NCBI GenBank assembly: GCA_946536825.1
Contig: CAMNEX010000001.1
Span: 1 to 62,118, forward strand
DNA from: an uncultured Selenomonadales bacterium
GTDB lineage: Bacteria > Bacillota > Negativicutes > Selenomonadales > Selenomonadaceae
DNA length: 62,118 nt
Reading direction: 5' to 3'
Part shown: positions 1 to 62,118 of the stretch, piece by piece
Layout: every line of letters begins with the position of its first letter
Numbering within the stretch: the stretch's first letter is position 1
Notes under the pieces: generated by a model
Databases searched by the model: none
Told to the model about the DNA's origin: nothing
The model's input: the letters and a program-made list of their open reading frames with translations, nothing else
Position numbers and translations under genes: made by a program

Positions 1-1
1 C

Positions 2-2611
2 AAAATCGAAGTCTACGCCGTCACCCGTTCGGACGGCTCCTTCCGTCAGCAATTTTTAGTCGAATTGAGTTCAGGCGGCGCGGCGTTCCCTTCCCTTGAC
101 GAATTCGAGCAGACTGAAACGCAAATTTACGCCGCAGAAGATTCACAGATAAAAATTTTTACATTCGAGGAAATTCCGCCCGATAAGCTAAAAATTTTTA
201 TGCGGAATTGGTTCGTCGAACTTTTGAAATTGCCGTGGCTTAGCCTTTTGGCGGACAAGGGCGACGATACCTTAATAAAATGGCGCGAAAAAAATTTCCT
301 CGACGACGCGCAAGATTTATTGGAGGCGTTCAGCGAGAACGAGGGAATTTTTTCAATGCTGTTGGGCGTGCGCTTCACGGCGGAGGATAAAAAATTTTCT
401 CGGCGCGTGAAAGTTCGCGAGAGAAATCAGCGGCGCATTGTCGACAACGCCATTTCAAATCTTTTCGGCGAAGAGACCGTCAATTACAGCGAAACTATTT
501 CCCGCAACGAAAAAATCGAAGAGGCAACTTTTATCGTTCAGAACGTCGCAAAATTCTTCGACATGCCGACAGATAACATAAGCATTTCGCCCGAACTCAC
601 GCGCAAATATGATCAAATCCGACTCCTGCGCCGCCTTATGCAAAAGGGAAATATGCAAATGCGGCTCGTGACTTTGGTTGAGGATTGGTATAAAAAGGAC
701 AGCGGAATTTTAATCGGCTATTACGGCGAAGAAAAAACTTTGTCGCTTTTCGTGCCGACTTCGCCCGGCAATTATAAACTCGTCACGCGGAAAAATTATA
801 ACGGCATAAAAATTACCGACGAAGTTGCAAAAAAAATCGACGCGAGCGCGTTTGAATGTTACGGCGGCTTTCCTGCGCGGGAATTGAAAATTTTCGACCT
901 GCTAAAATTTATCTTTAAGCAGTGTTGGATTGCCGATTATAAAACCGTTGTATTCGTCGGCTTGTTTTCGGGCTTGATACCGCTTGTCATGCCGATTGTC
1001 ACGGAAACAATTTTTCAAGACATAATCCCGATTTTAGACAGACAAGGCTTGGCGACCGTCACGCAAGTCACAATGGTGACAAGTTTTACAATGGCGTCGC
1101 TGGGAATTGTGCGGACGATCGCGGTCATGAGAATCACGACGCGAATAAACATGGCAACCGAGGCGGCACTTTGGAACAGACTTTTGACTTTGCCGACGAA
1201 ATTTTTTCGCCAATACACCTCCGGCGAACTGGCAAGACGTATGAGCGGCATGAACGTTATCAAAGGTCTTGTCAGCCCCGAATTTATCGGAAGTCTTTTT
1301 GGCTTTGTCTTTTCCTTCTGGTCGATTTTTTTAATGTGCTACTACAGCTTGAAATTGACGGCGGTCGCCATTGCGGTTTGGTTTGTCTATGCGATTATTA
1401 CGGCGTTTATTTATCGGCGCGTCATCGGATTCAATCGCAACTTGATTGCCGCAAACAATAAGGAAGCGGGCATAATTCAACAGATTTTCGCGGGGCTTGC
1501 AAAGTTCAGAGAACACGGCGCGGAAAAACAAGCTTATTATCTTTGGAGCAAAGTTTTCGGCGAAACGTGGAAATGGAATTTGAAATTGCGCTGGCAGGGC
1601 AATTACAATCAGATAATCGGAAGCGTTCAGCCGTTTATTTTGACAATGGCACTTTACTACATTGCGGTTTACGGCATGAACGAAGTCGGCGCGAACGGAC
1701 AAACGGTTCAAGGTATCGGCTACGCGCAGTTTATCGCGTTTCAAGCGGCGTTCACGAGCTTTAACGGAACACTAAACGGAATTATTCCGCTTGTCGGGCA
1801 ATACTTCGCGATTCAGCCGCAGATTGAAAATTTCCGCCCGATATTAAAAGAAGTTCCTGAAAGTGTCGGCGACAAACCGGACGCGGGCGTTTTATCCGGC
1901 GCGATTGAAGTTAGTCATTTGACTTTCGGCTACAATGAAGGTCGGGACGTTTTGCACGACGTGAATTTTAAAATTTCTGCGGGCGAAAACGTCGCAATAG
2001 TCGGGCGTTCGGGTTGCGGCAAGTCGACGCTGGTCAGATTATTACTCGGCTTTGAAACTCCCAAGCGCGGCGCAATTTATTATGACGGACAAGATTTGTC
2101 GGAATTAAATATGCCGAGCGTCCGAACTCAAATGGGCGTGGTTTTGCAAAACGGACAACTCATGCAGGGCGATATTTTCACGAACATAATCGGCACAAAC
2201 GCCTTGACGCAGGAGGACGCGTGGGAGGCGGCTAAAGCGGCGGGAATCGATCTTGATATTATGATGATGCCAATGGGCATGCAAACGGTTATCAGCGAGG
2301 GTAGCAAAAATATTTCGGGCGGACAGCGTCAAAGAATTTTAATCGCCCGCGCTCTGGTGACAAAGCCTTCAATTTTGATTTTCGACGAGGCAACTTCCGC
2401 GCTCGACAATCGCACTCAAGCAATCGTCACGAAGAGTTTGGACAATTTGCACGCAACGCGAATTGTTGTTGCGCACAGACTTTCCACAATCAGAAACTGC
2501 GACAAAATAATTGTCATGGACGCGGGCAGGGTCGTGGAGACGGGCGGTTTTGATGAACTTGTTGCCAAGGGCGGCATTTTCGCAAATTTCGTCAAGCGAC
2601 AAACCGCATAA
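2..2611 (+). CDS. ABC-type exporter, fused permease/ATPase with a long N-terminal extension (5' end lies outside the window)
   Basis: The frame is open from nt 2 (KIEVYAVTRSDGSF...), so the listed TTG at 65 is not the true start. A TM-rich core is followed by an NBD with Walker A GRSGCGKST, signature ISGGQRQR, Walker B ILIFDEATSALD and H-loop VVAHRLST. Confidence 0.85.
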   Translation, partial: KIEVYAVTRSDGSFRQQFLVELSSGGAAFPSLDEFEQTETQIYAAEDSQIKIFTFEEIPPDKLKIFMRNWFVELLKLPWLSLLADKGDDTLIKWREKNFLDDAQDLLEAFSENEGIFSMLLGVRFTAEDKKFSRRVKVRERNQRRIVDNAISNLFGEETVNYSETISRNEKIEEATFIVQNVAKFFDMPTDNISISPELTRKYDQIRLLRRLMQKGNMQMRLVTLVEDWYKKDSGILIGYYGEEKTLSLFVPTSPGNYKLVTRKNYNGIKITDEVAKKIDASAFECYGGFPARELKIFDLLKFIFKQCWIADYKTVVFVGLFSGLIPLVMPIVTETIFQDIIPILDRQGLATVTQVTMVTSFTMASLGIVRTIAVMRITTRINMATEAALWNRLLTLPTKFFRQYTSGELARRMSGMNVIKGLVSPEFIGSLFGFVFSFWSIFLMCYYSLKLTAVAIAVWFVYAIITAFIYRRVIGFNRNLIAANNKEAGIIQQIFAGLAKFREHGAEKQAYYLWSKVFGETWKWNLKLRWQGNYNQIIGSVQPFILTMALYYIAVYGMNEVGANGQTVQGIGYAQFIAFQAAFTSFNGTLNGIIPLVGQYFAIQPQIENFRPILKEVPESVGDKPDAGVLSGAIEVSHLTFGYNEGRDVLHDVNFKISAGENVAIVGRSGCGKSTLVRLLLGFETPKRGAIYYDGQDLSELNMPSVRTQMGVVLQNGQLMQGDIFTNIIGTNALTQEDAWEAAKAAGIDLDIMMMPMGMQTVISEGSKNISGGQRQRILIARALVTKPSILIFDEATSALDNRTQAIVTKSLDNLHATRIVVAHRLSTIRNCDKIIVMDAGRVVETGGFDELVAKGGIFANFVKRQTA

Positions 2612-2620
2612 AAAAAATTA

Positions 2621-2646
2621 TCCCCGAACGTCGGGGATTTTTTTTT
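2621..2646. terminator. Bidirectional rho-independent terminator between convergent genes
   Basis: Hairpin TCCCCGA-acg-TCGGGGA, flanked by an A-run upstream and a T-run downstream. Confidence 0.6.
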
Positions 2647-2661
2647 GCATTTCGGATAAAA

Positions 2662-3747
2662 TCAGGCGTTAGCTTTTTTGAATTGATTCATAAAATCGGC
2701 GAGAGCCTCCGCGCCTTCAAGCGGCATTGCGTTATAAATCGAAGCGCGCATACCGCCAACAGAGCGATGACCTTTCACGCCGCTCAAATTTTTCTCAAGT
2801 GCCTCCGCGACAAATTTTTTCTCTAAATCTTCGTTCGGAAGGCGGAAAGTCACGTTCATAAAGGAGCGCGAATCTTTTTCGGCGTGCCCGCGATAAAAGC
2901 CGTCGGAGCTGTCGATTGCGTCATAAAGGAGTTTCGCCTTAATCGAATTGCGCCGAGCCATTTCCGCTAAGCCGCCGCAATTTTTAATCCACGCGGCAAC
3001 TTTTCCGACAATGTAAATGCTAAAAGCGGGCGGCGTGTTGTACAGCGAATTTTTCTTGTAAAAAGTATCATAGCGCAACATCGTCGGGAGAGTTTCCAAA
3101 CTCTTTTCTATAAAATTTTTCTTAGCAACGACAATCACGACGCCTGCAGGACCTAAATTTTTTTGAACGCCCGCATAAATCAGCGAAAATTTTTTGAAGT
3201 CAACAGGACGGCTAAGCATATCGCTTGACATGTCGGCGAAAAGCGGAACGGAGCCGGTTTCGGGTATGTAATGAAATTCCGTGCCGTAAATTGTGTTGTT
3301 GTAGCAGACGTGCAGATAAGCGGCGTTCGGATTAATTTTCAGTTCGTCTTGACGCGGGACGCGCTTAAAATTTTCGTTCTTGGTCGAGGCGGCAATTTCT
3401 CCGACGCCCAAATTTTCAGCCTCTTTATAAGCATTGGAAGAAAAAGTTCCGCTCAAAACGTAGGAGCCGGGATTTTTTTTCGTCGCGAAGTTCAAAGGAA
3501 GCATTGCGAATTGCAAAGACGCGCCGCCCTGAATAAAAAGAACGTCGTAATCGTCACCGAGCTCCATAAGTTCCAAAATGTCAGCCTTGGCGGCGTTGTG
3601 AACTTTTTCGTAGGGTTTGGAGCGGTGGCTTATTTCGATAATTGACATGCCCGAATTGTCGAAGTTCAAAAACTCCGCTTGAGCCTCCTTTAAAACTTCC
3701 AGCGGCAAAGTTGCGGGTCCGGGATTGAAATTGTAAACTCTCTTCAA
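2662..3747 (-). CDS. serC: Phosphoserine aminotransferase
   Basis: N-terminus MKRVYNFNPGPATLPLEVLKEAQ and full-length class V aminotransferase look. TTG start 6 nt after GGAGGAG. Confidence 0.9.
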   Translation of the reverse strand: MKRVYNFNPGPATLPLEVLKEAQAEFLNFDNSGMSIIEISHRSKPYEKVHNAAKADILELMELGDDYDVLFIQGGASLQFAMLPLNFATKKNPGSYVLSGTFSSNAYKEAENLGVGEIAASTKNENFKRVPRQDELKINPNAAYLHVCYNNTIYGTEFHYIPETGSVPLFADMSSDMLSRPVDFKKFSLIYAGVQKNLGPAGVVIVVAKKNFIEKSLETLPTMLRYDTFYKKNSLYNTPPAFSIYIVGKVAAWIKNCGGLAEMARRNSIKAKLLYDAIDSSDGFYRGHAEKDSRSFMNVTFRLPNEDLEKKFVAEALEKNLSGVKGHRSVGGMRASIYNAMPLEGAEALADFMNQFKKANA

Positions 3748-3905
3748 AATATCTCCTCCAAAAATTTTTCTACATTCTATCAGCCAAAAATTTTTTTGTA
3801 AACGTGTAAGATTTGGTTGCCGGTTTAATTGGTCGCCGACGGCTTGACGGAGCGATTGACGGCAAATATAATTTGAAAAAGTTCACTAACAGATGAGGTA
3901 ATGAC

Positions 3906-4262
3906 ATGGACGAACGCTTTGAGCGAATAAATAATCAACAGCCGACGAATATCGCTCCGCAAAGAAAAGCAGTTGCATTGAGATACGAAGCCGAGCGCGA
4001 TCTCGCGCCCAAAGTCATAGCCAAGGGGCGCGGGCATGTCGCTGAACATATTTTGGAGACCGCGCAAAAAAATTCTGTGCCGGTTTATCAAGACAAAACG
4101 CTTGTCAATATGCTTATGGCTCTGGAAATTGATCGCGAAATTCCGCCGGATCTATACAAGGCAATAGCCGAGGTCATGGCTTATATTTATAAAATGGACA
4201 AGTCGCACGGTCAGGCAAAAGTCGCCCGCGAAATCGAAAATAAACGCATGAGACTTTTCTGA
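3906..4262 (+). CDS. FlhB C-terminal-domain-like protein (EscU/YscU/HrcU family, YlqH-like)
   Basis: 118 aa with KAVALRYEAERDLAPKVIAKGRGHVAEHILETAQKNSVPVYQDKTLVNML, typical of stand-alone FlhB-C homologs. GAGG RBS. Lies directly upstream of flgE. Confidence 0.7.
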   Translation: MDERFERINNQQPTNIAPQRKAVALRYEAERDLAPKVIAKGRGHVAEHILETAQKNSVPVYQDKTLVNMLMALEIDREIPPDLYKAIAEVMAYIYKMDKSHGQAKVAREIENKRMRLF

Positions 4263-4461
4263 AATAAAAATATTTAAGTTGTCGCCGCCAATTTTCGATA
4301 TAGTTAGCGAAGTTAAGCAACAGCTTAGCAAGAAAATTTGAAATAACACGGGTCGGACGCTTAAACCGTCGAACGGAATCTCTGAAGACATGGAACAGTC
4401 GAAAAATCTGAGCGTCGGCAGTCGCAAGACCCGCCGAATTAAAAAAGGAGAAGTGATTTTT

Positions 4462-6300
4462 ATGATGCGTTCCCTGTTTTCCGGAGTTTCCGGATTGAAG
4501 TCTCACCAATCGCGCATGGACGTTATTGGTAACAACATTGCCAACATTAACACAATCGGCTTTAAAGGCAGTCGCACAACTTTTTCCGATATGCTTTCGC
4601 AAATGCAAAGTCCTGCCGCTTCGCCGACAGACACCCGCGGCGGCGTCAACCCCAGACAGGTCGGTTTGGGCGTCAATGTCGCGAGTATCGATTTAATTTT
4701 CAGCGACTCTTCGCCGCAATCTACAGGCAAAAATACCGACCTTTCGCTTTCGGGCAACGGTTTGTTCTATCTTAAAGAAGGAGATCAATCTTATTTTACA
4801 CGCAACGGCGCGTTTTTGTTTGACGAAAGCGGCTATTATGTCATGACGGGCACCGGTCTTCGCGTGCAAGGTTGGAACGCCACCGAGGAAGGCACCATAA
4901 ACAGCAACGGCGCGTCAACGGATATTAACGTTCCCGCCGGCAAAACAATGGATGCTACCGAGACATCTCAAATCTATTACAGCGGCAACCTCGACAAAGA
5001 ATCGAAAATGATTAAATCAATCAGCTACACCGTCGCCACAAGTGACGAGGCGGACGATACCAAGGTTGTAACGAGGGACGGCGACACAATTACCAGCGTA
5101 AACGTTGACGGCGAAAACGTAGTTGCGGCAACGATAACTTTCAGAGATGATACCAAACTCAGCGTTACGGACGGTTATTACGAAGTGGGCAAAAGCGTCC
5201 CGATATCAACGCTTGCGACAATTTACGATTCATTGGGCGGCGTGCATGAAGTTGCATTGCTTATTGATAAAGACCCCGATTCAACGGGCGGAGATGCTAC
5301 GCCAACCGACGCCGAAGCTCTCGCAACAGGCAGACCGATTACCAAGTACACTTACACCGACGGCAACAACGATACCTACGACGTAACGGAAACTGTTACT
5401 TACACCTACACGGATCTTGACGGAAATGAACACACAGTCGGTGCCAACAACCGCAATATAACGCAAGATGACAACGGCAATTACACTTACAACGCCGCCG
5501 ACGGCGAGATCTATGAAGCAACTAGAGTCGTTGCTTACACTTACAAGGACGCCAATGGCGATACTCAAAATCTTGAAGAATCCGATTTAACTACAAATAC
5601 TACCACCGTTTACGACAACCGCTGGAGAGTTTATATCAAACCGGGCGTCGGCGAAGCGGGTCCCGCGAGCGAAGAATTTGCAAACACTTATACGCGCAGC
5701 GAAGCCAACGGCAATCCCGAAATGGACGGCTCCTCGACTGTCGGTACCATGAATATGGTTTCTTATATTTATTTCAATGAGCGCGGTGCGTTTGTCAGCA
5801 ACGGCACTACAGAAAATGCCTCGCTCACTTTTGAATATTCCGACGGCAACGGCGCGGCGTCCAATCAGGCAGTAATAGATTATTCCGGCTTGACACAATA
5901 CGCCAATACAACGACTTCTTTCCCGACAACCAACGGCAATACGGCGGGCACTCTCCAGAGCATTGCGGTTGACAGCAACGGCGTTGTTTCGGGCACCTAC
6001 ACGAATGGTTTAATCCGCAATGAGGCGCAAATTGCCGTTGCACAATTCACCAACTCTTCCGGTTTGACAAAGGTCGGCACAACAGTTTATCAAGAGTCGA
6101 ATAACTCCGGCGCGGCGAATATCAGAACTGTTGCCGATTTCGGATTGACTGTCATTTCTGCCGCGCTTGAAATGTCTAACGTCGATCTCGCAACAGAATT
6201 TTCCGATATGATTGTCACGCAACGCGGCTTCCAAGCCAATTCCAAAATGACGACGGTTTCCGACGAAATGCTTGAGACTCTTATCAATATGAAGAGATAA
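4462..6300 (+). CDS. flgE: Flagellar hook protein FlgE with a long central insertion
   Basis: Conserved rod/hook termini: MMRSLFSGVSGLKSHQSRMDVIGNNIANINTIGFK at the N-terminus and DLATEFSDMIVTQRGFQANSK at the C-terminus. Start moved from 4390 to ATG 4462, behind AAGGAG. Confidence 0.85.
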   Translation: MMRSLFSGVSGLKSHQSRMDVIGNNIANINTIGFKGSRTTFSDMLSQMQSPAASPTDTRGGVNPRQVGLGVNVASIDLIFSDSSPQSTGKNTDLSLSGNGLFYLKEGDQSYFTRNGAFLFDESGYYVMTGTGLRVQGWNATEEGTINSNGASTDINVPAGKTMDATETSQIYYSGNLDKESKMIKSISYTVATSDEADDTKVVTRDGDTITSVNVDGENVVAATITFRDDTKLSVTDGYYEVGKSVPISTLATIYDSLGGVHEVALLIDKDPDSTGGDATPTDAEALATGRPITKYTYTDGNNDTYDVTETVTYTYTDLDGNEHTVGANNRNITQDDNGNYTYNAADGEIYEATRVVAYTYKDANGDTQNLEESDLTTNTTTVYDNRWRVYIKPGVGEAGPASEEFANTYTRSEANGNPEMDGSSTVGTMNMVSYIYFNERGAFVSNGTTENASLTFEYSDGNGAASNQAVIDYSGLTQYANTTTSFPTTNGNTAGTLQSIAVDSNGVVSGTYTNGLIRNEAQIAVAQFTNSSGLTKVGTTVYQESNNSGAANIRTVADFGLTVISAALEMSNVDLATEFSDMIVTQRGFQANSKMTTVSDEMLETLINMKR

Positions 6301-6330
6301 AATTTAGCGGCTTAAAATAAATACAAAAAA

Positions 6331-6362
6331 ACTCCCGCGGTAAAATCGTGGGAGCTTTTTTT
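6331..6362. terminator. Bidirectional terminator between flgE and pckA
   Basis: Hairpin ACTCCCGCGG..CGTGGGAGC with an A-run before and a T-run after. Confidence 0.6.
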
Positions 6363-6384
6363 ATTTCATTTAATAGCTTGTAAA

Positions 6385-8007
6385 TTACTTGTCGAGATGA
6401 GGACCTGCCGCAACAAGGGCTTTTCCCGCCGCGTTGTATTCGTATTTCTTGAAGTTCTTGATAAAGCGGCTCGCTAAATCTTCAGCTCTTCTATCCCATT
6501 CAGTCGGGTCGGCGTAAGTGTCACGCGGGTCGAGAATATTTGTCGCGACGCCTTCAAGCACTGTCGGGACTTCAAGGTCGAAGATAGCAATTTTTTTCGT
6601 CGGAGCATTTTTAATCGCGCCGCCCAAAATCGCGTCGATGATGCCGCGGGTGTCTTTAATCGAAATGCGTTTGCCAGTGCCGTTCCAACCGGTGTTGACA
6701 AGATAAGCCTTCGCGCCGCTCTTTTCCATGCGCTTAACCAATTCTTCGGCATATTTGGTCGGGTGCAATTCAAGGAAGGCTTGTCCGAAGCACGCGCTGA
6801 AAGTCGGAGTTGGCTCGGTTATGCCGCGTTCTGTTCCTGCAAGTTTAGCCGTGAAACCGCTGAGGAAATAATATTTGCACTGTTCGGAAGTGAGAATCGA
6901 AACGGGCGGCAACACGCCGAAAGCGTCCGCGCTAAGGAAGATAACCGATTGCGCCGCGGGACCGTGACTGTCGGGGCGAACGATTTTTTTTATGTGATAA
7001 ATCGGATAGCTGACGCGGGTATTTTCCGTGACGGATTTATCTGCGAAGTCAATCTTGCCGTCCTTGTCGACAGTGACGTTTTCAAGGAGCGCGTCGCGGC
7101 GAATTGCGTTGTAAATATCGGGCTCGCTTTCTTTGTCAAGGTTGATAACTTTCGCGTAGCAACCGCCCTCGAAGTTGAAGACGCCGGTATCGTCCCAGCC
7201 GTGTTCGTCGTCGCCGATAAGCAAGCGTTTCGGGTCGGTCGAGAGAGTTGTTTTGCCCGTGCCGCTAAGTCCGAAGAAAATCGCGGTGTTTTCGCCGTTC
7301 ATGTCGGTATTCGCCGAGCAATGCATTGCGGCAATTCCCTTAAGCGGCAGGAAGTAGTTCATCATGCTGAACAAACCTTTTTTCATTTCGCCGCCGTACC
7401 ACGTGTTCAAAATGACTTGCTCTTTAGTCGTGATATTAAAAACTGTCGCCGTTTCGGAGTTGAGACCAAGTTCTTTCCAGTTGGTGACTTTCGCCTTTGA
7501 CGCGTTGAAAACTACAAAGTCGGGCTCTTGGTCGAATTCTTCCTGACTTTTCGGGCGAATAAACATGTTGGTGACGAAATGCGCTTGCCAGGCGACTTCC
7601 ATGATAAAACGGATTTTCATGCGCGTATCTTTGTGCGTGCCGCAGAAACCGTCGACTACGAAAAGGCGTTTGTTGGAGAGTTCCTTAATCGCCAATTCCT
7701 TAAGTGCCTTCCAACTTTCGACGGAGCATTTTTTATTGTCGTTGGGATATTCAGGAGTTGTCCACCAAATTTCGCCCGGCGCACCTTCTTTGGTCGTGTC
7801 GTCGTAAACAATAAATTTGTCCTTCGGCGAACGTCCCGTATAAATGCCCGTCATGACGTTAATCGCGCCCAATTCCGTCTCAACGCCCACGTCGTAGCCT
7901 TCAAGACCCGGTTTCGTTTCTTCATTGAAAAGGACTTCGTATGTCGGATTGTAAAGGACTTCAGTCGTCCCTGTTATCCCATACTTTGTGAGATCCATCA
8001 TTGGCAT
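6385..8007 (-). CDS. pckA: Phosphoenolpyruvate carboxykinase (ATP)
   Basis: Kinase-1a motif [11 protein letters not shown] and full-length PckA-like sequence. The listed start (8025) is the GGAGG RBS itself, so the start is set at ATG 8007 (MPMMDL...). Confidence 0.9.
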
Positions 8008-8194
8008 AATTTTTCTTACCTCCAAAAATATATTTCGTTAATGATAAACTTTTGAGTTGTAAATGTCAATTAAAAAGCCTGCACAGATTTTCCGCCGCCT
8101 GAAATTTTTGTTATAAAGTTCAAAGTCAAGCGTCTTGCTTACGTTTAGTTCATGCTTTATAATAAAAATCAATAGAAATACGGAGGAAAAATGC

Positions 8195-8914
8195 ATGATA
8201 GAAATAAAAGGCTTAAAAAAATCTTTCGACGACCTGCATGTTCTGAAAGGAATAGACCTTAGCATTGACGAAGGCGAAGTTGTCGTAATCATCGGACCGA
8301 GCGGCTCCGGCAAGTCGACGCTTTTGCGCTGCATAAACTTTTTGGAAGAACCTACAAGCGGTTCAATCACGGTAGACGGCATTCCACTTGACAGCGAGGC
8401 AAATATAAATAAAGTGCGCGAAGAAGTCGGCATGGTGTTTCAGCGGTTTAATCTTTTCCCGCATATGACAGTTTTGCAAAATATAACCCTCGCGCCGCTG
8501 AAAGTTCGGAAAATAAAAAAAGCTCAAGCCGAACAAAGAGCGCAGGAGCTTTTGGACAGAGTTGGCTTGGGCGATAAGGCGGACGCCTATCCTAATCAAC
8601 TTTCGGGCGGGCAACAGCAACGAGTTGCGATAGCTCGCGCCTTGGCAATGAATCCAAAAGTAATGCTTTTCGACGAGCCGACAAGCGCACTGGATCCGGA
8701 AATGGTCGGCGAAGTTCTCGACGTTATGCAACGCTTAGCCGAAAGCGGCATGACAATGATAATCGTGACACACGAAATGGGCTTTGCGCGGGAGGTCGGG
8801 ACGCGGTTAATATTCGTGGACGGCGGCTACATCGTCGAACAGGGCAAACCTAAGGAAGTTTTTGAGAATCCCAAAGAAGAACGATTAAAATTATTTTTAT
8901 CAAAGATATTGTGA
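8195..8914 (+). CDS. Polar amino-acid ABC transporter ATP-binding protein (GlnQ-like), orphan
   Basis: [11 protein letters not shown]..., Walker [39 protein letters not shown] 8195 lies 8 nt after GGAGG. No permease or binding-protein gene is adjacent. Confidence 0.85.
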
Positions 8915-8927
8915 CGGCGCGTCGCGT

Positions 8928-8956
8928 GAGGTTGAGGAAAGCAACCTCTTTTTTTT
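8928..8956 (+). terminator. Rho-independent terminator after the ABC ATPase gene
   Basis: GAGGTTG-aggaaag-CAACCTC followed by T8. Confidence 0.6.
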
Positions 8957-8970
8957 GTCAAGGGAAAATC

Positions 8971-8979
8971 TGATATAAT
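8971..8979 (+). promoter_or_regulatory. Extended -10 promoter (TGaTATAAT) for the 9014 gene
   Basis: TG at 8971-8972 and TATAAT at 8974-8979, about 35 nt upstream of ATG 9014. The listed ATG 8978 overlaps this box. Confidence 0.4.
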
Positions 8980-9013
8980 GGGGCGCGAAAAATTTTTTGG
9001 AAGGAGATTTTCA

Positions 9014-12000
9014 ATGGCGGAAACATATTTTCCCATGCTACCGAAAGTCAACGAAGAAATATCAAAAGTTCTCAAGGACACGGCGGGCGAATGGAAGGAA
9101 ACGGATATAAATTTTCTGCAGGGATTGGCGAACAGCCTTGACTGCGGGGAATCGATAAAGGAAATGGGCTCGGTTGATTCAATCCCTGACATGTGGGCGC
9201 GTCCTTTGCTGTTCAAAATGGCACTGTTCGATTTGGAGCCGACAAAACAATTTGTGACGGGCTTGCATGAAAAAGTTCGCGGGGAGTGGCGTGCACTTTT
9301 GGCAATGTTCGCGCTGAAAAATTACAAGCAACTCGACTTGAAGGCGGAGCAGGTAAATTTACTTGAAGAAAAATCCGAACTTGGAGAAATTTTAAAATCG
9401 CTCGCGCCGCAAGAATCATTGACGGGAAATAAAAATGCGTGGCTGACGGACGTATACATAATTTATTTTAACGGACAGCCGCTGGCAATGACTTCGCCAA
9501 CGACGTTGGTAACCTGCGCGGCGGATTATGAAAACGTATTCGCAGGGAAAATTTTCACGCCGTGGAGCGCGAATCAAAGAACTTTAAGCGACCCGATAAA
9601 ATTTTTAACGCCCGACGAACTTGCCGCGCTGAAAATTTGGTTGGAAAATCTTTACGAGAAAATACAGCGAGCGGAAAAAATCGGGGCGAAGGCAAAGGAA
9701 ATATCGAACGCGCTTTTGAAATGCTTGGCGGAATATGAGCGCGACGTAGCTTCCGCGCAGACTTCCGGGACGCAGAATTTTGAATTTGTCGCGTCGAATT
9801 TAAATTTACATGTGGGAGTGGCGCGGCTCCTCGACGAAACGATTAAAGGCAGGGAGGCGCGTTTTGAAGATTCCGCCGTCAGACTGCTGAACGGCGAGAA
9901 AAATTTGCTGTTGGTGTCGCCGGAATTGGTCAGAGATTTTGCGCGGTTTGAAGGCGTCGACGCGGCGCGGCTGGTCGTGTGGCAGGGAATAAGCGCGAAC
10001 GAAATAACCGACGAAAAACTTTCCGACAGGAAAAAAATCGGGCGAACAGCTTTAAAAGGCGCGGAATTTCGCAAGCCCGAAGATTTTTTCTTTGAGCGTA
10101 TGGCAGTCGTCGAGCCGGCGAACGCCTTCCCGAACTCACCGAAAATTCAAGGCGCGGAAACTTTATCGGAAAAAGATTTGACGCCGATTTTGCCGCTCAA
10201 GCGCGAGCTGTTTGAAATATTTTCGCCCGAAGAAATATCTGCGCGGCTGGGAATTTCGGACGATAAGGAAAATTTTTATCTGCATTTCAATTTCCCGCTC
10301 AGCGGAGTTGACGGCGACGGGAAAAATTTCCGCTGGACGAAGACTTATCCCAAGCGCGAGCTTATTTACATTGACCAGGAAGTTCCAGTCATTGAGATTT
10401 TCCCCGACTTTCGCCGCGCAGGTTGGAAGAATTATTTTCTGTACTATGAAAATTATCGGGCGCAATCGGGCGAAGAAAATCTTGCCGCGGATATTTATTT
10501 TGTTGAGCCGCTGAATCACGCGGAAAATTTCTTGACGAACAGATTCACGGCGCGGCTTGAGGCTTTCCCCGAAATTTTAATTTGCAAATACAATCCGCCG
10601 CCGCATGTCGGCAAGCCGCCTTACGAAGTGGGAGCAATCCTTTTGAATAAGCCGAAAAAAATCGAGCGGAATGCGGGCTTGAGTTGGAAAATCGGCGTGG
10701 ACTTCGGCACAAGTTCGACGATGGTTTTTTATGCCGAGAACGAAAATTCTCCGCGCCCATTGAATTTTTCGCCGCATTTGTACAAAGTCACCGAGAGCGG
10801 CGGAGCGCGTGCGCAAACTTATCGGCATTTCATACCGTCGCAAATGCCTGCGCGGGCGGACGGTTCATTTCTAAGCATATTCCATTTGCTCAATATCGGG
10901 GAGCTGAAAAAAATTCGGGCGTTGCAGGACGGGCACGTTTTCTTATTGAGCACGGAAAATACGCGGGTATTCGAGCAAATGGCGGCGCAAATCGACGCGA
11001 ATTTAAAATGGGCGGACGACACGCGGCAACGACGCAAAACGGCGGCTTACATAAGTCAAATTTGCCTGCAGGCGTCGGCGGAGGCGGTTGCAGTCGGTGC
11101 GGACAATATCCAATGGAATTTTTCATATCCGACGGCGTTTTCACAGGCGCAGAAAATTTCGTTCCAAGAAATATGTCGGGAGGCAGTCGGCGGCGCGGCT
11201 AATTTTTGGACGGAGAGCAAAGCGGCGGCGTATCACTTCAACAAAATGGACGGCAAAGCGGGCAATTTCGCGCAGGGTGCAATTTGCGTCGACATAGGCG
11301 CGGGCACGACCGATATTTCCGTAATCAGCGGGGAGCCGCCGCGCATTGTCTATCACACGTCGATAAGATACGCGGCGCGGCAAATGTTCAAGCCGATTTA
11401 TGACAATTACGAGCTGTTCGCGGGCGAAAAAATTTCCGACAAACTCCAAGACGAAACTAAGCGGCAAGCGGTAATTGATGCGGACATGCGCGAGCACAGC
11501 GAAAAATATTTGGCGGATTTAAAATATAAAACGGGCGTGGAGCAAATTAAAAACGTCCTGCAGGCGGCACAATTCGCGACGGCGGGCTTATTCCACTATC
11601 TGGGCGAGCTGATTAAAATTCTGCATGACTACGGGCATTATCGCGAGAAAAAAATCCCGCATGTATTCGTTGGCGGCAACGGCGCGAGGATTTTTAAATG
11701 GTTAGCGGGCGGCACCGAGCTTGACGGCAATATTTATCTCAACGTCCTTGAAAAAATTTTCGTGGCGGCGACCGGGCTTGAGGGTTACAAGAAATTTAAT
11801 CTACACATGAGTGCGCAACCGAAAATCGAGGTGGCGGCGGGCATGATAGTCGAGAAACCTGCCAACGACGAGGAATTTTTTGACGAAGAGAAAATTAATC
11901 GGGAAATGTTCGGAGCGGCGGACGAAATAATTTACTCGGCGGTATTGGCGGGCGCGGATTTTAATCAGGGCGGCGAGCGGCAAGCGGCGTTGTCGTTTAT

Positions 12001-12715
12001 CAGTGCGCATGACATTTCCGAGGGCGTCACGATTCAAACTTTGCGGGAGTTCAAAATTTTTGCCGAGCGATTTAACGGGGCGCAAAAACTTTGGGCGGCA
12101 GGAATTGATTTTGAGGAAGAAGAAATTGTCCGCGACGCCAATAATTTTTACGTTGACAAAAAGGGGCGCGATGTTAAAAAACTTTTGATCGAGCCGATTT
12201 TTATCGCCGAATTGAAAATGTTTTTAGGGACAAGGAATTTGGGCACGGGGAAAAGTAAAATTTCTTTGGCAGAAAAAAAATTTACGAGCGCAGAAAAATC
12301 CGTCGGAGAAAATTTTGTCAACGACTTCAACGCGCTGGAGAAATTAAGCGGCTTCAGTTCGCGACAGGCGCGGGAGAAATTTTTGACGCGCTACAAAGTG
12401 CGGGCGTTCAGCTGTGCGAACGTCGAAGAGCGCATGAACAATCCGAAAGTTGCGCCGAAATTTTCAACGGCGGCGAGCGTGGCGGGCGGCGATTTCTGGG
12501 CTTGTGCAGTCGACGGAAATATTTTCGCGGTCGTCCCCAACCTCAAGACTTACACGGAAAATCACCACACGGAGCGGGCGTTCGGAGCGGTTTTTGAATC
12601 GAATTTTGCGGACGGCACTTATTCGCGACTTCGCGTCGAGCGGGCGGCAGTCTTCGAGCTTGTCGGCAACGAGTGGATTTTAAAATTCGCAGGCAAAATC
12701 ATTTTGAGTAAATAG
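9014..12715 (+). CDS. Giant (1233 aa) Hsp70/actin-fold ATPase-like protein with large N- and C-terminal extensions
   Basis: Phosphate-1-like GVDFGTSSTMVF, phosphate-2-like CVDIGAGTTDISVI, adenosine-like HVFVGGNGARIF, in the canonical order. ATG 9014 lies behind GGAAGGAG. Own promoter and upstream terminator. Confidence 0.65.
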   Translation: MAETYFPMLPKVNEEISKVLKDTAGEWKETDINFLQGLANSLDCGESIKEMGSVDSIPDMWARPLLFKMALFDLEPTKQFVTGLHEKVRGEWRALLAMFALKNYKQLDLKAEQVNLLEEKSELGEILKSLAPQESLTGNKNAWLTDVYIIYFNGQPLAMTSPTTLVTCAADYENVFAGKIFTPWSANQRTLSDPIKFLTPDELAALKIWLENLYEKIQRAEKIGAKAKEISNALLKCLAEYERDVASAQTSGTQNFEFVASNLNLHVGVARLLDETIKGREARFEDSAVRLLNGEKNLLLVSPELVRDFARFEGVDAARLVVWQGISANEITDEKLSDRKKIGRTALKGAEFRKPEDFFFERMAVVEPANAFPNSPKIQGAETLSEKDLTPILPLKRELFEIFSPEEISARLGISDDKENFYLHFNFPLSGVDGDGKNFRWTKTYPKRELIYIDQEVPVIEIFPDFRRAGWKNYFLYYENYRAQSGEENLAADIYFVEPLNHAENFLTNRFTARLEAFPEILICKYNPPPHVGKPPYEVGAILLNKPKKIERNAGLSWKIGVDFGTSSTMVFYAENENSPRPLNFSPHLYKVTESGGARAQTYRHFIPSQMPARADGSFLSIFHLLNIGELKKIRALQDGHVFLLSTENTRVFEQMAAQIDANLKWADDTRQRRKTAAYISQICLQASAEAVAVGADNIQWNFSYPTAFSQAQKISFQEICREAVGGAANFWTESKAAAYHFNKMDGKAGNFAQGAICVDIGAGTTDISVISGEPPRIVYHTSIRYAARQMFKPIYDNYELFAGEKISDKLQDETKRQAVIDADMREHSEKYLADLKYKTGVEQIKNVLQAAQFATAGLFHYLGELIKILHDYGHYREKKIPHVFVGGNGARIFKWLAGGTELDGNIYLNVLEKIFVAATGLEGYKKFNLHMSAQPKIEVAAGMIVEKPANDEEFFDEEKINREMFGAADEIIYSAVLAGADFNQGGERQAALSFISAHDISEGVTIQTLREFKIFAERFNGAQKLWAAGIDFEEEEIVRDANNFYVDKKGRDVKKLLIEPIFIAELKMFLGTRNLGTGKSKISLAEKKFTSAEKSVGENFVNDFNALEKLSGFSSRQAREKFLTRYKVRAFSCANVEERMNNPKVAPKFSTAASVAGGDFWACAVDGNIFAVVPNLKTYTENHHTERAFGAVFESNFADGTYSRLRVERAAVFELVGNEWILKFAGKIILSK

Positions 12716-12741
12716 CGCGGTCTTGAAGAGATACCGTTTAT

Positions 12742-12769
12742 TTGACAAAAAATTTTGCGCGGCTAAAAT
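12742..12769 (+). promoter_or_regulatory. Sigma-70-type promoter for sufCB
   Basis: TTGACA (12742-12747), 16-nt spacer, TAAAAT (12764-12769). Confidence 0.4.
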
Positions 12770-12801
12770 AATTTTAAACTTTACACGGGAGGCGAATAAT
12801 T

Positions 12802-13536
12802 TTGCTTGAAATAAAAAATCTGTACGTCAAGGCGGGCGAAAAAGAAATTCTGCGCGGACTGAATTTAAGCGTTGGCAAGGGCGAAGTTCACGTCATCTTG
12901 GGACCGAACGGCTCCGGCAAGTCGACGCTGATGAATGTCATTATGGGACACCCGAAATACGAAATCACGAGTGGCGAAATTTTTTTCGAGGGCGAAGACT
13001 TAACCGCGCTGAAAACTTTCGAGCGGGCGCGGCGCGGCATTTTTTTATCATTCCAAACGCCCGAAGAAATTCCGGGGATAACCGTTGAAAATATGTTGCG
13101 GACGGCGAAGCAGGCGATAAGCGGCGAGAAGATAAAAATTTTGCAATTCCGCAAGGAACTTCGCGCAATCATGAGCGAGTTGAAAATTAATCCCGAATAC
13201 GCAAGTCGATATATGAACGTCGGGTTCAGCGGCGGCGAAAAAAAGCGAAATGAAATTCTTCAGCTCCTCGTCCTCAATCCCAAACTCGCGCTCCTTGACG
13301 AAACGGACAGCGGCTTGGACGTCGACGCGGTGGAAATTGTTTCTGGCGGCGTCGCCAAATTTCACAACGAAAATAATTCCTGCGTAATAATCACACACAA
13401 CGCGCAGATTTTAAAGCATTTGCCAGTTAATCGGGCGCATATTTTTTTGAGCGGGCGAATTGTAAAAAGCGGCGGCGCGGAACTCGTCAGCGAAGTTTCG
13501 GAGCACGGCTACGCGCCTTACGAGGTCGAGTCATGA
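12802..13536 (+). CDS. sufC: Fe-S cluster assembly ATPase SufC
   Basis: GPNGSGKST, FSGGEKKR, LLDETDSGLD, and MGHPKYEITSGEI typical of SufC. TTG start after GGGAGG. Confidence 0.9.
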   Translation: MLEIKNLYVKAGEKEILRGLNLSVGKGEVHVILGPNGSGKSTLMNVIMGHPKYEITSGEIFFEGEDLTALKTFERARRGIFLSFQTPEEIPGITVENMLRTAKQAISGEKIKILQFRKELRAIMSELKINPEYASRYMNVGFSGGEKKRNEILQLLVLNPKLALLDETDSGLDVDAVEIVSGGVAKFHNENNSCVIITHNAQILKHLPVNRAHIFLSGRIVKSGGAELVSEVSEHGYAPYEVES

Positions 13537-14930
13537 AAAAAAATTACATACAGGATATTGAGCGGGCACTTTATGACGTTCGCGACGAAGATAAATCGAT
13601 TTACAAAAGCGACGCGGGCTTGACCGAGGAAATTATTCGCGATATATCTGCGCGGAAAAAAGATCCGCCGTGGATGCTTGAGTTTCGGTTGAAGTCGCTG
13701 GAGGTTTATAAAAAAATTGAGCTACCGATTTGGGGTCCCGATATAAGCGAACTCAACATGAACGAAATCGTCACCTACGTCAAGCCGAACGCCAAACAAG
13801 TCAACGATTGGTCGCAGGTGCCCGAAGAAATTAAAAAGACTTTCGACAGGCTGGGTATTCCCGACGCCGAAAAAAAATCGCTCGCGGGCGTCGGGGCGCA
13901 ATATGATTCGGAGGTCGTCTATCACAGCATAAAAAAAAGATTGACGGATCAGGGCGTCGTCTACACCGACATGGAAACCGCGCTTGTCGAACATGAAGAC
14001 ATTGTCCGCGAATATTTTATGACGCTCGTCCCGCCCAAAGATCATAAGTTCGCCGCGTTGCATGGCGCGGTTTGGTCGGGCGGAAGTTTTGTTTACGTTC
14101 CCGCGGGCGTCGATGTGAAAATTCCTTTGCAATCTTATTTCCGATTAAATGCGGCGGGCGCGGGGCAATTTGAACACACGCTGATAATCGTTGAGCCGGG
14201 CGCGAAGTTGCATTTTATCGAAGGCTGTTCTGCTCCGCGCTACAACGTCACGAATTTACATGCGGGTTGCGTCGAACTTTTTGTAAAGGAGGGCGCGAGG
14301 CTCCGTTATTCGACGATTGAAAATTGGTCGCGCAACATGATGAATTTAAATACCAAACGCGCCCTGGTTGAGAAAAACGCGCTTGTCGAGTGGGTCAGCG
14401 GTTCTTTTGGCTCGCATGTCTCAATGCTTTATCCTTGTAGCGTTTTGCACGGCGAAGGGGCACGTTGCGAATTTACGGGAGTGACTTTCGCGGGCAAAGG
14501 GCAAAATCTAGACACGGGCGCGATTGTGATTCATGCCGCTGCGAAAACTTCCGCGAACATTAACACGCGCACAATTTCAAAATCGGGCGGCGCGGCAACT
14601 TATCGTTCGGCTGTCAAGGTTACGAAAAACGCGCCCTTTGCAAAGTGCTCCGTCAACTGTGAATCGCTCATGCTTGACGACAAATCGCGCTCCGACACTT
14701 TGCCCGTTATGGATATTGAAGGCGACGAGGCGGACATTGGTCACGAGGCTAAAATCGGGCGGATTTCCGAGGAGGCAGTTTTTTATCTTATGGCTCGCGG
14801 CATTTCCGAGGAAGAGGCGCGGGCAATGATCGTTCGCGGCTTCGTCGAGCCCATTGCAAAGGAACTCCCGCTTGAATACGCGGTCGAAATGAACAATCTG
14901 ATTAACCTTGAACTTGAAGGGCAATTATAA
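13533..14930 (+). CDS. sufB: Fe-S cluster assembly scaffold SufB
   Basis: 465 aa, overlaps the sufC stop by 4 nt. SufB-type sequence throughout (…GCSAPRY…, C-terminal IVRGFVEPIAKELPLEYAVEMN). Confidence 0.9.
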   Translation: MKKNYIQDIERALYDVRDEDKSIYKSDAGLTEEIIRDISARKKDPPWMLEFRLKSLEVYKKIELPIWGPDISELNMNEIVTYVKPNAKQVNDWSQVPEEIKKTFDRLGIPDAEKKSLAGVGAQYDSEVVYHSIKKRLTDQGVVYTDMETALVEHEDIVREYFMTLVPPKDHKFAALHGAVWSGGSFVYVPAGVDVKIPLQSYFRLNAAGAGQFEHTLIIVEPGAKLHFIEGCSAPRYNVTNLHAGCVELFVKEGARLRYSTIENWSRNMMNLNTKRALVEKNALVEWVSGSFGSHVSMLYPCSVLHGEGARCEFTGVTFAGKGQNLDTGAIVIHAAAKTSANINTRTISKSGGAATYRSAVKVTKNAPFAKCSVNCESLMLDDKSRSDTLPVMDIEGDEADIGHEAKIGRISEEAVFYLMARGISEEEARAMIVRGFVEPIAKELPLEYAVEMNNLINLELEGQL

Positions 14931-14940
14931 AAAAAAACGG

Positions 14941-14968
14941 CTCGCACCGATTGGTGCGAGTCTTTTTT
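14941..14968. terminator. Bidirectional terminator
   Basis: CTCGCACC-gatt-GGTGCGAG followed by TCTTTTTT, preceded by an A-run. The T-tail overlaps the stop of the convergent gene. Confidence 0.65.
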
Positions 14969-16037
14969 AATCGGAGTGCAAACATTTTTCGTAAAATTCG
15001 TCGCAAAATTTATAAAGAATTTTATCGCCGCGCTCAAGCGCAATTTGCTCAAGCAACTCAAAAAAATCTGCGTATTCTTCGCAATCAAGGTCGGCGATAT
15101 TCAAAATCACCCGACAATAATCGGCAATAATTTCCAAAGGAATTTTCCCGCGCCGCAATTTTTTTATTAAAGTCGCTGTGGTAGAAATGTATTTGGTTGT
15201 CATTTCGTCGGGAAATTTTTTTGACAAATAAATTTGAATCTGCGCGGTTACAAGGGCGTCGCTCAAGGCGTCGTGGGCGTTGTGATTGAGTTCAAATTTT
15301 TTGGCGACAGTGCCGAGTTGAATATTTTCCAGCTCCGCTAAATTCTCGTCGAGTTTTTGACAGGCGCGAACGTTCGCCAAGATGTCAAAGGCGTCAAAAT
15401 TCGGATGAGGAATTTTATAGCGGTCAAGCGTCGCGAAAAGATAATGCAAATCGGAGGAAAGTCCATAGGCGGCGATAGTTTTTCCTTCGATAAATTTTTT
15501 TATGTACCCCCACAACTTTTTAAAGGTCGGCTTATTTTTCACGTCCTTGAAAGTTATTCCGTGAATTTCAGTGGCGGTGAATTCTTTGTAAGGCGGGCGA
15601 ATCAAAAAATTTTCCTGCGCCGTCACCGAATTATTTTCGACGACGACAATCCCCATTTGGCAAATCGAATCGGAAGCGTGATTGGCGTTTTCAAAATCAA
15701 TCACCACAAAATTTTTCGGCACGGAGTCGGGAAAAGAAATTTCGCAACCGTAAGGATTAAGTCGCGGCGCAGTTTTCAGCGCGACTTTGATTTTCTCCGC
15801 GTCCAATTCAAAAACTCCCAGCTCAAAAGCCAGGCGATACATATGATTACAGGGCTTGTGGCGATGAAAAAATTCCGAGCAAGTGCAACTTTCAAGCGAG
15901 ACACTTTGCTTTCCGATTTTGCCCGTCTGCCCGTCGAAGTCCACAGAATCCATTTTCAAATTCAAGGCTCTTCTTTGTCGCTTTAACTGTCCGTATTCCG
16001 CATGCACTGGATTATCGCTTGCCGAAAAAAATGTCAT
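14967..16037 (-). CDS. SWIM zinc-finger plus DEDDh (DnaQ-like) 3'-5' exonuclease domain protein
   Basis: SWIM-like CTCSEFFHRHKPCNHMYRLA. Exo I FVVIDFENAN and Exo III HNAHDALSDA motifs. GGAGGG RBS. Confidence 0.7.
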   Translation of the reverse strand: MTFFSASDNPVHAEYGQLKRQRRALNLKMDSVDFDGQTGKIGKQSVSLESCTCSEFFHRHKPCNHMYRLAFELGVFELDAEKIKVALKTAPRLNPYGCEISFPDSVPKNFVVIDFENANHASDSICQMGIVVVENNSVTAQENFLIRPPYKEFTATEIHGITFKDVKNKPTFKKLWGYIKKFIEGKTIAAYGLSSDLHYLFATLDRYKIPHPNFDAFDILANVRACQKLDENLAELENIQLGTVAKKFELNHNAHDALSDALVTAQIQIYLSKKFPDEMTTKYISTTATLIKKLRRGKIPLEIIADYCRVILNIADLDCEEYADFFELLEQIALERGDKILYKFCDEFYEKCLHSD

Positions 16038-16170
16038 TGATTCTGCCCTCCAAAATTTTTCTTTGATTTTATTGCGCCTGTCTGATTTTTGAGTGAACTG
16101 CTTTTAAAATTTTTCGTTAGGGTGTAAAATGGGCGCGTTGAAATTTTCATGGCAAAGGAGAAAAATTTTT

Positions 16171-17808
16171 ATGCCCGTAATGGAATACTTGGAGCGCAAT
16201 GCCATGCTTTACGGAGACGAGGTTGCGCTTGTGGAATTAAATCCCGCCGTGGCGGACGGACGCCGCATGAGCTGGAAAGAATTTAGTTTGATTGAATCGA
16301 ATAGTTTTGCGCCGTATCGTCGAGAAATAACCTGGCGCGTTTTCGACGAGAAAGCTAATCGCTGTGCAAATTTGCTGATTGAACGCGGCGTTCATCGAGG
16401 AGATAAGGTCGCAATCCTGATGTACAACTGCCTTGAATGGCTCCCGATTTATTTCGGCGTCCTCAAGGCGGGCGCGATTGCCGTGCCTTTTAATTTTCGC
16501 TACGACGCGGCGGAGATTTTGTACTGCGCGGAGCTTGCTGAAGTCGACGTTATAATTTTCGGTTCGGAATTTATCGGACGCATTGAGACCAATGCCGAAC
16601 GACTTTCCAAAGGGCGACTTCTGATTTATGTCGGCGACAACTGTCCGAGTTTCGCGGAAAGTTATCATATCATGGTTGACGATTGCTCAAGTTTAAAGCC
16701 AATGGTCGGCGGAATAACCGAAGACGATTTCGGCGCGATTTATTTTTCGTCGGGGACGACGGGTTTTCCCAAGGCTATTCTCCATAAACACCGCAGTTTA
16801 ATGCAAGCCGCGCAGATGGAACAAAAACACCATTTGACAAGTCGCGAAGATAATTTTTTGTGCATACCGCCGCTTTACCACACGGGCGCGAAATTTCATT
16901 GGATGGGGAGTTTAGTCGCGGGCAGTAAAGCCGTCCTGCTGAAAGGCACGAAGCCCGAAATAATTTTGGACGCGGTATCGAAGGAACATTGCACAATCGT
17001 CTGGCTGTTGGTACCTTGGGCGCAGGATATTGTTGACGCACTTGACCGCGGCGACATTAAGCTTGAGAATTATAATCTTAAGCAATGGCGGCTCATGCAC
17101 ATTGGCGCACAGCCCGTGCCGCCGAGTTTAATTCGTCGCTGGAAAAAATATTTCCCTAACCACGACTACGACACAAATTACGGCTTGAGCGAATCGACGG
17201 GACCGGGTTGCGTTCATTTGGGTTTGGAAAATATAGAAAAAGTCGGAGCAATCGGCGTGCCCGGTTATCGTTGGCAATGTAAAATCGTCGACGAACAAGG
17301 CGCGGAAGTTCAAAAGGGCGATGTCGGAGAATTATGCGTCAAAGGTCCGGGCGTCATGACTTGCTACTACAACGACCCGAAGGCAACCGCCGAAGTTCTC
17401 AAAAACGGTTGGCTTCTGACGGGTGATATGGCTATGCAGGACGAGGACGGCTTTTATTTCCTTGTCGACAGGAAAAAGGACGTTATCGTCAGCGGCGGCG
17501 AAAATATTTATCCCGTGCAGATTGAAGACTTCCTGCACAAATTCGACAAGATTAAGGACGTGGCGGTTATCGGCTTGCCCGACCGCCGGCTCGGAGAAAT
17601 TTCCGCGGCGATTGTCGAAATAAAATCCGGCGTCGAGTGCACCGAGGAGGAAATAAATAATTTCTGTCTCGACTTGCCGCGCTACAAACGCCCGAAGAAA
17701 ATTATTTTCGCCGAAGTGCCGCGCAATGCTACAGGCAAAATCGAAAAGCCGACTCTGCGCAAAAGATACGGCGCGGACAAATTGGTTGCCTTGGAAAATC
17801 GGAGCTGA
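16171..17808 (+). CDS. AMP-dependent acyl-CoA synthetase/ligase (adenylate-forming enzyme)
   Basis: AMP-binding motif IYFSSGTTGFPKAILHKH, plus …TGDMAMQDEDGFYFLVDRKKDVIVSGGENIYP… and C-terminal GKIEK. Start set at ATG 16171 after AAGGAG. Confidence 0.8.
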   Translation: MPVMEYLERNAMLYGDEVALVELNPAVADGRRMSWKEFSLIESNSFAPYRREITWRVFDEKANRCANLLIERGVHRGDKVAILMYNCLEWLPIYFGVLKAGAIAVPFNFRYDAAEILYCAELAEVDVIIFGSEFIGRIETNAERLSKGRLLIYVGDNCPSFAESYHIMVDDCSSLKPMVGGITEDDFGAIYFSSGTTGFPKAILHKHRSLMQAAQMEQKHHLTSREDNFLCIPPLYHTGAKFHWMGSLVAGSKAVLLKGTKPEIILDAVSKEHCTIVWLLVPWAQDIVDALDRGDIKLENYNLKQWRLMHIGAQPVPPSLIRRWKKYFPNHDYDTNYGLSESTGPGCVHLGLENIEKVGAIGVPGYRWQCKIVDEQGAEVQKGDVGELCVKGPGVMTCYYNDPKATAEVLKNGWLLTGDMAMQDEDGFYFLVDRKKDVIVSGGENIYPVQIEDFLHKFDKIKDVAVIGLPDRRLGEISAAIVEIKSGVECTEEEINNFCLDLPRYKRPKKIIFAEVPRNATGKIEKPTLRKRYGADKLVALENRS

Positions 17809-17854
17809 AAAATTTTTTATAAATAAACTGTCATTCCATTTGGAAAAAATAAAA

Positions 17855-17897
17855 AGACCGCTACTATTTTTCTGGAGCGGTCTTTGTCTGTTTTTAT
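17855..17897 (+). terminator. Terminator after the acyl-CoA ligase gene
   Basis: AGACCGCT..(13 nt)..AGCGGTCT followed by a T-rich tract. Confidence 0.5.
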
Positions 17898-17898
17898 T

Positions 17899-18215
17899 CG
17901 GACAAAAATTATTTGAGTTTGGAAAATTGCTCGTCGACGGGTTCAAGCCAGCCGCTTTAAAAGCGGCGGAACAGTTAGCGCGTTGCAACTTCTCGAAAAG
18001 TTCAATGTTATCACCGCGCTTAATTGTCCGGACAAAAATTATTTGAGTTTGGAAAATTGCTCGTCGTCGACGGGTTCAAGCCAGCCGCTTCAAAAGCGGC
18101 GGAACAGTTAGCGCGTTGCAACTTCTCGAAAAGTTCAATGTTATCACCGCGCTTAATTGTCCGGACAAAAATTATTTGAGTTTGGAAAATTGCTCGTCGT
18201 CGACGGGTTCAAGCC
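17899..18215. repeat. Tandem repeat: two full units (130 and 133 bp) plus a partial third copy that is the genuine cupin gene 3' end
   Basis: Units start at 17899, 18029 and 18162. They are near-identical apart from one 3-bp (TCG) indel and one T/C change. Each unit holds the last 14 cupin codons, the stop, and about 75 bp including the hairpin GCCGCTT(t/c)AAAAGCGGC. Confidence 0.9.
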
Positions 18216-18576
18216 ACTCGTTGGAAGAATTTTCAGCGGGAATTTCAACCGCCAAATGAGAAAACCAACTGTCAGCCGCCGCGCCGTGCCAATGCTTGAC
18301 TTCGGGCGCAATGTTGACTACGTCGCCGGGCTTGAGGGCTTGCGGAGCTTTGCCCCATTCCTGATACCAGCCGCGTCCGCCCGTCACCAAAAGAATTTGC
18401 CCGCCCTTGTGGTGTATGTGCCAATTATTTCTGCAACCGGGCGAAAATGTCACGTTGGCGATTGCGCCGCCCTCTTTAGTCAGCGGATTCAAATACGCCT
18501 GTCCGATAAAATATTTGCTAAACTGTTCGGGGAGCGGCTTGCCCACTTCAAACACACTCGGATTTTTAATTTCCAT
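18172..18576 (-). CDS. Cupin domain protein
   Basis: 134 aa. Cupin motifs …PGCRNNWHIHHKGGQILLVTGGRG… and …GDVVNIAPEVKHWHGA…. AAGGAG RBS. Confidence 0.8.
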   Translation of the reverse strand: MEIKNPSVFEVGKPLPEQFSKYFIGQAYLNPLTKEGGAIANVTFSPGCRNNWHIHHKGGQILLVTGGRGWYQEWGKAPQALKPGDVVNIAPEVKHWHGAAADSWFSHLAVEIPAENSSNEWLEPVDDEQFSKLK

Positions 18577-19744
18577 TGTTATACACTCCTTTTCCTAAAC
18601 TGTGAAAAATTTTTTCTTGAGACTTAATAAATTCCTGCCTGAAGGAAATGACATGCTCGCCATAAACAAGCCCTTTATTTTCAATCGCCGCAATCAGCGA
18701 CTTATCATAATCCGTCGTAAGCACAAGGTGTGGCAACTCCTCGCGAGTTGTATCGCGGATTAAATCGCGGAAATTTTCTTCGTCATAAATAAAAATCTTG
18801 TCGGCAAGAAAATTTTTCTCCCTCAATAACCCTGCCAAAATTTTCATTGATTCGGGCGAACGTATGACGCGGACGGAGGCGAAAAATTTTTTCGGCAGAT
18901 ATTCAAGAAGGGATTCTCCGCGCTTAATTCTTCTAAGCAACCGTTCAAATGCCAATTTTATAAGCGTAAGGGACATCATATTTGCTTCATAATCTTGATT
19001 AGCCATTTGAGAGCGGAGCGGACGCAAATCATAGCCGAGTTGCGAAAAAACTTCAACATAAAAATCCGCGTTAAAATTATGCCAGTTATGACAACCAAAA
19101 GGCAAATTCCCGCCCAGTTTTTTTACACAGCGTTCGGGATACCATTCCATTGAAAAAGCTTTGGCGACTTTGACGGGCGCGGTGTGGAAATCAACTTCAC
19201 TTGCCGCACCGCATAAGGCGAAGAACGTGTCTTCTATAAATTTTTGAGGAAGTTTATCCCAATCCGAAGAACATTTTGTCAAAAGTTTGTGGCAAGCCTT
19301 GACTTTGCGAAGAGAAAAGCCGCCGTTGCCGACTCGCGGCGTTTTTTTTATTTTCACAGTGCGATAACTCGAAGCATTCCAAGAAGGATAAGGCCACGGC
19401 GCACCGATGTAATCATAACCGAGCGAGCAAAAATCCTCCAGCGCGTCATAGAAAACAAAGGCGTCGAGCTGATAAATCAGTATGTAATCGAAAATCAAAA
19501 ACGGTTCATAGAAAAACGGCGACAACAAAAGTTGGCTGTAGGTTTCGCGACTTTGGAAATATTGCGGGTGGAATTGAACAAGCATATCGCCGGGCTCAAG
19601 GTAAGAAATTTTTTTATCTTGAGGCGCGACAAAGATAATCGGATACCTTCCCAAAACTTTTCTGACCTGCGCGAGCGAAATTTTTTCCAGCTCGTTAATT
19701 TCTTCTTTGTAAATCGGGATAACCACAGCGACATTTGCTGACAA
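18566..19744 (-). CDS. DUF5672-like putative glycosyltransferase, tandem paralog B
   Basis: 392 aa. Motifs …YDYIGAPWP… and …VGNGGFSLRKV…. TTG start after AAGGAG. Overlaps the cupin start by 11 nt. Confidence 0.55.
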   Translation of the reverse strand: MSANVAVVIPIYKEEINELEKISLAQVRKVLGRYPIIFVAPQDKKISYLEPGDMLVQFHPQYFQSRETYSQLLLSPFFYEPFLIFDYILIYQLDAFVFYDALEDFCSLGYDYIGAPWPYPSWNASSYRTVKIKKTPRVGNGGFSLRKVKACHKLLTKCSSDWDKLPQKFIEDTFFALCGAASEVDFHTAPVKVAKAFSMEWYPERCVKKLGGNLPFGCHNWHNFNADFYVEVFSQLGYDLRPLRSQMANQDYEANMMSLTLIKLAFERLLRRIKRGESLLEYLPKKFFASVRVIRSPESMKILAGLLREKNFLADKIFIYDEENFRDLIRDTTREELPHLVLTTDYDKSLIAAIENKGLVYGEHVISFRQEFIKSQEKIFHSLGKGVYNNGN

Positions 19745-19750
19745 AATTTT

Positions 19751-20908
19751 TCACTCCTTGCCCAAGCTATGGAAAATTTTTTCTTGAAACTTAATAAACT
19801 CTTTCCTGAAGGAAATGACATGCTCGCCGTAAACAAGCCCTTTATTTTCAATCGCTTCGATTAAAGACCTGTCATCATTTTCAGCGATTATCAGATGCGG
19901 CAGTTTTTCGCGAGTCACGTCGCGGATTAAATCGCGGGAATTTTTTTCGTCATAAATAAAAATCTTGTCGACAAGAAAAATTTCCTCCGTCAACAGGTGC
20001 GCCAAAAGTTTCATGGCGGCGGGCGAACGTATGACGCGAATTGAAGCGAATTTTTTTGCAGGCAGATATTGCAGGAGAGTTTTATTTTTGAGGTCGCGAA
20101 TAAGCCGCTCCATTGCAATCATTTCCAAGGAACGCGGCAAAAACCATTCGTAATCGTTCGTATGCATTTGAGAGCGGAACGGGCGCAAGTCGTAGCCGAG
20201 CTGAGCAAAAAGTTCAACGTAAAAATCCGCGCTGAGCTTCGTCCAGCCGTGGCAACCAAAAGGCAAATTCCCGCCAGATTTTTTTAAATAGCGGTCGGGA
20301 TAATGTTCCATTGCAAAGAGATTTGCGACTTCGACGGGCGCAGAATGAAAATCAAAATTTTTATCCGCTCCGCAGTAAGTAAAAAAGCTATCCTCGGAAT
20401 CGCTTACAACGCCGTACAACGCGAAAAAGCTGTCTTGTGCAAGGTTATTTTCCCAATTCGGCAGAAAAGAACATTCGGTTAAAAGTTTATGGAACGCTTT
20501 GACTTTGCGAAGAGAAAAGCCGCCGTTGCCGACGCGTTTAACGCCCCACGAGACAGGCCACGGCGCACCGATATAATCATAACCGAGCGAGCAAAAATCC
20601 TCCAGCGCGTCATAGAAAACAAAGGCGTCGAGCTGATAAATCAACATGTAATCGAAAACCAAAAACGGTTCATAGAAAAACGGCGACATTAAAAGTTGAC
20701 TGTATGTCATGCCGCTTTGGAAATATTGCGGGTGGAATTGAACGAGCATATCGCCGGGCTCAAGGTAAGAAAATTTTTTACCTTCGGGCGCGACAAAGAT
20801 AATCGGATACCTTTCCAAAACTTTTCTGACTTGCGCGAGCGAAATTTTTTCGAGGTCGTCAATTTCCTCTTTGTAAATCGGAATAACCACAGCGACATTT
20901 GCTGACAA
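19751..20908 (-). CDS. DUF5672-like putative glycosyltransferase, tandem paralog A
   Basis: 385 aa. The first ~118 aa are ~90% identical to paralog B and share its motifs. TTG start after GGAAGGA. Confidence 0.55.
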   Translation of the reverse strand: MSANVAVVIPIYKEEIDDLEKISLAQVRKVLERYPIIFVAPEGKKFSYLEPGDMLVQFHPQYFQSGMTYSQLLMSPFFYEPFLVFDYMLIYQLDAFVFYDALEDFCSLGYDYIGAPWPVSWGVKRVGNGGFSLRKVKAFHKLLTECSFLPNWENNLAQDSFFALYGVVSDSEDSFFTYCGADKNFDFHSAPVEVANLFAMEHYPDRYLKKSGGNLPFGCHGWTKLSADFYVELFAQLGYDLRPFRSQMHTNDYEWFLPRSLEMIAMERLIRDLKNKTLLQYLPAKKFASIRVIRSPAAMKLLAHLLTEEIFLVDKIFIYDEKNSRDLIRDVTREKLPHLIIAENDDRSLIEAIENKGLVYGEHVISFRKEFIKFQEKIFHSLGKE

Positions 20909-20914
20909 AATTTT

Positions 20915-22375
20915 TCATCCTTCCATGTTGGTGCGCGTTTTATGGAGCAAACTCATTTTCATATCGTAGTAATCGGGCGTCATATCCAAGTAGTGTCGGT
21001 GCGGATTCTCGAAACGTTGCTCCTCCTGCCAAATTTCGTGTTCAAGCTGATATTTAACGTAGTCGCGAATTTCATTGAGCGGCGGCAAATTTTCTGTGCG
21101 CCGCCCGTCCTTGACGTAAAGCCGCGAAAGTTTTTTTGCAGTGCAGTTTGCAAAGGCGCGATTTTTCCACGGCTTGACCGGATCGACGTAGCGATAAGGC
21201 GTCATCATGTCAACAGGCTCGTCCATAAGCGCAATTAAATCTGCCACGGCGTGCCCGTCCTCGTTGTACACGCGATAAATATTTTTCAAGCCGGGGTTGG
21301 TGATTTTCTCGACGTTTTCGCTGACTTTAATTCGCGGAATAAATTTTCCGCCCTCCTCAACCGCAACGATTTTATAAACCGCGCCGAATACAGGTTCAGA
21401 CTTCGCAGTTATCAAACGTTCGCCGACGCCGAAACTGTCAATCGCCGCGCCTTGACTTATCAGAGAAGTTATCGTGAATTCGTCGAGGCTGTTTGACGCG
21501 ATAATTTTGCAATCGTTCAAGCCCGCGTCGTCAAGCATTCTGCGAATTTTTTTAGACAGATAAGCCAAGTCGCCCGAATCAATTCTGACGCCTTTAAGAC
21601 GCTTGCCTTGCGGCTCCAAAACTTCTTTGGCGACGCGAATTGCGTTGGGTATGCCGCTGTGAATTACGTCGTAGGTATCGACAAGGAGCATTGTGGCGTT
21701 GGGATAAACTTCCGCGTATTTTTTGAAAGCCTCGAACTCATCGCGGAAATACATAACCCAACTGTGCGCCATTGTGCCGTTGACGGGAATATTAAAAAGT
21801 TGTCCTGCCGAGACAGTCGCCGTGCCGTTCACTCCGCCGATAAAAGCCGCTCGCGCTCCGTAAGTTGCGGCGTCCATGTTGTGAGCGCGGCGGGCTCCGA
21901 AGTCGGAAACGAAGCGTCCTTCCGCCGCCCGAACAATTCTGCGCGCCTTGGTTGCGATAAGCGATTGATGATTTATCTGCGCCAAAATCGCCGTCTCGAC
22001 CAGTTGCGCGTCGATTAAATCCGCCACGACCGTCATAAACGGTTCGTTAGGATACATTATCGTACCTTCGGGGAAGGCGTAAATATCCCCGCGGAAATGA
22101 AAATCTTTGAGGCTCTCAAGAAAATCTTCGTTGAAAATTTTTTGCCCGCGCAGATAGTCAATATCCGCCGCGCTGAACTGCATATTTTCCACGTATTCGA
22201 TAACCTGTTCAAGTCCCGCGAAAATCGCGAAGCCGCCGGCGTCGGGGTTTCGCCGATAGAACACGTCGAACGCTACGCGAGTATTTTCGCCGCCCTGCAC
22301 AAAATAGCCGTTCGCCATCGTCATTTCGTAGAAATCCATCATCATGCTGATATTTCTTTTATCAAATTGCGACAT
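20915..22375 (-). CDS. pncB: Nicotinate phosphoribosyltransferase
   Basis: MSQFDKRNISMMMDFYEMTMANGYF... is a typical NAPRTase N-terminus. ATG 22375 lies behind GGAGG. The listed 766-aa ORF extends spuriously upstream, antisense to ftsZ. Confidence 0.85.
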   Translation of the reverse strand: MSQFDKRNISMMMDFYEMTMANGYFVQGGENTRVAFDVFYRRNPDAGGFAIFAGLEQVIEYVENMQFSAADIDYLRGQKIFNEDFLESLKDFHFRGDIYAFPEGTIMYPNEPFMTVVADLIDAQLVETAILAQINHQSLIATKARRIVRAAEGRFVSDFGARRAHNMDAATYGARAAFIGGVNGTATVSAGQLFNIPVNGTMAHSWVMYFRDEFEAFKKYAEVYPNATMLLVDTYDVIHSGIPNAIRVAKEVLEPQGKRLKGVRIDSGDLAYLSKKIRRMLDDAGLNDCKIIASNSLDEFTITSLISQGAAIDSFGVGERLITAKSEPVFGAVYKIVAVEEGGKFIPRIKVSENVEKITNPGLKNIYRVYNEDGHAVADLIALMDEPVDMMTPYRYVDPVKPWKNRAFANCTAKKLSRLYVKDGRRTENLPPLNEIRDYVKYQLEHEIWQEEQRFENPHRHYLDMTPDYYDMKMSLLHKTRTNMEG

Positions 22376-22592
22376 ATAAAATTCCTCCGTAAAGCTAATA
22401 AAAAAATTAATTTGATTTATTCTGTTGCCGATAAAAATTTCCTTCAAAAAATTTTTCCCAATAAAAGCAAGGCGGGAAATTTTATTTAAAAGCACGACTC
22501 CGAAAATTAATTTTGTGTTATAGGTTTTTTTCATTAAGCTATGGTAAACTTTTAACGCTTGCGTAGAAAATTTTTTCACGGAGGGGAAGTAA

Positions 22593-23762
22593 ATGTTTGA
22601 AATCGAAGACCCTACATTAGACCAACTGGCGAAAATAAAAGTAATTGGAATAGGCGGCGGCGGCTCCAACGCCGTAAACAGAATGATTGAGTCGGGATTG
22701 GAGGGCGTGGAGTTCATTGCGGTTAATACAGATTCGCAAGCCCTGCTTATGAGTAAATCGCCCAAGAGAATGCAAATCGGCGAAAAATTGACAAGGGGAT
22801 TGGGCGCGGGAGCTCGTCCGGATATTGGCGAACGCGCCGCGCAAGAAAGTCGCAATGATATTCTTGAAGCTCTGCGCGGGTCGGATATGGTTTTCATAAC
22901 GGCGGGCATGGGCGGCGGAACGGGAACAGGCGCGGCTCCGGTTGTGGCTGAATGCGCTCGCGAAGTCAACGCGCTGACTGTAGCCGTTGTTACTCGCCCG
23001 TTTACTTTTGAAGGTCCCAAACGTAAAAAAAATGCCGACGCAGGCATTGAGAAATTAAAAAAGAATGTCGACGCGATTATCACAATCCCCAACGACAGAC
23101 TTTTGCAAGTTGTCGATAAGAAAACGCCAATGACAAAAGCTTTTACGATAGCCGACGATATTTTGCGCCAGGGCGTCAAGGGCATTTCGGATTTAATCGC
23201 GGTGCCGGGCGTCATAAATCTTGATTTCGCGGACGTTCAATCGATAATGAACAACGCAGGCTCCGCGCTTATGGGCGTTGGCGAGGCTTCGGGCGATAAT
23301 GCCGCGGTTGAGGCAGTTAAAAAAGCTATTGCCTCCCCGCTTTTGGAAACGAGCGTTGACAGTGCCCGCGGAATTCTTTTGAATTTCATGGGCGCGACCG
23401 ATTCCCTGTCAATGATGGAAGTCAATGAGGCGTCGACTACCGTTCAAGAGGCGGCACACCCCGACGCCGAAATTATTTGGGGCGTCAGCGTCGACGAATC
23501 CTTGGGCGATACCATTGTCGTAACGATTATTGCGACGCGCTTCGGCGAGGAAGAAGAAGTTCCCGTCAAAAAAGAAATTCCCGCAACAAAATTTTATCCC
23601 CCGCCGACTCAACAAAATCAACAACAATACACACAGCCGACTTCGGAGCCGCAACCTTATAACAGAACGCCTCAGCCAAGACAGGAGGAGCCGCCGCAAT
23701 CCAGAAATACTTTCGCGAATATAATCCCCGACTTCATGACCAATCGCCGCAACAGAAGATAA
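22593..23762 (+). CDS. ftsZ: Cell division protein FtsZ
   Basis: [10 protein letters not shown], tubulin signature GGGTGTG (nt 22911-22931), T7 loop NLDFADV, Q/P-rich linker and C-terminal peptide IIPDFM. Confidence 0.95.
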
Positions 23763-23779
23763 TTTTTGACGGAGGGTTG

Positions 23780-24598
23780 ATGATGTTTGAAAACAATATA
23801 GATAACCGATTTGTAAAAATTAAAGTTGTCGGCGTCAACACTGCGGACGAAGAAAAACTTTCGGGCGGGCTTGCCGCCGTTAATTATATGTTGGGAAAAA
23901 ATTTGCAGGGTGTGAATTATCTGGCAGTCGACAGGCAGGACGTTAAAAATCTTGAAGGTTGCAACGCGATTCACAAATTTCGACTGCTGAATTCCGACGA
24001 CGAAAAAATTTTAACAGAAAATCTGCGCGGAGCAGATTTAATTTTTATCGCGGCAGATGAGGTCTGGGAAAATATAAAAGCTGTCGCGCTTGTTGCTCAT
24101 TGCGCGAAGAAAATCGGCGTGCCCGTGATTTTTATAGCGGGCGGAAATTTCGAGGACGCGGAAGATGAAATTATTTTCGACGCGCTGATAAAATTGCCCG
24201 GTAAAAATTTTGAATTTGACTCCTGTAAGGTCGTTCAAAATTTTGTCGAGATAATAACTTTGGAGGGACAGCCGAAACTTGATATTAAAGTTTTTTCGGA
24301 GCTCGTGAAGGATTCCGGCGCGTGTATAGGTTACGGCGAGCGCGAAGGGAAAAATGCCGTCGTGAAAGCCGCCAAAGCCGCGCTTGAGCAGGTTGAAAAT
24401 TCTTCGGAAAATTTCAAAGCCGCCGAAAAAATTTTATTCAACATAACCGCCGCCAAAGGAAATTTATCTCTGGAGGAGGCGCAAAAACTTTCGCGGCTTT
24501 TTAAACGCCACGCGCCCAAAGCAGAAATTTTATTCGGCTTTTCAATCGATGATTGGCTTGTCGACAAAGTAAAATTTTTACTCGTCACAGTGCAATAG
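23780..24598 (+). CDS. Degenerate FtsZ-like paralog lacking GTP-binding and T7 catalytic motifs
   Basis: Collinear with FtsZ: IKVVGV / GVNYLAVD / ADLIFIAA / VPVIFIAGGNFE / GACIGYGEREGKNAVVKAAKAAL / ILFGFSIDD. The GGGTGTG position reads ADEVWEN. GGAGGG RBS 14 nt after the ftsZ stop. Confidence 0.75.
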   Translation: MMFENNIDNRFVKIKVVGVNTADEEKLSGGLAAVNYMLGKNLQGVNYLAVDRQDVKNLEGCNAIHKFRLLNSDDEKILTENLRGADLIFIAADEVWENIKAVALVAHCAKKIGVPVIFIAGGNFEDAEDEIIFDALIKLPGKNFEFDSCKVVQNFVEIITLEGQPKLDIKVFSELVKDSGACIGYGEREGKNAVVKAAKAALEQVENSSENFKAAEKILFNITAAKGNLSLEEAQKLSRLFKRHAPKAEILFGFSIDDWLVDKVKFLLVTVQ

Positions 24599-24602
24599 AA
24601 AA

Positions 24603-24632
24603 ATCCCTGCAAAATCGGCAGGGATTTTTTTT
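24603..24632 (+). terminator. Rho-independent terminator after the ftsZ-like gene
   Basis: ATCCCTGC-aaaatcg-GCAGGGAT followed by T8. Confidence 0.65.
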
Positions 24633-24715
24633 GATTAATAGCCGCGCTTTACTTTAAACCGCGTTAAGAATATAATTCGCGGGTAAAAATTTTTAGTTTC
24701 AATGAGGTGTTTGGT

Positions 24716-26386
24716 TTGAAAAATCATAAAAAATACAGCAAAGGCTATTTTCTGCCGCCCGAAATGATTTGGGATTGGGTGCACAAGGAATATCCCGAAA
24801 AAGCTCCGGTGTGGTGTAGCGTCGACCTGCGCGACGGAAATCAATCGCTGATTATTCCAATGAGTCTCGACGAAAAAATCGAGTTCTATAAAACGCTCGT
24901 CAAAATCGGATTCAAGGAAATTGAAGTCGGCTTTCCCGCCGCCAGCGATACCGAATACGCGCTCCTTCGCAAGCTGATTGAAGATAATTTAATTCCCGAC
25001 GACGTAACCGTTCAGGTTTTGACGCAAGCGCGGGAACATATCATAAAAAAAACTTTCGACGCACTTAAGGGCGCGAAAAATGCAATCGTCCATGTTTACA
25101 ATTCGACTTCCGTGGCGCAACGCGAACAGGTTTTCAGAATGTCAAAGGACGAAATAAAAAATATCGCGGTTGACGGCGCGAAACTTCTGCTTGAATTGAC
25201 GGAAAAAGCCGGCGCGGATTATCGCTTTGAATATTCGCCCGAAAGTTTCACGGGCACCGAGCCGGAATACGCCCTTGAAGTTTGTAACGCCGTCCTTGAC
25301 GTTTGGGAGCCGGTTATTGACCGCCACCCGATTATAAATATTCCCGTGACTGTCGAAATGAGTTTGCCGCATATTTACGCCGCGCAGGTTGCTTACATAA
25401 ATAAATATCTCAAGTTCCGCGACAAAGTTGTTTTGAGCCTCCACCCGCACAACGACCGCGGTTGCGGCGTCGCCGATTGCGAGCTGGGACTTTTGGCGGG
25501 CGCGGACAGAATAGAAGGTACGCTTTTCGGCAACGGCGAACGGACAGGCAACGTCGATATTGTTACGCTGGCAATGAATATGTTCGCCCTCGGCGTCGAC
25601 CCCGAACTTGATTTTACGAATATGCCCGCGCTTGTCGAAATGTATGAGCGCGTCACAAGAATGAGAGTTCACGACCGTCAGCCTTATGCGGGCGCGTTGG
25701 TGTTTACGGCTTTCAGCGGCAGTCATCAGGACGCCATTGCAAAGGGAATGCATTGGCGCGAGGAAAAAAATCCGGACCGTTGGACTGTTCCTTATCTGCC
25801 AATCGACCCGAAGGACGTCGGCCGCGAATACGACAGCGACGTTATCAGAATCAATTCGCAGAGCGGCAAAGGCGGCGTCGGCTTTATCATGGAGCAAAGA
25901 TACGGCGTCGAAATGCCCAAGAAGATGCGCGAGGACTTCGGCTATTGCGTCAAAGCCGTTTCCGACCACAAGCACAAAGAACTTTTGCCCGACGAAATTT
26001 ATCAGATTTTCCACGACCAATATGTCAATGTCGACAAGCCATATAAATTGATTGAATTCCATCTCCGCAAGGAGCCGGGCGGCGCGAGAGTCGGCAGCGT
26101 TGATTTGGAAGTCAACGGCGACCGCGTGACGTATATGGCTCGCGGCAACGGACGACTTGACGCCATTTCAAACGCCCTGCAAAAAAATCTCGGCATAAAA
26201 TATTCCAATCTGACTTACAACGAACACGCTCTTGAAATCGGACAATCTGCGCGGGCAATCGCGTATATTTCAATCACGGGCGAGGACGGAAAAGTCACCT
26301 GGGGCGCGGGCATGGATACCGATATTATCACCGCGTCGATTCAAGCTTTGCTCAGCGCGATTAATCGCATGGTTACCGCCAAATAA
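24716..26386 (+). CDS. leuA: 2-isopropylmalate synthase (long form)
   Basis: …WCSVDLRDGNQSLIIPMSLDEKIEFYKTLVKIGFKEIEVGFPAAS…, HPHNDRGCGVA, and a C-terminal LeuA dimerisation/regulatory region. Start set at TTG 24716, 6 nt after GAGGTG. Confidence 0.85.
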   Translation: MKNHKKYSKGYFLPPEMIWDWVHKEYPEKAPVWCSVDLRDGNQSLIIPMSLDEKIEFYKTLVKIGFKEIEVGFPAASDTEYALLRKLIEDNLIPDDVTVQVLTQAREHIIKKTFDALKGAKNAIVHVYNSTSVAQREQVFRMSKDEIKNIAVDGAKLLLELTEKAGADYRFEYSPESFTGTEPEYALEVCNAVLDVWEPVIDRHPIINIPVTVEMSLPHIYAAQVAYINKYLKFRDKVVLSLHPHNDRGCGVADCELGLLAGADRIEGTLFGNGERTGNVDIVTLAMNMFALGVDPELDFTNMPALVEMYERVTRMRVHDRQPYAGALVFTAFSGSHQDAIAKGMHWREEKNPDRWTVPYLPIDPKDVGREYDSDVIRINSQSGKGGVGFIMEQRYGVEMPKKMREDFGYCVKAVSDHKHKELLPDEIYQIFHDQYVNVDKPYKLIEFHLRKEPGGARVGSVDLEVNGDRVTYMARGNGRLDAISNALQKNLGIKYSNLTYNEHALEIGQSARAIAYISITGEDGKVTWGAGMDTDIITASIQALLSAINRMVTAK

Positions 26387-26442
26387 AAATCAACTTTGCA
26401 AATGAAAAAGCCTCCTCCGATTTTGGAAGAGGCTTTAATTTT

Positions 26443-27042
26443 TCAGACGGGCACGCGATTTTCTATTGCCTTGGCGATTGTCAAGCTGTCCGTTCCGGCG
26501 AAGTCCGCACCGACCGCCAAACCCCGCGCAAGTTTCGTGACTTTGACGCCCGCAGGATTTAAAAGCCGCGAAATAAAAAGCGAAGTCGCATCGCCCTCAA
26601 CCGTCGGTTCAAAGGCGATTATCACTTCCTGAACTTTATCTTCGCTGACGCGCTTAATCAATTCGCGCAGATGAATATCGTTCTGCGAAATGCCCGCCAT
26701 AGGCGAAATTAATCCGCCCGTCACGTGATATTTTCCGTCGAAAGAACCCGCGCGTTCAATCGCGTCGAGGTCTTTGGCGTCTTTGACGACGCAAATAATT
26801 TTCCCGTCGCGTTTATCCGAAGCGCAAATGTCGCAGATATTTTTTTCGGCGTCAATGGTGTTGAAGCAAATTTCGCAAGCATGAGTGTCCAGCTTGACCG
26901 AGCGAATCGCCGCCGCTAAATTTTCCACGTCGTCGGCTTTCATTTCCGCGATATGATAAGCGAGCCGAGCGGCAGTTTTAATCCCGACGCCCGGCAATTT
27001 TGTAAGCGACTCCACAAGAGCCGCCATTGCTTTTGATGACAT
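26443..27042 (-). CDS. recR: Recombination protein RecR
   Basis: LPGVGIKTAARLAYHI helix-hairpin-helix, C4 zinc finger CEICFN..CDIC, and a Toprim region. Confidence 0.9.
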   Translation of the reverse strand: MSSKAMAALVESLTKLPGVGIKTAARLAYHIAEMKADDVENLAAAIRSVKLDTHACEICFNTIDAEKNICDICASDKRDGKIICVVKDAKDLDAIERAGSFDGKYHVTGGLISPMAGISQNDIHLRELIKRVSEDKVQEVIIAFEPTVEGDATSLFISRLLNPAGVKVTKLARGLAVGADFAGTDSLTIAKAIENRVPV

Positions 27043-27056
27043 AAAAATTTTTCCCG

Positions 27057-27434
27057 TTAAGCTTTAGGTCCGCCCAAAAATTTTCCAAGTAAATCGTTCA
27101 TGTTGCCCAAATCACCCAGACCGCCGAGCGCATTGCCCGCGAATGCCGACATGTTCGCCGAAATCTTTTTATCAATCTCCGCATTTGCCGCATTGACCGC
27201 GCTGACAACCAAATCTTCAATCGCGCTGACATCGCCGTCTTGCACGAGTTCGGGCGCGATTTTTATTTCTTTGACAACTTTTTCTCCGTCAACAGTTGCG
27301 CTGACCATGCCGCCGCCGACTTGCGCCGTTGCCGTCTCTTTTTTGAGCCGCGCTTTATTTTCCTCAAAACTCCTCTGCAAAGCTTGCGCCTGCTTCAATA
27401 TCGCATTTAAATCGAATCCCTGTTGTGCCATCAA
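27057..27434 (-). CDS. ybaB: YbaB/EbfC nucleoid-associated protein
   Basis: 125 aa between dnaX and recR. Motif …VGGGMVSATVDGEKVVKEIKIAPELV…DLVVSAVNAA…. Confidence 0.85.
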   Translation of the reverse strand: MMAQQGFDLNAILKQAQALQRSFEENKARLKKETATAQVGGGMVSATVDGEKVVKEIKIAPELVQDGDVSAIEDLVVSAVNAANAEIDKKISANMSAFAGNALGGLGDLGNMNDLLGKFLGGPKA

Positions 27435-27444
27435 AAATCTCTCC

Positions 27445-28896
27445 TCAATTTGTAATTTTCGTTAAGTCGGACGCGCCAAAAATATTCATTGCGCCGACAA
27501 GATAAGAGCGTTCGTGCTCAGGCATATTCTTCAAAATCGGCGGCGGCAAATTTTCATCAACCGTAACGGAAATTTTTATCGGTCGCTTTGCAATTTCCGT
27601 CGCTGTCTGTTCAAATTTCTTTTGAAACTTTCTTAGCCTGTCCGCCATAAACGGCGATTTAAAAGCCAAGTTCAAAACGTCGCCCGAAAAACTCATGATT
27701 ACTGCCTTGTCAAAAGCAGTTTGCAAACCCGCGTCTTCGCCCTTTAATATTTCTGCCGTATCATAAAAAATTTTTCGCCCTGCGTCAAGATTTTCATTGG
27801 GCGAAACGTAAATCTGCGCGGGCGGCGGGACGATAAAATTCTGTTCGGGCGCGGCGAGTTTCATAAGCGTCATTTCCAAAATAATATCGGGAATGCCGGA
27901 GCCGAACATTTCCCCGACAGATTTTCTCAGCGCGTCGATAAAATTATCAAGCTCAGCAAAATTTTTTTCGCCGCCGTCAAGCATTTCAAATTCGATATCC
28001 CTTAGCCGCGTGATTAACGATTCGGCGATTATATTTGCCGACAAGCCCGAACGAAAAGCTTGAGTAATCGCCCGCCCGACCGCCGCCCTGTCCTTTGCCT
28101 TGACTGCGGAAATTATTTCGTCAAGATTTTCATCGGAGATTAAGCCGAGCGTTTCGTTGACGTTGTCGAGAGTAATTTCCTTGTCCGCCATTGCGTAACA
28201 TTGATCCAGATAAGTCAGCGCGTCGCGCATTGAGCCTTCCGCAAGCCGCGCAATTTTTTTAGCCGCCTCCTCTTGCAAGCCAACGCCCAATCTCCTTGCC
28301 AACGTCGAAAGATACGGCGCGATTGTCGGCGGCGGTATCAGTCGGAAATTTAAAACCTGACAGCGCGAGCGGATTGTCATGGGAACTTTATTTATTTCCG
28401 TCGTCGCCAAAAAAAATGCCACATTCGGCGGCGGCTCCTCGATTAATTTTAAGATTGAATTGACTGCCTCGAAAGACAGCATGTGAACTTCGTCGATTAT
28501 GAACGTTTTGACGCGGGCGCGTAGCGGCATAAGATAAGCCGTCGATAAAAGGCGCGTCACGTCCTCGACTGAACGATTTGACGCCGCGTCGAATTCCACA
28601 TTGTCGGGCGAAGAATCATAAGCCAGACATGATTCGCATTTGTTGCAGGGAATCTCTTTTTTGTCGAGCGGACGCCCTGCAAGTTGCGCCTCGTGCACTC
28701 TGTCGCAATTCATTGCCTTGGATAAAAGTCGCGCCGTGGAAGTTTTGCCCGTGCCGCGAGTCCCGACCAATAAATAAGCGTGAGAAAGTCTGTTGGCGGA
28801 AATTGCACGCGCCAAGGCGTTTGAAATGTGCTCCTGCCCGATTAAATGCGATAAAGTTTTCGGGCGTCCGCGGGTATATAATGCCTCATATGCCAT
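27445..28896 (-). CDS. dnaX: DNA polymerase III subunit gamma/tau
   Basis: GTRGTGKTS Walker A, zinc module CNKCESC, DEVHML, SRC motif TIRSRC. Start set at ATG 28896 behind GGAGGAAA. Confidence 0.9.
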   Translation of the reverse strand: MAYEALYTRGRPKTLSHLIGQEHISNALARAISANRLSHAYLLVGTRGTGKTSTARLLSKAMNCDRVHEAQLAGRPLDKKEIPCNKCESCLAYDSSPDNVEFDAASNRSVEDVTRLLSTAYLMPLRARVKTFIIDEVHMLSFEAVNSILKLIEEPPPNVAFFLATTEINKVPMTIRSRCQVLNFRLIPPPTIAPYLSTLARRLGVGLQEEAAKKIARLAEGSMRDALTYLDQCYAMADKEITLDNVNETLGLISDENLDEIISAVKAKDRAAVGRAITQAFRSGLSANIIAESLITRLRDIEFEMLDGGEKNFAELDNFIDALRKSVGEMFGSGIPDIILEMTLMKLAAPEQNFIVPPPAQIYVSPNENLDAGRKIFYDTAEILKGEDAGLQTAFDKAVIMSFSGDVLNLAFKSPFMADRLRKFQKKFEQTATEIAKRPIKISVTVDENLPPPILKNMPEHERSYLVGAMNIFGASDLTKITN

Positions 28897-28927
28897 AAAT
28901 TTTCCTCCGTTAAATTTTCTGTGCAAA

Positions 28928-28956
28928 ATTCTACAAAAGACTTTTCCGCCCGTCAA
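28928..28956 (-). promoter_or_regulatory. Sigma-70 promoter for dnaX-ybaB-recR
   Basis: On the minus strand: TTGACG, 17 nt, TAGAAT, about 30 nt upstream of the dnaX start. Confidence 0.5.
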
Positions 28957-28960
28957 CAAT

Positions 28961-29105
28961 AAAAAAAATCTCAGCTGTCAACGCAAAGACCTGACCTCAA
29001 CTCCGAAGCTGCGCTACAATAACCTCTCGTTGCTGCGTATGCCCTGGCGAGATTGTCAGTACAGTTTGTGTTCGGCGAAACCAAGTCTCTGCGTTCACAG
29101 CTGAA
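28961..29105 (-). ncRNA. Candidate structured small RNA (family unassigned) ending in a U-tract
   Basis: On the minus strand, the 19-nt segment CAGCTGTGAACGCAGAGAC pairs with GTCTTTGCGTTGACAGCTG (one mismatch, one GU) and encloses ~94 nt. GAGATTTTTTTT follows immediately. An alternative pairing partner GTTGACAGCTGAA lies upstream. Confidence 0.35.
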
Positions 29106-29289
29106 GAAAAAATAATCAAAAGTTTCAGCTGTCAACTACTCCTTAAAGAGCTTGCAGTTAGGATTACTCCCACCGCGTTTGGCTGGTTGACTACAGCCGC
29201 GCAGTTTTTACATGCGCCATTAATTGTCTTTCGACAAAGCCGGGTGCCTTTACGCTCTAGCGATTAACCGTTTTCCCGATAGCCAGAAA

Positions 29290-29381
29290 TGGCGGAGAGT
29301 GAGGGATTTGAACCCTCGGTGCGCTATCAACGCAACACACGATTTCCAGTCGTGCTCCTTAAGCCGCTCGGACAACTCTCC
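29290..29381 (-). tRNA. tRNA-Ser (anticodon GGA), CCA encoded
   Basis: Minus strand reads GGAGAGT-TG-TCCGAGCGGCTTAAGGAG-CACGA-CTGGAAA-TCGTG, then a long variable arm, then CGAGGGTTCAAATCCCTC-ACTCTCC-G-CCA. Confidence 0.9.
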
Positions 29382-29430
29382 GCAACGCCGCAAAGTTTAT
29401 CATTCAAATTATTAACTGTCAAGAAATTTT

Positions 29431-30057
29431 TCAATATTCGGCGGGTGGAATGAAAATTTTGTTTATCGGGACTTCGTTAATCGGGAGATCTCCGTCCGCC
29501 TCGCTCAAGATGCCCCTTGAACGCCCGATTATCAATTCGTTGTGATTCCGCGCCCAGTCCAATATCGCCCGATAAAATTTGTACATTACATCTTTGCTGG
29601 AAAATTTTTTTAAATCCTGCGGCTCGCCTGAAGTATCTTTATCCAACGCGCCCCATGTGTCGTCCAAATCGATTTTCTCGACAACTTGCACCGTCATATT
29701 TTTTAAATCGAATTTCAACATTTCCGAACGCCCGACAAGTTTGTCGTAGCCTTGCGTCGAAAGTTTTTTCCAACGTCTTTTCTGTATCACGTCATCAATT
29801 AAAATGTTGTCGTAAATGTAAATCGCCGGAACCATCAGCGTATTTAAATCCAACGTCCCGTCCGCCTTGATACGATAGCCGATTTGTTGATAATTGAACC
29901 AATAATTTGCTCGCGGTGTCGATTGAACCCACTTGTAAATTTCCGTCGGGACTTCCGTTATGACTTCGCCTTCCTCATAATATTCTGCGTGAGTCGGGCT
30001 TGCCGTGAAAATTATTGCCACTGACACCATCCCTGCAAAAAATTTTTTTAACTGCAT
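29431..30057 (-). CDS. Secreted hypothetical protein (signal peptide)
   Basis: N-terminus MQLKKFFAGMVSVAIIFTASPTHA-EYY is a signal peptide. Start placed at the second ATG (30057) for RBS spacing; ATG 30066 is possible. Confidence 0.55.
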   Translation of the reverse strand: MQLKKFFAGMVSVAIIFTASPTHAEYYEEGEVITEVPTEIYKWVQSTPRANYWFNYQQIGYRIKADGTLDLNTLMVPAIYIYDNILIDDVIQKRRWKKLSTQGYDKLVGRSEMLKFDLKNMTVQVVEKIDLDDTWGALDKDTSGEPQDLKKFSSKDVMYKFYRAILDWARNHNELIIGRSRGILSEADGDLPINEVPINKIFIPPAEY

Positions 30058-30115
30058 ATTTTTCATCCTCTCCGCGCAGATTATATCAGTTATCGGCGAA
30101 AATCACAAAATTTTT

Positions 30116-30583
30116 TTATTTCAGCTTGGCGACGTCAACCCGCCCCGCGCTTTTTATGTATTTCTCAAGCTCGTCGAGTTTGAATCGCGCGCAACTTTTA
30201 TCGTTGCCCGCCGCGGGATAAATCACGTCGAAACGTTCTAACGAAACGTCTAAATAAATCGGGACGCCCTCATTGACAGCGAACGGACAAACTCCGCCCA
30301 CCGCGTGACCGATTAAATTTTCCACTTCGTCAACCGGTATCATATGCGGACGACAGGAAAATTGCGCCTTGAATTTTTTATTGTCGATTTTCATATCGCC
30401 CGACATCAAAATCAGAATCGGCTTTTTGTCAACGAAAACCGAAATTGTCTTTGCAATGCGTCCGACTTCGCAACCGAGAGCCTGCGCGGCAAGTTCGCTC
30501 GTCGCCGTCGATTGTTCAAACTCAATCACTCGTTCCGGCTCGCCAATTTCCGCAAAATATTTTTTTACCTTCTCAATGGACAA
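30116..30583 (-). CDS. YbaK/EbsC-type aminoacyl-tRNA editing domain protein
   Basis: 155 aa. Motifs …IAKTISVFVDKKPILILMSGDMKIDNKKF… and …GHAVGGVCPF…. Confidence 0.7.
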   Translation of the reverse strand: MSIEKVKKYFAEIGEPERVIEFEQSTATSELAAQALGCEVGRIAKTISVFVDKKPILILMSGDMKIDNKKFKAQFSCRPHMIPVDEVENLIGHAVGGVCPFAVNEGVPIYLDVSLERFDVIYPAAGNDKSCARFKLDELEKYIKSAGRVDVAKLK

Positions 30584-30598
30584 TTTAATTCCTCCTGT

Positions 30599-31282
30599 TT
30601 AAATTTTTTCAAGCTTATCAAAATCAATTTTGCTAAAAATTTCTTGCGGCGTATCGATTATAATTTCCGCGCCGCTCTCGACGAGTTCATTGCGCGGACG
30701 AAAACCCCACGTCACTCCGATTGCCAAAAAGCCCGCGTTGAGTGCCGTTTGAATGTCAACTGCCGTATCGCCGAAATACGCAACGTCCGCCGCCGCCACG
30801 CCAAAATTTTTTGCAATTTCAAGGGCGCGAGTCGGGTCGGGCTTTCGCGGACGACCGGATTCGTCGCCGCTCACTGCAGAAAATTTTATCGGCGCGAGAA
30901 TTTTTTCCGCTATCGCCACCGCCGCGAAGTGTTGCTTATTTGTGCAAATGCCGAGCGGAATTTTTTTTGCCTCAAGCGTCGCCAAAAGTTTCATGACGCC
31001 CGCATAAGGACGAACTTTTTTTAAACAATTCCGAGCATAACAATCGTTATAAAAATTCAACGCCTCATCAACAAAATTTTCGTCGGAAATTTTTTCGGCG
31101 GGCAAACTCCTAAGCATTAATTTTCTTGCGCCGTTGCCGACGAATTGCCTGACTTCGTCGAGCGTCCTGCGCGGAAAATTGTAATGAATCAGCATTTCGT
31201 TGACGCTGTCATATAAATCGGCGAGCGTGTCCGTCAAAGTGCCGTCCATGTCGAAAATCGCCGCCCGATAAATTTTTTTCAT
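30599..31282 (-). CDS. HAD-superfamily phosphatase (phosphoglycolate phosphatase-like)
   Basis: Motif I AIFDMDGTLTDT, motif II …GICTNK…, motif IV YFGDTAVD. Overlaps the murI stop by 4 nt. Confidence 0.75.
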   Translation of the reverse strand: MKKIYRAAIFDMDGTLTDTLADLYDSVNEMLIHYNFPRRTLDEVRQFVGNGARKLMLRSLPAEKISDENFVDEALNFYNDCYARNCLKKVRPYAGVMKLLATLEAKKIPLGICTNKQHFAAVAIAEKILAPIKFSAVSGDESGRPRKPDPTRALEIAKNFGVAAADVAYFGDTAVDIQTALNAGFLAIGVTWGFRPRNELVESGAEIIIDTPQEIFSKIDFDKLEKI

Positions 31283-32061
31283 GTCAAAGCCTCCATATCG
31301 TCGAGCCGTTTTAAATATTTTTCAAGCCGCGCAAGCTCCGCCGCGTCCGTCACGAGCTTTTTGGAATAAAAAAATTTCACCGAAGAAAATTCCTTCGCCC
31401 GCGCAGATTTTAATTTCGTCCGCCGGATTAATTCGTTGACTGTGCCCGCGTTGCCGTCCAAAATTTTTACTTGCGAAGGCAAAATCTTTCTCAACGTGTC
31501 CTTGAAATAATTAAAATGTGTACAGCCCAAAACCAGCGACGAAAATTTTTCAAAGTCATAATCGGCAAGCTCTCCGCGCAGATAATTTTCTACTTCCGCT
31601 GAGTTGAATTCCTGCCGCTCCGCAAATTCGACGAGTCGGGGCAACGCTTTTAATTCTACGAAATTTTTCGCGTCAAGTCGTTCGATTAATTCAAAAATTT
31701 TTTCGCCCGTGATCGTTATCGCCGTCGCCGCTACCAAAACTTTCCGTTCGGGATATAAATCCAACGCAACTTTCAACGCCGGCTCCATTCCGATTATTGG
31801 CAACGAATATTTTTCGCGCATTTTTTTTACTGCCACCGAGGTTGCCGTATTGCAAGCCACGACTATTGCCGAAACTTTTTGCCCGATTAAAAATTTAAAT
31901 GCCTCGTCCACAAATTGCAAAATTTCTTCGCGGCTTTTCGTGCCGTATGGAACATTTTCTTCGTCTGCAAAAAAAATAAATTCCTCTCGCGGCAACATTC
32001 CCATTGCGTGATGTAAAACCGATAAACCGCCAATCCCCGAATCGAAAAACGCTATCTTCAA
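31279..32061 (-). CDS. murI: Glutamate racemase
   Basis: IAFFDSGIGGLSV, catalytic VVACNTATS and LGCTHFNYF. Confidence 0.9.
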   Translation of the reverse strand: MKIAFFDSGIGGLSVLHHAMGMLPREEFIFFADEENVPYGTKSREEILQFVDEAFKFLIGQKVSAIVVACNTATSVAVKKMREKYSLPIIGMEPALKVALDLYPERKVLVAATAITITGEKIFELIERLDAKNFVELKALPRLVEFAERQEFNSAEVENYLRGELADYDFEKFSSLVLGCTHFNYFKDTLRKILPSQVKILDGNAGTVNELIRRTKLKSARAKEFSSVKFFYSKKLVTDAAELARLEKYLKRLDDMEALT

Positions 32062-32073
32062 AAACTTTTCCTC

Positions 32074-33396
32074 CTAGACGCTTAAGCCCGCCGCCTTGAT
32101 TAAAATAAATATCGCAAGCCCGACAACCGAGCCGACGATTGAACCGTTTAATCTTATCCAGATAAAATCTTGCTCCGCCTTGTCGTAAACCAAATTGTTT
32201 AATTGCTCCTCGGTCAGCCGCTCCAACGCCGATTTTGCGACCGTCCCGACAAGCGGTTGCGCGTGAAGTGCCGCCCGCGCTGTCAATTCGTCGACAAATT
32301 TTTCAAAGGCATTTTTCGCTGCAGAATTTTCCCGCAAAAGCCGCAAAAGATTGTCGTATTCTTCATTGAATATGCCTATCAGCAGAACGCCCAAACTTTT
32401 TGTCTGCAATTTTTTTGGCGAACGCGCCCTTTCCAAACTTTCTTCCAAATCGGTTGTCGTTATCTGATTTTCTATGTGAATCAGCGCGAGTTCTATCGCC
32501 TCTTCCAACGGCAATTCGTTCGCCGCGTCAATTTGTATTCGCTCGACCAAATCTTTAAATTCGGGCGTGTCGCTCAGCTCCGAAATTTTTTTGCGGCATT
32601 CGTTAAAGGTTCGGCGGTGTATTTGCGTATCCAATGACAATTCGTCCAACAATTTCAACAGCTGAACTTGCATTATCCGCGCCGCTTCCTCAAAATTCAC
32701 CAAATCCAACATTTGCGCGAGCCCCGCCATTAAAATCGAAAAGCCGCCCATGTTTTTTGTTTTTTCTTCCGCGTATTTTTCTAAAACATCTTGAAGTTTG
32801 TCGCAAGTTTCGGGCTTTGCCGCCGTCCGACGCATTGCCTTGATTATTCCGATAAAAATTTCTTTGTCCTTGCCGGTTTTTTTGAACTTCGCGCCGAAAT
32901 CGTTTATAAAATTCTGCGCGGGCAAGTCGCGAATAATCCGCCGCAATTCGTTGGCAATTTCCTTGGAACGCTTTTCCTTATTCTGCGCCGTGACAAATTT
33001 TTTTACAACGTTGAAAAGTTCCCCGACAATAATTTTGCGCGTCGAATCCTTTGCAAGATAATCGACAATGCGCGGCATAAGTTTAAAATCGCCGAGCTTT
33101 TTAAAAATATTTCTTCGCGAAAAAAATTCCTGCTGAACCATTACTACCGACGCTTTTATAAAATCTTTTCTTCTGCGCGGCAAAATCGCCGTGTGAAAAG
33201 GAAAGCCCAGCGGTTTTTTGAAAAGTGCCGTCACCGCGAACCAGTCCGCTATTCCGCCGACGAGTGCCGCCTCCGTGACAAATAAAAAACCTTCCGAGAC
33301 GACGCTTCCCGGAAACGTAATTTTTATTCCGACTGCCGCCAAAAAAAACAACGCGGCGCAAAGTAAAGTTGTATCCGCCGTGTTCCACCTGTTCAA
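32074..33396 (-). CDS. DUF445-family membrane-associated protein, paralog 1
   Basis: GGIADWFAVTALFKKPLGFPFHTAILPRRRKDF near the N-terminus and IRLNGSIVGSVVGLAIF at the C-terminus. TTG start after GAGAGGTG. Confidence 0.7.
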   Translation of the reverse strand: MNRWNTADTTLLCAALFFLAAVGIKITFPGSVVSEGFLFVTEAALVGGIADWFAVTALFKKPLGFPFHTAILPRRRKDFIKASVVMVQQEFFSRRNIFKKLGDFKLMPRIVDYLAKDSTRKIIVGELFNVVKKFVTAQNKEKRSKEIANELRRIIRDLPAQNFINDFGAKFKKTGKDKEIFIGIIKAMRRTAAKPETCDKLQDVLEKYAEEKTKNMGGFSILMAGLAQMLDLVNFEEAARIMQVQLLKLLDELSLDTQIHRRTFNECRKKISELSDTPEFKDLVERIQIDAANELPLEEAIELALIHIENQITTTDLEESLERARSPKKLQTKSLGVLLIGIFNEEYDNLLRLLRENSAAKNAFEKFVDELTARAALHAQPLVGTVAKSALERLTEEQLNNLVYDKAEQDFIWIRLNGSIVGSVVGLAIFILIKAAGLSV

Positions 33397-33411
33397 AAAT
33401 TTTCACCTCTC

Positions 33412-34806
33412 TCAACGTGCAAAATTTTCTATGACTTGAGCAACGAGATATAAAAACATGCCGACAATCGCGCCGCAAACCGAACCATTGATACGAATCA
33501 TTTGCAAATCGTCCGCAACATGCCCCTCAACAAATTCCGTCAATTCGTCGTCACTGAACTTATCCAATCGCTCGCGAATCATCAGCGGTATTTGTCCGCG
33601 ATATTCTTCCAACAAATTTTCCACAAAATCTTTTATCATCGCGTCAAATTTTTTCTGGAACTCTTGATTCTGTATGAACTCGTCAATCTTCGCGTCAACC
33701 AGAAAGTCCGCCGCGTCCTTCCAAATTACCGGCTTGCGCTCAATTTCCACAATCCGCGACACGTTCGGATTAGCCGCCTGTTGCCGACGCAGTTTTTCCA
33801 AAATTTTCGGGTCGGTCTCGCCTTTAACATTAACGTCAAGCCACGTCTTTATAAAATTCTCCGAGTCAAATTTCTGCAGGAAAAGATTTTTAAGGTCCTC
33901 AAGAAATTTTTTCGTGTTCAGACTGCCCATCGCCGATTTCACGAAGCCGCCAAAAGTTTGAATCATTTCGTCCGCCGCCCGCGCAGTTTCGCTGTCAACC
34001 ATGCCCGTCATATTTAAAACCTTTTCCGCATCGTTAATCTTTTTGTCGACAGTCTCGTTGAGGATATTTAAAATTTTTTCGTCCGTCAAATCCATACTCG
34101 ACAAAACCAACGCCCGCCCCGCCGACTCGCCTTCGTAAGCCTCGCGCAATTCGGTTATCTTCTTCAAAATTTCTTCCTGCATGTGTTCGCTTTGCAAAAT
34201 TTTGTGTCCCGTGTCGAAAAGCGCGATTAAAATTTTTCGGCTGTGCTTATCGCTCGTCACGACTTTTATCACCGCGGCGAAAAGTTTTTCCGCGTCCAGA
34301 TTTTTAATTTCGTTCTCCAAAATCGGCGCAACGTCCCGCGAAATTTTCTTTGTATCCAGTTCGCTGAAAAGTTCATTTAAAACTTCCCGAACCAAAACTT
34401 TTGTCTTGGCGCGTCCGTTATTCTGCTCAAAATAATCAATCAAAAGTTGCGCGGTATTTTCGTCGCGAACGGTTTCCATAATATTTTTCGTGTTCAAAAG
34501 GTCGGTGCCGACAAATTCGACAATCGCGTCCATAATTCGTCCGCGATTGCGCCTCAAAATTTCCGTGTGAAAACCAATTCCCAACGGCTTGCGGAAAAGT
34601 GCAGTCACGCCGAACCAGTCAGCCATGCCGCCGATTGTCGCCGCCAAAAATCCATGATTCAAAAGTCCGAGCGCAAAATTTCCGCCCGCGCCCGACAAAA
34701 TAAATCTGAGCGGAGAAATTTCCGGCAAAGTCGAGACCGCCAAAAGTGCACTCGCCGCCAAAGTTGCCGTCGCCTTTGTTTTGTTTTGCAAAAAGTTCAC
34801 CTCCAT
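33412..34806 (-). CDS. DUF445-family membrane-associated protein, paralog 2
   Basis: GGMADWFGVTALFRKPLGIGFHTEILRRNRGRI and IRINGSVCGAIVGMFLY. The true start may be TTG 34791, since the listed ATG-GAG-GTG looks like its RBS. Confidence 0.7.
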   Translation of the reverse strand: MEVNFLQNKTKATATLAASALLAVSTLPEISPLRFILSGAGGNFALGLLNHGFLAATIGGMADWFGVTALFRKPLGIGFHTEILRRNRGRIMDAIVEFVGTDLLNTKNIMETVRDENTAQLLIDYFEQNNGRAKTKVLVREVLNELFSELDTKKISRDVAPILENEIKNLDAEKLFAAVIKVVTSDKHSRKILIALFDTGHKILQSEHMQEEILKKITELREAYEGESAGRALVLSSMDLTDEKILNILNETVDKKINDAEKVLNMTGMVDSETARAADEMIQTFGGFVKSAMGSLNTKKFLEDLKNLFLQKFDSENFIKTWLDVNVKGETDPKILEKLRRQQAANPNVSRIVEIERKPVIWKDAADFLVDAKIDEFIQNQEFQKKFDAMIKDFVENLLEEYRGQIPLMIRERLDKFSDDELTEFVEGHVADDLQMIRINGSVCGAIVGMFLYLVAQVIENFAR

Positions 34807-34876
34807 TTTTTTTATTTATTTTATCACGAATTTTTCCCCGTGTCTTCAAAAATTTTTCAGGAAAATTTCCGACGAC

Positions 34877-34905
34877 TTGCCTTGCCTAAATTTTTTCGCT
34901 AAAAT
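34877..34905 (+). promoter_or_regulatory. Sigma-70 promoter for hisIE
   Basis: TTGCCT, 17 nt, TAAAAT, about 25 nt upstream of the AAAGGAGG RBS. Confidence 0.4.
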
Positions 34906-34929
34906 AAGCAAGTTAAAGGAGGCTTTTAT

Positions 34930-35628
34930 ATGGATATTGACATCAGCAAAGTTAAATTCAATCAGCACGGCTTGATTCCCGCGATTATTCAGGAGGAAAG
35001 CGGGCAAGTGCTCATGCTCGCTTACATGAACGAAGAATCACTGAAGAAAACTGTTGAAACAGGTTACACGCATTTTTACAGCCGCAGTCGCAAAACTCTT
35101 TGGAAGAAGGGCGAAACAAGCGGCAACGTTCAGCAAGTCAAAGCCCTTTACTACGACTGCGACGGCGACGCGCTTTTAATTAAAGTTCATCAAACGGGCG
35201 TCGCCTGTCACACGGGAACTTATTCCTGTTTCAGCGGGCGCAGACTCGATGAAAATAAAAATTTGCCCGCCGTTATCGATCAGCCGCCCGAAGATTTATC
35301 GCTCGTCCTCTACGAACTTTATTCCGTTATCAAAGATCGTCAGCGTCACCCCGTTGAAGGCTCCTACACAAATTATCTTTTCAACATGGGGCACGACAAA
35401 ATTTTAAAGAAAGTCGGCGAAGAGGCGGTCGAAACAATTATCGCGTCGAAAAATAACAACGTGGAACAAATTTTGTACGAAATGGGCGACCTCTGGTATC
35501 ATTGCCTGGTTTTGCTGGCGTGGCACGGCATTAAACCCGAAGATCTTTTCGCGGAGTTGGTAAATCGTCGCAAAGGCGGAAATTATCACAAGTTCACGGG
35601 CAAAACCGGCGAACGCCCCGCCGATTGA
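34930..35628 (+). CDS. hisIE: Bifunctional phosphoribosyl-AMP cyclohydrolase / phosphoribosyl-ATP pyrophosphatase
   Basis: HisI part: [25 protein letters not shown]…[17 protein letters not shown]…DCDGDALL…CH. HisE part: …SYTNYLF…[12 protein letters not shown]…DLWYH. Confidence 0.9.
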
Positions 35629-35629
35629 C

Positions 35630-36421
35630 ATGAGAAAAATTTTTTTAATCGCGCTGATTATTTTTGGACTCGGCTTTTATCACTCGCAAGCGCAAAACCT
35701 CGACGAGATAGACGAAATTGCCGCGGGCTCAAAAATTCTCGTGCTGAATTATCATCAGATAGACAATAAAAATACTTCGCTCTCCGTCACGATAAGCGAT
35801 TTTGATGCGCAGATGAAATTTCTGGCGGACAGCGGTTGTGTCACAATAACGCCCGACGAACTTTACGCCGGCTTGAACGGAGAAATTGAACTGCCGCCTA
35901 AGCCCGTTCTGATAACTTTCGATGACGGCTATATCGACAACTACACGAACGCTTTCCCGATTTTAAAAAAATACAATCTGCGGGCGACGATTTTTATTAT
36001 CCCCGCGTTCACGAGCGTTTATCCCAACTACATGACGTGGGAACAGCTCAAAGAAATGGAAGCGAACGGCATAACGATTGAATCGCACACGCTGACCCAC
36101 CCGAAACTTGAGGAATTGCCCGACGACGAAATTCGCAACGAACTTTTAAACTCTAAAAACATGTTGGAAGAACAAATGGGTCACCCGATTGAGTTTTTGG
36201 CTTATCCGACGGGCACTTACAATTTACATATCGCGGGCATTGCGCAGGATTTGGGCTATAAAGGCGCGTTCACGATAAAATATGGCGTCGTCGACAAGGG
36301 AAGCAATTTCTTTGCATTGGAGCGCGTCCCGATTTTCCACACACAAACCACAATGAAAGATTTTTATGAACGAATTGCCTGGCGACAAAGCTTTGAAGAA
36401 TTCGGTTGGATAAAAAAATAA
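35630..36421 (+). CDS. Polysaccharide deacetylase (NodB homology domain), secreted
   Basis: Signal-like N-terminus MRKIFLIALIIFGLGFY, NodB motif VLITFDDGYIDNY, and ESHTLTHP. Confidence 0.8.
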   Translation: MRKIFLIALIIFGLGFYHSQAQNLDEIDEIAAGSKILVLNYHQIDNKNTSLSVTISDFDAQMKFLADSGCVTITPDELYAGLNGEIELPPKPVLITFDDGYIDNYTNAFPILKKYNLRATIFIIPAFTSVYPNYMTWEQLKEMEANGITIESHTLTHPKLEELPDDEIRNELLNSKNMLEEQMGHPIEFLAYPTGTYNLHIAGIAQDLGYKGAFTIKYGVVDKGSNFFALERVPIFHTQTTMKDFYERIAWRQSFEEFGWIKK

Positions 36422-36536
36422 AAATCTCCTGATTAGACGAAACTTTATTTGACAGCGTAAAAGTCGTGATATAAAATTCAACGCGAAAATAAGCTTGTAC
36501 TCTCGGCGGAGAGACGAGACTTGGAGGTTTTCGCTA

Positions 36537-36812
36537 ATGAAAAAAAATAGTGGTGCGTCAATGAGCGATGCGCAAAAGTTCAGCTTGGTCAAACGCGAGG
36601 CGATTTACACGGGGCTTGCGTTGGTCGGGCTGATTATTTTTTGGTTAATCGCGGGATTCGGCACGGCGTCGCTTGACGTGAAAATTTTTCATTTGCCGCT
36701 GTGGGCATTGCTCGGCAGTATTGGCGTTTGGTTTTTCGCGATAATTATCAGCGCGATTTTGAGCAAAGTTTTGTTCAAGGACGTTGAGTTGGGGGGCGGC
36801 GAAGATGAATGA
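36537..36812 (+). CDS. Small two-TM membrane protein, YhdT-like (DUF997), partner of the symporter
   Basis: Two hydrophobic helices (LALVGLIIFWLIAGF and ALLGSIGVWFFAIIISAIL). Its stop overlaps the symporter start (ATGAATGA). ATG 36537 lies 9 nt after GGAGG. Confidence 0.55.
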   Translation: MKKNSGASMSDAQKFSLVKREAIYTGLALVGLIIFWLIAGFGTASLDVKIFHLPLWALLGSIGVWFFAIIISAILSKVLFKDVELGGGEDE

Positions 36813-38286
36813 AGGCAATCTCTCCGCGCTCCTGCCGCTGATTTTTTTTATGGCGGTCATGGTCGGGATAAGTATTTTTGTCCGACATAAGCAGGCGGGA
36901 AAAAATTTCGTCAGCAATTATTTTATCGGCAATCGCGAATTGGGCGGCTTTGTCTTGGCAATGACGACGGTCGCAACTTACAGCTCAGTTTCAAGTTTTG
37001 TCGGCGGTCCCGGCATGGCTTTTCAAGTCGGCTTCGGCTGGATTTATATGGCGGTCGTGCAGGTGACGGCGATTTTTCTTGTGCTTGGGATTTTCGGCAA
37101 GCGCGTCGCGTTATTGGCGCGGAAATTAAACGCGGTGACGGTCGTCGATATAATTCGCGCAAGGTTTCAATCTGATTTTTTGGCGGCGGTTGCGGCGTTC
37201 GTGATAGTTTTATTTTTCTGCGGAACGATGACGGCGCAATTTGTCGGCGGCGCAAAATTATTTTCGGCAGTGACGGGTTACAGCTACGAAGCGGGCTTAA
37301 TCTTATTCGGCTTGGTCGTCGTCGTTTATACTTCGATAGGCGGCTTCCGCGCCGTCGCGCTGACTGATACTTGTTGCGCTTTAATAATGATGGTCGGAAT
37401 AGTTTTGCTTTTGCATTACGTTTTGGAGGCGGGCGGCGGCTATTCGCAAATTATGACGACGCTTGAAATAAACAACCCCGAAATTTTTGAGCCGTTCTCC
37501 TTCGGGAATATGCCCTGGACGATTTATTTTACTCAATGGCTCCTGGTCGGCATTTGCACAATCGCCTTGCCGCAATCGGTTGTTCGCGGCATAAGCTACA
37601 AAAATACTCAAGGACTTCATCAAGCCATGTTGATTGGCACGGTTGTTGTCGGTTTTATGAATATCGGGATAAATTTCACGGGGATTTTGGCGCATGGAGT
37701 TTTGCCCGGAAGCGCGGCGGATTATGGCGGAGTAGATAACATTATTCCGACGGCGATTGTCAAAGCCATGCCGCCCGAATTGGTTGGGCTCGCGATAATC
37801 GGACCTTTAGCGGCGTCAATCTCGACAATTTCGGGACTTTTAATCGTGGCGTCGAGCGCGATTATCAAAGACGTTTATTTACACTACGCCGAGAAAAATA
37901 ATCACGTCGTGACGCCTGCGCGGGTAAAAATTTTATCGATAGCGGCGACGGCGATAATTGGCGCGGCGGTTTTCGTGATAGCTTTGACGCCGCCGAGTTT
38001 AATTTGGCTGATAAACATGTTCGCATTCGGAGGATTGGAGACGGCGTTTTTCTGGACGCTACTTTTGGGCTTGTTTTGGAAAAAGGCGAACAGATTGGGC
38101 GCGATGCTTTCCATGACGGGCGGCACGATAATTTACTGCGCGACACAAGCGGCGGGCTTTAAAATTTTAAATCTGCACCAAATTACAATCGGGATAAGTT
38201 GTTCACTGATTTTATTTTTAATCGGCTCGTATATCGGCAAGCGTTCGGACGACGCAACTTTAGAAATTTTCTTCCCGAAAAATTAG
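36805..38286 (+). CDS. panF: Sodium:solute symporter family transporter (pantothenate symporter-like)
   Basis: ~13 predicted TM segments and SSS-family look. Translationally coupled to the YhdT-like gene, as in yhdT-panF. Confidence 0.6.
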   Translation: MNEGNLSALLPLIFFMAVMVGISIFVRHKQAGKNFVSNYFIGNRELGGFVLAMTTVATYSSVSSFVGGPGMAFQVGFGWIYMAVVQVTAIFLVLGIFGKRVALLARKLNAVTVVDIIRARFQSDFLAAVAAFVIVLFFCGTMTAQFVGGAKLFSAVTGYSYEAGLILFGLVVVVYTSIGGFRAVALTDTCCALIMMVGIVLLLHYVLEAGGGYSQIMTTLEINNPEIFEPFSFGNMPWTIYFTQWLLVGICTIALPQSVVRGISYKNTQGLHQAMLIGTVVVGFMNIGINFTGILAHGVLPGSAADYGGVDNIIPTAIVKAMPPELVGLAIIGPLAASISTISGLLIVASSAIIKDVYLHYAEKNNHVVTPARVKILSIAATAIIGAAVFVIALTPPSLIWLINMFAFGGLETAFFWTLLLGLFWKKANRLGAMLSMTGGTIIYCATQAAGFKILNLHQITIGISCSLILFLIGSYIGKRSDDATLEIFFPKN

Positions 38287-38309
38287 AATCAAAAATAATA
38301 CAAAAAAAA

Positions 38310-38340
38310 GTCCGCTTAAGAAAAACAAGCGGGCTTTTTG
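38310..38340 (+). terminator. Terminator after the symporter gene
   Basis: GTCCGCTT..(9 nt)..AAGCGGGC followed by TTTTT. Confidence 0.55.
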
Positions 38341-38423
38341 ATTTATAAAAATCTGCGTTGCAAGGAAGTTGCCGCATAACCGATTAGAAATTTATAGCGG
38401 TTGACAGCCGACAGAAAATCTCT

Positions 38424-38987
38424 TCAAAGGGAATTGCCCTGCGCGACCGCCTTGCCGAGTTCGTAAGCGTCATTTAATTCTTTGTGCCCTTTAATGTCGC
38501 CGACTTTCATAACGCCGCCTGCCAATACGTGACCGCGTTCCGTCCAGCCTAAATGTTTCATGAGATTTTGATAATATTGCAGGGCGTCGTCGAAGCCGTA
38601 ACCTTCAGCCGCCATTAACAGGACGGATTCTTTTTTCGGATTGGCGTAATTCGGATCGCACTCGGCAACGGCAAACAATCTGTCAAAAGCCGTGCGAAGT
38701 TGTCCGCTAAAATTCCAATAATAAAGCGGCGTAGCCAAAACTACAATGTCAGCGGCTTTGTAAGCGGGATAAATTTTGTCCATGTCGTCTTTCTGAACGC
38801 AAGGGCTGTCGGGATTTTTTCCGCCGCCGAAACAACCTTTGCAACCGTGAATATTCATTTTGTCCAGGAAAAAAATTTCAACCTCGCAACCGGCTTCGCG
38901 TGCTCCTTTGGCAAATTCTTCGACAAGCGCAGAAGTATTTCCCTTTTTGCGCGGACTGCCATTCAAAACAACAACTTTTCTGCTCAT
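38424..38987 (-). CDS. Flavodoxin-like fold NAD(P)H-dependent FMN reductase family protein
   Basis: MSRKVVVLNGSPRKKGNTSAL… and …ADIVVLATPLYYWNFSGQLRTAFDR…. Start set at ATG 38987; the listed upstream extension overlaps the divergent promoter region. Confidence 0.75.
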   Translation of the reverse strand: MSRKVVVLNGSPRKKGNTSALVEEFAKGAREAGCEVEIFFLDKMNIHGCKGCFGGGKNPDSPCVQKDDMDKIYPAYKAADIVVLATPLYYWNFSGQLRTAFDRLFAVAECDPNYANPKKESVLLMAAEGYGFDDALQYYQNLMKHLGWTERGHVLAGGVMKVGDIKGHKELNDAYELGKAVAQGNSL

Positions 38988-39081
38988 TAAAATCACTCTC
39001 CCAATTCTTGTGCTCAGTGATATAATAGCAAAAAAAATTTTTTTAACAATATGAATAAAAATATAAGACGGAGGGGATTTA

Positions 39082-39426
39082 ATGACTCGCTGCATAGGAA
39101 ATGAAAGCTTCAAAGACACGGGATTATTTTACACGCTGAAATTAATCAAGGGGAAATACAAATTGCGGGTCTTGTATACGTTAATGGAATTCGGCGTTGT
39201 GCGTTTCGGCGAAATGAAACGATATATCGGCAATGAAATTTCGTTTTTCATGTTGAATCGGACGTTAAAAGAATTGGAAGCGGACAATTTGGTAAAAAGA
39301 AAAGAATATAACCAACTTCCGCAAAAAGTGGAGTACTCGCTGACGGAGCGCGGAAAGTCATTAATTCCCCTGCTTGACGGATTATGCACATGGGGCGACG
39401 AGCATAAACCGCAAGAAATTACTTAA
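39082..39426 (+). CDS. HxlR-family transcriptional regulator
   Basis: …LIKGKYKLRVLYTLMEFGVVRFGEMKRYI…LNRTLKELEADNLVKRKEYNQLPQKVEYSLTERG…. Divergent from the flavodoxin-like gene. Confidence 0.85.
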   Translation: MTRCIGNESFKDTGLFYTLKLIKGKYKLRVLYTLMEFGVVRFGEMKRYIGNEISFFMLNRTLKELEADNLVKRKEYNQLPQKVEYSLTERGKSLIPLLDGLCTWGDEHKPQEIT

Positions 39427-39510
39427 TAAGCAAAAGGATTTTTATCAAAAGTTGCGAATAAAATTTATAAAAATTATTGGCAGATTAGTAACGGTTATTT
39501 TTTGAGAGGA

Positions 39511-40671
39511 ATGTTTTTCTTGGCAAACAGAATTATTCTTAACGAAACCTCGTACTTCGGACCCGGAGCCATCAAAGAGATTGCAGGCGAGATTAAGGGG
39601 CGCGGCTGTAAAAAAGTTATGCTCGTTACCGACAAAGACCTTATCAAGTACAAAGTCGCAACGAAGGTAACGGAACTTTTGGAAGCAAGCGGCATTGTTT
39701 TTGAGATTTACGACAACATAAAGGCGAATCCGACTATCGAAAACGTTCAAGAGGGCGTTGCCTTCTGCAAGAAATGCGGCGCGGATATTATCGTCGCGGT
39801 TGGTGGCGGCTCGGCTATAGACACGAGTAAAGCCATTGCCATTATCATGACAAATCCCGAATTCGCAGATGTCAGAAGTCTTGAAGGCGTTGCCCCGACT
39901 AAAAATAAGGCTATGCCGATTATCGCAGTTTCCACAACTTCGGGCACCGCCGCGGAAGTTACGATTAACTATGTCATAACCGACGTTGAGAAAAATCGCA
40001 AATTCGTCTGCGTAGATCCTCATGATATCCCGGTCGTCGCGGTTGTCGATTCCGAAATGTCCGCCTCAATGCCGCCAAAACTCTGCGCGGCTACCGGTAT
40101 GGACGCGCTTGTTCACGCCATTGAAGGTTACATTACCAAGGGGGCGTGGGAATTAACCGATATGGTTCACCTCAAAGCTATCGAAATTATTTCCAAATAT
40201 CTGCGTTCCTCTGTCAAAGGTGACCCGAAAGGTCGCGAGCAAATGGCTTTGGGGCAGTATATTGCCGGCATGGGCTTTTCTAATGTCGGGCTCGGAATAG
40301 ATCATTCTATGGCGCACCCGCTTTCGGCGGTTTATGATATTCCGCACGGAACAGCCTGCGCGATTTTGCTTGCGCCCGTTTTGAAGTTCAATGCACCGGC
40401 TACAGGCGAACGTTATCGCGAAATTGCCCGCGCTATGGGCGTCAAAAACGTCGACGAAATGGATCAAGAAACTTACAGAAAAGCCGCAATCGACGCGGTT
40501 GCAAAACTCAGTTCGGATGTCGGCATTCCGACGAAACTTTCCGATTTGGGCGTTAAGGAAAAAGATATTGATTTCTTGGCTCAATCCGCGCTTGTTGACG
40601 CCTGCACTCCCGGAAATCCTCGCGACGTTACAAAGGAAGAAATTGCAGAAATTTATCGGTCCATTTTGTAA
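39511..40671 (+). CDS. Iron-containing alcohol dehydrogenase (lactaldehyde reductase FucO-like)
   Basis: …ANRIILNETSYFGPG…, GGGSAIDTSKA, and metal-site HSMAHPLS. By RBS spacing and FucO N-termini the start may be TTG 39520. Confidence 0.85.
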   Translation: MFFLANRIILNETSYFGPGAIKEIAGEIKGRGCKKVMLVTDKDLIKYKVATKVTELLEASGIVFEIYDNIKANPTIENVQEGVAFCKKCGADIIVAVGGGSAIDTSKAIAIIMTNPEFADVRSLEGVAPTKNKAMPIIAVSTTSGTAAEVTINYVITDVEKNRKFVCVDPHDIPVVAVVDSEMSASMPPKLCAATGMDALVHAIEGYITKGAWELTDMVHLKAIEIISKYLRSSVKGDPKGREQMALGQYIAGMGFSNVGLGIDHSMAHPLSAVYDIPHGTACAILLAPVLKFNAPATGERYREIARAMGVKNVDEMDQETYRKAAIDAVAKLSSDVGIPTKLSDLGVKEKDIDFLAQSALVDACTPGNPRDVTKEEIAEIYRSIL

Positions 40672-40695
40672 TTGTTATCCGTTTGATAAAAAAAT

Positions 40696-40723
40696 TAGAG
40701 CTGATTTTTGTCAGCTCTTTTTT
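40696..40723. terminator. Bidirectional terminator (ADH / helicase, convergent)
   Basis: AGAGCTGA-tttttg-TCAGCTCT followed by T7, with an A-run upstream. Overlaps the helicase stop codon. Confidence 0.6.
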
Positions 40724-42213
40724 TATATTCGTCCGCTCAAAAGTTTCGCTCGGCGTTCCTGCCACTTATGCCACGCCCAACCCTTTTGATAGCCGCAAAC
40801 TTGAGCAATATGCAAACAATCTTCGTAAGAGGTTGCGTATTCAAGCGCATTGTAAGCAACCCAGCCGACTTGATAATTTTTGGCTTTGGCAATTTCCATA
40901 AAATCTTCCGGAGATCTCGGCGCGTGAGTTATCCGCTGTTGCCTCGCCGCGTAAATTTCACGCTGAATATAACTGAGAATACCTTCATGTTCTCTAAGGC
41001 GTTCTTCTTCGTCCTCTTCCGTAACGAATTTATAACCGCACTCTGGACAAGTTTTCGTGGCAAAAGGAACGACAAGTTCGCAATCGGGACATGTTTTGAC
41101 GGGAGCCGGATGATGCCTTTTTGGCGGATTGGGGTCAAGCGACCACTCGTGAACGGTGTTAGGCAATCCGAAGCGCAAATAGTTTTGAACGTGATCGATA
41201 ATGACAGCTACTTTATCCGGATCGTCTTTATCGGGACGTAGCGGGCGCATTGCCTGCTGAATGTAAAGGGTCAAAGAGCGCGTCGGACGCGCGAGGATAA
41301 CGGCTTGACAGCGCGGCACGTCAAAACCCTCTGAAAACAACTCGGCATTGCAGAGAACTTTAATTTTTCCCTGCCGAAAATCTTCAACAAGATATTCGCG
41401 TTCTTTTTTAGGAGTTTCGCCGTCAACATGCGCGGTGGGAATGTTTGCACGGAGGAAAGATTCGCTGACCATTTTTGAGTGATTGACGTTGACGCAATAA
41501 CAAATGGCGGATTTATTCTTCGCAAGCTTTTTGTAATGGGCAACGATGTCGCCGATAATACATCTGCTACTCATAACCTGCGCAAGCTCCGAATTTACAT
41601 ATTCGCCAAATTTGGTATGGACGTGGCTCAAGTCAATGTCAGTTTCGGGCGCGAAATAATTAAAATCAGTAAGGTTGCCGAGCTTGATAAGTTCGTCGAC
41701 GCTCGGACCTTCAACCATGGAAGTAAAAACGTCACCGAGATTAATTCCGCCCATGCGTTGAGGAGTAGCAGTGACACCAACCAAAAAAGCATCCTTCCAT
41801 TTGTTGATAATCTTTTTGTAAGTGTTCGCGAGAATGTGGTGGCATTCGTCACAGATAAGGAAATCGGGAGCGGGAATTTTATCAAGGCGACGAGCGAGCG
41901 TCTGAACGCTTGCAATTTGAACAGGCAAGTCTAATTGCATAGGAGTTCCCGCCGCAATTATTCCGTGCTCAACGCCAAGTCTGTCAAATGTTTCAGAAGT
42001 CTGACTAATGAGTTCGTGTCTGTGAACGAAGAAGATTGAACGCTTGCCGCGCCGCGCAGATTCACGAATCATCCAGCCTGTCATGATAGTTTTACCTGCG
42101 CCGCATGGCGCAACTCCGACTATGCGCTTGTGATTTTTGCGAAATTCGGCGCGAACGTCGTTAATGAATTGTTTCTGATATGGGCGAAGAGAAATTTTAT
42201 CCACGATAAACAC
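40723..42213 (-). CDS. Superfamily-2 DEAD/DEAH-box helicase with C-terminal zinc ribbon (phage-type)
   Basis: Motif I APCGAGKT, motif II ICDECHH, motif III GVTATP, motif VI IQQAMRPLR. Zinc ribbon CPDCE…CPECG. Confidence 0.75.
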   Translation of the reverse strand: MFIVDKISLRPYQKQFINDVRAEFRKNHKRIVGVAPCGAGKTIMTGWMIRESARRGKRSIFFVHRHELISQTSETFDRLGVEHGIIAAGTPMQLDLPVQIASVQTLARRLDKIPAPDFLICDECHHILANTYKKIINKWKDAFLVGVTATPQRMGGINLGDVFTSMVEGPSVDELIKLGNLTDFNYFAPETDIDLSHVHTKFGEYVNSELAQVMSSRCIIGDIVAHYKKLAKNKSAICYCVNVNHSKMVSESFLRANIPTAHVDGETPKKEREYLVEDFRQGKIKVLCNAELFSEGFDVPRCQAVILARPTRSLTLYIQQAMRPLRPDKDDPDKVAVIIDHVQNYLRFGLPNTVHEWSLDPNPPKRHHPAPVKTCPDCELVVPFATKTCPECGYKFVTEEDEEERLREHEGILSYIQREIYAARQQRITHAPRSPEDFMEIAKAKNYQVGWVAYNALEYATSYEDCLHIAQVCGYQKGWAWHKWQERRAKLLSGRI

Positions 42214-42345
42214 CTCATTTCAGTCAAATTCAGCGATTTTTTTATTTTAGTCTTTGAATTGCTTTTTAGTCAAATAATTTTTGATTGCAAAAAAAAAATT
42301 GCATGAATTTTTATCCATACAAACTTTTTATCGGGACAAATTTTT

Positions 42346-43230
42346 TCAGAGCAAAGCAAAATGTGTATCGCCGACTTGTTTCATAGTTGCGCTTGCGTAA
42401 TTTACATTGCTTGAATCATAAAGTAGCGGACGGCGATTTTTTTCGACTCGCGGATTGGGATACGGCACGGCGGACAGCAAACTTTTCGTGTAAGGGTGAA
42501 CGGGATTTGAAAAAATTTCCTGCGTCGAGCCGGTCTCTACAAGATAGCCCAAATGCAGAACGCCGATTCTGTCCGAAATGTATTTTACCATGCTCAAATC
42601 GTGCGCAATGAACAGATAGGCGCATTGCGTCTGCGCTTGAATATCTTTCATTAGGTTGACGACTTGCGCTTGAATTGAAACGTCCAAAGCCGAAATGCAT
42701 TCGTCGGCAATTATCAATCGCGGTTTCATGACAAGGGCGCGAGCAATTCCGACGCGTTGCCTTTGTCCGCCCGAAAATTGATGAGGATAACGCTCGGCGT
42801 GAGCGGGAGATAATCCGACCTTTTCCAAAATCTCGCCGATAATATTGTTGCGCTCTTTCTTACTTGAGTAAAGCCCGTGAATATCAAGCCCCTCGCCGAT
42901 AATGTCGCCGATTTTTTTTCGCGGATTCAAACTCGACATGGGATCTTGGAAAATCATTTGCATATTTTTCCGCAACATGCGACGAGTCTTTCTATCGAGT
43001 TCGCCGGAAATTTTTCTATGGTTGAAAATAATTTCGCCCGCCGTCGGGTCGTAAAGCCGAATAATACTGCGCCCGATTGTCGTTTTGCCCGACCCCGATT
43101 CCCCGACAAGTCCGTAAGTTTCACCGGGATAAATTTCAAACGACACGCCGTTGACAGCTTTGACCGTGAAATTTCTGGAAACTTTAAAATGTTGGTAAAG
43201 ATTTTCAACCTTCAGCAAAGGTTCGCTCAT
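42346..43230 (-). CDS. oppF: Oligopeptide/dipeptide ABC transporter ATP-binding protein
   Basis: GESGSGKTT, FSGGQRQR, IIADECISALD, and an Opp C-terminal extension (…HPYTKSLLSAVP…). Confidence 0.85.
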   Translation of the reverse strand: MSEPLLKVENLYQHFKVSRNFTVKAVNGVSFEIYPGETYGLVGESGSGKTTIGRSIIRLYDPTAGEIIFNHRKISGELDRKTRRMLRKNMQMIFQDPMSSLNPRKKIGDIIGEGLDIHGLYSSKKERNNIIGEILEKVGLSPAHAERYPHQFSGGQRQRVGIARALVMKPRLIIADECISALDVSIQAQVVNLMKDIQAQTQCAYLFIAHDLSMVKYISDRIGVLHLGYLVETGSTQEIFSNPVHPYTKSLLSAVPYPNPRVEKNRRPLLYDSSNVNYASATMKQVGDTHFALL

Positions 43231-44291
43231 AAAATATCAGCCGCCTTTCTTGCCCGCGCCAATCTCAAGCGCAATTCTTTTGGCAACTCGATTTTCGGGG
43301 CGTCGGGGTGTAAAAGCCACGTCGCTGCAAAATGCGTTTCCGAAATTTTAAACATCGGCGGTTCCTCGCGTTCGTCGATTTTCATTGCAAATTTATTTCG
43401 GGCGGCAAAGGCGTCGCCTTTCGGCTCGTGTAAAAGATTTGGCGGACTGCCGGGGATTGAATAAAGTCTGGCATCTTGAGTTTCTAAATCCGGCATTGCC
43501 GAGAGCAAACCCCACGTGTAAGGGTGGCGCGGGTCATAAAAAATTTCGTCGACCGTGCCCTTCTCAATAATTTTTCCCGCGTACATGACATTGACAAAAT
43601 CGGCGACTTTCGCCACGACGCCTAAATCATGCGTGATATAAATTACCGACAAGCCCATTTTCGTTTGAATATCTTGGATTAAATCCAAAATCCGCGCCTG
43701 AATTGTCACGTCAAGAGCGGTGGTCGGCTCGTCGCAAATTAAAATTTTCGGCTCGCAAGAAAGGGCTATCGCAATTACGACGCGCTGACGCATGCCGCCC
43801 GAAAGTTGGTGCGGATAATTCTTCATGCGCTTTTCCGGATCTGTTATTCCGACGAGTTTCAAAAGCTCGACGGCTTTTTCTTTTGCCTCCGCCGCCGAAA
43901 TTTTTTTGTGGAGAAACATGCATTCGGTAATTTGCGAACCGATTTGCATTGTCGGATCCAAACTCGTCATCGGGTCTTGAAAAACCATTGCGATTTGTTG
44001 CCCGTTGATTTTTCGCCGCAATTCTTTTTTGCTAAGTTTTAGCAGGTCGATAAAATTTTCTTCGCCCGTCCGATAAAAAATTTCTCCGTTATTGACTGTG
44101 GCATTGTCGTCCAAAAGCCCTGCGACGGCTTTCATTGTGACGGATTTGCCTGAACCCGACTCCCCGACCAGCGCGAGTGTTTTACCTGTCGGCAATTCAA
44201 AATCGACGCCGCGTATTGCGTGAACTTTCCCCGCATTCGTCCGAAATGTTATATCCAAATTTTTTACTGATAAAATTATATTTTTTCCCAT
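43227..44291 (-). CDS. oppD: Oligopeptide/dipeptide ABC transporter ATP-binding protein
   Basis: GESGSGKS, LSGGMRQR, LICDEPTTALD, …HPYTWGLLSAMP…. 4-nt overlap with oppF. Confidence 0.85.
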   Translation of the reverse strand: MGKNIILSVKNLDITFRTNAGKVHAIRGVDFELPTGKTLALVGESGSGKSVTMKAVAGLLDDNATVNNGEIFYRTGEENFIDLLKLSKKELRRKINGQQIAMVFQDPMTSLDPTMQIGSQITECMFLHKKISAAEAKEKAVELLKLVGITDPEKRMKNYPHQLSGGMRQRVVIAIALSCEPKILICDEPTTALDVTIQARILDLIQDIQTKMGLSVIYITHDLGVVAKVADFVNVMYAGKIIEKGTVDEIFYDPRHPYTWGLLSAMPDLETQDARLYSIPGSPPNLLHEPKGDAFAARNKFAMKIDEREEPPMFKISETHFAATWLLHPDAPKIELPKELRLRLARARKAADIL

Positions 44292-44447
44292 TGCATAACC
44301 TCAAGTCTCCGATTTATTTCTAAAAAATTATAGAAAACGCTGTAAAGAAAGTCAACGAAAAAAATTCATATTTTCTCCATTTAACTTGACAGTTACTTTT
44401 TTAAGCTGTTATCATAATAAAAATTTCATGAAAAGGAAGTGATTCAT

Positions 44448-45053
44448 TTGGAAAGATTTGGCATTACAGAAATTAACGACGAAATTTTTTCAAGAATCGC
44501 GGGAAAATCTTACAAGGTAAATTGCCCGCTGCCGCTCGGCGAATTGCGATATCTCAAGCTCCTGCACAAAAATTTGAGTGGAGAAATTTTAAGCGGCGAA
44601 ATGATTTGCAACGTCAAAATTGCTGAGGTTGTTCTTGACATTTTCCAGAAACTTTTCGCGGCAAATTACCCGATTGAAAAAGTTCGCCTTATCGACGAAT
44701 ACGACGCCGACGACGAACTTTCCATGCGCGATAATAATTCTTCGTGTTTTAATTTCCGGTTCGTCTCCCACACCAACAGAATTTCTCTGCACGGCTACGG
44801 GCTCGCGGTCGATATCAATCCGCTTTACAATCCCTACATCAAAACTGTTGACGGCAAAAAAATTATCGCGCCCGATAATTCGGTCGACTTTGAAGACCGC
44901 GAAAAAATTTTCCCCTACAAAATCACGGAGGACGATCTATGTTGCCGCCTGTTTCGCGAGAAAAATTTTTTATGGGGCGGTAATTGTTGGGACGACGAAA
45001 AAGATTATCAACATTTCTTTATCAATGCTTGGGAGGGTTTGGAACGTGTTTAA
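44448..45053 (+). CDS. M15-family zinc peptidase (D-Ala-D-Ala dipeptidase/carboxypeptidase-like)
   Basis: ISLHGYGLAVDINP (SxHxxGxAxD) and DYQHF. Start at TTG 44448 (8 nt after AAGGAAG) or GTG 44439. TGtTATCAT extended -10 with TTGACA upstream (44386-44415). Confidence 0.7.
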   Translation: MERFGITEINDEIFSRIAGKSYKVNCPLPLGELRYLKLLHKNLSGEILSGEMICNVKIAEVVLDIFQKLFAANYPIEKVRLIDEYDADDELSMRDNNSSCFNFRFVSHTNRISLHGYGLAVDINPLYNPYIKTVDGKKIIAPDNSVDFEDREKIFPYKITEDDLCCRLFREKNFLWGGNCWDDEKDYQHFFINAWEGLERV

Positions 45054-46692
45054 AAAATTTTTTATGCTAATTTGCGCGGCTCTGCTGATAGCGGGTTGCG
45101 GCGGCGGCGAAGAGTCCGCCAATAACAAATTGAGCGTCATGCTCGCTTCAAATGTCGTGTCGCTCGACAGCGGGCAATGCACTGATGTCGCGTCGTTTGA
45201 AGTTATCGCCGACTGCATTGACGGCTTAACGCAACTCGACGCCGACGGGAAAGCGATTCCCGCCATTGCCGAGAGTTTCGACGTTTCTCAGGACGGCAAA
45301 ACTTATACCTTCCACCTGCGCGACGCCAAATGGTCTAATGGAGACGACGTTACCGCCGACGATTTTGTATTTGCTTGGCGGCGTCATTGTCAAAAGGCGG
45401 AAGAATACGCCTATATTATGGACTCGACGGTTGCTTGTGTTAAAAATGCCGACGCCGTTATCAAAGGCGGCGACCCGACAACTTTGGGCGTAAGCGCACC
45501 CGACCCCAAAACTTTTGTTGTTGAACTCGACGCGCCCGTTTCCTTTTTCCCCGCGCTTATGAGTTTCCCGACTTTTTATCCGATTAACGAAAAATTTTAT
45601 AACAGCCTCGACAGCGGCACTTACGGAACAACGCCCGATACATTTTTGTCGAACGGCGCGTTTGTCCTCAGCGATTATTTGCCCGGCACCGCCAATATCC
45701 AGCTTAAGAAAAATGACAGCTATTGGAACGCCGATAAAATTTCTCTCGACGCCTGGCAATATCAAGTCGTCTCCTCCTCCGACAACGCTTTGATCGCTTT
45801 TAAAAACGGCACTTTAAATCTTGTCACGATAAGCGGCAGTCAAGTCGAACACGTCCAAGCCGACGCTGAACTTTCCAAAAATCTCAAGAGCATTCCTTCG
45901 GGCGCGTTGAGTTATCTCACATTCAATCAAGATCCTAAAAATCATCACGCGGGCGCACTTGCAAATGTCAATCTCCGCCTCGCAATTTCAAACGCCATTG
46001 ACCGCGAATCTCTTACAGAAAATTACGTTATGAACGGCTCGACGCCCACTTACACCGCCATTCCGATTCACTTCGCGCCCAATGCCAAGACCGGAAAATT
46101 TTTCGCCGAAGATCAAAATCAATTTGCCGATTATGTCGGCTTCGACGTTGATAAAGCTCGCGGCTTTTTTGAAAAGGCAAAATCCGAACTCGGCAAAGAC
46201 AGTTTTGAACTTGAAGTGATTTACTCCAATGACGGCGGCGGCAGTACAAAAGTTATTCAAGCGATTAAGTCGCAAGTCGAAGAAAATTTGCCCGGCGTAA
46301 TTTTAAAACTTCAGCCCATGCCCAAAGCCGAATATCTCGACAAAGTCACCACCAACAGTTTCGACCTCGCGCTGACGGATTGGGTGCCCGATTACGATGA
46401 CCCGATGACTTTCTTGACGCTTTGGACAACCGAAGGTTGCGAAATTTGCGAACACTGGAGCAACGCCGATTACGACAAAATTATTGCCGATTGCACAAGC
46501 GGTTCACTCGCCGCCGATTACGACGCCCGTTGGAACGCAATGTACGACGCCGAAAAAATTCTTCTCGAAAATGCTGTTATCGCGCCCCTTTTCACGAATG
46601 CCAATGCAATTCTGATTGCCCCGAATATCAGCGGCGTTGATTTTCATGTCGCGGGCGTCAATCGCGTTTTCAAATCAGCGACGATAAAATAA
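45046..46692 (+). CDS. oppA: Peptide ABC transporter substrate-binding lipoprotein (family 5)
   Basis: GTG 45046 after GGGAGGG gives VFKKFFMLICAALLIAGC-GGG, a signal peptide with lipobox. The listed 690-aa ORF start (44620) lies inside the M15 gene. Confidence 0.8.
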   Translation: MFKKFFMLICAALLIAGCGGGEESANNKLSVMLASNVVSLDSGQCTDVASFEVIADCIDGLTQLDADGKAIPAIAESFDVSQDGKTYTFHLRDAKWSNGDDVTADDFVFAWRRHCQKAEEYAYIMDSTVACVKNADAVIKGGDPTTLGVSAPDPKTFVVELDAPVSFFPALMSFPTFYPINEKFYNSLDSGTYGTTPDTFLSNGAFVLSDYLPGTANIQLKKNDSYWNADKISLDAWQYQVVSSSDNALIAFKNGTLNLVTISGSQVEHVQADAELSKNLKSIPSGALSYLTFNQDPKNHHAGALANVNLRLAISNAIDRESLTENYVMNGSTPTYTAIPIHFAPNAKTGKFFAEDQNQFADYVGFDVDKARGFFEKAKSELGKDSFELEVIYSNDGGGSTKVIQAIKSQVEENLPGVILKLQPMPKAEYLDKVTTNSFDLALTDWVPDYDDPMTFLTLWTTEGCEICEHWSNADYDKIIADCTSGSLAADYDARWNAMYDAEKILLENAVIAPLFTNANAILIAPNISGVDFHVAGVNRVFKSATIK

Positions 46693-46693
46693 G

Positions 46694-47638
46694 ATGAGCA
46701 AATACATAACAAAAAGAATTTTAATGTCCGTGCTGACGCTGTTTTTGATAATTTTCGTGCTGTTCGTTTTGATCAGGATTGTGCCCGGCAACCCGTTCCC
46801 CGTCGAACGCATGAGCGCGGAAATGATTTTGCAAAAACGCGCAGAACTCGGACTCGACAAACCGATTTTAATTCAGTTCGTCGATTATATGTCAATGTTG
46901 TTGCAGGGGAGTTTCGGCAACGGGACTTCCCTCTACAACGGCGCACCGATTAAGCCGATAATGATGATCTGCCTTGAAAATTCCTTTAAAATCGGCGTGT
47001 TGTCGATTCTGTTCGGAACGGCGGCGGGGCTTTTCCTCGGCATAATCGCCGCACTTAACCGCGGAAAATTTTTGGACGGCTTGTGCACTGTCGTTTCAAT
47101 TTTGGGCGTTTGCATTCCGTCCTATGTTTTTATGATTTTCCTGCAGTATTTTTTCTCGTACAAAATTTCGTTCTTCCCGTATTTCTTCGACGCGTCAAGA
47201 TTTTTATTCTCCTCGATAATGCCAGCACTGTCGCTTAGTTTGTTCGCGATTGCCACGGTTGCGCGATTTACCCGCAACGAAATGATTGAGGTTATGAACA
47301 GCGATTACGTCAAACTCGCCGAGGCGAAAGGGCTTTACGGCTTTGAACTCATGCGCAAACACGTTCTTAGAAACGCGCTGATTCCCGTCGTGACGGTTAT
47401 CGCGCCGCTTGTCGTGGGTTTATTGACAGGCGCAATGGTCACAGAAAAAATTTACGGCATAAACGGCGTAGGCAAACTCATGGTTGACGCGATTGCCGGC
47501 GAGGGCGTCGATTACAATTATGTTTTGGCGTTGAGCATAGTTTTTTCGGCGTTGTATATCGGGATAATGTTGCTGTTGGATATTCTTTACGGAATAATCG
47601 ACCCGCGCATAAGGTTGACGGCAAAGGAGGCGGCTTGA
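46694..47638 (+). CDS. oppB: Peptide ABC transporter permease
   Basis: Six TM segments. N-terminus MSKYITKRILMSVLTLFLIIFVLFVLIR and an EAA-like loop …DYVKLAEAKGL…. Confidence 0.85.
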   Translation: MSKYITKRILMSVLTLFLIIFVLFVLIRIVPGNPFPVERMSAEMILQKRAELGLDKPILIQFVDYMSMLLQGSFGNGTSLYNGAPIKPIMMICLENSFKIGVLSILFGTAAGLFLGIIAALNRGKFLDGLCTVVSILGVCIPSYVFMIFLQYFFSYKISFFPYFFDASRFLFSSIMPALSLSLFAIATVARFTRNEMIEVMNSDYVKLAEAKGLYGFELMRKHVLRNALIPVVTVIAPLVVGLLTGAMVTEKIYGINGVGKLMVDAIAGEGVDYNYVLALSIVFSALYIGIMLLLDILYGIIDPRIRLTAKEAA

Positions 47639-47641
47639 ATT

Positions 47642-48631
47642 TTGGAAAAAAATTACACGCCCACGGCGGACGACTTTGAATTTATTTCCGACAGAGATTT
47701 GAGCGTCGATTTAAATTTTGCCTCGCAGGGTTATTGGAAAGGCGTTGCTATTCATTTTTTCCGCAGTAAACTTGCTGTGGCGGGCGTGATTATCGTTAGC
47801 TTGATTATTTTGTTCGCGATCCTCGCGCCGATTTTCAGCTCCTACAGCTATCAGGAAATTGTTTCCGTGAACAGCGCGGCGGGCAAGGAAATTGTTGCCA
47901 AAAGTTTGCCGCCGCAATTCGGAGACGGCTCCGCCCAAAATCTTTTCTCCGATAAAACTTTCCTGTTCGGTACCGACGACATGGGGCGCGATCTCTGGAC
48001 AAGAACTTGGCAAGGAGCGCGAGTTTCTTTGATTATCGCGTTCGTCGCGATTCTGATTGATATGATTATCGGCACGAGTTACGGATTGATTTCCGGCTAC
48101 TTCGGCGGGCACGTTGATAATATTCTGCAACGTTTCATTGAAATTGCGGGCAGTATCCCGACGCTGGTTATCATTTCGATTTTGGCAATTTTCATGGAAA
48201 AGGGTATCGGGCTGGTTATCGTGTCGCTACTTTTAACCGAATGGATCGGCATGAGCAAAATTGCGCGGGCGGAGTGCTTAAAGCTAAAGGAGCGCGAATA
48301 CGTCCTTGCCAGTCGGACGCTCGGCGCGGGCAGTTTCCACATCATTTTTAAGCAGATTTTGCCCAACACAATCGGACCGATAATTACTCAAGTCATGTTT
48401 TCGATACCGGTTGCGATTTTCACCGAAGCTTTTTTAAGTTTCGTCGGCGTCGGCATTGTCCTGCCGCAATGTTCGCTCGGCTCGCTGATTGAGGCGGGTT
48501 TCAACAACATAACTGTTTTGCCCTATCAAATTCTGCCGCCAATTTCTGTTCTGGCACTTTTAATGCTCGGATTTAATTTAATCGGCGACGGTTTTCGCGA
48601 GGCTCTCGCACCCAAAATCGAAAACATGTGA
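47642..48631 (+). CDS. oppC: Peptide ABC transporter permease
   Basis: OppC-type N-terminal domain and the loop …EYVLASRTLGAG…. TTG start downstream of AAGGAGG. Confidence 0.85.
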   Translation: MEKNYTPTADDFEFISDRDLSVDLNFASQGYWKGVAIHFFRSKLAVAGVIIVSLIILFAILAPIFSSYSYQEIVSVNSAAGKEIVAKSLPPQFGDGSAQNLFSDKTFLFGTDDMGRDLWTRTWQGARVSLIIAFVAILIDMIIGTSYGLISGYFGGHVDNILQRFIEIAGSIPTLVIISILAIFMEKGIGLVIVSLLLTEWIGMSKIARAECLKLKEREYVLASRTLGAGSFHIIFKQILPNTIGPIITQVMFSIPVAIFTEAFLSFVGVGIVLPQCSLGSLIEAGFNNITVLPYQILPPISVLALLMLGFNLIGDGFREALAPKIENM

Positions 48632-48701
48632 GCCGCCCGAAAAAGTAATTCTATTCGGTACAAAAAGTTATCTACGAGGTAACCACATAAAAAATTTTTT
48701 G

Positions 48702-48741
48702 TGTTATAATCTTTCAGCTGAAAAAATTTTTTGGCTGAAAG
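48702..48741 (+). promoter_or_regulatory. Extended -10 promoter (TGtTATAAT), immediately followed by a perfect inverted repeat (candidate operator)
   Basis: TG at 48702-48703 and TATAAT at 48705-48710. Inverted repeat CTTTCAGC (48711-48718) / GCTGAAAG (48734-48741) flanks the palindromic core AAAAAATTTTTT. Confidence 0.45.
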
Positions 48742-48764
48742 ATTTTTTTGACGGGAGGATTTTT

Positions 48765-49748
48765 GTGAACAGCTTTGATAAATTTGATGATATAGAACAT
48801 TTGGTTGAAGGGGTTCTCGTCGGGTTGCGGGCGCGAAAGGAAATTGAGCCGCTCCGAAAAAGAATTTCCGAGCTTGAAAAAGCGATAGAGGCTTTCCGAG
48901 AAGAGTGCATTAAACTGCGCGAGGAAAGAGATTTTGAAGCGGATTTGTATAAGGCTCTCAAAAATGATTACGACGAAATTAATCAGCAACTCGACGACGA
49001 ACAAAAAATTTCTTCGGAGCTTAAACGTTCGGTAAAAGCTTTGAGCGAGGAGCGCGACAAGTTGCGCGACGAAAAGGATTTTGAGACAAAGCTTTATAAA
49101 ATTCTCAGAAAAGATTATGACGAAGCCAATCAGCAACTCGACGAAGAGCAAAGAATTTCTTCGGAGCTTAGGCGTTCGGTAAAAACTTTAAGCGGCGAGC
49201 GCGATAATCTGCGCGATGAAAAAATTTCTCTGGAAAAGCAGGTCAAAACTCTGACGAATCGCCTTGACGACGCGAATAAAAAAATTTCCGAATCGGAAGC
49301 GAAACGCCGCGACGCCGAAGGCACCGCAAATTTCTATCGCGACACTTACGGCGAACTCGACGCGGCTTATAAAATTTACTCGACGCTGAACGGCGAGACG
49401 CGCTTTGATTTGGCGGGGATTTTCGGGGCGGGCGATACCGCAAAAGGTTTTTTGAGCGGCGCGGTTCAGGAGTCGCATTTGAATTCTTTCTGGGATTATG
49501 TCAGCCGCCACCCCGACGAAGAAAATTTGCAACGCCTGTTCGATTTTTGCTTTGCGGCGTTAAATCTCGGATTTCGCGAGGCTCCCTACACGCGGCTAAA
49601 CGTCGCCTGCGGAAATGATTTTGATGATGAATTCATGCGGCGCACTTCGCAAAGTCCGCAAATGGGCAACGTCGTCCGCGTCGTGTTTCAAGGCTATCGT
49701 TATTCTTCCGGCAACGTCGTCAAGAAAAGCGTTGTCGAATTGGGTTGA
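48765..49748 (+). CDS. Coiled-coil protein with a GrpE-like C-terminal domain (candidate nucleotide-exchange factor)
   Basis: GTG 48765, 6 nt after GGGAGG. ~190 aa of heptad-rich helix including two 49-aa repeats. C-terminus CGNDFDDEFMRRTSQSPQMGNVVRVVFQGYRYSSGNVVKKSVVEL follows the GrpE beta-domain pattern. Confidence 0.45.
   Translation: MNSFDKFDDIEHLVEGVLVGLRARKEIEPLRKRISELEKAIEAFREECIKLREERDFEADLYKALKNDYDEINQQLDDEQKISSELKRSVKALSEERDKLRDEKDFETKLYKILRKDYDEANQQLDEEQRISSELRRSVKTLSGERDNLRDEKISLEKQVKTLTNRLDDANKKISESEAKRRDAEGTANFYRDTYGELDAAYKIYSTLNGETRFDLAGIFGAGDTAKGFLSGAVQESHLNSFWDYVSRHPDEENLQRLFDFCFAALNLGFREAPYTRLNVACGNDFDDEFMRRTSQSPQMGNVVRVVFQGYRYSSGNVVKKSVVELG
48915..49208 (+). repeat. Two in-frame 147-bp (49-aa) tandem repeats inside the coiled-coil gene
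   Basis: LREERDFEADLYKALKNDYDEINQQLDDEQKISSELKRSVKALSEERDK versus LRDEKDFETKLYKILRKDYDEANQQLDEEQRISSELRRSVKTLSGERDN. A third unit begins but diverges. Confidence 0.8.
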
Positions 49749-49762
49749 GAAAGGAAAATTTT

Positions 49763-52700
49763 ATGGATACAAAAAAAATCGCCGTCTTTCCCGTCGACGA
49801 AAAAACTTTTGCCGATTACAGCGACGCCAAACTCAAGCGCGTTATCAGCTTGGCGAGTGATAATTTCTCGGAAAAATTTTCGGAACTCTGCGCGGAATTC
49901 AAGACGCGCTTTGCCGCCAACGAATGGATTCAAATGGGCAACAAGGACGTTTATTATATCAACGATATTGTCGGGCTCATGCCCAATTTATATAATTTTG
50001 ATTCTGCTGGTCACTCTGAATATTATGGTTACAGTGAATCAACTGACAGATATAAATTCGGGGGATTCCAAGGCGATTTAATGACTGGAAACGAAGCTCG
50101 TAAGTGTTTCAATGACAGAATAAATTATTTCAGAAACAGTAACGGTTATATTGCTCATAAAAATGGAAATTGGTACGAAGGATTAACTTATAAAGATGGT
50201 TCGGAGTATTGGTGGATGTACACTAACAATTCTTATAAATATTCCATTGGTCTCCATAATACCAGAATGAATTACTATCATTACAATGTTTCTATGTTAA
50301 GCGTTCCGATTTATCGCTTTAACGGCAAGGACAGTTCGCCTGCGACAGCACTCGCCGCAATTTTTTATTGGTTTGAATACAACTTAACGCCCAAAACTGT
50401 CAAGTCAGCCAATACAAAAAAACTTTTTAACGAGCTGAAGATTTTCTACGCCACGCAAAAAGAATTCTTGAAAACTCAATGCGAGCAAATTGCCCTTGAC
50501 GAGAAAAAACTTTTCGAGGCAGTCAAGGCGGGCAAAACCTTCGATTTTCTGAAACTCGACTTCCTCAAGGAAAAAACTATCGACGGGCGCGAATACGAAA
50601 CTAATCTGCGCGACGAACTTTTATCCTGCGACAATCGGCGAGTGGCTCTTGACCGCTACGACGAAAAAATTTTGACCGATCCAAATCGCGGACACTGGGA
50701 TTTATGGGACTTGCCCGAAGAAGACGAGCACGGCATTAAACTCAATGAAACGATTTACGCCCGCAACCCCGCCGCCGATGTCAACACCGCCGGTATCGTC
50801 GGAATTGATTTCGGGACAAAATCAACCGTCGTAGTCTATGAAAACGAACGCGGCGAAATTATTCCGTTGCAGGTCGGCAAGGGCGATTACTCAAAAGGCA
50901 TCAAGGCTGAAAATTACGAGAACCCGACAATTATTGAATTCCGCCACATTGAAAATTTCCTTGAGGCATATTCCGCCCGCGCAGGTCGTCCAAAAACTTC
51001 GTGGAACGACGTAACTGTTTCGCACACCGCCCGAACAAATTTGCAGAACACCAACGACAGCAGTTTGTTCGCGTCCTTCTTCGAGAATATCAAGCAGTGG
51101 TGCGGCAATATCCAATACACGACAAAAATCCGCGACCACGACGGCACGGAAAAAGATTTGCCGCCCTTCCTCGACATTTCCAAGGACGAATTCAATCCCC
51201 TGGAATATTACGCCTATTATCTCGGCTCCTATATCAATCACATGCTCCGCCCCAATCATATTTTCATGAAATACATTTTGAGTTTCCCCGTCATGTACGA
51301 ACGCAATATCCGCGAGCGCATGTTGAAGGCTTTCCGCGCAGGCATTTTAAAATCTCTGCCGACCGCGCTTTTGGACAACGAAGACGCAATGAAAGATTTC
51401 CAAGTCGTCGAGGGCACGAGCGAGCCCGCCGCTTATGCTGTCACTGCGCTTGACGGTTACGGCTTTTTGAATGGCGAGGAAAATGACGGCGTTTATTATT
51501 CGGTCTTCGACTTCGGCGGCGGCACGACAGATTTTGATTTCGGCGTCTTGAAACTCGCTGAAGATGACGACGCAGATTTTTATGATTATGTCCTGACGCA
51601 TTTTGGGGCACACGGCGACAGGACGCTGGGCGGCGAAAATCTTTTGCGGCTTATGGCGTTTGAAATTTTCAAGGCGAACAGCGACAAACTTTTGAAGCCG
51701 CGAGAAAATTCCAAAGTGAAAATCCCGTTCACATGGGCGGCAGAAAAAACCGAGTTCGCCGGCTCTGAAGGCTTAATTCGTTCGTCGCAGGAAGCCAACC
51801 TCAATATGCATAATCTTATGGAGGCGTTGCGCCCAATTTGGGAGGCTCCAAACTCCGACGACGCTAAAAAAATTCTGGAATCGGGCACCGTAACTTTAAC
51901 GGTCTTCGACGACGCCGGAAAAGAACTCACCGGCTTTACTCTGTCAATCGGCTCGCAAAAAACCCCCGACGAAGTTAATCCCCTGCCGACAGTGCGGGCT
52001 AAGCCGACAACAACCGCCTTTGAAGTTCCTGCAACAGAATTCAACAAAATTTATAGTCAAGCGTGGGAAGAAGGGGATTTCAATGCAATAAAACAATTAG
52101 GCGAATGGGCAATCCGCGGACACAATGAATCGCTTGTAAATCTTGAAAAGCTTAGCACTGCCGATTATGTTAACGCAACTGAAATTTTATGGAAGCTTAA
52201 AGCAGATAAAAAAATTCCCGACGCGGAGCCGGAAGTCAAAGTTGAGCCGAAGAAAATTGCGCCGCTCGTCGACCTGAACAAAATTTTGCGCGAGAGAATT
52301 TGCCGCGGCATTGACAACTTTTTTATTTCCCTGCGTGACGCCTTCGACAAGATCAGCGGCGGCGAAGATAACGGCGTTGCGGCATTGAGCGACGTGACGG
52401 AGATTGGGATTTTCCTTGCGGGCAATTCGACGAAATCCGCGCTCGTCAAGAAACTTTTCGAGGAATACATTGACACGGAAAAGGGCAAGGCACGCAAGCT
52501 TTTGGGTTTCGGCAATCCGCAGAAAATGCCGCGTTTTGTTTTGTATTCGCCGCTGGGCACCGACGAGGCATATAAAATTCAGGAGTCAAAAGACTTGCCT
52601 GTCGACAAAAATAATTTCGCCGCTCCGACGGGCAAAACAGGCGTGGCGTTCGGGCTGTTGCGTTGCAGAGACGGCTCGGCAATTCGCGTCGTCGACATCA

Positions 52701-53044
52701 GCCCCGAAGGCAAGGACAAAAAGCAAGTTCCTTTCCAATTTTACGTCGGGCGGGCTCGCATGGGAAAATTTAAAATTGTGCTTGATAAGTCGACAAAGCT
52801 CGGCAAATGGTGTAAATTCATAGGCTCGAAGCTCGGAGTTTTCGACCTGCTTTACACCGACCAAAGCATTGCGGCGACGAATAACGCGCCCGCGTCTATT
52901 GCAAAGCGTTTGACAATTCACGTTGACGCCGACGCCGAAGCGAACGTTTACATAAAGGCGGTTGAATCGAACAAAATTTGTTATGCCGTTTCAAAGGGCG
53001 AGCCGACTGTTGAAATTGAAGGAAAGCTGATAACGTTGGATTAA
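49763..53044 (+). CDS. Giant (1093 aa) Hsp70/actin-fold ATPase-like protein
   Basis: GIDFGTKSTVVVYE (phosphate 1), VFDFGGGTTDFDFGVL (phosphate 2), HGDRTLGGENLL (compare DnaK GDTHLGGEDFD), IFLAGNSTKSALV (adenosine). ~330-aa N-terminal and ~250-aa C-terminal extensions. ATG 49763 after AAAGGA. Confidence 0.65.
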   Translation: MDTKKIAVFPVDEKTFADYSDAKLKRVISLASDNFSEKFSELCAEFKTRFAANEWIQMGNKDVYYINDIVGLMPNLYNFDSAGHSEYYGYSESTDRYKFGGFQGDLMTGNEARKCFNDRINYFRNSNGYIAHKNGNWYEGLTYKDGSEYWWMYTNNSYKYSIGLHNTRMNYYHYNVSMLSVPIYRFNGKDSSPATALAAIFYWFEYNLTPKTVKSANTKKLFNELKIFYATQKEFLKTQCEQIALDEKKLFEAVKAGKTFDFLKLDFLKEKTIDGREYETNLRDELLSCDNRRVALDRYDEKILTDPNRGHWDLWDLPEEDEHGIKLNETIYARNPAADVNTAGIVGIDFGTKSTVVVYENERGEIIPLQVGKGDYSKGIKAENYENPTIIEFRHIENFLEAYSARAGRPKTSWNDVTVSHTARTNLQNTNDSSLFASFFENIKQWCGNIQYTTKIRDHDGTEKDLPPFLDISKDEFNPLEYYAYYLGSYINHMLRPNHIFMKYILSFPVMYERNIRERMLKAFRAGILKSLPTALLDNEDAMKDFQVVEGTSEPAAYAVTALDGYGFLNGEENDGVYYSVFDFGGGTTDFDFGVLKLAEDDDADFYDYVLTHFGAHGDRTLGGENLLRLMAFEIFKANSDKLLKPRENSKVKIPFTWAAEKTEFAGSEGLIRSSQEANLNMHNLMEALRPIWEAPNSDDAKKILESGTVTLTVFDDAGKELTGFTLSIGSQKTPDEVNPLPTVRAKPTTTAFEVPATEFNKIYSQAWEEGDFNAIKQLGEWAIRGHNESLVNLEKLSTADYVNATEILWKLKADKKIPDAEPEVKVEPKKIAPLVDLNKILRERICRGIDNFFISLRDAFDKISGGEDNGVAALSDVTEIGIFLAGNSTKSALVKKLFEEYIDTEKGKARKLLGFGNPQKMPRFVLYSPLGTDEAYKIQESKDLPVDKNNFAAPTGKTGVAFGLLRCRDGSAIRVVDISPEGKDKKQVPFQFYVGRARMGKFKIVLDKSTKLGKWCKFIGSKLGVFDLLYTDQSIAATNNAPASIAKRLTIHVDADAEANVYIKAVESNKICYAVSKGEPTVEIEGKLITLD

Positions 53045-53117
53045 AAAATATTTTCTGCGCGGCTTTTCATGTTGACGGCGGCGCAATAAATTGATAATTT
53101 TTATGGAGGAAAATTGA

Positions 53118-53465
53118 ATGGCAGATTTTTTGACGGAGCGAACGAAATTTTACTGCGTGGCGGCTCCGGCGGTGAATTTCTCAATTTCAATGTCGGGTAA
53201 AGTCACGCACCGAGGCGCAAAAGTTTTGACGACGGCGGCGAAGTTGTCAGGCAAAGGACTTTGTCCGAAATTAACGGCGTTTATGCAATCTCCGCAACAG
53301 TGCCAATTCAAACAAACGCCGTGGCTGAATTTCGATTTAAAATGCAAAGCCGAATCAAAAAATTTGTTGATGGCGGATTCCTTTTGTAGCTGTCCTGTAC
53401 CTATATGCGCCGGCACGGTCGTGAAAGTCCGCTTGGCAAGGGCGCAAGGATTTAAACAAGCATAA
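53118..53465 (+). CDS. PAAR-like (DUF4280-like) small Cys-patterned protein
   Basis: 115 aa. FYCVAAP…GKGLCPKL…CQFKQTPW…SFCSCPVPICAGTVVKV resembles the DUF4280 Cys/Trp spacing. ATGGAGG RBS. Confidence 0.45.
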   Translation: MADFLTERTKFYCVAAPAVNFSISMSGKVTHRGAKVLTTAAKLSGKGLCPKLTAFMQSPQQCQFKQTPWLNFDLKCKAESKNLLMADSFCSCPVPICAGTVVKVRLARAQGFKQA

Positions 53466-53477
53466 GGAGGAAAATTT

Positions 53478-55730
53478 ATGGCGAACACATGGGATAAAAT
53501 TCCGCAAACACATCGGGCGATTTTGTTCGAGGAGTTCACTCACCCCGCTGACACTTCGGCGAAAAATTTATACAGTATTTTAGACCTATACGACGACTTC
53601 GATCCAGGCAATAATGAACTGCACAAAGACATTGAGAAAAAGCTTGAGGTTCGGAGTTTCAACGAATTTTTGGAAAAGTTTCAGCCGAAAGTTTTTGAGT
53701 GCGTCACGGGCACGGAAAACGACGTTCCGTTTTTTCAGTACACCGACGACCCAATGGAGGCAAAGAAAAATAACGGGCGCGAAATAAAAATAACCTGTCA
53801 CGCCTATTACGAAATGCTCGTGAACATGTACACCCAAAAAGGCGACAGCGGCATTGCAAACATTGAATTCGATGATGAAAAAATTCGCGAGATACTCACG
53901 CCCAAGCGCGAGATTGAAGCCCTTTACGATACGCGCCAAAAAATTCCCCTGCTCATGGAAAAATATGATGAACGACTTGCCAAAAATGAAAATGCCGCGC
54001 CCATTGCCAAACGTCTGAAGGCAATTCGCAGAAACGCCCTTGACCAGCTGAAAAATCCCAGGACGTTAATGGCAATCAGCCTTGACGATACCGAGAGGAA
54101 AATTAAGGCGGCAGATGAAAAACTTCTGCAGTTGAAGGCGGCAGAATCAAATAGCGACGACAAGCCAAAAAAATTACTCAGCGGACGCGGCGGTTTCGAT
54201 CAAGACGGACATTGGATTTTAATTCCCGCCAAGGCAAGTACGCCCGACTCCGACGAAAGTAGCGACGCAAAAAGCGACCCCGACGGCGACAACGCAAACA
54301 AATTTGCCAAAATAATTCAAGGCGATTTAAATAAACACGCGGCGGACGAAAGTAATTTCACGAAAGCTTTGGTTGTCTCGGCTTACACCGGCAGAGAACT
54401 TACCAATCCGTTTGAGAATAAGGACAGCACCGCGCTCGCCGTATATCGCGCCGAACTCGTCGAGAATAAAAAAATTATTCAAAACAGTTTCAAGCAGGCG
54501 CAGGAAGCTTTTATAAAAGTTCTGTCCGACAGCGTCCGGAAAATGTTGTGCGTGAAAATTTTCTTCGATCATGCCACGGTTGGCAAGGGCGGCGATGACG
54601 CAAAACTCCCGAAGGTCGGCTTAATCGTCGCGAATTGCAAGGCGGATAAACTCATTGACAATAAAATCAAAGGCAAATTTGAAGCTACAATGCAACATTT
54701 GGGCTTGGGCGTCAGCGACAAAAATAAACTCTGGTTCGCGATTTTGCCGCATGTCTTTCACGAAGATTTTTCGGACGGCGGCGGCGCAAGTCAAAATGCC
54801 GATCTTGATGACGATTTATATGACGACGACGACAATCAAGATATAACTTCTGCGAACGGCACGGATTTTTCTGCGGCGAAGTCGATTTTAAGAATCATGG
54901 AAGATTGCAAGATTATGACGGTTTTTAACTTCGCGTCCACCAGTCCTTCAATGACTTTTTCGGGCATTAACTCGGAAGTCATAAAAAAGCTTGAGGACGA
55001 ACTTGAGCCGCTCAATTACGAACACGCGGTTTACGCCCTGCCGAATTTTACGATTATGAAAGAAGGGACCGTTTCTCTCGGCAAAAAAAATGAAACCGAC
55101 GCGCCGAAAATTTCCGTCCCCGCAATGTACATTGACGCGGCGTATGTGGCGGCGGGTTTGCTTATCGCCGCTCAGCAACCGGAATTTTGGATAAACAACG
55201 GCTTTAAGGACGCCTTCATAAAAGAAAATTCCTGCGTTCGCATTGACCTTGAGGAAGACAAAATTACCGCCAAATTGCTGACGAAATTTAATCGCGAACG
55301 CTCAATCGCCTGGAGCGCGGACGTTATCAATGCTTTCACGGCGAATCGTTTCGGCTTTGCCTTCGACGGCGATCAAAGATACGACGAACGAGCGGACAGA
55401 TTTATTAACCGCACTTACATTCTTAACGCCAGAACGCTCAAGCGCAAGGACGGCGAATATCAAGCGATTTTCCGCACGCTCATGAAAGATTTTATCAAAG
55501 CTTATTTGAAAACTTACGGCTCAAAACTCAAAGCTCCGCAACGCGACGATTTCCTTAACAAAGTCGTTGCCGAGTGGAAGCAGCAATCCAAAAAATATAA
55601 ATCTAAGGGCGATATAATCAATCTCATGCTCCGAGACGGCGAAGATATTTCCAAGGAAGAAAATACCAGCAATTTGAAAGTTGAACTTTCGGGCGGCGAG
55701 GAAATGCTTGACGTTGAAATTGTCGATTAA
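53478..55730 (+). CDS. Candidate fused TssB/TssC-like contractile sheath protein
   Basis: N-terminus has a TssB-like segment KKLEVRSFNEFLEKFQPKVFECV. The C-terminal ~330 aa follow the TssC-like order of hydrophobic blocks (…ILRIMEDCKIMTVFNFAS…, …AVYALPNFTIM…, …MYIDAAYVAAGLLIA…, …TYILNART…). Two acidic low-complexity linkers lie between. AAGGAGG RBS. Confidence 0.4.
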   Translation: MANTWDKIPQTHRAILFEEFTHPADTSAKNLYSILDLYDDFDPGNNELHKDIEKKLEVRSFNEFLEKFQPKVFECVTGTENDVPFFQYTDDPMEAKKNNGREIKITCHAYYEMLVNMYTQKGDSGIANIEFDDEKIREILTPKREIEALYDTRQKIPLLMEKYDERLAKNENAAPIAKRLKAIRRNALDQLKNPRTLMAISLDDTERKIKAADEKLLQLKAAESNSDDKPKKLLSGRGGFDQDGHWILIPAKASTPDSDESSDAKSDPDGDNANKFAKIIQGDLNKHAADESNFTKALVVSAYTGRELTNPFENKDSTALAVYRAELVENKKIIQNSFKQAQEAFIKVLSDSVRKMLCVKIFFDHATVGKGGDDAKLPKVGLIVANCKADKLIDNKIKGKFEATMQHLGLGVSDKNKLWFAILPHVFHEDFSDGGGASQNADLDDDLYDDDDNQDITSANGTDFSAAKSILRIMEDCKIMTVFNFASTSPSMTFSGINSEVIKKLEDELEPLNYEHAVYALPNFTIMKEGTVSLGKKNETDAPKISVPAMYIDAAYVAAGLLIAAQQPEFWINNGFKDAFIKENSCVRIDLEEDKITAKLLTKFNRERSIAWSADVINAFTANRFGFAFDGDQRYDERADRFINRTYILNARTLKRKDGEYQAIFRTLMKDFIKAYLKTYGSKLKAPQRDDFLNKVVAEWKQQSKKYKSKGDIINLMLRDGEDISKEENTSNLKVELSGGEEMLDVEIVD

Positions 55731-55745
55731 GGAAGGGGTTTCCAA

Positions 55746-56174
55746 ATGATTTATTACGAATTGAAAATTGAGTCCTCAAGCGAGACTATCGAGATTAACG
55801 AAGACAACGCGATTGATTATGCAGATGTTGTGCTTGACACGCTCGACAACAGCACGCAGAAAAAATCCAGTTCACTTTTGGCGCGAATGACCATTCAAGG
55901 CAACATAACTTCTTCGATTAATGACAGCCTGATTAAAATTTCGGAATGGGCTCGCGACCTCAAAAAAGAGACGACTTATCGCAAGGTAACTTTGGTGATA
56001 AAGGAGGACAAAGCGGGCGTTATCCTGCGGACGTATGAAATTCCCGATATGTTTGTCTGCGACTACAGCGAAATTTACCATACGCCCAAAGAAGGCACCG
56101 ATCCGGAGCCGTTTCAATTCGTGCTCTCTCTCAATCAAAGAGAAAATAAGCTTGAAGAATTCAACACGTATTGA
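55746..56174 (+). CDS. Hcp/TssD-like tube protein
   Basis: 142 aa. The pattern …ARMTIQGNITSS…LIKISEWA…YRKVTLVIKEDKAGVILRTYEIPDMFVCDYSEIYH…PFQFVLSLNQ… mirrors Bacteroidetes-type TssD proteins. Sits between the sheath-like and VgrG-like genes. Confidence 0.5.
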   Translation: MIYYELKIESSSETIEINEDNAIDYADVVLDTLDNSTQKKSSSLLARMTIQGNITSSINDSLIKISEWARDLKKETTYRKVTLVIKEDKAGVILRTYEIPDMFVCDYSEIYHTPKEGTDPEPFQFVLSLNQRENKLEEFNTY

Positions 56175-56189
56175 TAGGGAGAAATTTTA

Positions 56190-57593
56190 ATGAAAGTTCG
56201 TGGCTTGGGCGAGGAAAATTATTTTGAAAAAATTTTGGTCGGCAAGGCGGCTAATCGGCACAGCTTTTGCGAATTCAGACAGCGCACGCCCGAAGAAAAT
56301 TTTTCTGTTTATCAAAATGCAGTAGGTAAAGAAATAGGCGTCGAAACGGACAGCGGACGCCCAATTTTTTTTGGCGAAGTGACGGAAGTTTTAATCGAGC
56401 AAACCTACCACGGCAATTACGTCGAAATTCGCGCCGAATCAACTTCGCTGAAAACCGACGAGGAGCCGCAGACGCGCATTTTCCAAAATCCCGAAAAAAA
56501 ATTCGGCGAAGTTTTGAACTCTGAACGCTTGAAACTCAAAAACTGCGCGGTTGCGCTTGACGATAAGTTGAAGTCGCAACCTTGCAAAGAAATTATTCTG
56601 CAGGACGCCGAAACAAATTTTGAGTTCGTGAAAAGATTGGCGGCGTGGCAGGGGCGGCGCGTTTGGGTAAAGGACACGTGGCAAGGGAAATGCGAATTAA
56701 AAGTTGCGGCTTGCTCCGACGAATCGGCGAATAAAATTTCTCAAGACGAAATCATCAGCTTGAAAGTCGGTCGGCGCGGGAAAATTCGCACAGCCAAACT
56801 TGTCGCGCAGAAATATTTTGAGCTCGGTCGCATTTTGAGTTTGGGCGATAATCCCTGCAAATATTTGATCGTTGGGCTTGAAATTTATCAGGAACGCGGC
56901 GTCGACAGAATGTGCTACGCTTTGGAGGAATTTAAAAATCTTGAGCCGGCAAAACTTTGCTCCGCGACGCCGATTAAGCTTAAGGCGACAGTCAAAGACA
57001 TAACCGACAAAGAAAATTTCGGACGGCTTCAAGTGCAATTCGAGATTGAGGACAAGGACGAAAAAAAATCGTGGTTGCCTTATCGGACGCCTTACAGCGG
57101 AATAATTTTTTTGCCGGAAATCGGCGAGACTGTCGAAATTTTTTACACGCAGGGCGAATGCTACATTGCCTCGACTTTGCGGACGAAAACTCTTGACGAC
57201 GAATTTAAAAACGTCAAGGATAAATTTATCGGCAATAATCGCAAGCAAAGAATTTTTTTCCGCGAGAAATCGCTTGAGATTAAGTCGCTTGAAACTTCGA
57301 TTTTCATGGACGAAAAAAAAATTGTCCTGAGCGTCGGCACAAATAAAATCGTTATGGACGAGCAGGGAATATCGATAAAAACGGGCGGCAAGCTCAATGC
57401 GGAAATCGCCAAGGAAGTTTTGCTGAAGGCGGGCGAATCCTTAACCGAGCAAATCGGCAAAGATATTTCGTCGAAGGCGGGCGGAAAAATTTCTGTCGAT
57501 AGCGGCGGCAATACTTCGTTCAAAGTCGGCGGGAAATTCGAGGCGGAAGCGAGTTCTGCAAAAATTAAAGGTAGCAGTGTCGAGTTGGGATAG
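56190..57593 (+). CDS. VgrG-like spike protein (gpD/gp27-like plus gp5 OB-fold plus short beta-helix), no effector extension
   Basis: OB-fold hallmark …ATVKDITDKENFGRLQVQFEIEDKDEKKSWLPYRTPYSGIIFLPEIGETVEIFYTQGE…IAS. C-terminal repeats of the K-x-GGK type. Confidence 0.7.
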   Translation: MKVRGLGEENYFEKILVGKAANRHSFCEFRQRTPEENFSVYQNAVGKEIGVETDSGRPIFFGEVTEVLIEQTYHGNYVEIRAESTSLKTDEEPQTRIFQNPEKKFGEVLNSERLKLKNCAVALDDKLKSQPCKEIILQDAETNFEFVKRLAAWQGRRVWVKDTWQGKCELKVAACSDESANKISQDEIISLKVGRRGKIRTAKLVAQKYFELGRILSLGDNPCKYLIVGLEIYQERGVDRMCYALEEFKNLEPAKLCSATPIKLKATVKDITDKENFGRLQVQFEIEDKDEKKSWLPYRTPYSGIIFLPEIGETVEIFYTQGECYIASTLRTKTLDDEFKNVKDKFIGNNRKQRIFFREKSLEIKSLETSIFMDEKKIVLSVGTNKIVMDEQGISIKTGGKLNAEIAKEVLLKAGESLTEQIGKDISSKAGGKISVDSGGNTSFKVGGKFEAEASSAKIKGSSVELG

Positions 57594-57604
57594 GAGGAAA
57601 TTTA

Positions 57605-58696
57605 ATGGAAATGACGCGGCAGGAGGCGGAAAAATTTTTAAAGCGAGTCGAAAAGGAATTAAACGCCGAGCAAAAGGAAACTTTAAAAAAATTGAAGAGC
57701 CGCGTAGAAGAAGAATTGCGCGGCGCGGAAAAATTTATCGAGGTTGTGACGGACGTGGAGGAGACAGAAAATCTTTTGCCGCTTGAAGTCGGCGACGGAA
57801 TTTTTTTCGCTAATCAGCCGCCGCTTGAAACAGGCGAGCCGAAAACGCTTCCTTACGAGCCGTTTTTTTTATGCGTACCTTACGAAGAATTTTTTTCCTT
57901 ACTGAATAAAGATTTTCGCGGCGCGGGCTTTACCTATCAGCTCAAGCCGGATTATCGTTTTGTCGAGGTGGAGGAAAAAATTTATCGGGCGGCGAGCCTT
58001 TACAATGTGCCGTTGCAAATTTATTCGCCGTATGCAAGGCGGGCGGTCGACATTTGCATTTTCGGCGAAACTACCGAGCTTAATTTCAAGCTGTCGGAAA
58101 ATAATTTGGCGGGCAAATTGCTTACGGATAAAAAATTTTATTGGAATGTCGAAATAGATTCTGTGTCGTGGGATTCAATGCAGACGGTCGGGAAGCTTTA
58201 TGAATATCGCTGTTCGGCGGAGGATTTAAGTTTTGTCCTGCCCTGCCGCGATTCTTCGCTTGACGCCGATATAGAAGTTAGGCGAGCCGACGGGCAAATT
58301 ATTTTTCGGACGCCGCGAGAATTCCCGACGGAAAAGGGCGAGCGCATAAAAATTTTGCCGATAAAAAATAAAATTGCGTCGAGAATTTTGAGCAAAAAAA
58401 GACTTCGGACGCAAGGCGATATTGAGTTTGTCTTGAGCGGACTTTCTCGCGACGGCTATTCCTGTCACTTCGGGCAATTCGGCGACGCGGCGGAAAATAT
58501 CACGCCATACACGGCGGAGCATAAATATTTTTCTTCGGCGGACGAAAATTTGTTGCGGGCTAAAAAATATCTGCCGCAATGCACGGTTAAATTTGTCGGC
58601 GCGGAATTTTTCCTGGCGGATTATGCGAACTTTGTCCTGAAATTTTTGGAGGAAAATTATCCTGAATTTAATTGGGCGGGTGAGCGCGATGGATAA
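57605..58696 (+). CDS. Hypothetical protein (363 aa), operon member
   Basis: TAGGAGG RBS, 11 nt after the VgrG-like stop. Helical N-terminus (EKFLKRVEKELNAEQKETLKKLK), then a mixed domain. No motif recognised. Confidence 0.6.
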   Translation: MEMTRQEAEKFLKRVEKELNAEQKETLKKLKSRVEEELRGAEKFIEVVTDVEETENLLPLEVGDGIFFANQPPLETGEPKTLPYEPFFLCVPYEEFFSLLNKDFRGAGFTYQLKPDYRFVEVEEKIYRAASLYNVPLQIYSPYARRAVDICIFGETTELNFKLSENNLAGKLLTDKKFYWNVEIDSVSWDSMQTVGKLYEYRCSAEDLSFVLPCRDSSLDADIEVRRADGQIIFRTPREFPTEKGERIKILPIKNKIASRILSKKRLRTQGDIEFVLSGLSRDGYSCHFGQFGDAAENITPYTAEHKYFSSADENLLRAKKYLPQCTVKFVGAEFFLADYANFVLKFLEENYPEFNWAGERDG

Positions 58697-59153
58697 GGAA
58701 GAATTATTCGTCACGGCGGAGGAAGTCGCAAGAGATTTTCGCGGCGGCTTAAAAAATCTGCGCGGGAATTTTATCGAAGAACTTTTACGCGAGGAATTGA
58801 ATCAAGGTTATTACGGCGCGGAGGCTAAAAAAATTTTCGGCGCATTGACGCAAGCCGAGCAAGATTTAATTTTGCGGGCACTGAAACTCCAAGAGCAATG
58901 CGAAGGTCGGCAATTAAAATTCATGTTGGCGTTGAAAAGTCTTTTCCCGCACAGCGAAATTTATTTTCACACCGGAAAATTTTTGTTGTGTTTGCCCGAA
59001 GAAAAATCAGCGGCGGCGTTGGAGAAAATCGAACTGATAAAAATTTTGTTTATGGCGGCGGGCAATTCGGAGCTTGAAATTTATTTCGGGGAACATTTCG
59101 GGGTATTCGGCACGCCGCGGACAATGCGCCTCGACGAAATGATTTTGTATTGA
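58689..59153 (+). CDS. Hypothetical protein (~154 aa), translationally coupled
   Basis: Overlaps the upstream stop by 8 nt (or by 17 nt if GTG 58680 is used). Mostly helical. No motif recognised. Confidence 0.55.
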   Translation: MDKEELFVTAEEVARDFRGGLKNLRGNFIEELLREELNQGYYGAEAKKIFGALTQAEQDLILRALKLQEQCEGRQLKFMLALKSLFPHSEIYFHTGKFLLCLPEEKSAAALEKIELIKILFMAAGNSELEIYFGEHFGVFGTPRTMRLDEMILY

Positions 59154-59167
59154 ACGGAGGTTTTTTT

Positions 59168-60742
59168 ATGGGAGTGGCAATCGGTTTGGACTTCGGCACG
59201 ACAAATTCCGTTGTGACTTACGAAGATAAGGACGGGAAATTGAAAAGCTTTAAAGTAAACGGCTCGCCGCTTATCCCCAGCGTGATTTTTTTCAAGACGC
59301 GGGAAGATTATCTTATCGGGCAAAAGGCGTTGAACAGGAGCGGGCAAAATCCCGCGGGCGCAATTTCCGGCTTCAAAACCAAACTCAACGAAGACAATAT
59401 GCCCTATGAAGTGATTTTATCAGACGGCTCAAAGTTTAAAATTCTGCCGAAGGTCGCCGTAAAATATTTTTTGAACAAATTGATGAGCGAAGTCCAAGAA
59501 TATTTGCTGAAGAAAAGAATTGCCGACGCGGCGATTGACCGCGCAGTCATAACCGTGCCGACAAAATTTAACGACAAGGCAAATCAAGCAATAAAATCGG
59601 CGGCGGCGCAGGCAATGAATTTGAGTTTCAAACAAATAAAACTCGTCTACGAGCCGACAGCGGCGGCAGTTGCGGCGCATAGTGACGACGAACCCGACGC
59701 AAAAAATTTATTGATTTACGACTTCGGCGGCGGGACTTTCGACGTTTCCTTGATTCAAAAGGACGGCAAAGTTTTCAAGCAGATAAAAACCGACGGCGAC
59801 CCGAAATGCGGCGGCGATTTACTCACCGGCATATTGGCGAAAAATTTGTTGGAAGGCGCGAACGACGAATACGGAACGGATTTTCCGTGGGATTTTGAAG
59901 ACCTCGACGAAGACAGCCTCAGCGAACTTAAATATAAAGAAAATATTGCGGCGATTGTCAAAGAGGCGAACACGGCGAAAATTTATCTCAGCGAAAATAC
60001 CGATACGGACGTTACGTTTCCGTTTTGGATATCGGAATCGAGGAGCGAAAATTACAATGTCAACGTGAGCCGCAAAGATTTTGAAAGAATGATTCGCAAG
60101 GAAATAAATCACACGGCGGAAATAACGCGGCGCGTTGTCGACAGCGACGAGGCAAAAGCGGCGGGCGGCATTGACAAAATTATAATTGCGGGCGGGTCGG
60201 GGCAAATTCCCATGATTCGCGATGTCTTAAGGGATAAACTCGGAAATTTCTCAATCAATCGCTCGGAAGAAATTTCGACGCTGATAAGTCGCGGCGCGGC
60301 GATTCTGGCAAAAAATATTGAGTCGCTGGAAAATGTGACTGCGCAAAAAACTACGGTGCAGTTGGGAATTTCTTCGACACAAGGCATGGGCTACGGAATT
60401 TTTCAAACGATTATCGAGGCGGAGCGCGATCTTCCCTGCGAAAATTCTTGCGATTTCCGATTAATGGAAGATAATCAGCGGCTGTTGAAAATTTCTTACT
60501 ACGAGCGCGACATTAAAAATTATCCCCGCGCCGAACGCATTGACGACGCGGGAATTACGCAAGTTGACGAACTCGAAGTGGAATTGCCGCCGGGGCTGAA
60601 AAAATCTGACACCGTGATTAAAATTACTTTCGCCGTGCAAAAGGATTCAAGTCTTGAACTTTCCGCCGAGGTTTTGAGGAACGACGGAAGCAAAATCAGC
60701 GAGGAGAAACTTAAAGTCAACAAAGTTTCCGATTTGTTCTAA
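59168..60742 (+). CDS. Hsp70-family protein (NBD plus beta substrate-binding domain, no helical lid or EEVD)
   Basis: GLDFGTTNSVV, IYDFGGGTFDVSLI, DGDPKCGGDLL, IIIAGGSGQIPMIRD. SBD-beta-like end …TVIKITFAVQKDSSLELSAEV…. ATG 59168 after GGAGG. Confidence 0.8.
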   Translation: MGVAIGLDFGTTNSVVTYEDKDGKLKSFKVNGSPLIPSVIFFKTREDYLIGQKALNRSGQNPAGAISGFKTKLNEDNMPYEVILSDGSKFKILPKVAVKYFLNKLMSEVQEYLLKKRIADAAIDRAVITVPTKFNDKANQAIKSAAAQAMNLSFKQIKLVYEPTAAAVAAHSDDEPDAKNLLIYDFGGGTFDVSLIQKDGKVFKQIKTDGDPKCGGDLLTGILAKNLLEGANDEYGTDFPWDFEDLDEDSLSELKYKENIAAIVKEANTAKIYLSENTDTDVTFPFWISESRSENYNVNVSRKDFERMIRKEINHTAEITRRVVDSDEAKAAGGIDKIIIAGGSGQIPMIRDVLRDKLGNFSINRSEEISTLISRGAAILAKNIESLENVTAQKTTVQLGISSTQGMGYGIFQTIIEAERDLPCENSCDFRLMEDNQRLLKISYYERDIKNYPRAERIDDAGITQVDELEVELPPGLKKSDTVIKITFAVQKDSSLELSAEVLRNDGSKISEEKLKVNKVSDLF

Positions 60743-60755
60743 GGAGGTATTTATT

Positions 60756-61499
60756 TTGTCGTTATGGGAATGGATTAAAAATTTACTTTATCGCCTGCGC
60801 GGCGGCAAGCCGAAACGTTCGCCAAAAAAAATTATTCAAAGTCACAGACCGCAAATTAAATCGGAACCGCCGCCGTGGAAGTCCGTTTATTCGTCGCCAA
60901 TCTCTGAACCGCGGCGGGAAGAAATTTCCGAGCCAAAGAAAGAATTCGTCTTGGACATAAGAAACGAAGCCGACATGGAAAATTATTTGGGCAAGTTGAG
61001 AAATCGCGGTGCCTTTGAAAGTTTTCGGCGCGATTTTCCATTGCCGTGGCTGAATACACATTTATCCAGAGCGGACGACGTTTTGTCGAAAATCGCTTTG
61101 CTTAAAGATTTTGATGAGGAGGAATTTAATTCAAAATTGGCGAGCAAGGTTTGCAATTTGTCAAAACACATGCTCGCCATTTACAGAGACGCGGAAAATT
61201 CTCCTCAGCTCAACGAAAACTCGCGGCAACTGCTAAGAAGTCTTGTCGAAAATTATCTTTCGGAAATTGGCTTGACGAAAAAAATTTTTAAAGTCGGCGA
61301 CGCTTACAACGATTGGGCAGATTTGAATCTGGATACTTCTTCTGCCGAATTTATCGCTACCGATAATCGGACTTTGGGCTCGACCCTTGCCGCAATAAAA
61401 ATTCAACCGCATGTAATTTCTTATCGGAACGAGTTCGGCGAAATTAAACAGCTTATTTTCGGCGGCTTGTGCAGAGCTTACAAATTTAAGGAGGTTTGA
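60756..61499 (+). CDS. Hypothetical protein with a basic/Pro-rich N-terminus and a possible GrpE-like C-terminal end
   Basis: TTG 60756, 8 nt after AAGGAGG. C-terminus VGDAYNDWADLN…LAAIKIQPHVISYRNEFGEIKQLIFGGLCRAYKF loosely follows the GrpE beta-domain pattern. Confidence 0.35.
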   Translation: MSLWEWIKNLLYRLRGGKPKRSPKKIIQSHRPQIKSEPPPWKSVYSSPISEPRREEISEPKKEFVLDIRNEADMENYLGKLRNRGAFESFRRDFPLPWLNTHLSRADDVLSKIALLKDFDEEEFNSKLASKVCNLSKHMLAIYRDAENSPQLNENSRQLLRSLVENYLSEIGLTKKIFKVGDAYNDWADLNLDTSSAEFIATDNRTLGSTLAAIKIQPHVISYRNEFGEIKQLIFGGLCRAYKFKEV

Positions 61500-61502
61500 G
61501 AG

Positions 61503-62118
61503 ATGGCTCTTTTCGGATACGAATTATATACCAACGATGACCGGCGCGAAATTAAAAGTTGGATTAAAAGCAGCGATGACAAATTGCGTGGGGACATGAA
61601 AAATCTGGACGCTTTCGTAAACCAACAACTTAGTCAGTATGACGCGGAGTTTAAATCTCAACTGAATATTTTTCAATCTGAACTGAACAACGAAATTTCT
61701 TCTTTAAAACGAGATATTACTTCGCTCAGAATTTCTTTTGCGTCGGCAGTGGAAGTCGATGCGCTCAAAAAAGAGGTCGGCACTTTGAAATATGAAATTG
61801 ATTCTTTGAAACCGTCAATCGAAACCGACGTTCTCAAAAAAGATATGGTCGCGCTCAAGGCTGAACTTGCCGTTTTGAAAAATATTCCAAAATCTTCGAC
61901 AAGCTCCGACGCGCTTAAACAAGAACTCGTCGCACTTAAAGGCGAACTCGCCGCGTTAAAACAATCTCCCGCGCAGTCCGCCGAAATTGCCGCGATTAAA
62001 TCCGAACTCGCCGCGCTTAAACAATCTCCCGCGCAGTCCGCTGAAATTGCCGCGATTAAATCCGAACTCGCCGCGTTAAAACAATCTCCCGCGCAGTCCG
62101 CTGAAATTGCCGCGATTA
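61503..62118 (+). CDS. Coiled-coil protein with 20-aa tandem repeats (3' end outside the window)
   Basis: ATG 61503, 3 nt after the previous stop and behind AAGGAGG. Not in the ORF track because no stop is reached. Sequence is heptad-like …LKRDITSLR…LKKEVGTLKYEIDSLK…, then (ELAALKQSPAQSAEIAAIKS)n. Confidence 0.7.
   Translation, partial: MALFGYELYTNDDRREIKSWIKSSDDKLRGDMKNLDAFVNQQLSQYDAEFKSQLNIFQSELNNEISSLKRDITSLRISFASAVEVDALKKEVGTLKYEIDSLKPSIETDVLKKDMVALKAELAVLKNIPKSSTSSDALKQELVALKGELAALKQSPAQSAEIAAIKSELAALKQSPAQSAEIAAIKSELAALKQSPAQSAEIAAI
61944..62118 (+). repeat. Near-perfect 60-bp in-frame tandem repeat, at least 2.9 copies, cut by the window edge
   Basis: Units start at 61944, 62004 and 62064. 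Only 2-3 synonymous differences between copies. Confidence 0.9.

Follow-up and report, generated by a model that had tools for sequence, protein, structure and literature searches.

A predicted FtsZ-derived pseudo-GTPase encoded in tandem with ftsZ in a rumen bacterium of the Quinella group

FtsZ is treated as single-copy in surveys of the Firmicutes (PMC8136486), and the known bacterial FtsZ duplicates are truncated copies identified by their GTPase domain (10.1101/2025.09.29.679267). Those of the Hyphomicrobiales, among them Agrobacterium FtsZ1 and FtsZ3, are lineage-specific and have no C-terminal elements. A role in tuning division has been proposed for them, and division is blocked when FtsZ1 is overexpressed (10.1101/2025.09.29.679267). 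MciZ, SulA and MipZ bind the ends or faces of FtsZ and cap or sequester it (PMC8936486, PMC9897490, PMC11938149). Their folds are unrelated to that of FtsZ, and they are not its homologs. The FtsZ-like domain of the plastid protein ARC3 is without GTPase motifs. ARC3, which carries this domain, regulates Z-ring assembly (PMC12232670; 10.1101/2024.01.08.574726). In the literature, no description was found of an FtsZ whose nucleotide pocket has been dismantled stepwise with fold, ftsZ linkage and purifying selection kept, and nothing relevant was found on an FtsZ paralog of Quinella or the Negativicutes. Here, we describe a paralog of FtsZ from a locus of the Quinella group.

The window (the whole stretch of DNA analysed, 62,118 nucleotides) belongs to a rumen bacterium of the Quinella group; Quinella cells are very large, oval and diderm and divide in a "Gram-positive" manner (PMC9585023). 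It carries ftsZ and the paralog adjoining on the same strand, arranged as follows:

20918 to 22375, minus strand: pncB, nicotinate phosphoribosyltransferase, the divergent upstream neighbour of ftsZ (Pfam NAPRTase_N, NAPRTase, NAPRTase_C)
22593 to 23762, plus strand: canonical ftsZ, 389 aa, with all GTP-binding motifs, linker and conserved C-terminal peptide
23771 to 23776, plus strand: Shine-Dalgarno motif GGAGGG of the paralog, within the 17- to 20-nt gap after the ftsZ stop
23783 to 24598, plus strand: coding sequence of the FtsZ paralog, 271 aa from ATG 23783 (272 aa from ATG 23780)
24597 to 24631, plus strand: intrinsic terminator hairpin with a 14-bp stem and 7-nt loop; the U-run is the 3' arm and extends beyond it

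The ftsZ stop codon was read at 23760 to 23762. Three in-frame codons are start candidates for the paralog (TTG 23777, ATG 23780 and ATG 23783); 23783 is the one used by gene callers and by the consensus of the family (MFENN...). It lies 7 nt after GGAGG, and the protein begins MFE..., the same as canonical FtsZ. Residue numbers below refer to the 272-aa version (ATG 23780). The terminator hairpin was missed by a simple consensus terminator scan and confirmed by folding (dG −18.6 kcal/mol; z = −3.76; 0 of 200 shuffles fold equally well), and it closes the ftsZ-paralog unit. A preliminary description of the locus, made from the letters of the sequence, had placed the open reading frame close behind the ftsZ stop after GGAGGG and ahead of a clean terminator, with ftsZ divergent from pncB and not preceded by ftsA or ftsQ. 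All of these points hold, the last by Pfam searches of the window ORFs. The paralog is predicted to share a transcript with ftsZ and to be translated from a ribosome-binding site of its own. Its GC content is 43% versus 51% for ftsZ.

The neighbouring FtsZ matches Pfam Tubulin (178 bits), FtsZ_C (99.6 bits) and TIGR00065 (431.6 bits) and ends in a 70-aa tail with the C-terminal peptide, a tail kept in all related loci. In Quinella FtsZ, this peptide (PFxNIIPDF(F/M)xNRRNRR) is strongly conserved, which argues that conventional tail-binding partners are still present. The 62-kb window contains neither ftsA nor ftsQ, Pfam scans covering 40 of its ORFs returned no division genes around the locus, and tblastn retrieved ftsZ and the paralog as the only FtsZ-like genes of the window. 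The absence of ftsA beside ftsZ recurs in three related Selenomonadaceae-like loci and is thus not special to this one; the Quinella genome paper makes no mention of ftsA, sepF or zapA (PMC9585023). In about 28 related loci, the paralog is followed by a conserved gene for a 105-aa protein that has no Pfam or NCBIfam match; this gene is absent in the window, where the operon ends at the terminator. Many relatives, some Quinella genomes among them, also encode a third FtsZ paralog that is made up of just the N-terminal domain.

The paralog is homologous to FtsZ across the whole globular core. The block-by-block alignment with FtsZ given in the preliminary description was reproduced far beyond chance by BLASTP against the window's own FtsZ (26% identity, full length, E = 2e-13) and by hhalign of the paralog family against the FtsZ family (probability 99.75%, E = 2.7e-26, FtsZ residues 1 to 316). 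Matches in PDB sequences at E < 0.01 are exclusively FtsZ, with FtsZ chains aligning to paralog residues 151 to 269 (E ~2e-10). Pfam still recognises one part of the paralog above cutoff, the FtsZ C-terminal domain (PF12327, 37 bits versus a cutoff of 27); TIGR00065 reaches 33.8 bits versus a curated cutoff of 295.2 and matches only residues 150 to 270, the Tubulin domain (PF00091) gives no match even at E ≤ 1, and Tubulin_2 and TubZ-type Pfam families are not matched either. The AF2 model (pLDDT 84.2, pTM 0.85) keeps the strand and helix order of FtsZ minus H5 and H6 and predicts the two-domain tubulin/FtsZ fold, with a Rossmann-like N-terminal domain, core helix H7 and C-terminal domain. When this model was compared with known structures, a check that had been proposed for the locus, the top 50 Foldseek matches in PDB were all FtsZ (TM 0.70 to 0.77, E ~1e-20). 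Assignment to the TubZ, CetZ, BtubA/B or FtsZl-1 branch was considered and rejected on the Pfam, PDB and fold matches and on a tree position inside Selenomonadaceae FtsZ.

Judged from the alignments, every nucleotide-binding element of the paralog is gone or rebuilt. The segments concerned, with the C-terminal domain that follows them, are these:

23837 to 23872, plus strand: former T1 (G1) loop, residues 20 to 31, NTADEEKLSGGL, with a 7-residue insertion and invariant Ser28-Gly29-Gly30 (alignments)
24056 to 24079, plus strand: former T4 tubulin signature, residues 93 to 100, DEVWENIK in place of GGGTGTGA, with V95, W96, E97, N98 and K100 invariant
24140 to 24181, plus strand: former T5 region, residues 121 to 134, GGNFEDAEDEIIFD, with ~17 residues deleted (end of T5 and H5)
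24266 to 24295, plus strand: former T7 loop, residues 163 to 172, GQPKLDIKVF, in which N-x-D-x-x-D keeps only its first Asp (D168)
24320 to 24586, plus strand: FtsZ C-terminal (GTPase-activating) domain, residues 181 to 269 (PF12327)

The T3 loop (GLGAG) is the gamma-phosphate sensor of FtsZ. In the paralog alignments it is lost with a deletion of ~19 residues that includes GLGAGARP, and H6 is deleted as well. GGGTGTG is replaced by ADEVWEN (nt 24053 to 24073) and the T7 loop reads KLDIKVF, both as first read. The G1 glycine loop had been called disrupted; it does carry the insertion, but it has not simply been destroyed, as the invariant Ser-Gly-Gly is kept. T7 has Lys where FtsZ has Asn and is without the second catalytic Asp, and across the family the loop follows K-L/I-D-I/V-K-x. 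GTP hydrolysis requires T7-loop residues D210 and D213 of the upper FtsZ subunit, and the T7-exposing end is the growing end of the filament (PMC8936486). Since the paralog ends at strand S10 (residue 272), it has no linker or C-terminal peptide, in agreement with the preliminary description. With the GTP-site motifs lost one by one, no intact pocket is left, and the sequence predicts the loss of both GTP binding and GTP-dependent polymerisation. The invariant Ser-Gly-Gly and a Gly-Gly persist close to the old phosphate site, and given these residues the paralog may bind some small ligand.

Searches returned 184 homologs of the paralog, with ~180 protein clusters at E ≤ 0.001. A survey of the clade found the open reading frame intact directly 3' of ftsZ in all of the ~40 Quinella/Selenomonadaceae loci that include upstream sequence, at a distance of 6 to 30 nt in nearly all related loci and with the Shine-Dalgarno motif ACGGAGG(G/A) at the same position in ~27 of 40. 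The tandem arrangement with full-length ftsZ was seen in all 41 related loci for which sequence upstream of the paralog was available. Flanking genes vary among genomes; the ftsZ-paralog pair remains together. Median dN/dS over 401 pairs was 0.164 for the paralog versus 0.092 for ftsZ. The paralog is thus conserved in relatives and under purifying selection. Over 120 clusters, entropy was 0.74 for the whole protein and 41% of columns were at least 95% identical. The former T5 region is the most conserved segment (entropy 0.12; 86% of columns at least 95% identical in 120 family members), and the former T4 segment has an entropy of 0.40 versus 0.74 for the whole protein. The C-terminal domain and the former T7 loop, which are still FtsZ-like, are conserved only averagely within the family. 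In one relative (L041/P0122), the paralog copy is truncated at ~211 aa.

By its motifs and deletions, the Quinella paralog is the extreme end-member of a family of short, T3-less FtsZ paralogs in tandem with ftsZ, a family in Selenomonadaceae-like metagenomic lineages that is apparently undescribed. Milder short members are P0277, P0127, P0270, P0317, P0130, P0129, P0381, P0378 and P0125, of which P0125 is the sister group of the Quinella paralogs. Such short T3-less proteins were the best non-family matches of the paralog profile (82 to 96 bits), and the best listed full-length FtsZ (~375 aa or longer) reached at most 68.5 bits. The T3 deletion lies at the same alignment position in 15 of 15 short forms and in every Quinella paralog, and in none of 10 canonical FtsZ sequences; the deletions shared by short forms and Quinella paralogs are nested, those at T5 and H6-H7 occurring in a subset of the short forms. 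Both groups together were monophyletic against canonical FtsZ in 100 of 100 neighbor-joining (NJ) bootstraps (254 columns). NJ is a distance method and may suffer from long-branch attraction; independent support for the group comes from the nested indels. The milder forms are also found in tandem with full-length ftsZ (L045/L046, L048, L049, L052, L053). Pfam Tubulin scores drop stepwise over the family series (96, 59, 24, none). Most milder forms have T1 GGGG, a near-intact T4 and T7 NLDFxD, and some have a tail resembling the FtsZ C-terminal peptide, whereas the Quinella paralog has lost every one of them, its gains being the T1 insertion, DEVWEN and EDAEDE; P0277 retains GGGG and GGGTATG. 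In the NJ tree, the paralog clade falls inside Selenomonadaceae FtsZ, where its neighbour is the FtsZ of another sublineage and not that of Quinella. This placement and the lower GC of the paralog may point to transfer in its history; alternatively, the placement may result from long-branch attraction. The series would be explained if ftsZ had been duplicated in tandem long ago in Selenomonadaceae and one copy had then lost T3, next T5/H5 and H6, next T4, and finally the T7 catalytic residues, linker and tail, with the two-domain FtsZ fold presumably retained during the whole loss of the pocket.

The preliminary proposal of a conserved, non-catalytic FtsZ-fold protein co-transcribed with ftsZ is supported by homology, predicted fold, motif loss, synteny and purifying selection, to which the family history is added here. 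A protein that has lost every GTP-binding loop and kept the shape of FtsZ is most likely a regulator of the division ring and not a ring-forming enzyme. We consider it probable that the paralog is a functional FtsZ-derived pseudo-GTPase that acts as a nucleotide-independent, FtsZ-binding subunit and alters filament dynamics. We infer that it does not bind GTP, that it binds FtsZ and that it affects the filament, most likely by capping, seeding or stabilising it. Alone, it would be unable to polymerise through GTP; docked on a longitudinal face of FtsZ, it would shift filament dynamics with no GTP hydrolysis. In one version of this mechanism, the FtsZ-like C-terminal face of the paralog would sit on the GTP-bearing top face of an FtsZ monomer or of a shrinking filament end, where the missing second catalytic Asp would lock the interface in the GTP state and the paralog would serve as a stabilising cap or seed. 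In the other, the rebuilt former pocket, an acidic and extremely conserved surface with an invariant Trp, would offer a new face to the T7 face of FtsZ at the growing end or to another partner. Because this most conserved face is no longer FtsZ-like, its critical partner may not be FtsZ. A strict growing-end cap present in roughly FtsZ-equal amounts would be expected to be toxic. In either version, the paralog would tune Z-ring assembly in unusually large oval cells.

That same conserved surface is an argument for a different job. An FtsZ fold recruited away from FtsZ, with the former pocket binding a new ligand or protein (a divisome, cell-wall or nucleoid factor) and the ftsZ linkage reflecting co-regulation or history, would account for a most constrained surface (former T4 and T5; entropy 0.12 to 0.40) unlike the FtsZ top face, for the loss of two of three key residues from the former T7 loop and for the 105-aa protein after the paralog in ~28 related loci, a possible real partner. 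We hold this to be unlikely, as the pairing with ftsZ survives many rearrangements of flanking genes, the window is without the 105-aa gene and its operon stops at the terminator, and the T1, T4 and T7 motifs persist in milder relatives, some of which also have an FtsZ-like C-terminal peptide tail, so that the ancestral protein probably co-assembled with FtsZ. Those milder members, such as P0277 with GGGG and GGGTATG, might instead point to a second nucleotide-binding, polymerising FtsZ with a diverged pocket, like the archaeal or plastid FtsZ1/FtsZ2 pairs, and the full predicted two-domain fold, the Ser-Gly-Gly at T1 and the one remaining T7 Asp would suit it. Such a role is very improbable for a protein that has no Pfam Tubulin match, has T3 deleted and T4 turned into DEVWEN, and has lost both the T5/H5 segment aligned to the SaFtsZ R143 region and the H6-H7 segment, part of the frame of the nucleotide site.

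The preliminary description had also suggested that the paralog may replace a missing anchor; FtsA or SepF would be the membrane tether concerned, and the absence of ftsA beside ftsZ, here and in related dcw clusters, would fit. The paralog stops at S10 and has no amphipathic tail, transmembrane segment or other membrane-targeting element (its sole hydrophobic peak falls in the core, on the buried H4-S5), and the strong conservation of the FtsZ tail implies that classical anchors binding this tail are encoded at other places in the genome; the suggestion is not supported, and we regard it as highly unlikely. Decay of a functionless tandem duplicate would fit the lost catalytic motifs, a GC content below that of ftsZ and the ~211-aa copy in L041/P0122. 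It is effectively refuted by intact ORFs (in ~40 species-level genomes), the Shine-Dalgarno motif recurring in most loci and a dN/dS of 0.16, and neither the 41% of near-invariant columns nor the confidently predicted fold agrees with it, which leaves it a negligible probability.

The favoured FtsZ-binding pseudo-GTPase differs in several respects from each described system. Canonical FtsZ is homologous to it and has the same two-domain fold, with FtsZ_C still recognisable in the paralog, but has the GTPase signature, T3, T5/H5, H6, the T7 pair, linker and C-terminal peptide, of which the paralog has no intact set. ARC3 is the best functional analogy, as an FtsZ-derived domain that acts on FtsZ and does not build the ring; it is however eukaryotic, multidomain (middle domain, MORN repeats), part of the plastid Min system and of independent origin, whereas the paralog consists of nothing but the FtsZ core, and its gene shares an operon with ftsZ. 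With MciZ, SulA and MipZ it would share action at the longitudinal interface, from an unrelated fold. The Hyphomicrobiales paralogs were found through their GTPase-domain sequence and lie away from the dcw ftsZ, in contrast to the Quinella paralog, which has lost the GTPase motifs and adjoins ftsZ; the closer analogue of Agrobacterium FtsZ3 is the N-domain-only third paralog of some Quinella genomes.

A more far-reaching picture, which we regard as quite unlikely, is that of a nucleotide-free Z-ring pseudo-subunit whose invariant acidic, Trp-bearing former pocket (DEVWEN and EDAEDE) would mimic bound GTP, so that the docking face would be "GTP-like" at all times, and whose catalytically inactive T7 face would hold in place the GTP on the FtsZ subunit beneath it; with the N-domain-only paralog and the 105-aa neighbour, it would form an FtsZ-derived seeding and capping system for filament length and polarity in giant cells. 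If true, bacteria would have an equivalent of gamma-tubulin or ARC3-type control that arose from FtsZ itself. More generally, the paralog may bear on Z-ring building and division in large Quinella cells. If it binds FtsZ, it would provide a natural, genetically encoded, nucleotide-free tool to cap or seed filaments, and the graded family would be an evolutionary series of which FtsZ parts serve which interface. For annotation, the best 120 of the ~180 clusters are at present unnamed or "hypothetical protein", and ~180 protein clusters could be renamed as FtsZ-like pseudo-GTPases.

The open reading frame (ORF) directly 3' of ftsZ encodes a conserved FtsZ-fold pseudo-GTPase, maintained by selection and joined to ftsZ, an identification that we regard as secure. 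The window derives from a rumen bacterium of the Quinella type (Selenomonadaceae, Negativicutes); the nearest homologs of the ORF are named "Selenomonadaceae bacterium" or "Quinella sp."

22593..23762, forward: ftsZ, canonical (Pfam Tubulin, 178 bits; FtsZ_C, 99.6 bits; TIGR00065, 431.6 bits)
After the ftsZ stop, forward: junction, TTTTTGAC, then GGAGGG (23771-23776), TTG, ATG (23780), and ATG (23783)
23783 (or 23780)..24598, forward: paralog ORF, 272 aa if counted from 23780
24597-24631: terminator hairpin, 14 bp, U-run as 3' arm (dG, -18.6 kcal/mol; z, -3.8)

The ATG at 23783 is the start in gene callers and in the family consensus (MFENN...) and lies 7 nt past GGAGG; residues are numbered from 23780, on the 272-aa scheme of the preliminary description. 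That description had an ORF behind GGAGGG after ftsZ, then a terminator, with ftsZ divergent from pncB. The sequence as read and its folding (0/200 shuffles folded as well as the native hairpin) agree, and the divergent upstream neighbor is nicotinate phosphoribosyltransferase (pncB). leuA lies downstream, and no division gene was found elsewhere in the window among 40 ORFs scanned.

The paralog is an FtsZ homolog across its whole length. It was 26% identical to the window FtsZ (BLASTP, residues 3 to 272, E = 2e-13), and profile-profile comparison of the two families (probability, 99.75%; E = 2.7e-26) covered FtsZ residues 1-316, which bears out the block-by-block alignment first proposed. In a PDB sequence search, ~40 FtsZ chains ranked above a few marginal unrelated matches. 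The AlphaFold2 model (input, 28 family members; pLDDT, 84.2; pTM, 0.85) had the secondary-structure order of FtsZ (S1-H1-S2-(H2)-S3-H3-S4-H4-S5-S6-H7-H8-S7-H9-S8-H10-S9-S10) with H5 and H6 missing, and its top 50 Foldseek matches in the PDB were FtsZ only (E, ~1e-20; TM, 0.70 to 0.77).

Pfam detected FtsZ_C only (37 bits) and no Tubulin domain in the paralog, and TIGR00065 gave 33.8 bits (cutoff, 295). The nucleotide-site loops compare as follows.

T1: canonical GGGGSN; paralog NT-x4-K-x-SGGL, a 7-residue insertion with Ser-Gly-Gly invariant
T3: canonical loop with GLGAGARP; ~19 residues deleted in the paralog, GLGAGARP included
T4: canonical GGGTGTG; paralog (A)DEVWEN
T5/H5: paralog GGNFEDAEDE, ~17 residues deleted versus canonical FtsZ
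H6 and start of H7: present in canonical FtsZ; ~17 residues deleted in the paralog
T7: canonical NLDFADV; paralog K(L/I)D(I/V)K..

Linker and tail are both missing. The reported change of GGGTGTG to ADEVWEN, the degenerate T7, and the lost linker and tail were all confirmed by alignment and by the missing Tubulin match; T1, described as disrupted, does carry an insertion but retains its Ser-Gly-Gly. In Staphylococcus aureus FtsZ filaments, D210 and D213 from T7 of the upper subunit and G72 from T3 of the lower subunit hold the catalytic water; R143 and N208 also contribute, N208 coordinating a K+ ion (PMC8936486). The paralog has no equivalents of G72, R143, N208, and D213, the sole one kept being that of D210 (D168, at least 90% conserved). 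Because these residues are missing, canonical GTP binding and hydrolysis are, judged from sequence, very unlikely. Activation of a neighboring subunit's GTPase is likewise very unlikely, and the protein is predicted to be unable to run a GTP cycle. It is not a canonical FtsZ, since it failed five of six tested defining features.

A pattern scan (one genome per GTDB species) returned 39 paralog loci, all in Quinella or Selenomonadaceae/Selenomonadales MAGs from ruminants. The survey of the clade suggested in the preliminary description was run, and a full ftsZ lay immediately 5' of the paralog in 41/41 related loci with upstream sequence. The intervening gap was 6 to 30 nt in nearly all (exceptions, L012 with 76 nt and L018 with 318 nt), and a gap motif, ACGGAGG(G/A), recurred in ~27/40 loci. 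The L012 spacer (9907-9982) is made of short TAGCTGTTAG-like repeats; that of L018 spans 891-1208. The pair moves as a unit, because its flanks vary between loci: pncB and leuA in the window, topA and gyrB in L001, and an SSF transporter and amidohydrolase upstream with gyrB downstream in L042 and L044. Two different ftsZ-paralog loci (L029 and L030) occur in one MAG, Quinella sp. 1Q7, with each FtsZ ~84% and the paralogs 74 to 75% identical to their window counterparts; either the bin mixes strains or the pair is truly duplicated.

A decaying duplicate is ruled out by intact ORFs, the dN/dS ratio, and the constrained former pocket. Paralog ORFs were intact (~264 to 282 aa) in all related loci except L041 (9494-10138; protein P0122), where the paralog is truncated at ~211 aa. 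Median dN/dS (Nei-Gojobori, 401 unsaturated pairs) was 0.164 for the paralog versus 0.092 for ftsZ, and 41% of alignment columns were at least 95% identical (120 clusters at 90% identity). The most constrained segments were the rebuilt position of T5 (GGNFEDAEDEIIFD; entropy, 0.12), S5, the former T4 (DEVWENIK; 0.40), and H4; the former T7 loop (0.84) was average for the family. As rebuilt pocket segments rank among the most constrained, the pocket was not left to relaxed decay: it has become a new acidic surface, under strong selection and with an invariant Trp.

In a search of 1.84 billion library representatives (50% identity), one full-length cluster (502 bits) made up essentially the whole paralog family; the rest were fragments and two diverged members, P0122 (247 bits) and P0125 (134 bits). 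The next matches (82 to 96 bits) were not ordinary FtsZ but short FtsZ-like proteins (~266 to 343 aa); the best full-length FtsZ (~375 aa or longer) among the matches listed reached at most 68.5 bits. Every short form has the T3 deletion, aligned with that of the Quinella paralog, and a subset (P0129, P0381, P0378, P0125, and P0122) has its T5/H5 and H6-H7 deletions as well. The Pfam Tubulin score drops in steps, from P0277 (96 bits) through P0130 (59) and P0381 (24) to none in P0125 and the Quinella paralog. Milder short forms retain GGGG, GGGTATG-like boxes, and a T7 of NLDFxD, and some end in a ..LPPWM-type tail resembling the FtsZ C-terminal peptide. Short forms also stand in tandem with full-length ftsZ (L045/L046, L048, L049, L052, and L053): P0130 begins 72 nt after an ftsZ whose product is 74% identical in its core to the window FtsZ (L045/L046), the P0125 gene comes after the ftsZ 3' end (L048), the order is ftsQ, DUF881, DUF1290, ftsZ, and short paralog in L049 (6183-9490) and L052 (453-3586), and the short paralog is upstream of ftsZ in L053 (482-3866). 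In these last three Selenomonadaceae-like loci, the dcw cluster ends in ftsQ, DUF881, DUF1290, and ftsZ, with no ftsA between these genes over the same intervals; in L049, zapA is found 1.4 kb 3' of the short paralog.

A neighbor-joining tree (254 columns) placed every short form together with the Quinella paralogs (100/100 bootstraps, with long-branch attraction as a caveat), grouped the Quinella paralogs with P0125 (100/100), and nested the whole inside Selenomonadaceae FtsZ. The nested indels support this grouping independently of the tree. The history is best read as a single old tandem duplication, after which the pocket was progressively dismantled; the Quinella paralog is the end-member. 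The short forms found were all metagenomic, no cultured organism being named among the matches. A literature search for FtsZ paralogs of Quinella or Negativicutes turned up no paper; FtsZ was handled as a single-gene family in a survey of 304 Firmicutes (PMC8136486), and the Quinella genome paper, which describes large oval cells with "Gram-positive type" division, leaves the gene unmentioned (PMC9585023). This graded family is apparently undescribed so far.

The core of the preliminary description, a conserved noncatalytic FtsZ-fold paralog beside ftsZ, is upheld by homology, fold, motif loss, synteny, and selection. That the paralog also binds and modulates FtsZ is plausible, and we lean toward it. 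Most economically, it would be a nucleotide-independent subunit docking on the FtsZ longitudinal interface, because the fold is kept, the message is shared with FtsZ, and the ancestors look competent to co-assemble. FtsZ filaments grow at the T7-exposing end, and incoming monomers present their GTP-bound top face (PMC8936486). [quoted passage not shown] Alternatively, the rebuilt acidic, highly conserved top face would be the active side and would bind either FtsZ, by its T7 face (growing end), or another partner. Judged by its conservation, the top face should be important, and the residual FtsZ similarity favors the bottom face as the probable surviving ancestral contact. The further suggestion of a stand-in for a missing membrane anchor was not supported: no membrane-binding element was found in the paralog (pI 5.2), and every locus has retained the tail of Quinella FtsZ, PFxNIIPDF(F/M)xNRRNRR, implying that conventional partners of this tail are encoded elsewhere in the genome.

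Plastid ARC3 offers the nearest functional precedent: it has an FtsZ-like domain and inhibits assembly of the Z ring directly (PMC12232670; 10.1101/2024.01.08.574726). It differs in having several domains and in having arisen independently. Truncated FtsZ paralogs of Hyphomicrobiales, identified via GTPase-domain sequences, lie away from the dcw-encoded ftsZ (10.1101/2025.09.29.679267); the present case is the reverse, with GTPase motifs lost and the gene adjoining ftsZ.

A third FtsZ paralog (~200 to 230 aa), not present in the window, occurs in 10 related loci, counted at species level (L042 and L043 are the same loci as L015 and L024).

L042:8012-8689 and L043:8072-8680; also L006, L008, L012, L017, L020, L023, and L036, directly upstream of ftsZ
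L028:938-1519: opposite strand

It consists of the N-terminal GTPase domain only (Pfam Tubulin, 72 to 100 bits), retains T1 as a GGGG-like motif and T4 as GLGG(C/F)DGTG, and stops after H7, the T7 loop and C-terminal domain missing; its two subtypes are ~50% and ~32 to 36% identical to FtsZ. In the face that it retains, it mirrors the paralog at 23783..24598.

A conserved ~105-aa ORF (MDANLKIVLDQYFEGAS...) lies 25 to 150 nt past the paralog in ~28 related loci (L042:10957-11277, L001:8858-9172, L044:10855-11172, and ~25 others). Its product, without a Pfam or NCBIfam match, is 80 to 91% identical in most loci (68% in L033), exceeding the paralog's own identity, and could be a partner protein; the ORF is missing from the window, whose paralog is directly followed by the terminator.

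Other features of the window were as follows.

8978-12715, forward: 1,245-aa ORF between an ABC ATPase gene and sufC-like and sufB genes; sole family signal, a weak actin-fold MreB/Mbl match at residues 717-828 (Pfam, 26.9 bits; NCBIfam, 29 bits; both under cutoff)
48699-61499, forward: same-strand run of large ORFs, those of 349, 1,099, 750, 363, and 247 aa without a Pfam match; the next two entries belong to this run
56190-57593, forward: 467-aa protein with a Phage_base_V/VgrG-type OB domain
59150-60742, forward: divergent Hsp70/actin-fold ATPase (DnaK model, 185 bits; cutoff, 648)
18566-19744 and 19751-20908, reverse: tandem DUF5672 pair, N-termini near-identical
32074-33396 and 33412-34806, reverse: tandem DUF445 pair

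The run at 48699-61499 could be a contractile-injection, secretion, or defense island.

Follow-up and report, generated by a model that had tools for sequence, protein, structure and literature searches.

Hsp70-family ATPases encoded with a putative contractile injection apparatus in a Selenomonadaceae bacterium and other Firmicutes

The window analyzed here is a stretch of 62,118 nt from an uncultured Selenomonadales bacterium (contig CAMNEX010000001.1). From position 48765 to the contig end it carries 10 complete ORFs and one cut ORF, all on the plus strand and separated, from ORF1 to ORF11, by +14, 73, +12, +15, +15, +11, -8, +14, +13 and +3 nt. This matches a sequence-only reading of the same DNA, which had counted eleven same-strand ORFs with a spacing of -8 to +15 nt and one 73-nt gap. 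That reading had also placed a GGAG-type ribosome binding site before each ORF; sites of GGAGG/AGGA type were seen 5' of most ORF starts. The ORFs are as follows:

ORF1, 48765..49748, + strand, 327 aa, coiled-coil protein with a conserved C-terminal domain
ORF2, 49763..53044, + strand, 1093 aa, large Hsp70-like protein (alternative TTG start at 49745)
ORF3, 53118..53465, + strand, 115 aa, DUF4280 (PAAR-like) protein
ORF4, 53478..55730, + strand, 750 aa, sheath by predicted structure
ORF5, 55746..56174, + strand, 142 aa, tube by predicted structure
ORF6, 56190..57593, + strand, 467 aa, VgrG-like by Pfam, NCBIfam and PDB sequence matches
ORF7, 57605..58696, + strand, 363 aa, conserved core protein with no library match
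ORF8, 58689..59153, + strand, 154 aa, conserved core protein with no library match
ORF9, 59168..60742, + strand, 524 aa, Hsp70 by Pfam and NCBIfam
ORF10, 60756..61499, + strand, 247 aa, conserved protein
ORF11, 61503..62118, + strand, 205 aa visible, coiled-coil protein cut by the contig end

The ATG start of ORF8 at 58689 follows the gene call on the twin scaffold L084, while the ORF list gives a GTG at 58680. Comparison with relatives showed that the operon comprises about 15 genes, of which the first 11 lie in the window; beyond ORF11 come a second Hsp70, two small coiled-coil proteins and a protein in which Hsp70 is fused to VWA. The window-type operon thus encodes four Hsp70-family ATPases, ORF2, ORF9, the second Hsp70 and the Hsp70-VWA protein, the last two lying past the contig end. 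The flanking genes are housekeeping genes, an Opp transporter in the window and ftsZ in locus L002. No transmembrane segment was predicted in any of the 11 window proteins, which bears on how the envelope would be crossed, most of all in thick-walled monoderm hosts.

The sequence of ORF4 had no match in Pfam, NCBIfam, PHROGs, PADLOC or PDB sequences. Its AF2 model, built with 45 homologues (pLDDT 84, pTM 0.84), found PVC, T6SS and myophage sheaths as top Foldseek matches, at a probability of 0.99-1.0 and modest E-values of 8e-4 to 1.5e-2. In the PDB, the PVC sheath 6j0c_A ranked first (E 8e-3, probability 0.99) and the T6SS sheath 9n4v_A second (E 1.5e-2, probability 0.99). Among the best six BFVD matches (E from 8e-4, probability 0.93-1.0), four were named tail sheath proteins, and ranks 1 and 2 were unnamed. 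The fold match spans about 300-330 of the 750 residues with TM scores of 0.2-0.4, and a helical insertion of ~250 residues lies at roughly 110-370. The predicted structure identifies ORF4 as a divergent contractile-sheath protein. The sheath call of the sequence-only reading is hence retained, but its division into a TssB-like N-terminus and a TssC-like C-terminus was not established.

ORF5 likewise had no match in any sequence library, Pfam, NCBIfam, PHROGs and PADLOC included. The best 45 PDB matches of its AF2 model (pLDDT 89) were all CIS tube (Afp1/Pvc1), Hcp or phage tail-tube chains, led by 6rao_F (E 1.4e-5, TM about 0.5-0.6). The model identifies ORF5 as a predicted inner-tube protein of the Hcp/Afp1/Pvc1 fold, as had been proposed earlier.

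ORF6 matched Pfam Phage_base_V above the gathering score (E 8.8e-8) and NCBIfam VgrG_rel (E 7e-9), with weak Pfam matches to DUF2345 and Phage_GPD. Its PDB sequence matches were VgrG 6u9e, the Streptomyces CIS spike 9gtr_q and the T6SS VgrG 9jg8. These matches point to a VgrG-like spike in which a gp27-like N-terminus is followed by a gp5 OB fold and, at the C-terminus, a beta-helix. ORF3, with seven Cys residues, reached Pfam DUF4280 below the gathering score (E 8.7e-4), and its orthologues reached 1e-7; it is assigned as a PAAR-like spike-tip protein that carries no toxin extension. The earlier calls for both proteins agree with these results, that for ORF3 mainly through its orthologues. 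Similarity to sheath, tube and spike was therefore found for all three products, 53478-55730, 55746-56174 and 56190-57593, in turn.

The sheath family comprised 463 clusters among 1.84 billion representatives and occurred in at least 176 species-representative genomes. Its hosts are mostly Firmicutes, monoderm (Gram-positive) lineages included, and comprise Selenomonadaceae, Clostridium, Paenibacillus, Lachnospiraceae, Ruminococcus, Sporomusa and others. Co-conservation was counted in the 62 species-level loci with enough flank. The tube gene was present in all 62 and an Hsp70-like gene in 60, so that the Hsp70 genes, whose co-conservation with the injection core had been put forward for testing, do travel with it. 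The loci encode one to four Hsp70-family ATPases each. Clostridial-type loci add FHA, PP2C, kinase and VWA proteins with transmembrane segments, and all 46 encode a J-domain protein with HPD; no J-domain protein was found in the window-type operon. The locus is not phage- or plasmid-borne: none of 50,697 phage genomes and none of 72,556 plasmids gave a match, and of 2.9 million viral contigs only three did, each at a contig end.

In 14-15 relatives the position of ORF3 is taken by a DUF4280-AHH nuclease fusion followed by Imm11. Counted by member, DUF4280-AHH was detected in nine, Imm11 in 11 and Tae4 in two, and the relatives also include an evolved VgrG about 1650 aa long. The window copy has no recognizable effector or immunity gene. 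On this cargo, the apparatus probably delivers antibacterial toxins.

ORF9 matched Pfam HSP70 over profile positions 1-486 of 599 (E 2.2e-52) and NCBIfam DnaK at E 2.4e-54, far below the equivalog cut-off; it also matched MreB-type profiles. The match takes in the nucleotide-binding domain and, of the substrate-binding domain, the beta part, stopping before the helical lid. The position of ORF9 is constant across window-type loci. ORF2 as a single sequence gave only faint library matches; the alignment of its family (A5) matched the operon Hsp70 family (A6) in hhalign with a probability of 99.8% (E 1.6e-27), and its profile matched the DnaK nucleotide-binding domain in the PDB at 8e-9. Both proteins had already been read as Hsp70-like, and these searches sustain that reading. 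ORF2 forms one family with "HspB" (770-960 aa) of the clostridial-type loci. Its invariant residues D349, K444, E554, D583 and GGGT585-588 appear, by reading of the alignment, to be the Hsp70 catalytic set. The Hsp70-type nucleotide-binding domain lies at ~340-1050 with large insertions, and the N-terminal region of ~340 aa lacks assignment.

ORF1, found as a family in 16 window-type loci, has a coiled-coil N-terminal half with a 49-aa repeat (147 nt, 48956-49222) and a conserved C-terminal domain of ~140 aa. Pfam and NCBIfam gave nothing beyond coiled-coil matches. Pfam GrpE was touched by 5 of 15 C-terminal domains of the family (best E 0.0046) and not by the window copy. The hhalign comparison with E. 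coli GrpE, in which the terminal beta-strands were aligned, was not significant. ORF1 lies immediately 5' of the large Hsp70-like gene, and its product is a candidate for an exchange factor of GrpE-like type or an adaptor. ORF10, whose family occurs in 21 loci, had no match in Pfam or NCBIfam and no detected similarity to E. coli GrpE; its C-terminal domain may be weakly related to that of ORF1 (hhalign E 0.0025, probability 12%). The GrpE-like ends assigned earlier to ORF1 and ORF10 were thus not established. ORF11 falls into the same BLAST family as ORF10 and is a coiled-coil protein with 20-aa tandem repeats, of 435-508 aa at full length in relatives. Repeat search confirmed its repeat, a 60-nt unit in three copies from 61936 to 62118 and running off the contig end, as well as that of ORF1.

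ORF7 was found in 58 of the 62 loci and ORF8 in 55, always directly 3' of ORF7. Neither matched Pfam, NCBIfam, PHROGs or PDB sequences, in the case of ORF7 with about 40 members; all database homologues of ORF7 are unnamed and none has a Pfam domain. ORF8 is 154 aa long here, compared with about 230 aa in most relatives. Searches with Pfam, NCBIfam, PHROGs and PADLOC detected no ClpV/AAA+, gp25/gp6/gp7, TssE/F/G/K or TssJ/L/M, and no conserved family of the window or of the relatives' loci contained an AAA+ or ClpV protein. No cap, tape measure or membrane anchor was recognized at the locus. The reported absence of ClpV and membrane-complex genes is thereby upheld at locus level. That of a baseplate holds for known families, but ORF7 and ORF8 are candidate baseplate parts and could form a divergent baseplate.

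We are fairly confident that these loci encode a real CIS-type apparatus with dedicated Hsp70s. With less assurance, we favor a contractile injection system of an unannotated lineage that is probably T6SS-like, with Hsp70 machinery in place of ClpV/Afp15. No published description of an Hsp70-linked contractile system was found in the literature searched, in line with the earlier remark that no described system of such composition was known to that reader. In the proposed mechanism, a VgrG trimer with a DUF4280 cap would nucleate a tube of ORF5 hexamers within the ORF4 sheath, on an assembly platform probably made from ORF7 and ORF8. Sheath contraction would push the spike and its cargo outward from the cell, the cargo in relatives being the AHH nuclease fused to DUF4280 (neutralized by Imm11), the Tae4 amidase and evolved VgrGs. 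The Hsp70 machinery would perform the ATP-dependent work of ClpV (T6SS) or the Afp15-type AAA+ (eCIS), most likely disassembly of the contracted sheath for reuse and/or chaperoning of assembly and cargo loading. In the clostridial version, the HPD J-domain protein would target the Hsp70, and firing would be gated by FHA, PP2C, kinase and VWA proteins in the membrane, much as Fha, PppA and PpkA gate it in T6SS. In the window version, the J-protein and signaling places may be filled by coiled-coil proteins of GrpE-like type together with additional Hsp70 paralogues. We propose only tentatively, at somewhat less than an even chance, that Hsp70 stands in for the AAA+ ATPase of recycling or assembly, a proposal drawn from gene linkage and analogy.

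A real contractile machine might instead use its Hsp70-family proteins as structural parts, namely actin-fold scaffolds or anchors comparable to PilM, FtsA and MreB, or as cargo and assembly chaperones, holding effectors or spike parts in an unfolded or loaded state; the sheath would then serve only once, or housekeeping proteases or ClpB would turn it over. ClpV-type recycling is absent from T6SS subtype iv and from eCIS. The large extra N- and C-terminal regions and insertions of ORF2/HspB, unlike a plain chaperone, would fit such roles, as would the MreB-type matches of ORF9, the paralogue fused to VWA (a protein-binding domain) and the lack of a J protein in the window-type operon. However, the catalytic residues are invariant throughout ORF2/HspB, and the dedicated HPD J protein, present in all 46 clostridial-type loci, together with the weak GrpE-like signals, points to a true Hsp70 cycle with client remodeling. 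We consider a non-motor role unlikely, at roughly one chance in five.

Less probable still is a cytoplasmic system acting on its producer in regulated cell death, stress response or development, comparable to the Streptomyces CIS, with Hsp70 and the kinase/phosphatase/FHA module as stress sensors. The window proteins lack transmembrane segments and signal-like regions, no membrane complex or tail fibers were recognized, many hosts are thick-walled monoderms, and the signaling modules resemble regulated conflict systems (PMC7159879). However, the relatives follow a polymorphic-toxin logic, with a DUF4280-AHH nuclease adjoining Imm11 and with evolved VgrGs; Tae4, a cell-wall amidase, needs access to a target wall, and immunity genes are a usual mark of interbacterial weapons that spare kin. 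Judged from the loci and their flanks, it is very improbable that the genes are what is left of a prophage tail or tailocin, or that they form an auxiliary vgrG island for a canonical T6SS/eCIS elsewhere, with the Hsp70s as mere neighbors: sheath, tube and spike folds are common to phage tails, but the locus has its own sheath and tube in a family mostly of Firmicutes, monoderms included, its gene order with Hsp70 recurs across Firmicutes families and classes, its flanks are housekeeping genes, no capsid, terminase, lysis, fiber or tape-measure genes lie nearby, and phage, plasmid and viral collections gave next to no match.

Compared with known systems, the preferred Hsp70-equipped contractile system is closest to T6SS, above all to its non-canonical forms. 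It resembles them in having a sheath encoded by the cell, an Hcp-like tube, a VgrG spike and a DUF4280 tip of PAAR-like type, in the effector/immunity pairs and Tae4 close to the loci of relatives, with effectors fused to tip or VgrG, and in the FHA, PP2C and kinase control module of the clostridial version. In the Francisella T6SS-ii the DUF4280 protein IglG is the tip and ClpB stands in place of ClpV, and the Amoebophilus T6SS-iv has no ClpV. The present loci differ from T6SS in that the sheath is a single protein of 720-760 aa missed by T6SS and phage sheath profiles, TssE/F/G/K, TssA and TssJ/L/M are undetectable, the AAA+ gives way to Hsp70-family ATPases, one to four in number, whose partners are J-domain or GrpE-like proteins, and the host range is one of Firmicutes with many monoderms among them.

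A second group of known systems comprises eCIS (Afp, PVC, AlgoCIS) and cytoplasmic/thylakoid CIS (Streptomyces CIS-Sc, Anabaena tCIS). In this group the tube finds its best structural matches (Afp1, Pvc1), as does the sheath (Pvc2). The spike matches CIS spikes, and the Streptomyces CIS operon likewise has no obvious membrane complex. However, the gp25/gp6/gp7-like baseplate, tape measure, cap, fiber and Afp15-type AAA+ of these systems are unrecognizable here, the Hsp70 set is unique to the present loci, and toxins fused to the tip protein are a trait of T6SS more than of eCIS.

Clathrin coats are stripped by Hsc70 together with its J-protein auxilin, and fibrils are disassembled by Hsp70/DNAJB1/Hsp110. 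A purely functional analogy to these machines may be drawn, since a large helical sheath polymer must come apart after use and its gene has as neighbors those for Hsp70, for candidate exchange factors and, in the clostridial type, for a dedicated J-domain protein. The clients are non-homologous, the window-type operon has no J protein, and ORF2/HspB has no counterpart there. The GTPase-centric conflict systems of Kaur et al., 2020 (PMC7159879) also contain Hsp70, as non-housekeeping paralogues that in Firmicutes and Actinobacteria are accompanied by GrpE, DnaJ, VWA, kinase and phosphatase proteins. However, they are built on GTPases and tubulin homologues without sheath, tube or spike (PMC7159879), and the present loci have no GTPase.

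Pairs of DUF4280 and Phage_GPD genes (PAAR_H2 type) were described in Gram-positive Firmicutes (Lays et al., 2016, PMC5349215; Zhang et al., 2021, PMC8651086); no eCIS/T6SS genes were reported around them and a Gram-positive system was only speculated upon (PMC5349215; PMC8651086). The present kit occurs in many Firmicutes, including Gram-positives, where such a machine has been suspected but not identified in the literature searched. These pairs and the present loci are very likely the same loci, with VgrG-like and DUF4280 genes adjoining in Lachnospiraceae, Clostridium, Ruminococcus and Selenomonadaceae; the difference is that sheath, tube, two core proteins and Hsp70s are now placed in the operon or within about 5-15 kb.

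All eleven ORFs proposed for the + strand between 48765 and the window end were confirmed by ORF listing and translation. The intergenic spacings, computed from starts having a ribosome-binding site, were also as first given (+14, 73, +12, +15, +15, +11, -8, +14, +13 and +3 nt). A GGAGG- or AGGA-type ribosome-binding site was located upstream of most of the ORF1-ORF11 starts. The window is a complete 62,118-bp contig with even G+C throughout, and an Opp-type peptide transporter and further housekeeping genes lie upstream of the operon. The following features were recorded in the window:

4390-6300: 636-aa ORF with a long Thr/Asp/Gly-rich insert, the ends of which look like a flagellar hook (FlgE-type) protein; unrelated to the injection operon
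44439-45053: 204-aa ORF resembling an M15-type D-Ala-D-Ala peptidase
44620-48631: Opp-like substrate-binding and permease genes, after the peptidase-like ORF
44620-46692: TTG-started ORF overlapping the peptidase-like ORF, so that the real start is probably further downstream
48708-48744: hairpin with a perfect 17-bp stem (AATCTTTCAGCTGAAAA/TTTTGGCTGAAAGATT) and a T-run after it, in the gap separating the Opp permease gene (end 48631) from ORF1 (start 48765)
48765 to the contig end, + strand: ORF1 to ORF11
48956-49222: 147-nt (49-aa) coiled-coil repeat in ORF1, 1.8 copies, 84% identity
61936-62118: 60-nt (20-aa) tandem repeat in ORF11, running past the contig end

The hairpin would serve either to terminate the upstream operon or as an operator of the injection operon. 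The coiled coil of ORF1 relatives ranges from ~90 to 190 residues, and its spacer length therefore seems free to change. L084, an independent scaffold of identical sequence, ends in the same ORF11 repeat, which probably broke both assemblies. The attempted extension past 62118 thus failed, and because both sequences stop in this repeat, the downstream end of the operon was taken from the relatives L002 and L087.

Direct recognition by the sequence libraries (Pfam and NCBIfam) was limited to three products, ORF6, ORF3 and ORF9. ORF4 and ORF5 had no matches in Pfam, NCBIfam, PHROGs, PADLOC or the PDB sequences. Their structures were predicted with AF2 from homologue alignments and compared with the PDB and the BFVD viral library by Foldseek. 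The best two PDB matches of the ORF4 model (pLDDT 84) were the PVC sheath and a T6SS sheath (probability 0.99, E 8e-3 and 1.5e-2), and four of the six best BFVD matches were named tail sheath proteins, ranks 1 and 2 being unnamed (E from 8e-4). Over both libraries the sheath matches had probabilities of 0.93-1.0 and E values of 8e-4 to 1.5e-2. The fold match spans ~300-330 residues and the model contains a ~250-residue helical insertion. ORF4 is accordingly assigned, at the fold level and with partial coverage, as a predicted contractile sheath protein. For the ORF5 model (pLDDT 89), the top 45 PDB matches were all tube or Hcp proteins (Afp1, Pvc1, Hcp1, the monocin tube and T4 gp19; best E 1.4e-5, TM 0.5-0.6), and the model predicts an inner tube protein of the Hcp/gp19/Afp1 fold.

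The VgrG-like ORF6 matched Pfam Phage_base_V above the gathering score (E 8.8e-8) and NCBIfam 'VgrG-related' at E 7e-9, as well as solved VgrG and CIS spike chains in the PDB. ORF3 was a weak DUF4280 match (E 8.7e-4): the window copy scored below threshold, and the orthologues gave clear matches. On these sequence matches, ORF6 and ORF3 are assigned as a CIS spike (gp27-gp5/VgrG) and a PAAR-like sharpening tip. The sheath, tube and spike folds claimed in the sequence-only reading were therefore recovered, the first two by the models and the third by profile matches.

Homologues of ORF4 numbered 83 in a 5.8-billion-protein collection, down to 23% identity. A profile search retrieved only 463 clusters among 1.84 billion representatives, indicating that the family is small and well bounded. 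Its members are single polypeptides of 720-760 aa without a T6SS_VipA or VipB profile match, and the family stays separate from ordinary sheath families at the HMMER level. When each species was represented by a single genome, the scan gave at least 176 relatives. The hosts were Selenomonadaceae, Quinella and Anaerovibrio (diderm Negativicutes), Sporomusa, Pelosinus, Ruminococcus, Lachnospiraceae, many Clostridium species, Paenibacillus, Aneurinibacillus and Halanaerobacter, together with single MAGs labelled Fusobacterium and Desulfovibrionaceae.

ORFs were called and clustered in 83 loci, and co-conservation was counted over the 62 species-representative loci whose sequence extended 9.5 kb or more downstream from the sheath gene. 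The parts list is conserved among these loci: the tube was present in 62/62, ORF7 in 58/62 and ORF8 in 55/62. Co-conservation of Hsp70, which the earlier proposal needed, was found as well, since 60 of the 62 loci carry an Hsp70-like gene. Two architectures were distinguished, both containing the sheath, the tube, ORF7, ORF8 and a large Hsp70-like ATPase:

Window type (~25 loci): ORF1, ORF2, DUF4280, sheath, tube, VgrG, ORF7, ORF8, Hsp70, ORF10, ORF11
Window-type relatives, after ORF11: second Hsp70, two small coiled-coil proteins, Hsp70-VWA fusion, then a strand switch
Clostridial type (~46 loci): VWA membrane protein, sheath, two tube genes, J-domain protein, two FHA proteins
Clostridial type, after FHA: two PP2C-like membrane proteins, ORF7, ORF8, a 770-960 aa ORF2 relative
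Lachnospiraceae, continuation of the operon: several VgrG-like genes, pentapeptide protein, Imm11-like protein, DUF4280, evolved VgrG of ~1650 aa

With its end taken from relatives, the window-type operon would total ~15 genes, including four Hsp70-family ATPases. Some clostridial-type loci also encode a Ser/Thr kinase.

The injection operon occupies differing chromosomal sites across the Selenomonadaceae. In L013, the locus of a Selenomonadales MAG, a block of ORF1, ORF2, DUF4280-toxin and Imm11 (~3481-9881) is inverted directly upstream of the sheath gene; this opposite-strand position indicates that the operon front can be a separate transcription unit. Seven window-type loci (L001, L020-L022 and L025-L027) have two extra genes before ORF1, encoding an unknown protein of ~370 aa and a DUF6734 protein of ~280 aa, both of which the window lacks. 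In the 67%-identical relative L002/L003, an IS605 OrfB/TnpB-like gene (1871-3118) has cell-division genes (ftsQ-like, DUF881, DUF1290) on one side and ftsZ on the other, and it lies shortly upstream of the injection operon.

Candidate cargo was found among the relatives. The DUF4280 gene is lengthened to 430-630 aa in 14-15 window-type loci; nine of the extended proteins match the AHH (HNH/EndoVII) nuclease toxin domain, and Imm11 is the next gene in 11 cases. In distant loci, Tae4, a T6SS amidase effector, adjoins the sheath gene together with a small neighbouring gene. DUF4280-AHH/Imm11 and Tae4 in the relatives follow a polymorphic-toxin logic, in which toxins would be loaded on the spike tip. 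This layout of trafficking domain, toxin and immunity gene is seen in the relatives and not in the window, where ORF3 is a bare DUF4280 and no recognisable effector or immunity gene was found. Clostridial-type loci repeatedly carry, beside VgrG and DUF4280, a pentapeptide-repeat protein (190-380 aa) with an Imm11-like protein after it; the pentapeptide-repeat protein may represent an effector or adaptor family specific to the injection system. The pair was located as follows:

L092/L093, 16729-17700: pentapeptide-repeat protein and Imm11-like protein
L038, L043, L052 and L077: the same pair

The two Hsp70 assignments were supported. ORF9 matched Pfam Hsp70 at E 2e-52. The large ORF2 was related to the Hsp70 family of the operon by family-to-family hhalign (probability 99.8%, E 1.6e-27), and its family profile matched DnaK nucleotide-binding domains in the PDB (8e-9). 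The catalytic Asp, Lys, Glu and Asp and the GGGT positions are invariant in the ORF2 family. ORF9 and the ORF2 family are thus predicted to have an Hsp70 nucleotide-binding domain with catalytic residues. The GrpE-like ends are the least supported part of the original observation: Pfam GrpE was touched by five of the 15 ORF1-family C-terminal domains (best E 0.0046), while the window copy had no match. The hhalign comparison with E. coli GrpE was not significant (E 0.4), and the PDB profile search returned zero GrpE matches. The architecture of ORF1, a coiled coil and a C-terminal domain, would fit GrpE, and the C-terminal domains of ORF1 and ORF10 showed a marginal relationship (hhalign E 0.0025). 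The clostridial-type J-domain protein matched DnaJ at E 1e-25 and keeps HPD in 46/46, and an HMM built from these J proteins found no J domain in the window-type operon at E <= 1.

Neither the operon nor the conserved neighbours of 83 related loci yielded any AAA+, Clp or Afp15 family, in agreement with the reported lack of ClpV. The baseplate families gp25/TssE, gp6/gp7 (TssF/TssG) and TssK and the membrane-complex families TssJ/TssL/TssM were likewise undetected in the operon or conserved neighbours, and no tape measure, tail terminator/cap or tail fibre was recognisable in the window operon or the conserved neighbours of relatives, although divergent forms of these parts may be present among the proteins without a match. 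ORF7 and ORF8 are obvious baseplate candidates. Searches with 67 family members of these two against Pfam, NCBIfam, PHROGs and PDB sequences gave zero matches, their database homologues are all unnamed, and ORF7, ORF8 and ORF10 matched nothing in Pfam, NCBIfam, PHROGs, PADLOC or the PDB sequences. The ORF7 and ORF8 families were negative against P2 gpW, gpJ and gpI by hhalign, yet the same comparison missed the tube (not detected against gpFII) and gave weak, though best-pair, results for sheath-gpFI (E 0.022) and VgrG-gpD (E 0.0028); comparison with single P2 tail proteins is therefore too low-powered for ORF7 and ORF8. Membership in a defence system was rejected, as PADLOC returned coiled-coil noise only.

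ATP-dependent servicing in T6SS and eCIS is the task of AAA+ proteins. In the proposed mechanism, the ORF6-ORF3 (VgrG-DUF4280) spike, the ORF5 tube and the ORF4 sheath would assemble on an ORF7/ORF8 platform, and the machine would fire by contraction and deliver toxins. The Hsp70 ATPases would, by analogy, do the servicing otherwise done by AAA+ proteins, namely disassembly of the contracted sheath or assembly and loading. We infer this role because an Hsp70-family ATPase is strictly linked to the core and its catalytic residues are invariant, and because a dedicated HPD J protein in one type and GrpE-like/coiled-coil partners in the other occur where no AAA+ gene was found. The full proposal is a Firmicutes injection lineage, including monoderm hosts (Clostridia, Lachnospiraceae and Paenibacillus), with an Hsp70/J-protein/exchange-factor cycle replacing the AAA+ unfoldase in sheath disassembly or assembly, and an ORF7/ORF8 baseplate unrelated in sequence to gp25/gp6/gp7. 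It is offered tentatively, as a possible reading.

In one rival reading, the Hsp70-family proteins would be a scaffold or a cargo chaperone. Another is a cytoplasmic, self-directed CIS of the Streptomyces kind. By a hydropathy scan, all 11 window proteins lack a TM segment, and the FHA, PP2C and VWA proteins of the clostridial type each have one. A phage remnant (prophage or tailocin) is unlikely, since the sheath gene had zero matches in 50,697 phage genomes and 72,556 plasmids, its matches among 2.9 million viral contigs were limited to three, all located at contig ends, and the flanks are chromosomal housekeeping genes. A plasmid origin was rejected on the same searches. Judged at the locus itself, an auxiliary vgrG island is also unlikely, since a sheath and a tube are encoded here and the host lineages are not known to have T6SS.

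T6SS-type contractile weapons are regarded as a Gram-negative trait. A phage-tail-like, T6SS-type injection system in Firmicutes is long suspected. Orphan DUF4280 and Phage_GPD pairs have been described in Gram-positive Firmicutes (Lays et al., 2016, PMC5349215; Zhang et al., 2021, PMC8651086), and the injection operon very likely corresponds to them. The locus provides the missing sheath and tube and a conserved gene set, making this open question directly testable, including in cultured isolates. Cultured hosts include Anaerovibrio lipolyticus An883, Ruminococcus flavefaciens MA2007, Clostridium beijerinckii HUN142, C. neonatale LCDC 99-A-005, Sporomusa rhizae DSM 16652, Paenibacillus strains such as P. 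pinihumi DSM 23905, and Aneurinibacillus strains. Firmicutes of the rumen and gut commonly carry the system, which may therefore shape competition there. Current T6SS/eCIS detectors would miss it, because the sheath, tube, ORF7 and ORF8 families are missing from Pfam, NCBIfam and PHROGs.

The composition had been thought undescribed, and the set of sheath, tube and Hsp70 was indeed absent from the full-text literature searched, a scope outside which subscription-only papers lie. Kaur et al. (2020, PMC7159879) described Hsp70 conflict systems, which were considered and set aside as different and GTPase-centred. Canonical T6SS-i has a two-subunit TssB and TssC sheath, ClpV and TssJ/TssL/TssM, whereas the sheath here is one polypeptide and neither ClpV nor the membrane complex was found in the operon. 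In place of TssJ/TssL/TssM, the clostridial type encodes FHA, PP2C and VWA proteins that bear TM segments, and its module of FHA, PP2C and kinase resembles the control of T6SS by Fha/PppA/PpkA. Afp/PVC-type eCIS have an Afp15-type AAA+ protein, a tape measure, a cap and fibres, in contrast to the present operon, in which none is recognisable. The injection operon, which would work like a T6SS or CIS, is taken as a CIS lineage of its own, set apart by its ATPase. For the proposed role of Hsp70 at the sheath, the analogy is Hsc70 with auxilin, which strips clathrin coats. If sheath servicing is indeed done by Hsp70, the system would be the first contractile machine on an Hsp70 cycle instead of an AAA+ ring, and a bacterial counterpart to clathrin uncoating.

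Follow-up and report, generated by a model that had tools for sequence, protein, structure and literature searches.

A highly divergent GrpE-like protein encoded beside a giant Hsp70-like ATPase at the head of a Selenomonadales toxin-type gene cluster

In the window, the whole stretch of 62,118 nucleotides analysed here, a gene for a 327-aa protein lies directly 5′ of a gene for a giant Hsp70-like ATPase. Does this protein belong to the GrpE lineage, as a sequence-only reading of the DNA had proposed, and does it serve the ATPase as a dedicated exchange factor? GrpE itself consists of a stalk helix, a helical bundle and a C-terminal beta domain that protrudes; it is this domain that makes most of the contacts with DnaK and wedges its nucleotide cleft open (PMC4753570).

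The gene occupies positions 48765..49748 of the + strand. Its GTG start codon is placed 5 nt past a Shine-Dalgarno sequence, GGGAGGA (48753..48759, + strand), and is consistent with the N-termini of homologues, in agreement with the start given in the sequence-only reading; the reading frame and the C-terminus quoted there are both found in the sequence. Upstream, a candidate extended -10 promoter element, TGTTATAAT (48702..48710, + strand), was read from the sequence 55 nt 5′ of the start codon, and we treat it as a lead only, because a two-hexamer scan found no + strand promoter. A terminator-like scan also located an A/T-rich hairpin of 17 bp followed by a T run (48708..48744, + strand) between the opp operon and the GrpE-like gene. 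TRF lists the hairpin as a 17-nt x2 repeat; it may terminate the opp operon or form a leader structure.

The Pfam check that had been suggested for this protein was negative when applied directly: the 327-aa sequence does not match PF01025 (GrpE) at E<=1, its last 149 residues do not at E<=10, and NCBIfam gave no GrpE match. The window protein lies below the PF01025 gathering score, the curated cut-off of 25.8 bits, and so outside the family as Pfam delimits it. Its relatives, however, do match. PF01025 is the Pfam family most often matched by close relatives (18/22 at E<=1), and 11 of 127 diverse family members match it at E<=0.01. One relative (P0023), with a C-terminal domain 58% identical to the window protein, reaches 29.1 bits against the cut-off of 25.8, a score that sums over weak stretches with no single stretch above threshold. 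The best of these aligns residues 145-227 with positions 75-162 of the 165 profile positions, that is, with the C-terminal part of the profile. Among PDB sequences, GrpE chains were not reached with a family HMM profile built from Selenomonads only, nor with a full-length profile of the diverse family, whose output was swamped by coiled coils.

At the level of the family, the relationship is significant. When the C-termini of the 127 members were aligned by hhalign with 10 bona fide GrpEs from annotated records, the beta domains matched over 54 columns with 93.7% probability and P = 1.8e-7. The real alignment gave 49.8, while the reversed alignment gave 12.4 and 60 column shuffles gave at most 15.8. 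P falls with the depth of the profile, from 0.013 to 1e-3 and then to 1.8e-7, with an unchanged register throughout; the value of 0.013 is that of the single window sequence and is not significant. The motif spacing that had been recognised by eye is roughly right and in the same register, but gains significance only with the family, and it deviates from GrpE by a loop that is 4 residues shorter, a 1-residue insertion, and His->Met and Arg->Lys substitutions. Of the residues characteristic of the GrpE beta domain, FDP..H, G.V, GY and R.A.V, the family consensus retains F-D, H, G-x-I/V and G-Y, with R replaced by K and A by S; the Met at the position of the conserved His is found in the clade of the window protein. 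We place the domain that is homologous, by hhalign and Foldseek, to the DnaK-binding beta domain of GrpE at residues 275-326 (49587..49742, + strand).

The predicted structure points in the same direction. An AlphaFold model of the C-terminal part, computed from the 127-sequence alignment (pLDDT 97.4, pTM 0.86), shows one long helix (residues 2-48 in model numbering), four short helices (52-110) and a beta domain of six strands (117-168). It has the stalk helix, helical bundle and C-terminal protruding beta domain of GrpE, with four short helices and not two. In Foldseek, the top four PDB matches are all GrpE, from T. thermophilus, human (GrpEL1) and M. tuberculosis, with probabilities of 0.92-0.98, and the fifth match has a probability of 0.09. 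The GrpE alignments span 159-178 columns with marginal E-values (~2e-3) and low TM-scores (0.27-0.40), the rigid-body differences being large. No match to the model was found in a viral library. This model replaces an earlier run with 21 close homologues, in which the beta domain had a pLDDT of ~46-51 and no Foldseek match was significant, GrpE coming 4th at E = 1.7.

The GrpE-like call is thus supported by the PF01025 matches of relatives, by the family-level alignment and by the structural matches. It was to be abandoned if a GrpE profile match were missing and the C-terminal fold were unrelated; it stands because relatives match PF01025, hhalign links the two families, the only structures retrieved are GrpEs, and the neighbour in fixed adjacency is Hsp70-like. 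Judged from profiles and a predicted model, the 327-aa protein is related to GrpE but has diverged very far from it, the relationship showing in both the homology of its beta domain and its overall architecture.

Outside the beta domain, the protein has its own character. The long helix followed by a helical segment that had been noted in the sequence is seen in the AlphaFold model and agrees with coiled-coil family matches, which are the sole Pfam and NCBIfam matches of the protein; PADLOC and PHROGs added nothing beyond coiled-coil noise. The coiled-coil stalk covers ~180 of the 327 residues (residues ~25-206; 48837..49382, + strand), and in the model its C-terminal part forms a single unbroken helix. 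Through this stalk the protein is probably dimeric; GrpE is a homodimer joined by its coiled-coil stalk and a four-helix bundle. The stalk contains an in-frame tandem duplication (48956..49222, + strand; 147 nt x 1.8 copies, 84% identity) that adds 49 aa, with 33/49 aa identical between the copies, and that is missing from close relatives of 214-260 aa. The description of the protein as an expanded GrpE is accurate for the longer stalk, but the expansion is, by sequence comparison, a recent 49-aa duplication peculiar to the window copy. Between stalk and beta domain lies a family-specific region of four short helices with invariant GIFG, WDY and FDF motifs (residues 210-268; 49392..49568, + strand), in place of the two-helix contribution to the GrpE bundle; the beta domain alone aligns confidently. 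Lengths in the family run from 184 to 388 aa, and there are LRR-fused forms of 740 and 574 aa.

The partner of this gene is constant. In 8/8 independent genomic contexts, the GrpE-like gene is directly 5′ of a homologue of the ATPase, with intergenic gaps of only ~10-17 nt. This strict adjacency holds in VgrG/PAAR-like polymorphic-toxin clusters, including that of the window, in dynamin/LRR clusters and in P-loop contexts; some GrpE-like family members also adjoin a dynamin-like GTPase. Pfam recognised no J-domain gene near the pair, and the window holds neither a canonical grpE nor the grpE-dnaK-dnaJ operon. A single-protein scan of GTDB genomes gave matches in two Selenomonadales MAGs only. 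The GrpE-like family comprises 869 cluster representatives at E<=1e-3. The ATPase family, of ~1,000 residues, numbers at least 1,456 protein clusters, each unnamed or named 'hypothetical'.

In the window, the ATPase gene (49763..53044, + strand; 1093 aa) starts 14 nt past the stop of the GrpE-like gene. Its product has no Pfam family match and falls outside PF00012, and NCBIfam reports only weak HscA/DnaK matches (E ~1e-3, residues 554-648), with nothing matched in residues 1-340 and 900-1093. Profile comparisons are more telling: hhalign relates it to the bona fide Hsp70 of the window with 93.2% probability (P = 3e-7), and every one of the 37 PDB matches of its profile is an Hsp70 nucleotide-binding domain (lowest E = 0.019). 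The phosphate-1 motif IVGIDFGTKSTVV (50795..50833), the phosphate-2 motif FDFGGGTTD (51506..51532), preceded by SEPAAYA as the equivalent of the Hsp70 'EPTAAA', and the adenosine motif FLAGNSTKS (52412..52438) are all on the + strand, and the catalytic-motif residues D349, G351, T352, E554, D583, GGGT and G887 are invariant across 37 ATPase sequences. By these motifs the 1093-aa protein is Hsp70-like, as the sequence-only reading had it, with all Hsp70/actin-fold ATP-binding motifs intact. Some Hsp70s do without GrpE, as E. coli HscA and HscC show (PMC4753570).

Gene content indicates that the pair heads a VgrG-like/PAAR-like (DUF4280) polymorphic-toxin cluster, all on the + strand. The ATPase gene is followed by genes for a 115-aa PAAR-like DUF4280 protein (53118..53465; weak Pfam match), a conserved 750-aa protein (53478..55730; conserved in loci L001, L017 and L019), a conserved 142-aa protein (55746..56174), a VgrG-like spike protein (56190..57593) with a Phage_base_V OB domain and weak DUF2345 and GPD matches, two conserved proteins of 363 and 157 aa (57605..59153), a second, conventional Hsp70-family protein (59168..60742; PF00012, E = 2e-52) and a 247-aa protein (60756..61499). 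In L019, the homologue of the DUF4280 protein carries a fused AHH nuclease toxin, and an Imm11 immunity gene comes next. The 750-, 142-, 363-, 157- and 247-aa products have no match in Pfam, NCBIfam, PHROGs or PADLOC, and PDB profile searches with the first two returned nothing significant. The 247-aa protein 3′ of the second Hsp70 was tested for likeness to GrpE, as were the 142-, 157- and 363-aa proteins, and none is GrpE-like. Sequence searches recognised no sheath, tube, baseplate or AAA+ recycling ATPase of a T6SS or extracellular contractile injection system (eCIS) in the cluster, where only the VgrG-like and PAAR-like genes are recognisable. The cluster was also considered as a defence system, and PADLOC gave no meaningful match.

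What would the GrpE-like protein do beside such an ATPase? We favour, with moderate confidence, the view that the protein, a strongly diverged offshoot of the GrpE lineage, acts on the giant ATPase as its exchange factor; nucleotide exchange is here inferred by analogy with GrpE and DnaK. The two genes would be co-transcribed, and the beta domain would bind the ATPase by inserting at its nucleotide cleft, as that of GrpE does with DnaK. It would then tilt the subdomain equivalent to IIB, ADP would be released and the ATPase reset, the pair thus forming a portable two-gene ATP-cycling module.

An unlikely but credible alternative is that this GrpE descendant has become a structural adaptor, its beta domain binding the ATPase while the coiled coil, or an N-terminal fusion such as an LRR, tethers it to other components or spaces it from them, with no catalysis of exchange. 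The variable length of the stalk, from the shortest members to the LRR-fused forms and including the duplication in the window copy, would fit such a role, as would the remodelled helical region and the substitutions at key GrpE positions. The beta domain, however, is the most conserved part and the sole one recognisably common with GrpE, where it is the domain that contacts DnaK and wedges the cleft (PMC4753570); moreover, the ATPase motifs are intact and a nucleotide cycle needing reset is therefore plausible. An exchange factor might also serve another Hsp70, either the conventional one at 59168-60742, a PF00012 protein that has no recognisable nucleotide exchange factor beside it, or the host DnaK. 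We regard this as improbable, since it is the giant ATPase that adjoins in every context, including the dynamin/LRR and P-loop contexts with no visible second Hsp70, and at so short a distance. Lastly, the resemblance to GrpE could be due to chance or convergence, the protein being an unrelated coiled-coil protein that carries a small beta domain. The lack of a direct Pfam match for the window protein, the single-sequence P-value and Foldseek E-values above 1e-3 would be expected in that case, but three independent methods all lead to GrpE and to no other family, the shuffled controls score far lower, the order of domains is collinear with that of GrpE and the linkage of the gene to an Hsp70-like ATPase is strict, which makes such a coincidence very improbable.

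Returning to the putative exchange factor, its closest known counterpart is GrpE itself (PF01025; E. coli 1DKG, T. thermophilus 3A6M, M. tuberculosis 8GB3, human GrpEL1 9BLT). The two have the same domain order and a similar beta-domain signature, F-D...(H)...G-x-V/I...G-Y...K/R-x-S/A-x-V; both are encoded beside an Hsp70-type ATPase, and GrpEs are the sole significant structural neighbours of the 327-aa protein. Beyond the remodelled helices and the missing PF01025 match, it differs from GrpE by a far longer and variable coiled coil, by a partner that is not DnaK but a ~1,000-aa ATPase that Pfam misses, with no adjacent J-domain protein recognised, and by a toxin/conflict locus instead of a heat-shock operon. 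Dedicated HSP70 and GrpE modules were previously described in GAP1-N2 GTPase-centric prokaryotic conflict systems (Kaur, Burroughs, Iyer, Aravind 2020, PMC7159879). There too, a non-housekeeping Hsp70/GrpE pair resides in a conflict-type locus, in Firmicutes/Actinobacteria, and some loci add a second HSP70-domain protein, as the window does; the dynamin-like GTPase beside some members of the GrpE-like family is a further point of likeness. Those systems have recognisable HSP70 and GrpE proteins, a GAP1-N2 GTPase and FNIII/DnaJ proteins, whereas Pfam recognises neither partner in the window, both being too divergent, the ATPase has ~1,000 aa and the neighbours of the pair are VgrG/PAAR-like or dynamin/BspA-LRR.

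[quoted passage not shown] In both, a DUF4280 PAAR-like gene lies beside a VgrG-like gene that carries a DUF2345-type extension, and no T6SS or eCIS core genes were detected nearby; PAAR-toxin fusions with an immunity gene occur in the orphan loci as in L019, a sister locus of that in the window. Unlike the window, these loci are described in the two papers with no mention of Hsp70-like or GrpE-like neighbours, and we found no literature linking Hsp70/GrpE to DUF4280/VgrG. The named hosts also differ, those of the window-type loci being Selenomonadaceae (Negativicutes), which are diderm Firmicutes. It is conceivable, though we hold it doubtful, that the pair and the second Hsp70 form the energy-converting core of a sheath-less VgrG/PAAR-like toxin translocation apparatus of Firmicutes/Negativicutes, which would then be that 'unknown phage-like translocation system'.

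Our results define a large unannotated GrpE-like family with an equally unannotated family of ~1,000-residue Hsp70-like ATPases as its obligate partner, and they suggest that GrpE's way of exchanging nucleotides may have been put to use again beyond the DnaK system. For the DUF4280-VgrG puzzle, that is, the occurrence in Firmicutes of PAAR-like and VgrG-like genes with no T6SS/eCIS machinery, the window locus offers a concrete, testable hypothesis, as its cluster opens with the genes for a putative exchange factor and for the Hsp70-type ATPase that it would serve. If the tentative translocation reading were true, a secretion or injection machine would be run by an Hsp70-type ATPase cycle and not by sheath contraction and a ClpV-type AAA+ ATPase.

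The protein encoded at 48765-49748 (+) is supported as a member of a divergent GrpE family whose partner is a giant Hsp70-like ATPase, the 1093-aa product of 49763-53044 (+). Pfam, NCBIfam, PADLOC and PHROGs searches with the GrpE-like protein returned coiled-coil families only (SMC, Rad50, tape-measure and similar). Its last 149 aa, in which the sequence-only reading had placed a GrpE beta domain, gave zero matches even at E<=10, so the search for the GrpE profile (PF01025) is negative for the single sequence. This C-terminal region has 30 close relatives of 214-260 aa, the named ones all labelled as Selenomonadaceae 'hypothetical protein'. When aligned relatives were scanned one by one, PF01025 was matched by more of them than any other family (18/22 at E<=1), and the close relative P0023 scored 29.1 bits, for a curated cut-off of 25.8. 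No individual stretch of P0023, or of a second close relative, P0024, reaches the threshold alone. The best stretch of P0023 (residues 145-227) corresponds to profile positions 75-162 of 165, and residues 149-227 of P0024 to positions 83-163; thus, the signal arises where it should, at the C-terminal end, rather than in the coiled coil only.

An exhaustive search with a profile of the C-terminal 145 aa delineated a family of 869 cluster representatives at E<=1e-3, 498 of these at <=1e-10. The conserved domain is C-terminal in all members, and the N-terminal region before it differs greatly in length. Among 127 diverse members, the consensus (...F-D-x-x-x-H-x-R-x-S-x-S-x-x-x-G-x-I-x-x-V-L-L-x-G-Y-x-x-x-x-x-G-K-x-x-K-K-S-x-V) holds the GrpE histidine, the position of which is occupied by Met in the window clade. 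We aligned this family by hhalign with ten genuine GrpEs from annotated records (E. coli, Aeromonas, Sinorhizobium, Neisseria, Acinetobacter, Arthrobacter, Streptomyces, Listeria, Acaryochloris and Sphingomonas) and obtained a probability of 93.7% (P = 1.8e-7) over 54 columns, which are exactly the beta domain (family positions 101-157 versus GrpE 133-190). The score was 49.8, against 12.4 for the reversed alignment and at most 15.8 (mean 10.8) for 60 column-shuffled ones. The register was identical as the profile deepened from the window sequence (P = 0.013) to the Selenomonad clade (1e-3) and the whole family, while four other proteins of the cluster gave nothing against GrpE.

Structure prediction agrees with this assignment. 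With 21 close homologues, AlphaFold modelled the beta domain poorly (pLDDT about 46-51) and there were no significant Foldseek matches. With the 127-sequence alignment, confidence was very high (mean pLDDT 97.4, pTM 0.86), and in the model a long helix (fragment residues 2-48) leads into four short helices (52-110), after which come six strands (117-168). Its top four PDB matches are all GrpE: T. thermophilus GrpE (3A6M chain A, E 1.9e-3, probability 0.98; chain B, E 2.1e-3, 0.96), human GrpEL1 (9BLT chain C, E 2.7e-3, 0.92) and M. tuberculosis GrpE (8GB3 chain E, E 1.4e-2, 0.93). The fifth match falls to E = 0.86 (probability 0.09), and a viral structure library returned nothing. Over alignments of 159-178 columns the TM-scores of the four are low (0.27-0.40), which fits differing stalk-to-domain angles and a remodelled helical part. 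The GrpE-like reading proposed from the sequence is therefore supported by the profile matches of relatives, the family alignment and these GrpE-only structural matches.

The ORF listing gives 48699-49748 (+) for the gene, and its start is most plausibly the GTG at 48765, as first read, because a Shine-Dalgarno sequence (GGGAGGA, 48753-48759, +) lies 5 nt before it and the resulting N-terminus (MNSFDKFDDIEHL...) aligns with those of all close homologues. The product has 327 aa, and its C-terminal sequence had been quoted exactly. The ATPase gene begins with ATG at 49763 after AAAGGAAAA, 14 nt past the stop. The extra length of this "expanded" protein is a recent in-frame duplication in the stalk of the window allele. 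Indeed, Tandem Repeats Finder detected a 147-nt unit at 48956-49222 (+; 1.8 copies, 84% identity), 33/49 residues are identical between the two copies, and close relatives lack the second one. Before the coiled coil, a motif conserved among Selenomonad relatives, FDDxExLLEGxLxGLKARKEIEPLR, is encoded at 48765-48870 (+). Since the flexible N-terminus of GrpE touches the DnaK substrate site (PMC4753570), this motif could by analogy be a partner-binding segment. The gene upstream closes an operon for an opp-type peptide ABC transporter. In the spacer, an extended -10-like element, TGTTATAAT (48702-48710, +), overlaps the first positions of a T-tailed 17-bp A/T-rich hairpin (48708-48744, +), just before the Shine-Dalgarno sequence. 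Together (48702-48744) they could be the opp terminator, a cluster promoter or a leader structure.

The giant ATPase has no Pfam match, and its homologous clusters (at least 1,456) are all unnamed or 'hypothetical', with named members in Selenomonadaceae, Quinella, Selenomonas and Megamonas hypermegale. It nonetheless carries Hsp70-type motifs: IVGIDFGTKSTVV (phosphate 1), SEPAAYA, FDFGGGTTD (phosphate 2) and FLAGNSTKS (adenosine), whose key residues are invariant across 37 sequences. It aligns by hhalign with the window's bona fide Hsp70 (93.2% probability, P = 3e-7), and all 37 PDB matches of the 37-sequence profile are Hsp70 nucleotide-binding domains (BiP, mortalin, DnaK, Hsp70-1A), the best E being weak (0.019). 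It is thus a Hsp70-like ATPase that is very derived yet apparently competent for catalysis. About 340 N-terminal and 190 C-terminal residues flank the recognised core. The window encodes a second giant actin/Hsp70-fold protein (8978-12715, +; 1245 aa), which has a phosphate-2 motif (ICVDIGAGTTDISV) and matches MreB_Mbl weakly (residues 718-826). By hhalign it is weakly linked with the 1093-aa ATPase, in the phosphate-1 region of the latter (66.9%, P = 5e-5). The gene upstream of it encodes no GrpE-like protein but the ATPase of an ABC transporter.

The adjacency seen in the window holds in every locus retrieved: the GrpE-like gene lies directly 5′ of a giant ATPase homologue, and this two-gene pair is the unit conserved across all contexts. 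In context A (the window and loci L001-L003, L016, L017 and L019; L016, a near-identical copy of the window cluster, begins inside the ATPase gene), it is followed by genes for a DUF4280 PAAR-like protein, a 740-750-aa protein, a 110-142-aa protein and a VgrG-like protein, then, on contigs that extend further, by more cluster genes. All of these have a 363-aa homologue; a 157-aa protein and a conventional Hsp70 are missing only from L019, which is truncated. Flanking genes vary by genome (the opp operon in the window, Fe-ADH/RtcB in L001), so the cluster behaves as an island. Context B comprises L015, L020 and L021. Distant pair members in L015 (8384-10774) and L020 (7638-10019) lie beside genes for a dynamin-like GTPase and BspA-type LRR proteins instead of VgrG/PAAR. 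In L021 (66-2288), the GrpE-like protein (740 aa) carries LRR_5 as an N-terminal fusion, and the gene after that for the ATPase encodes a 766-aa coiled-coil protein. In context C (L022, 3718-6810), the pair precedes a 1030-aa protein with a HerA/FtsK/TrwB-like P-loop motif, recognised by weak Pfam matches. Contigs L014 and L018 end within the ATPase gene.

In L019 (6430-8678), the small DUF4280 gene is replaced by one for a 561-aa fusion with an AHH nuclease domain (29.1 bits, which exceeds the AHH cut-off), followed by an Imm11 immunity gene. This combination is diagnostic of polymorphic toxin systems and identifies the cluster type as one for toxin delivery. Between the DUF4280 (53118-53465) and VgrG-like (56190-57593) genes, the window encodes a 750-aa protein (53478-55730, +) with a low-complexity acidic insert. 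Conserved in all VgrG-type loci (36-68% identity), it had no match in any of the libraries searched, and no other unexplained component of the cluster is as large. The following 142-aa protein (55746-56174, +) has a conserved C-terminal motif (RTY-IP-MFV-DY-E-Y ... F-L-L-Q) that we take to resemble TssD/Hcp-like tube proteins in the T6SS of Bacteroidetes; neither profile nor PDB searches back this resemblance. The conventional Hsp70 (59168-60742, +; PF00012, E = 2e-52) is followed by a conserved 247-aa protein (60756-61499, +) that has no family match and is not GrpE-like by hhalign, leaving two Hsp70-type ATPases and only one recognisable co-factor.

In GrpE, a coiled-coil stalk terminates in a four-helix bundle, and a beta domain makes most DnaK contacts, rotating subdomain IIB and wedging the nucleotide cleft open (PMC4753570). 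The part conserved in the GrpE-like protein is exactly this DnaK-contacting domain. By analogy, we favour with moderate confidence the proposal that the protein, presumably dimeric, is a dedicated exchange factor of the giant ATPase: its beta domain would most likely bind the nucleotide-binding core of the ATPase and promote the release of ADP, in the way that GrpE acts on DnaK. The main alternative, a GrpE-derived tether devoid of exchange activity, is suggested by a stalk that varies freely across the family (members of 184 to 388 aa) and by LRR-fused forms of 574 and 740 aa. Service to the second, conventional Hsp70 of the cluster is unlikely, because contexts B and C, where the pair is kept, show no gene for that Hsp70.

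A thematic precedent comes from Kaur et al. 2020 (PMC7159879), who describe conflict systems in Firmicutes and Actinobacteria that have HSP70 and GrpE genes of their own, although in those the family members are recognisable and the neighbours differ. In Firmicutes, DUF4280 (PAAR_H2) genes are reported to adjoin VgrG genes with no T6SS/eCIS genes nearby (Lays et al. 2016, PMC5349215; Zhang et al. 2021, PMC8651086), and the window cluster likewise has no sheath, tube, baseplate or AAA+ gene recognisable by sequence search. We found no report, these two included, tying such loci to Hsp70-like or GrpE-like genes. In the toxin cluster the pair may help to load or drive the VgrG/PAAR-like spike and, more broadly, would be an ATP-cycling module that different effector systems have recruited.
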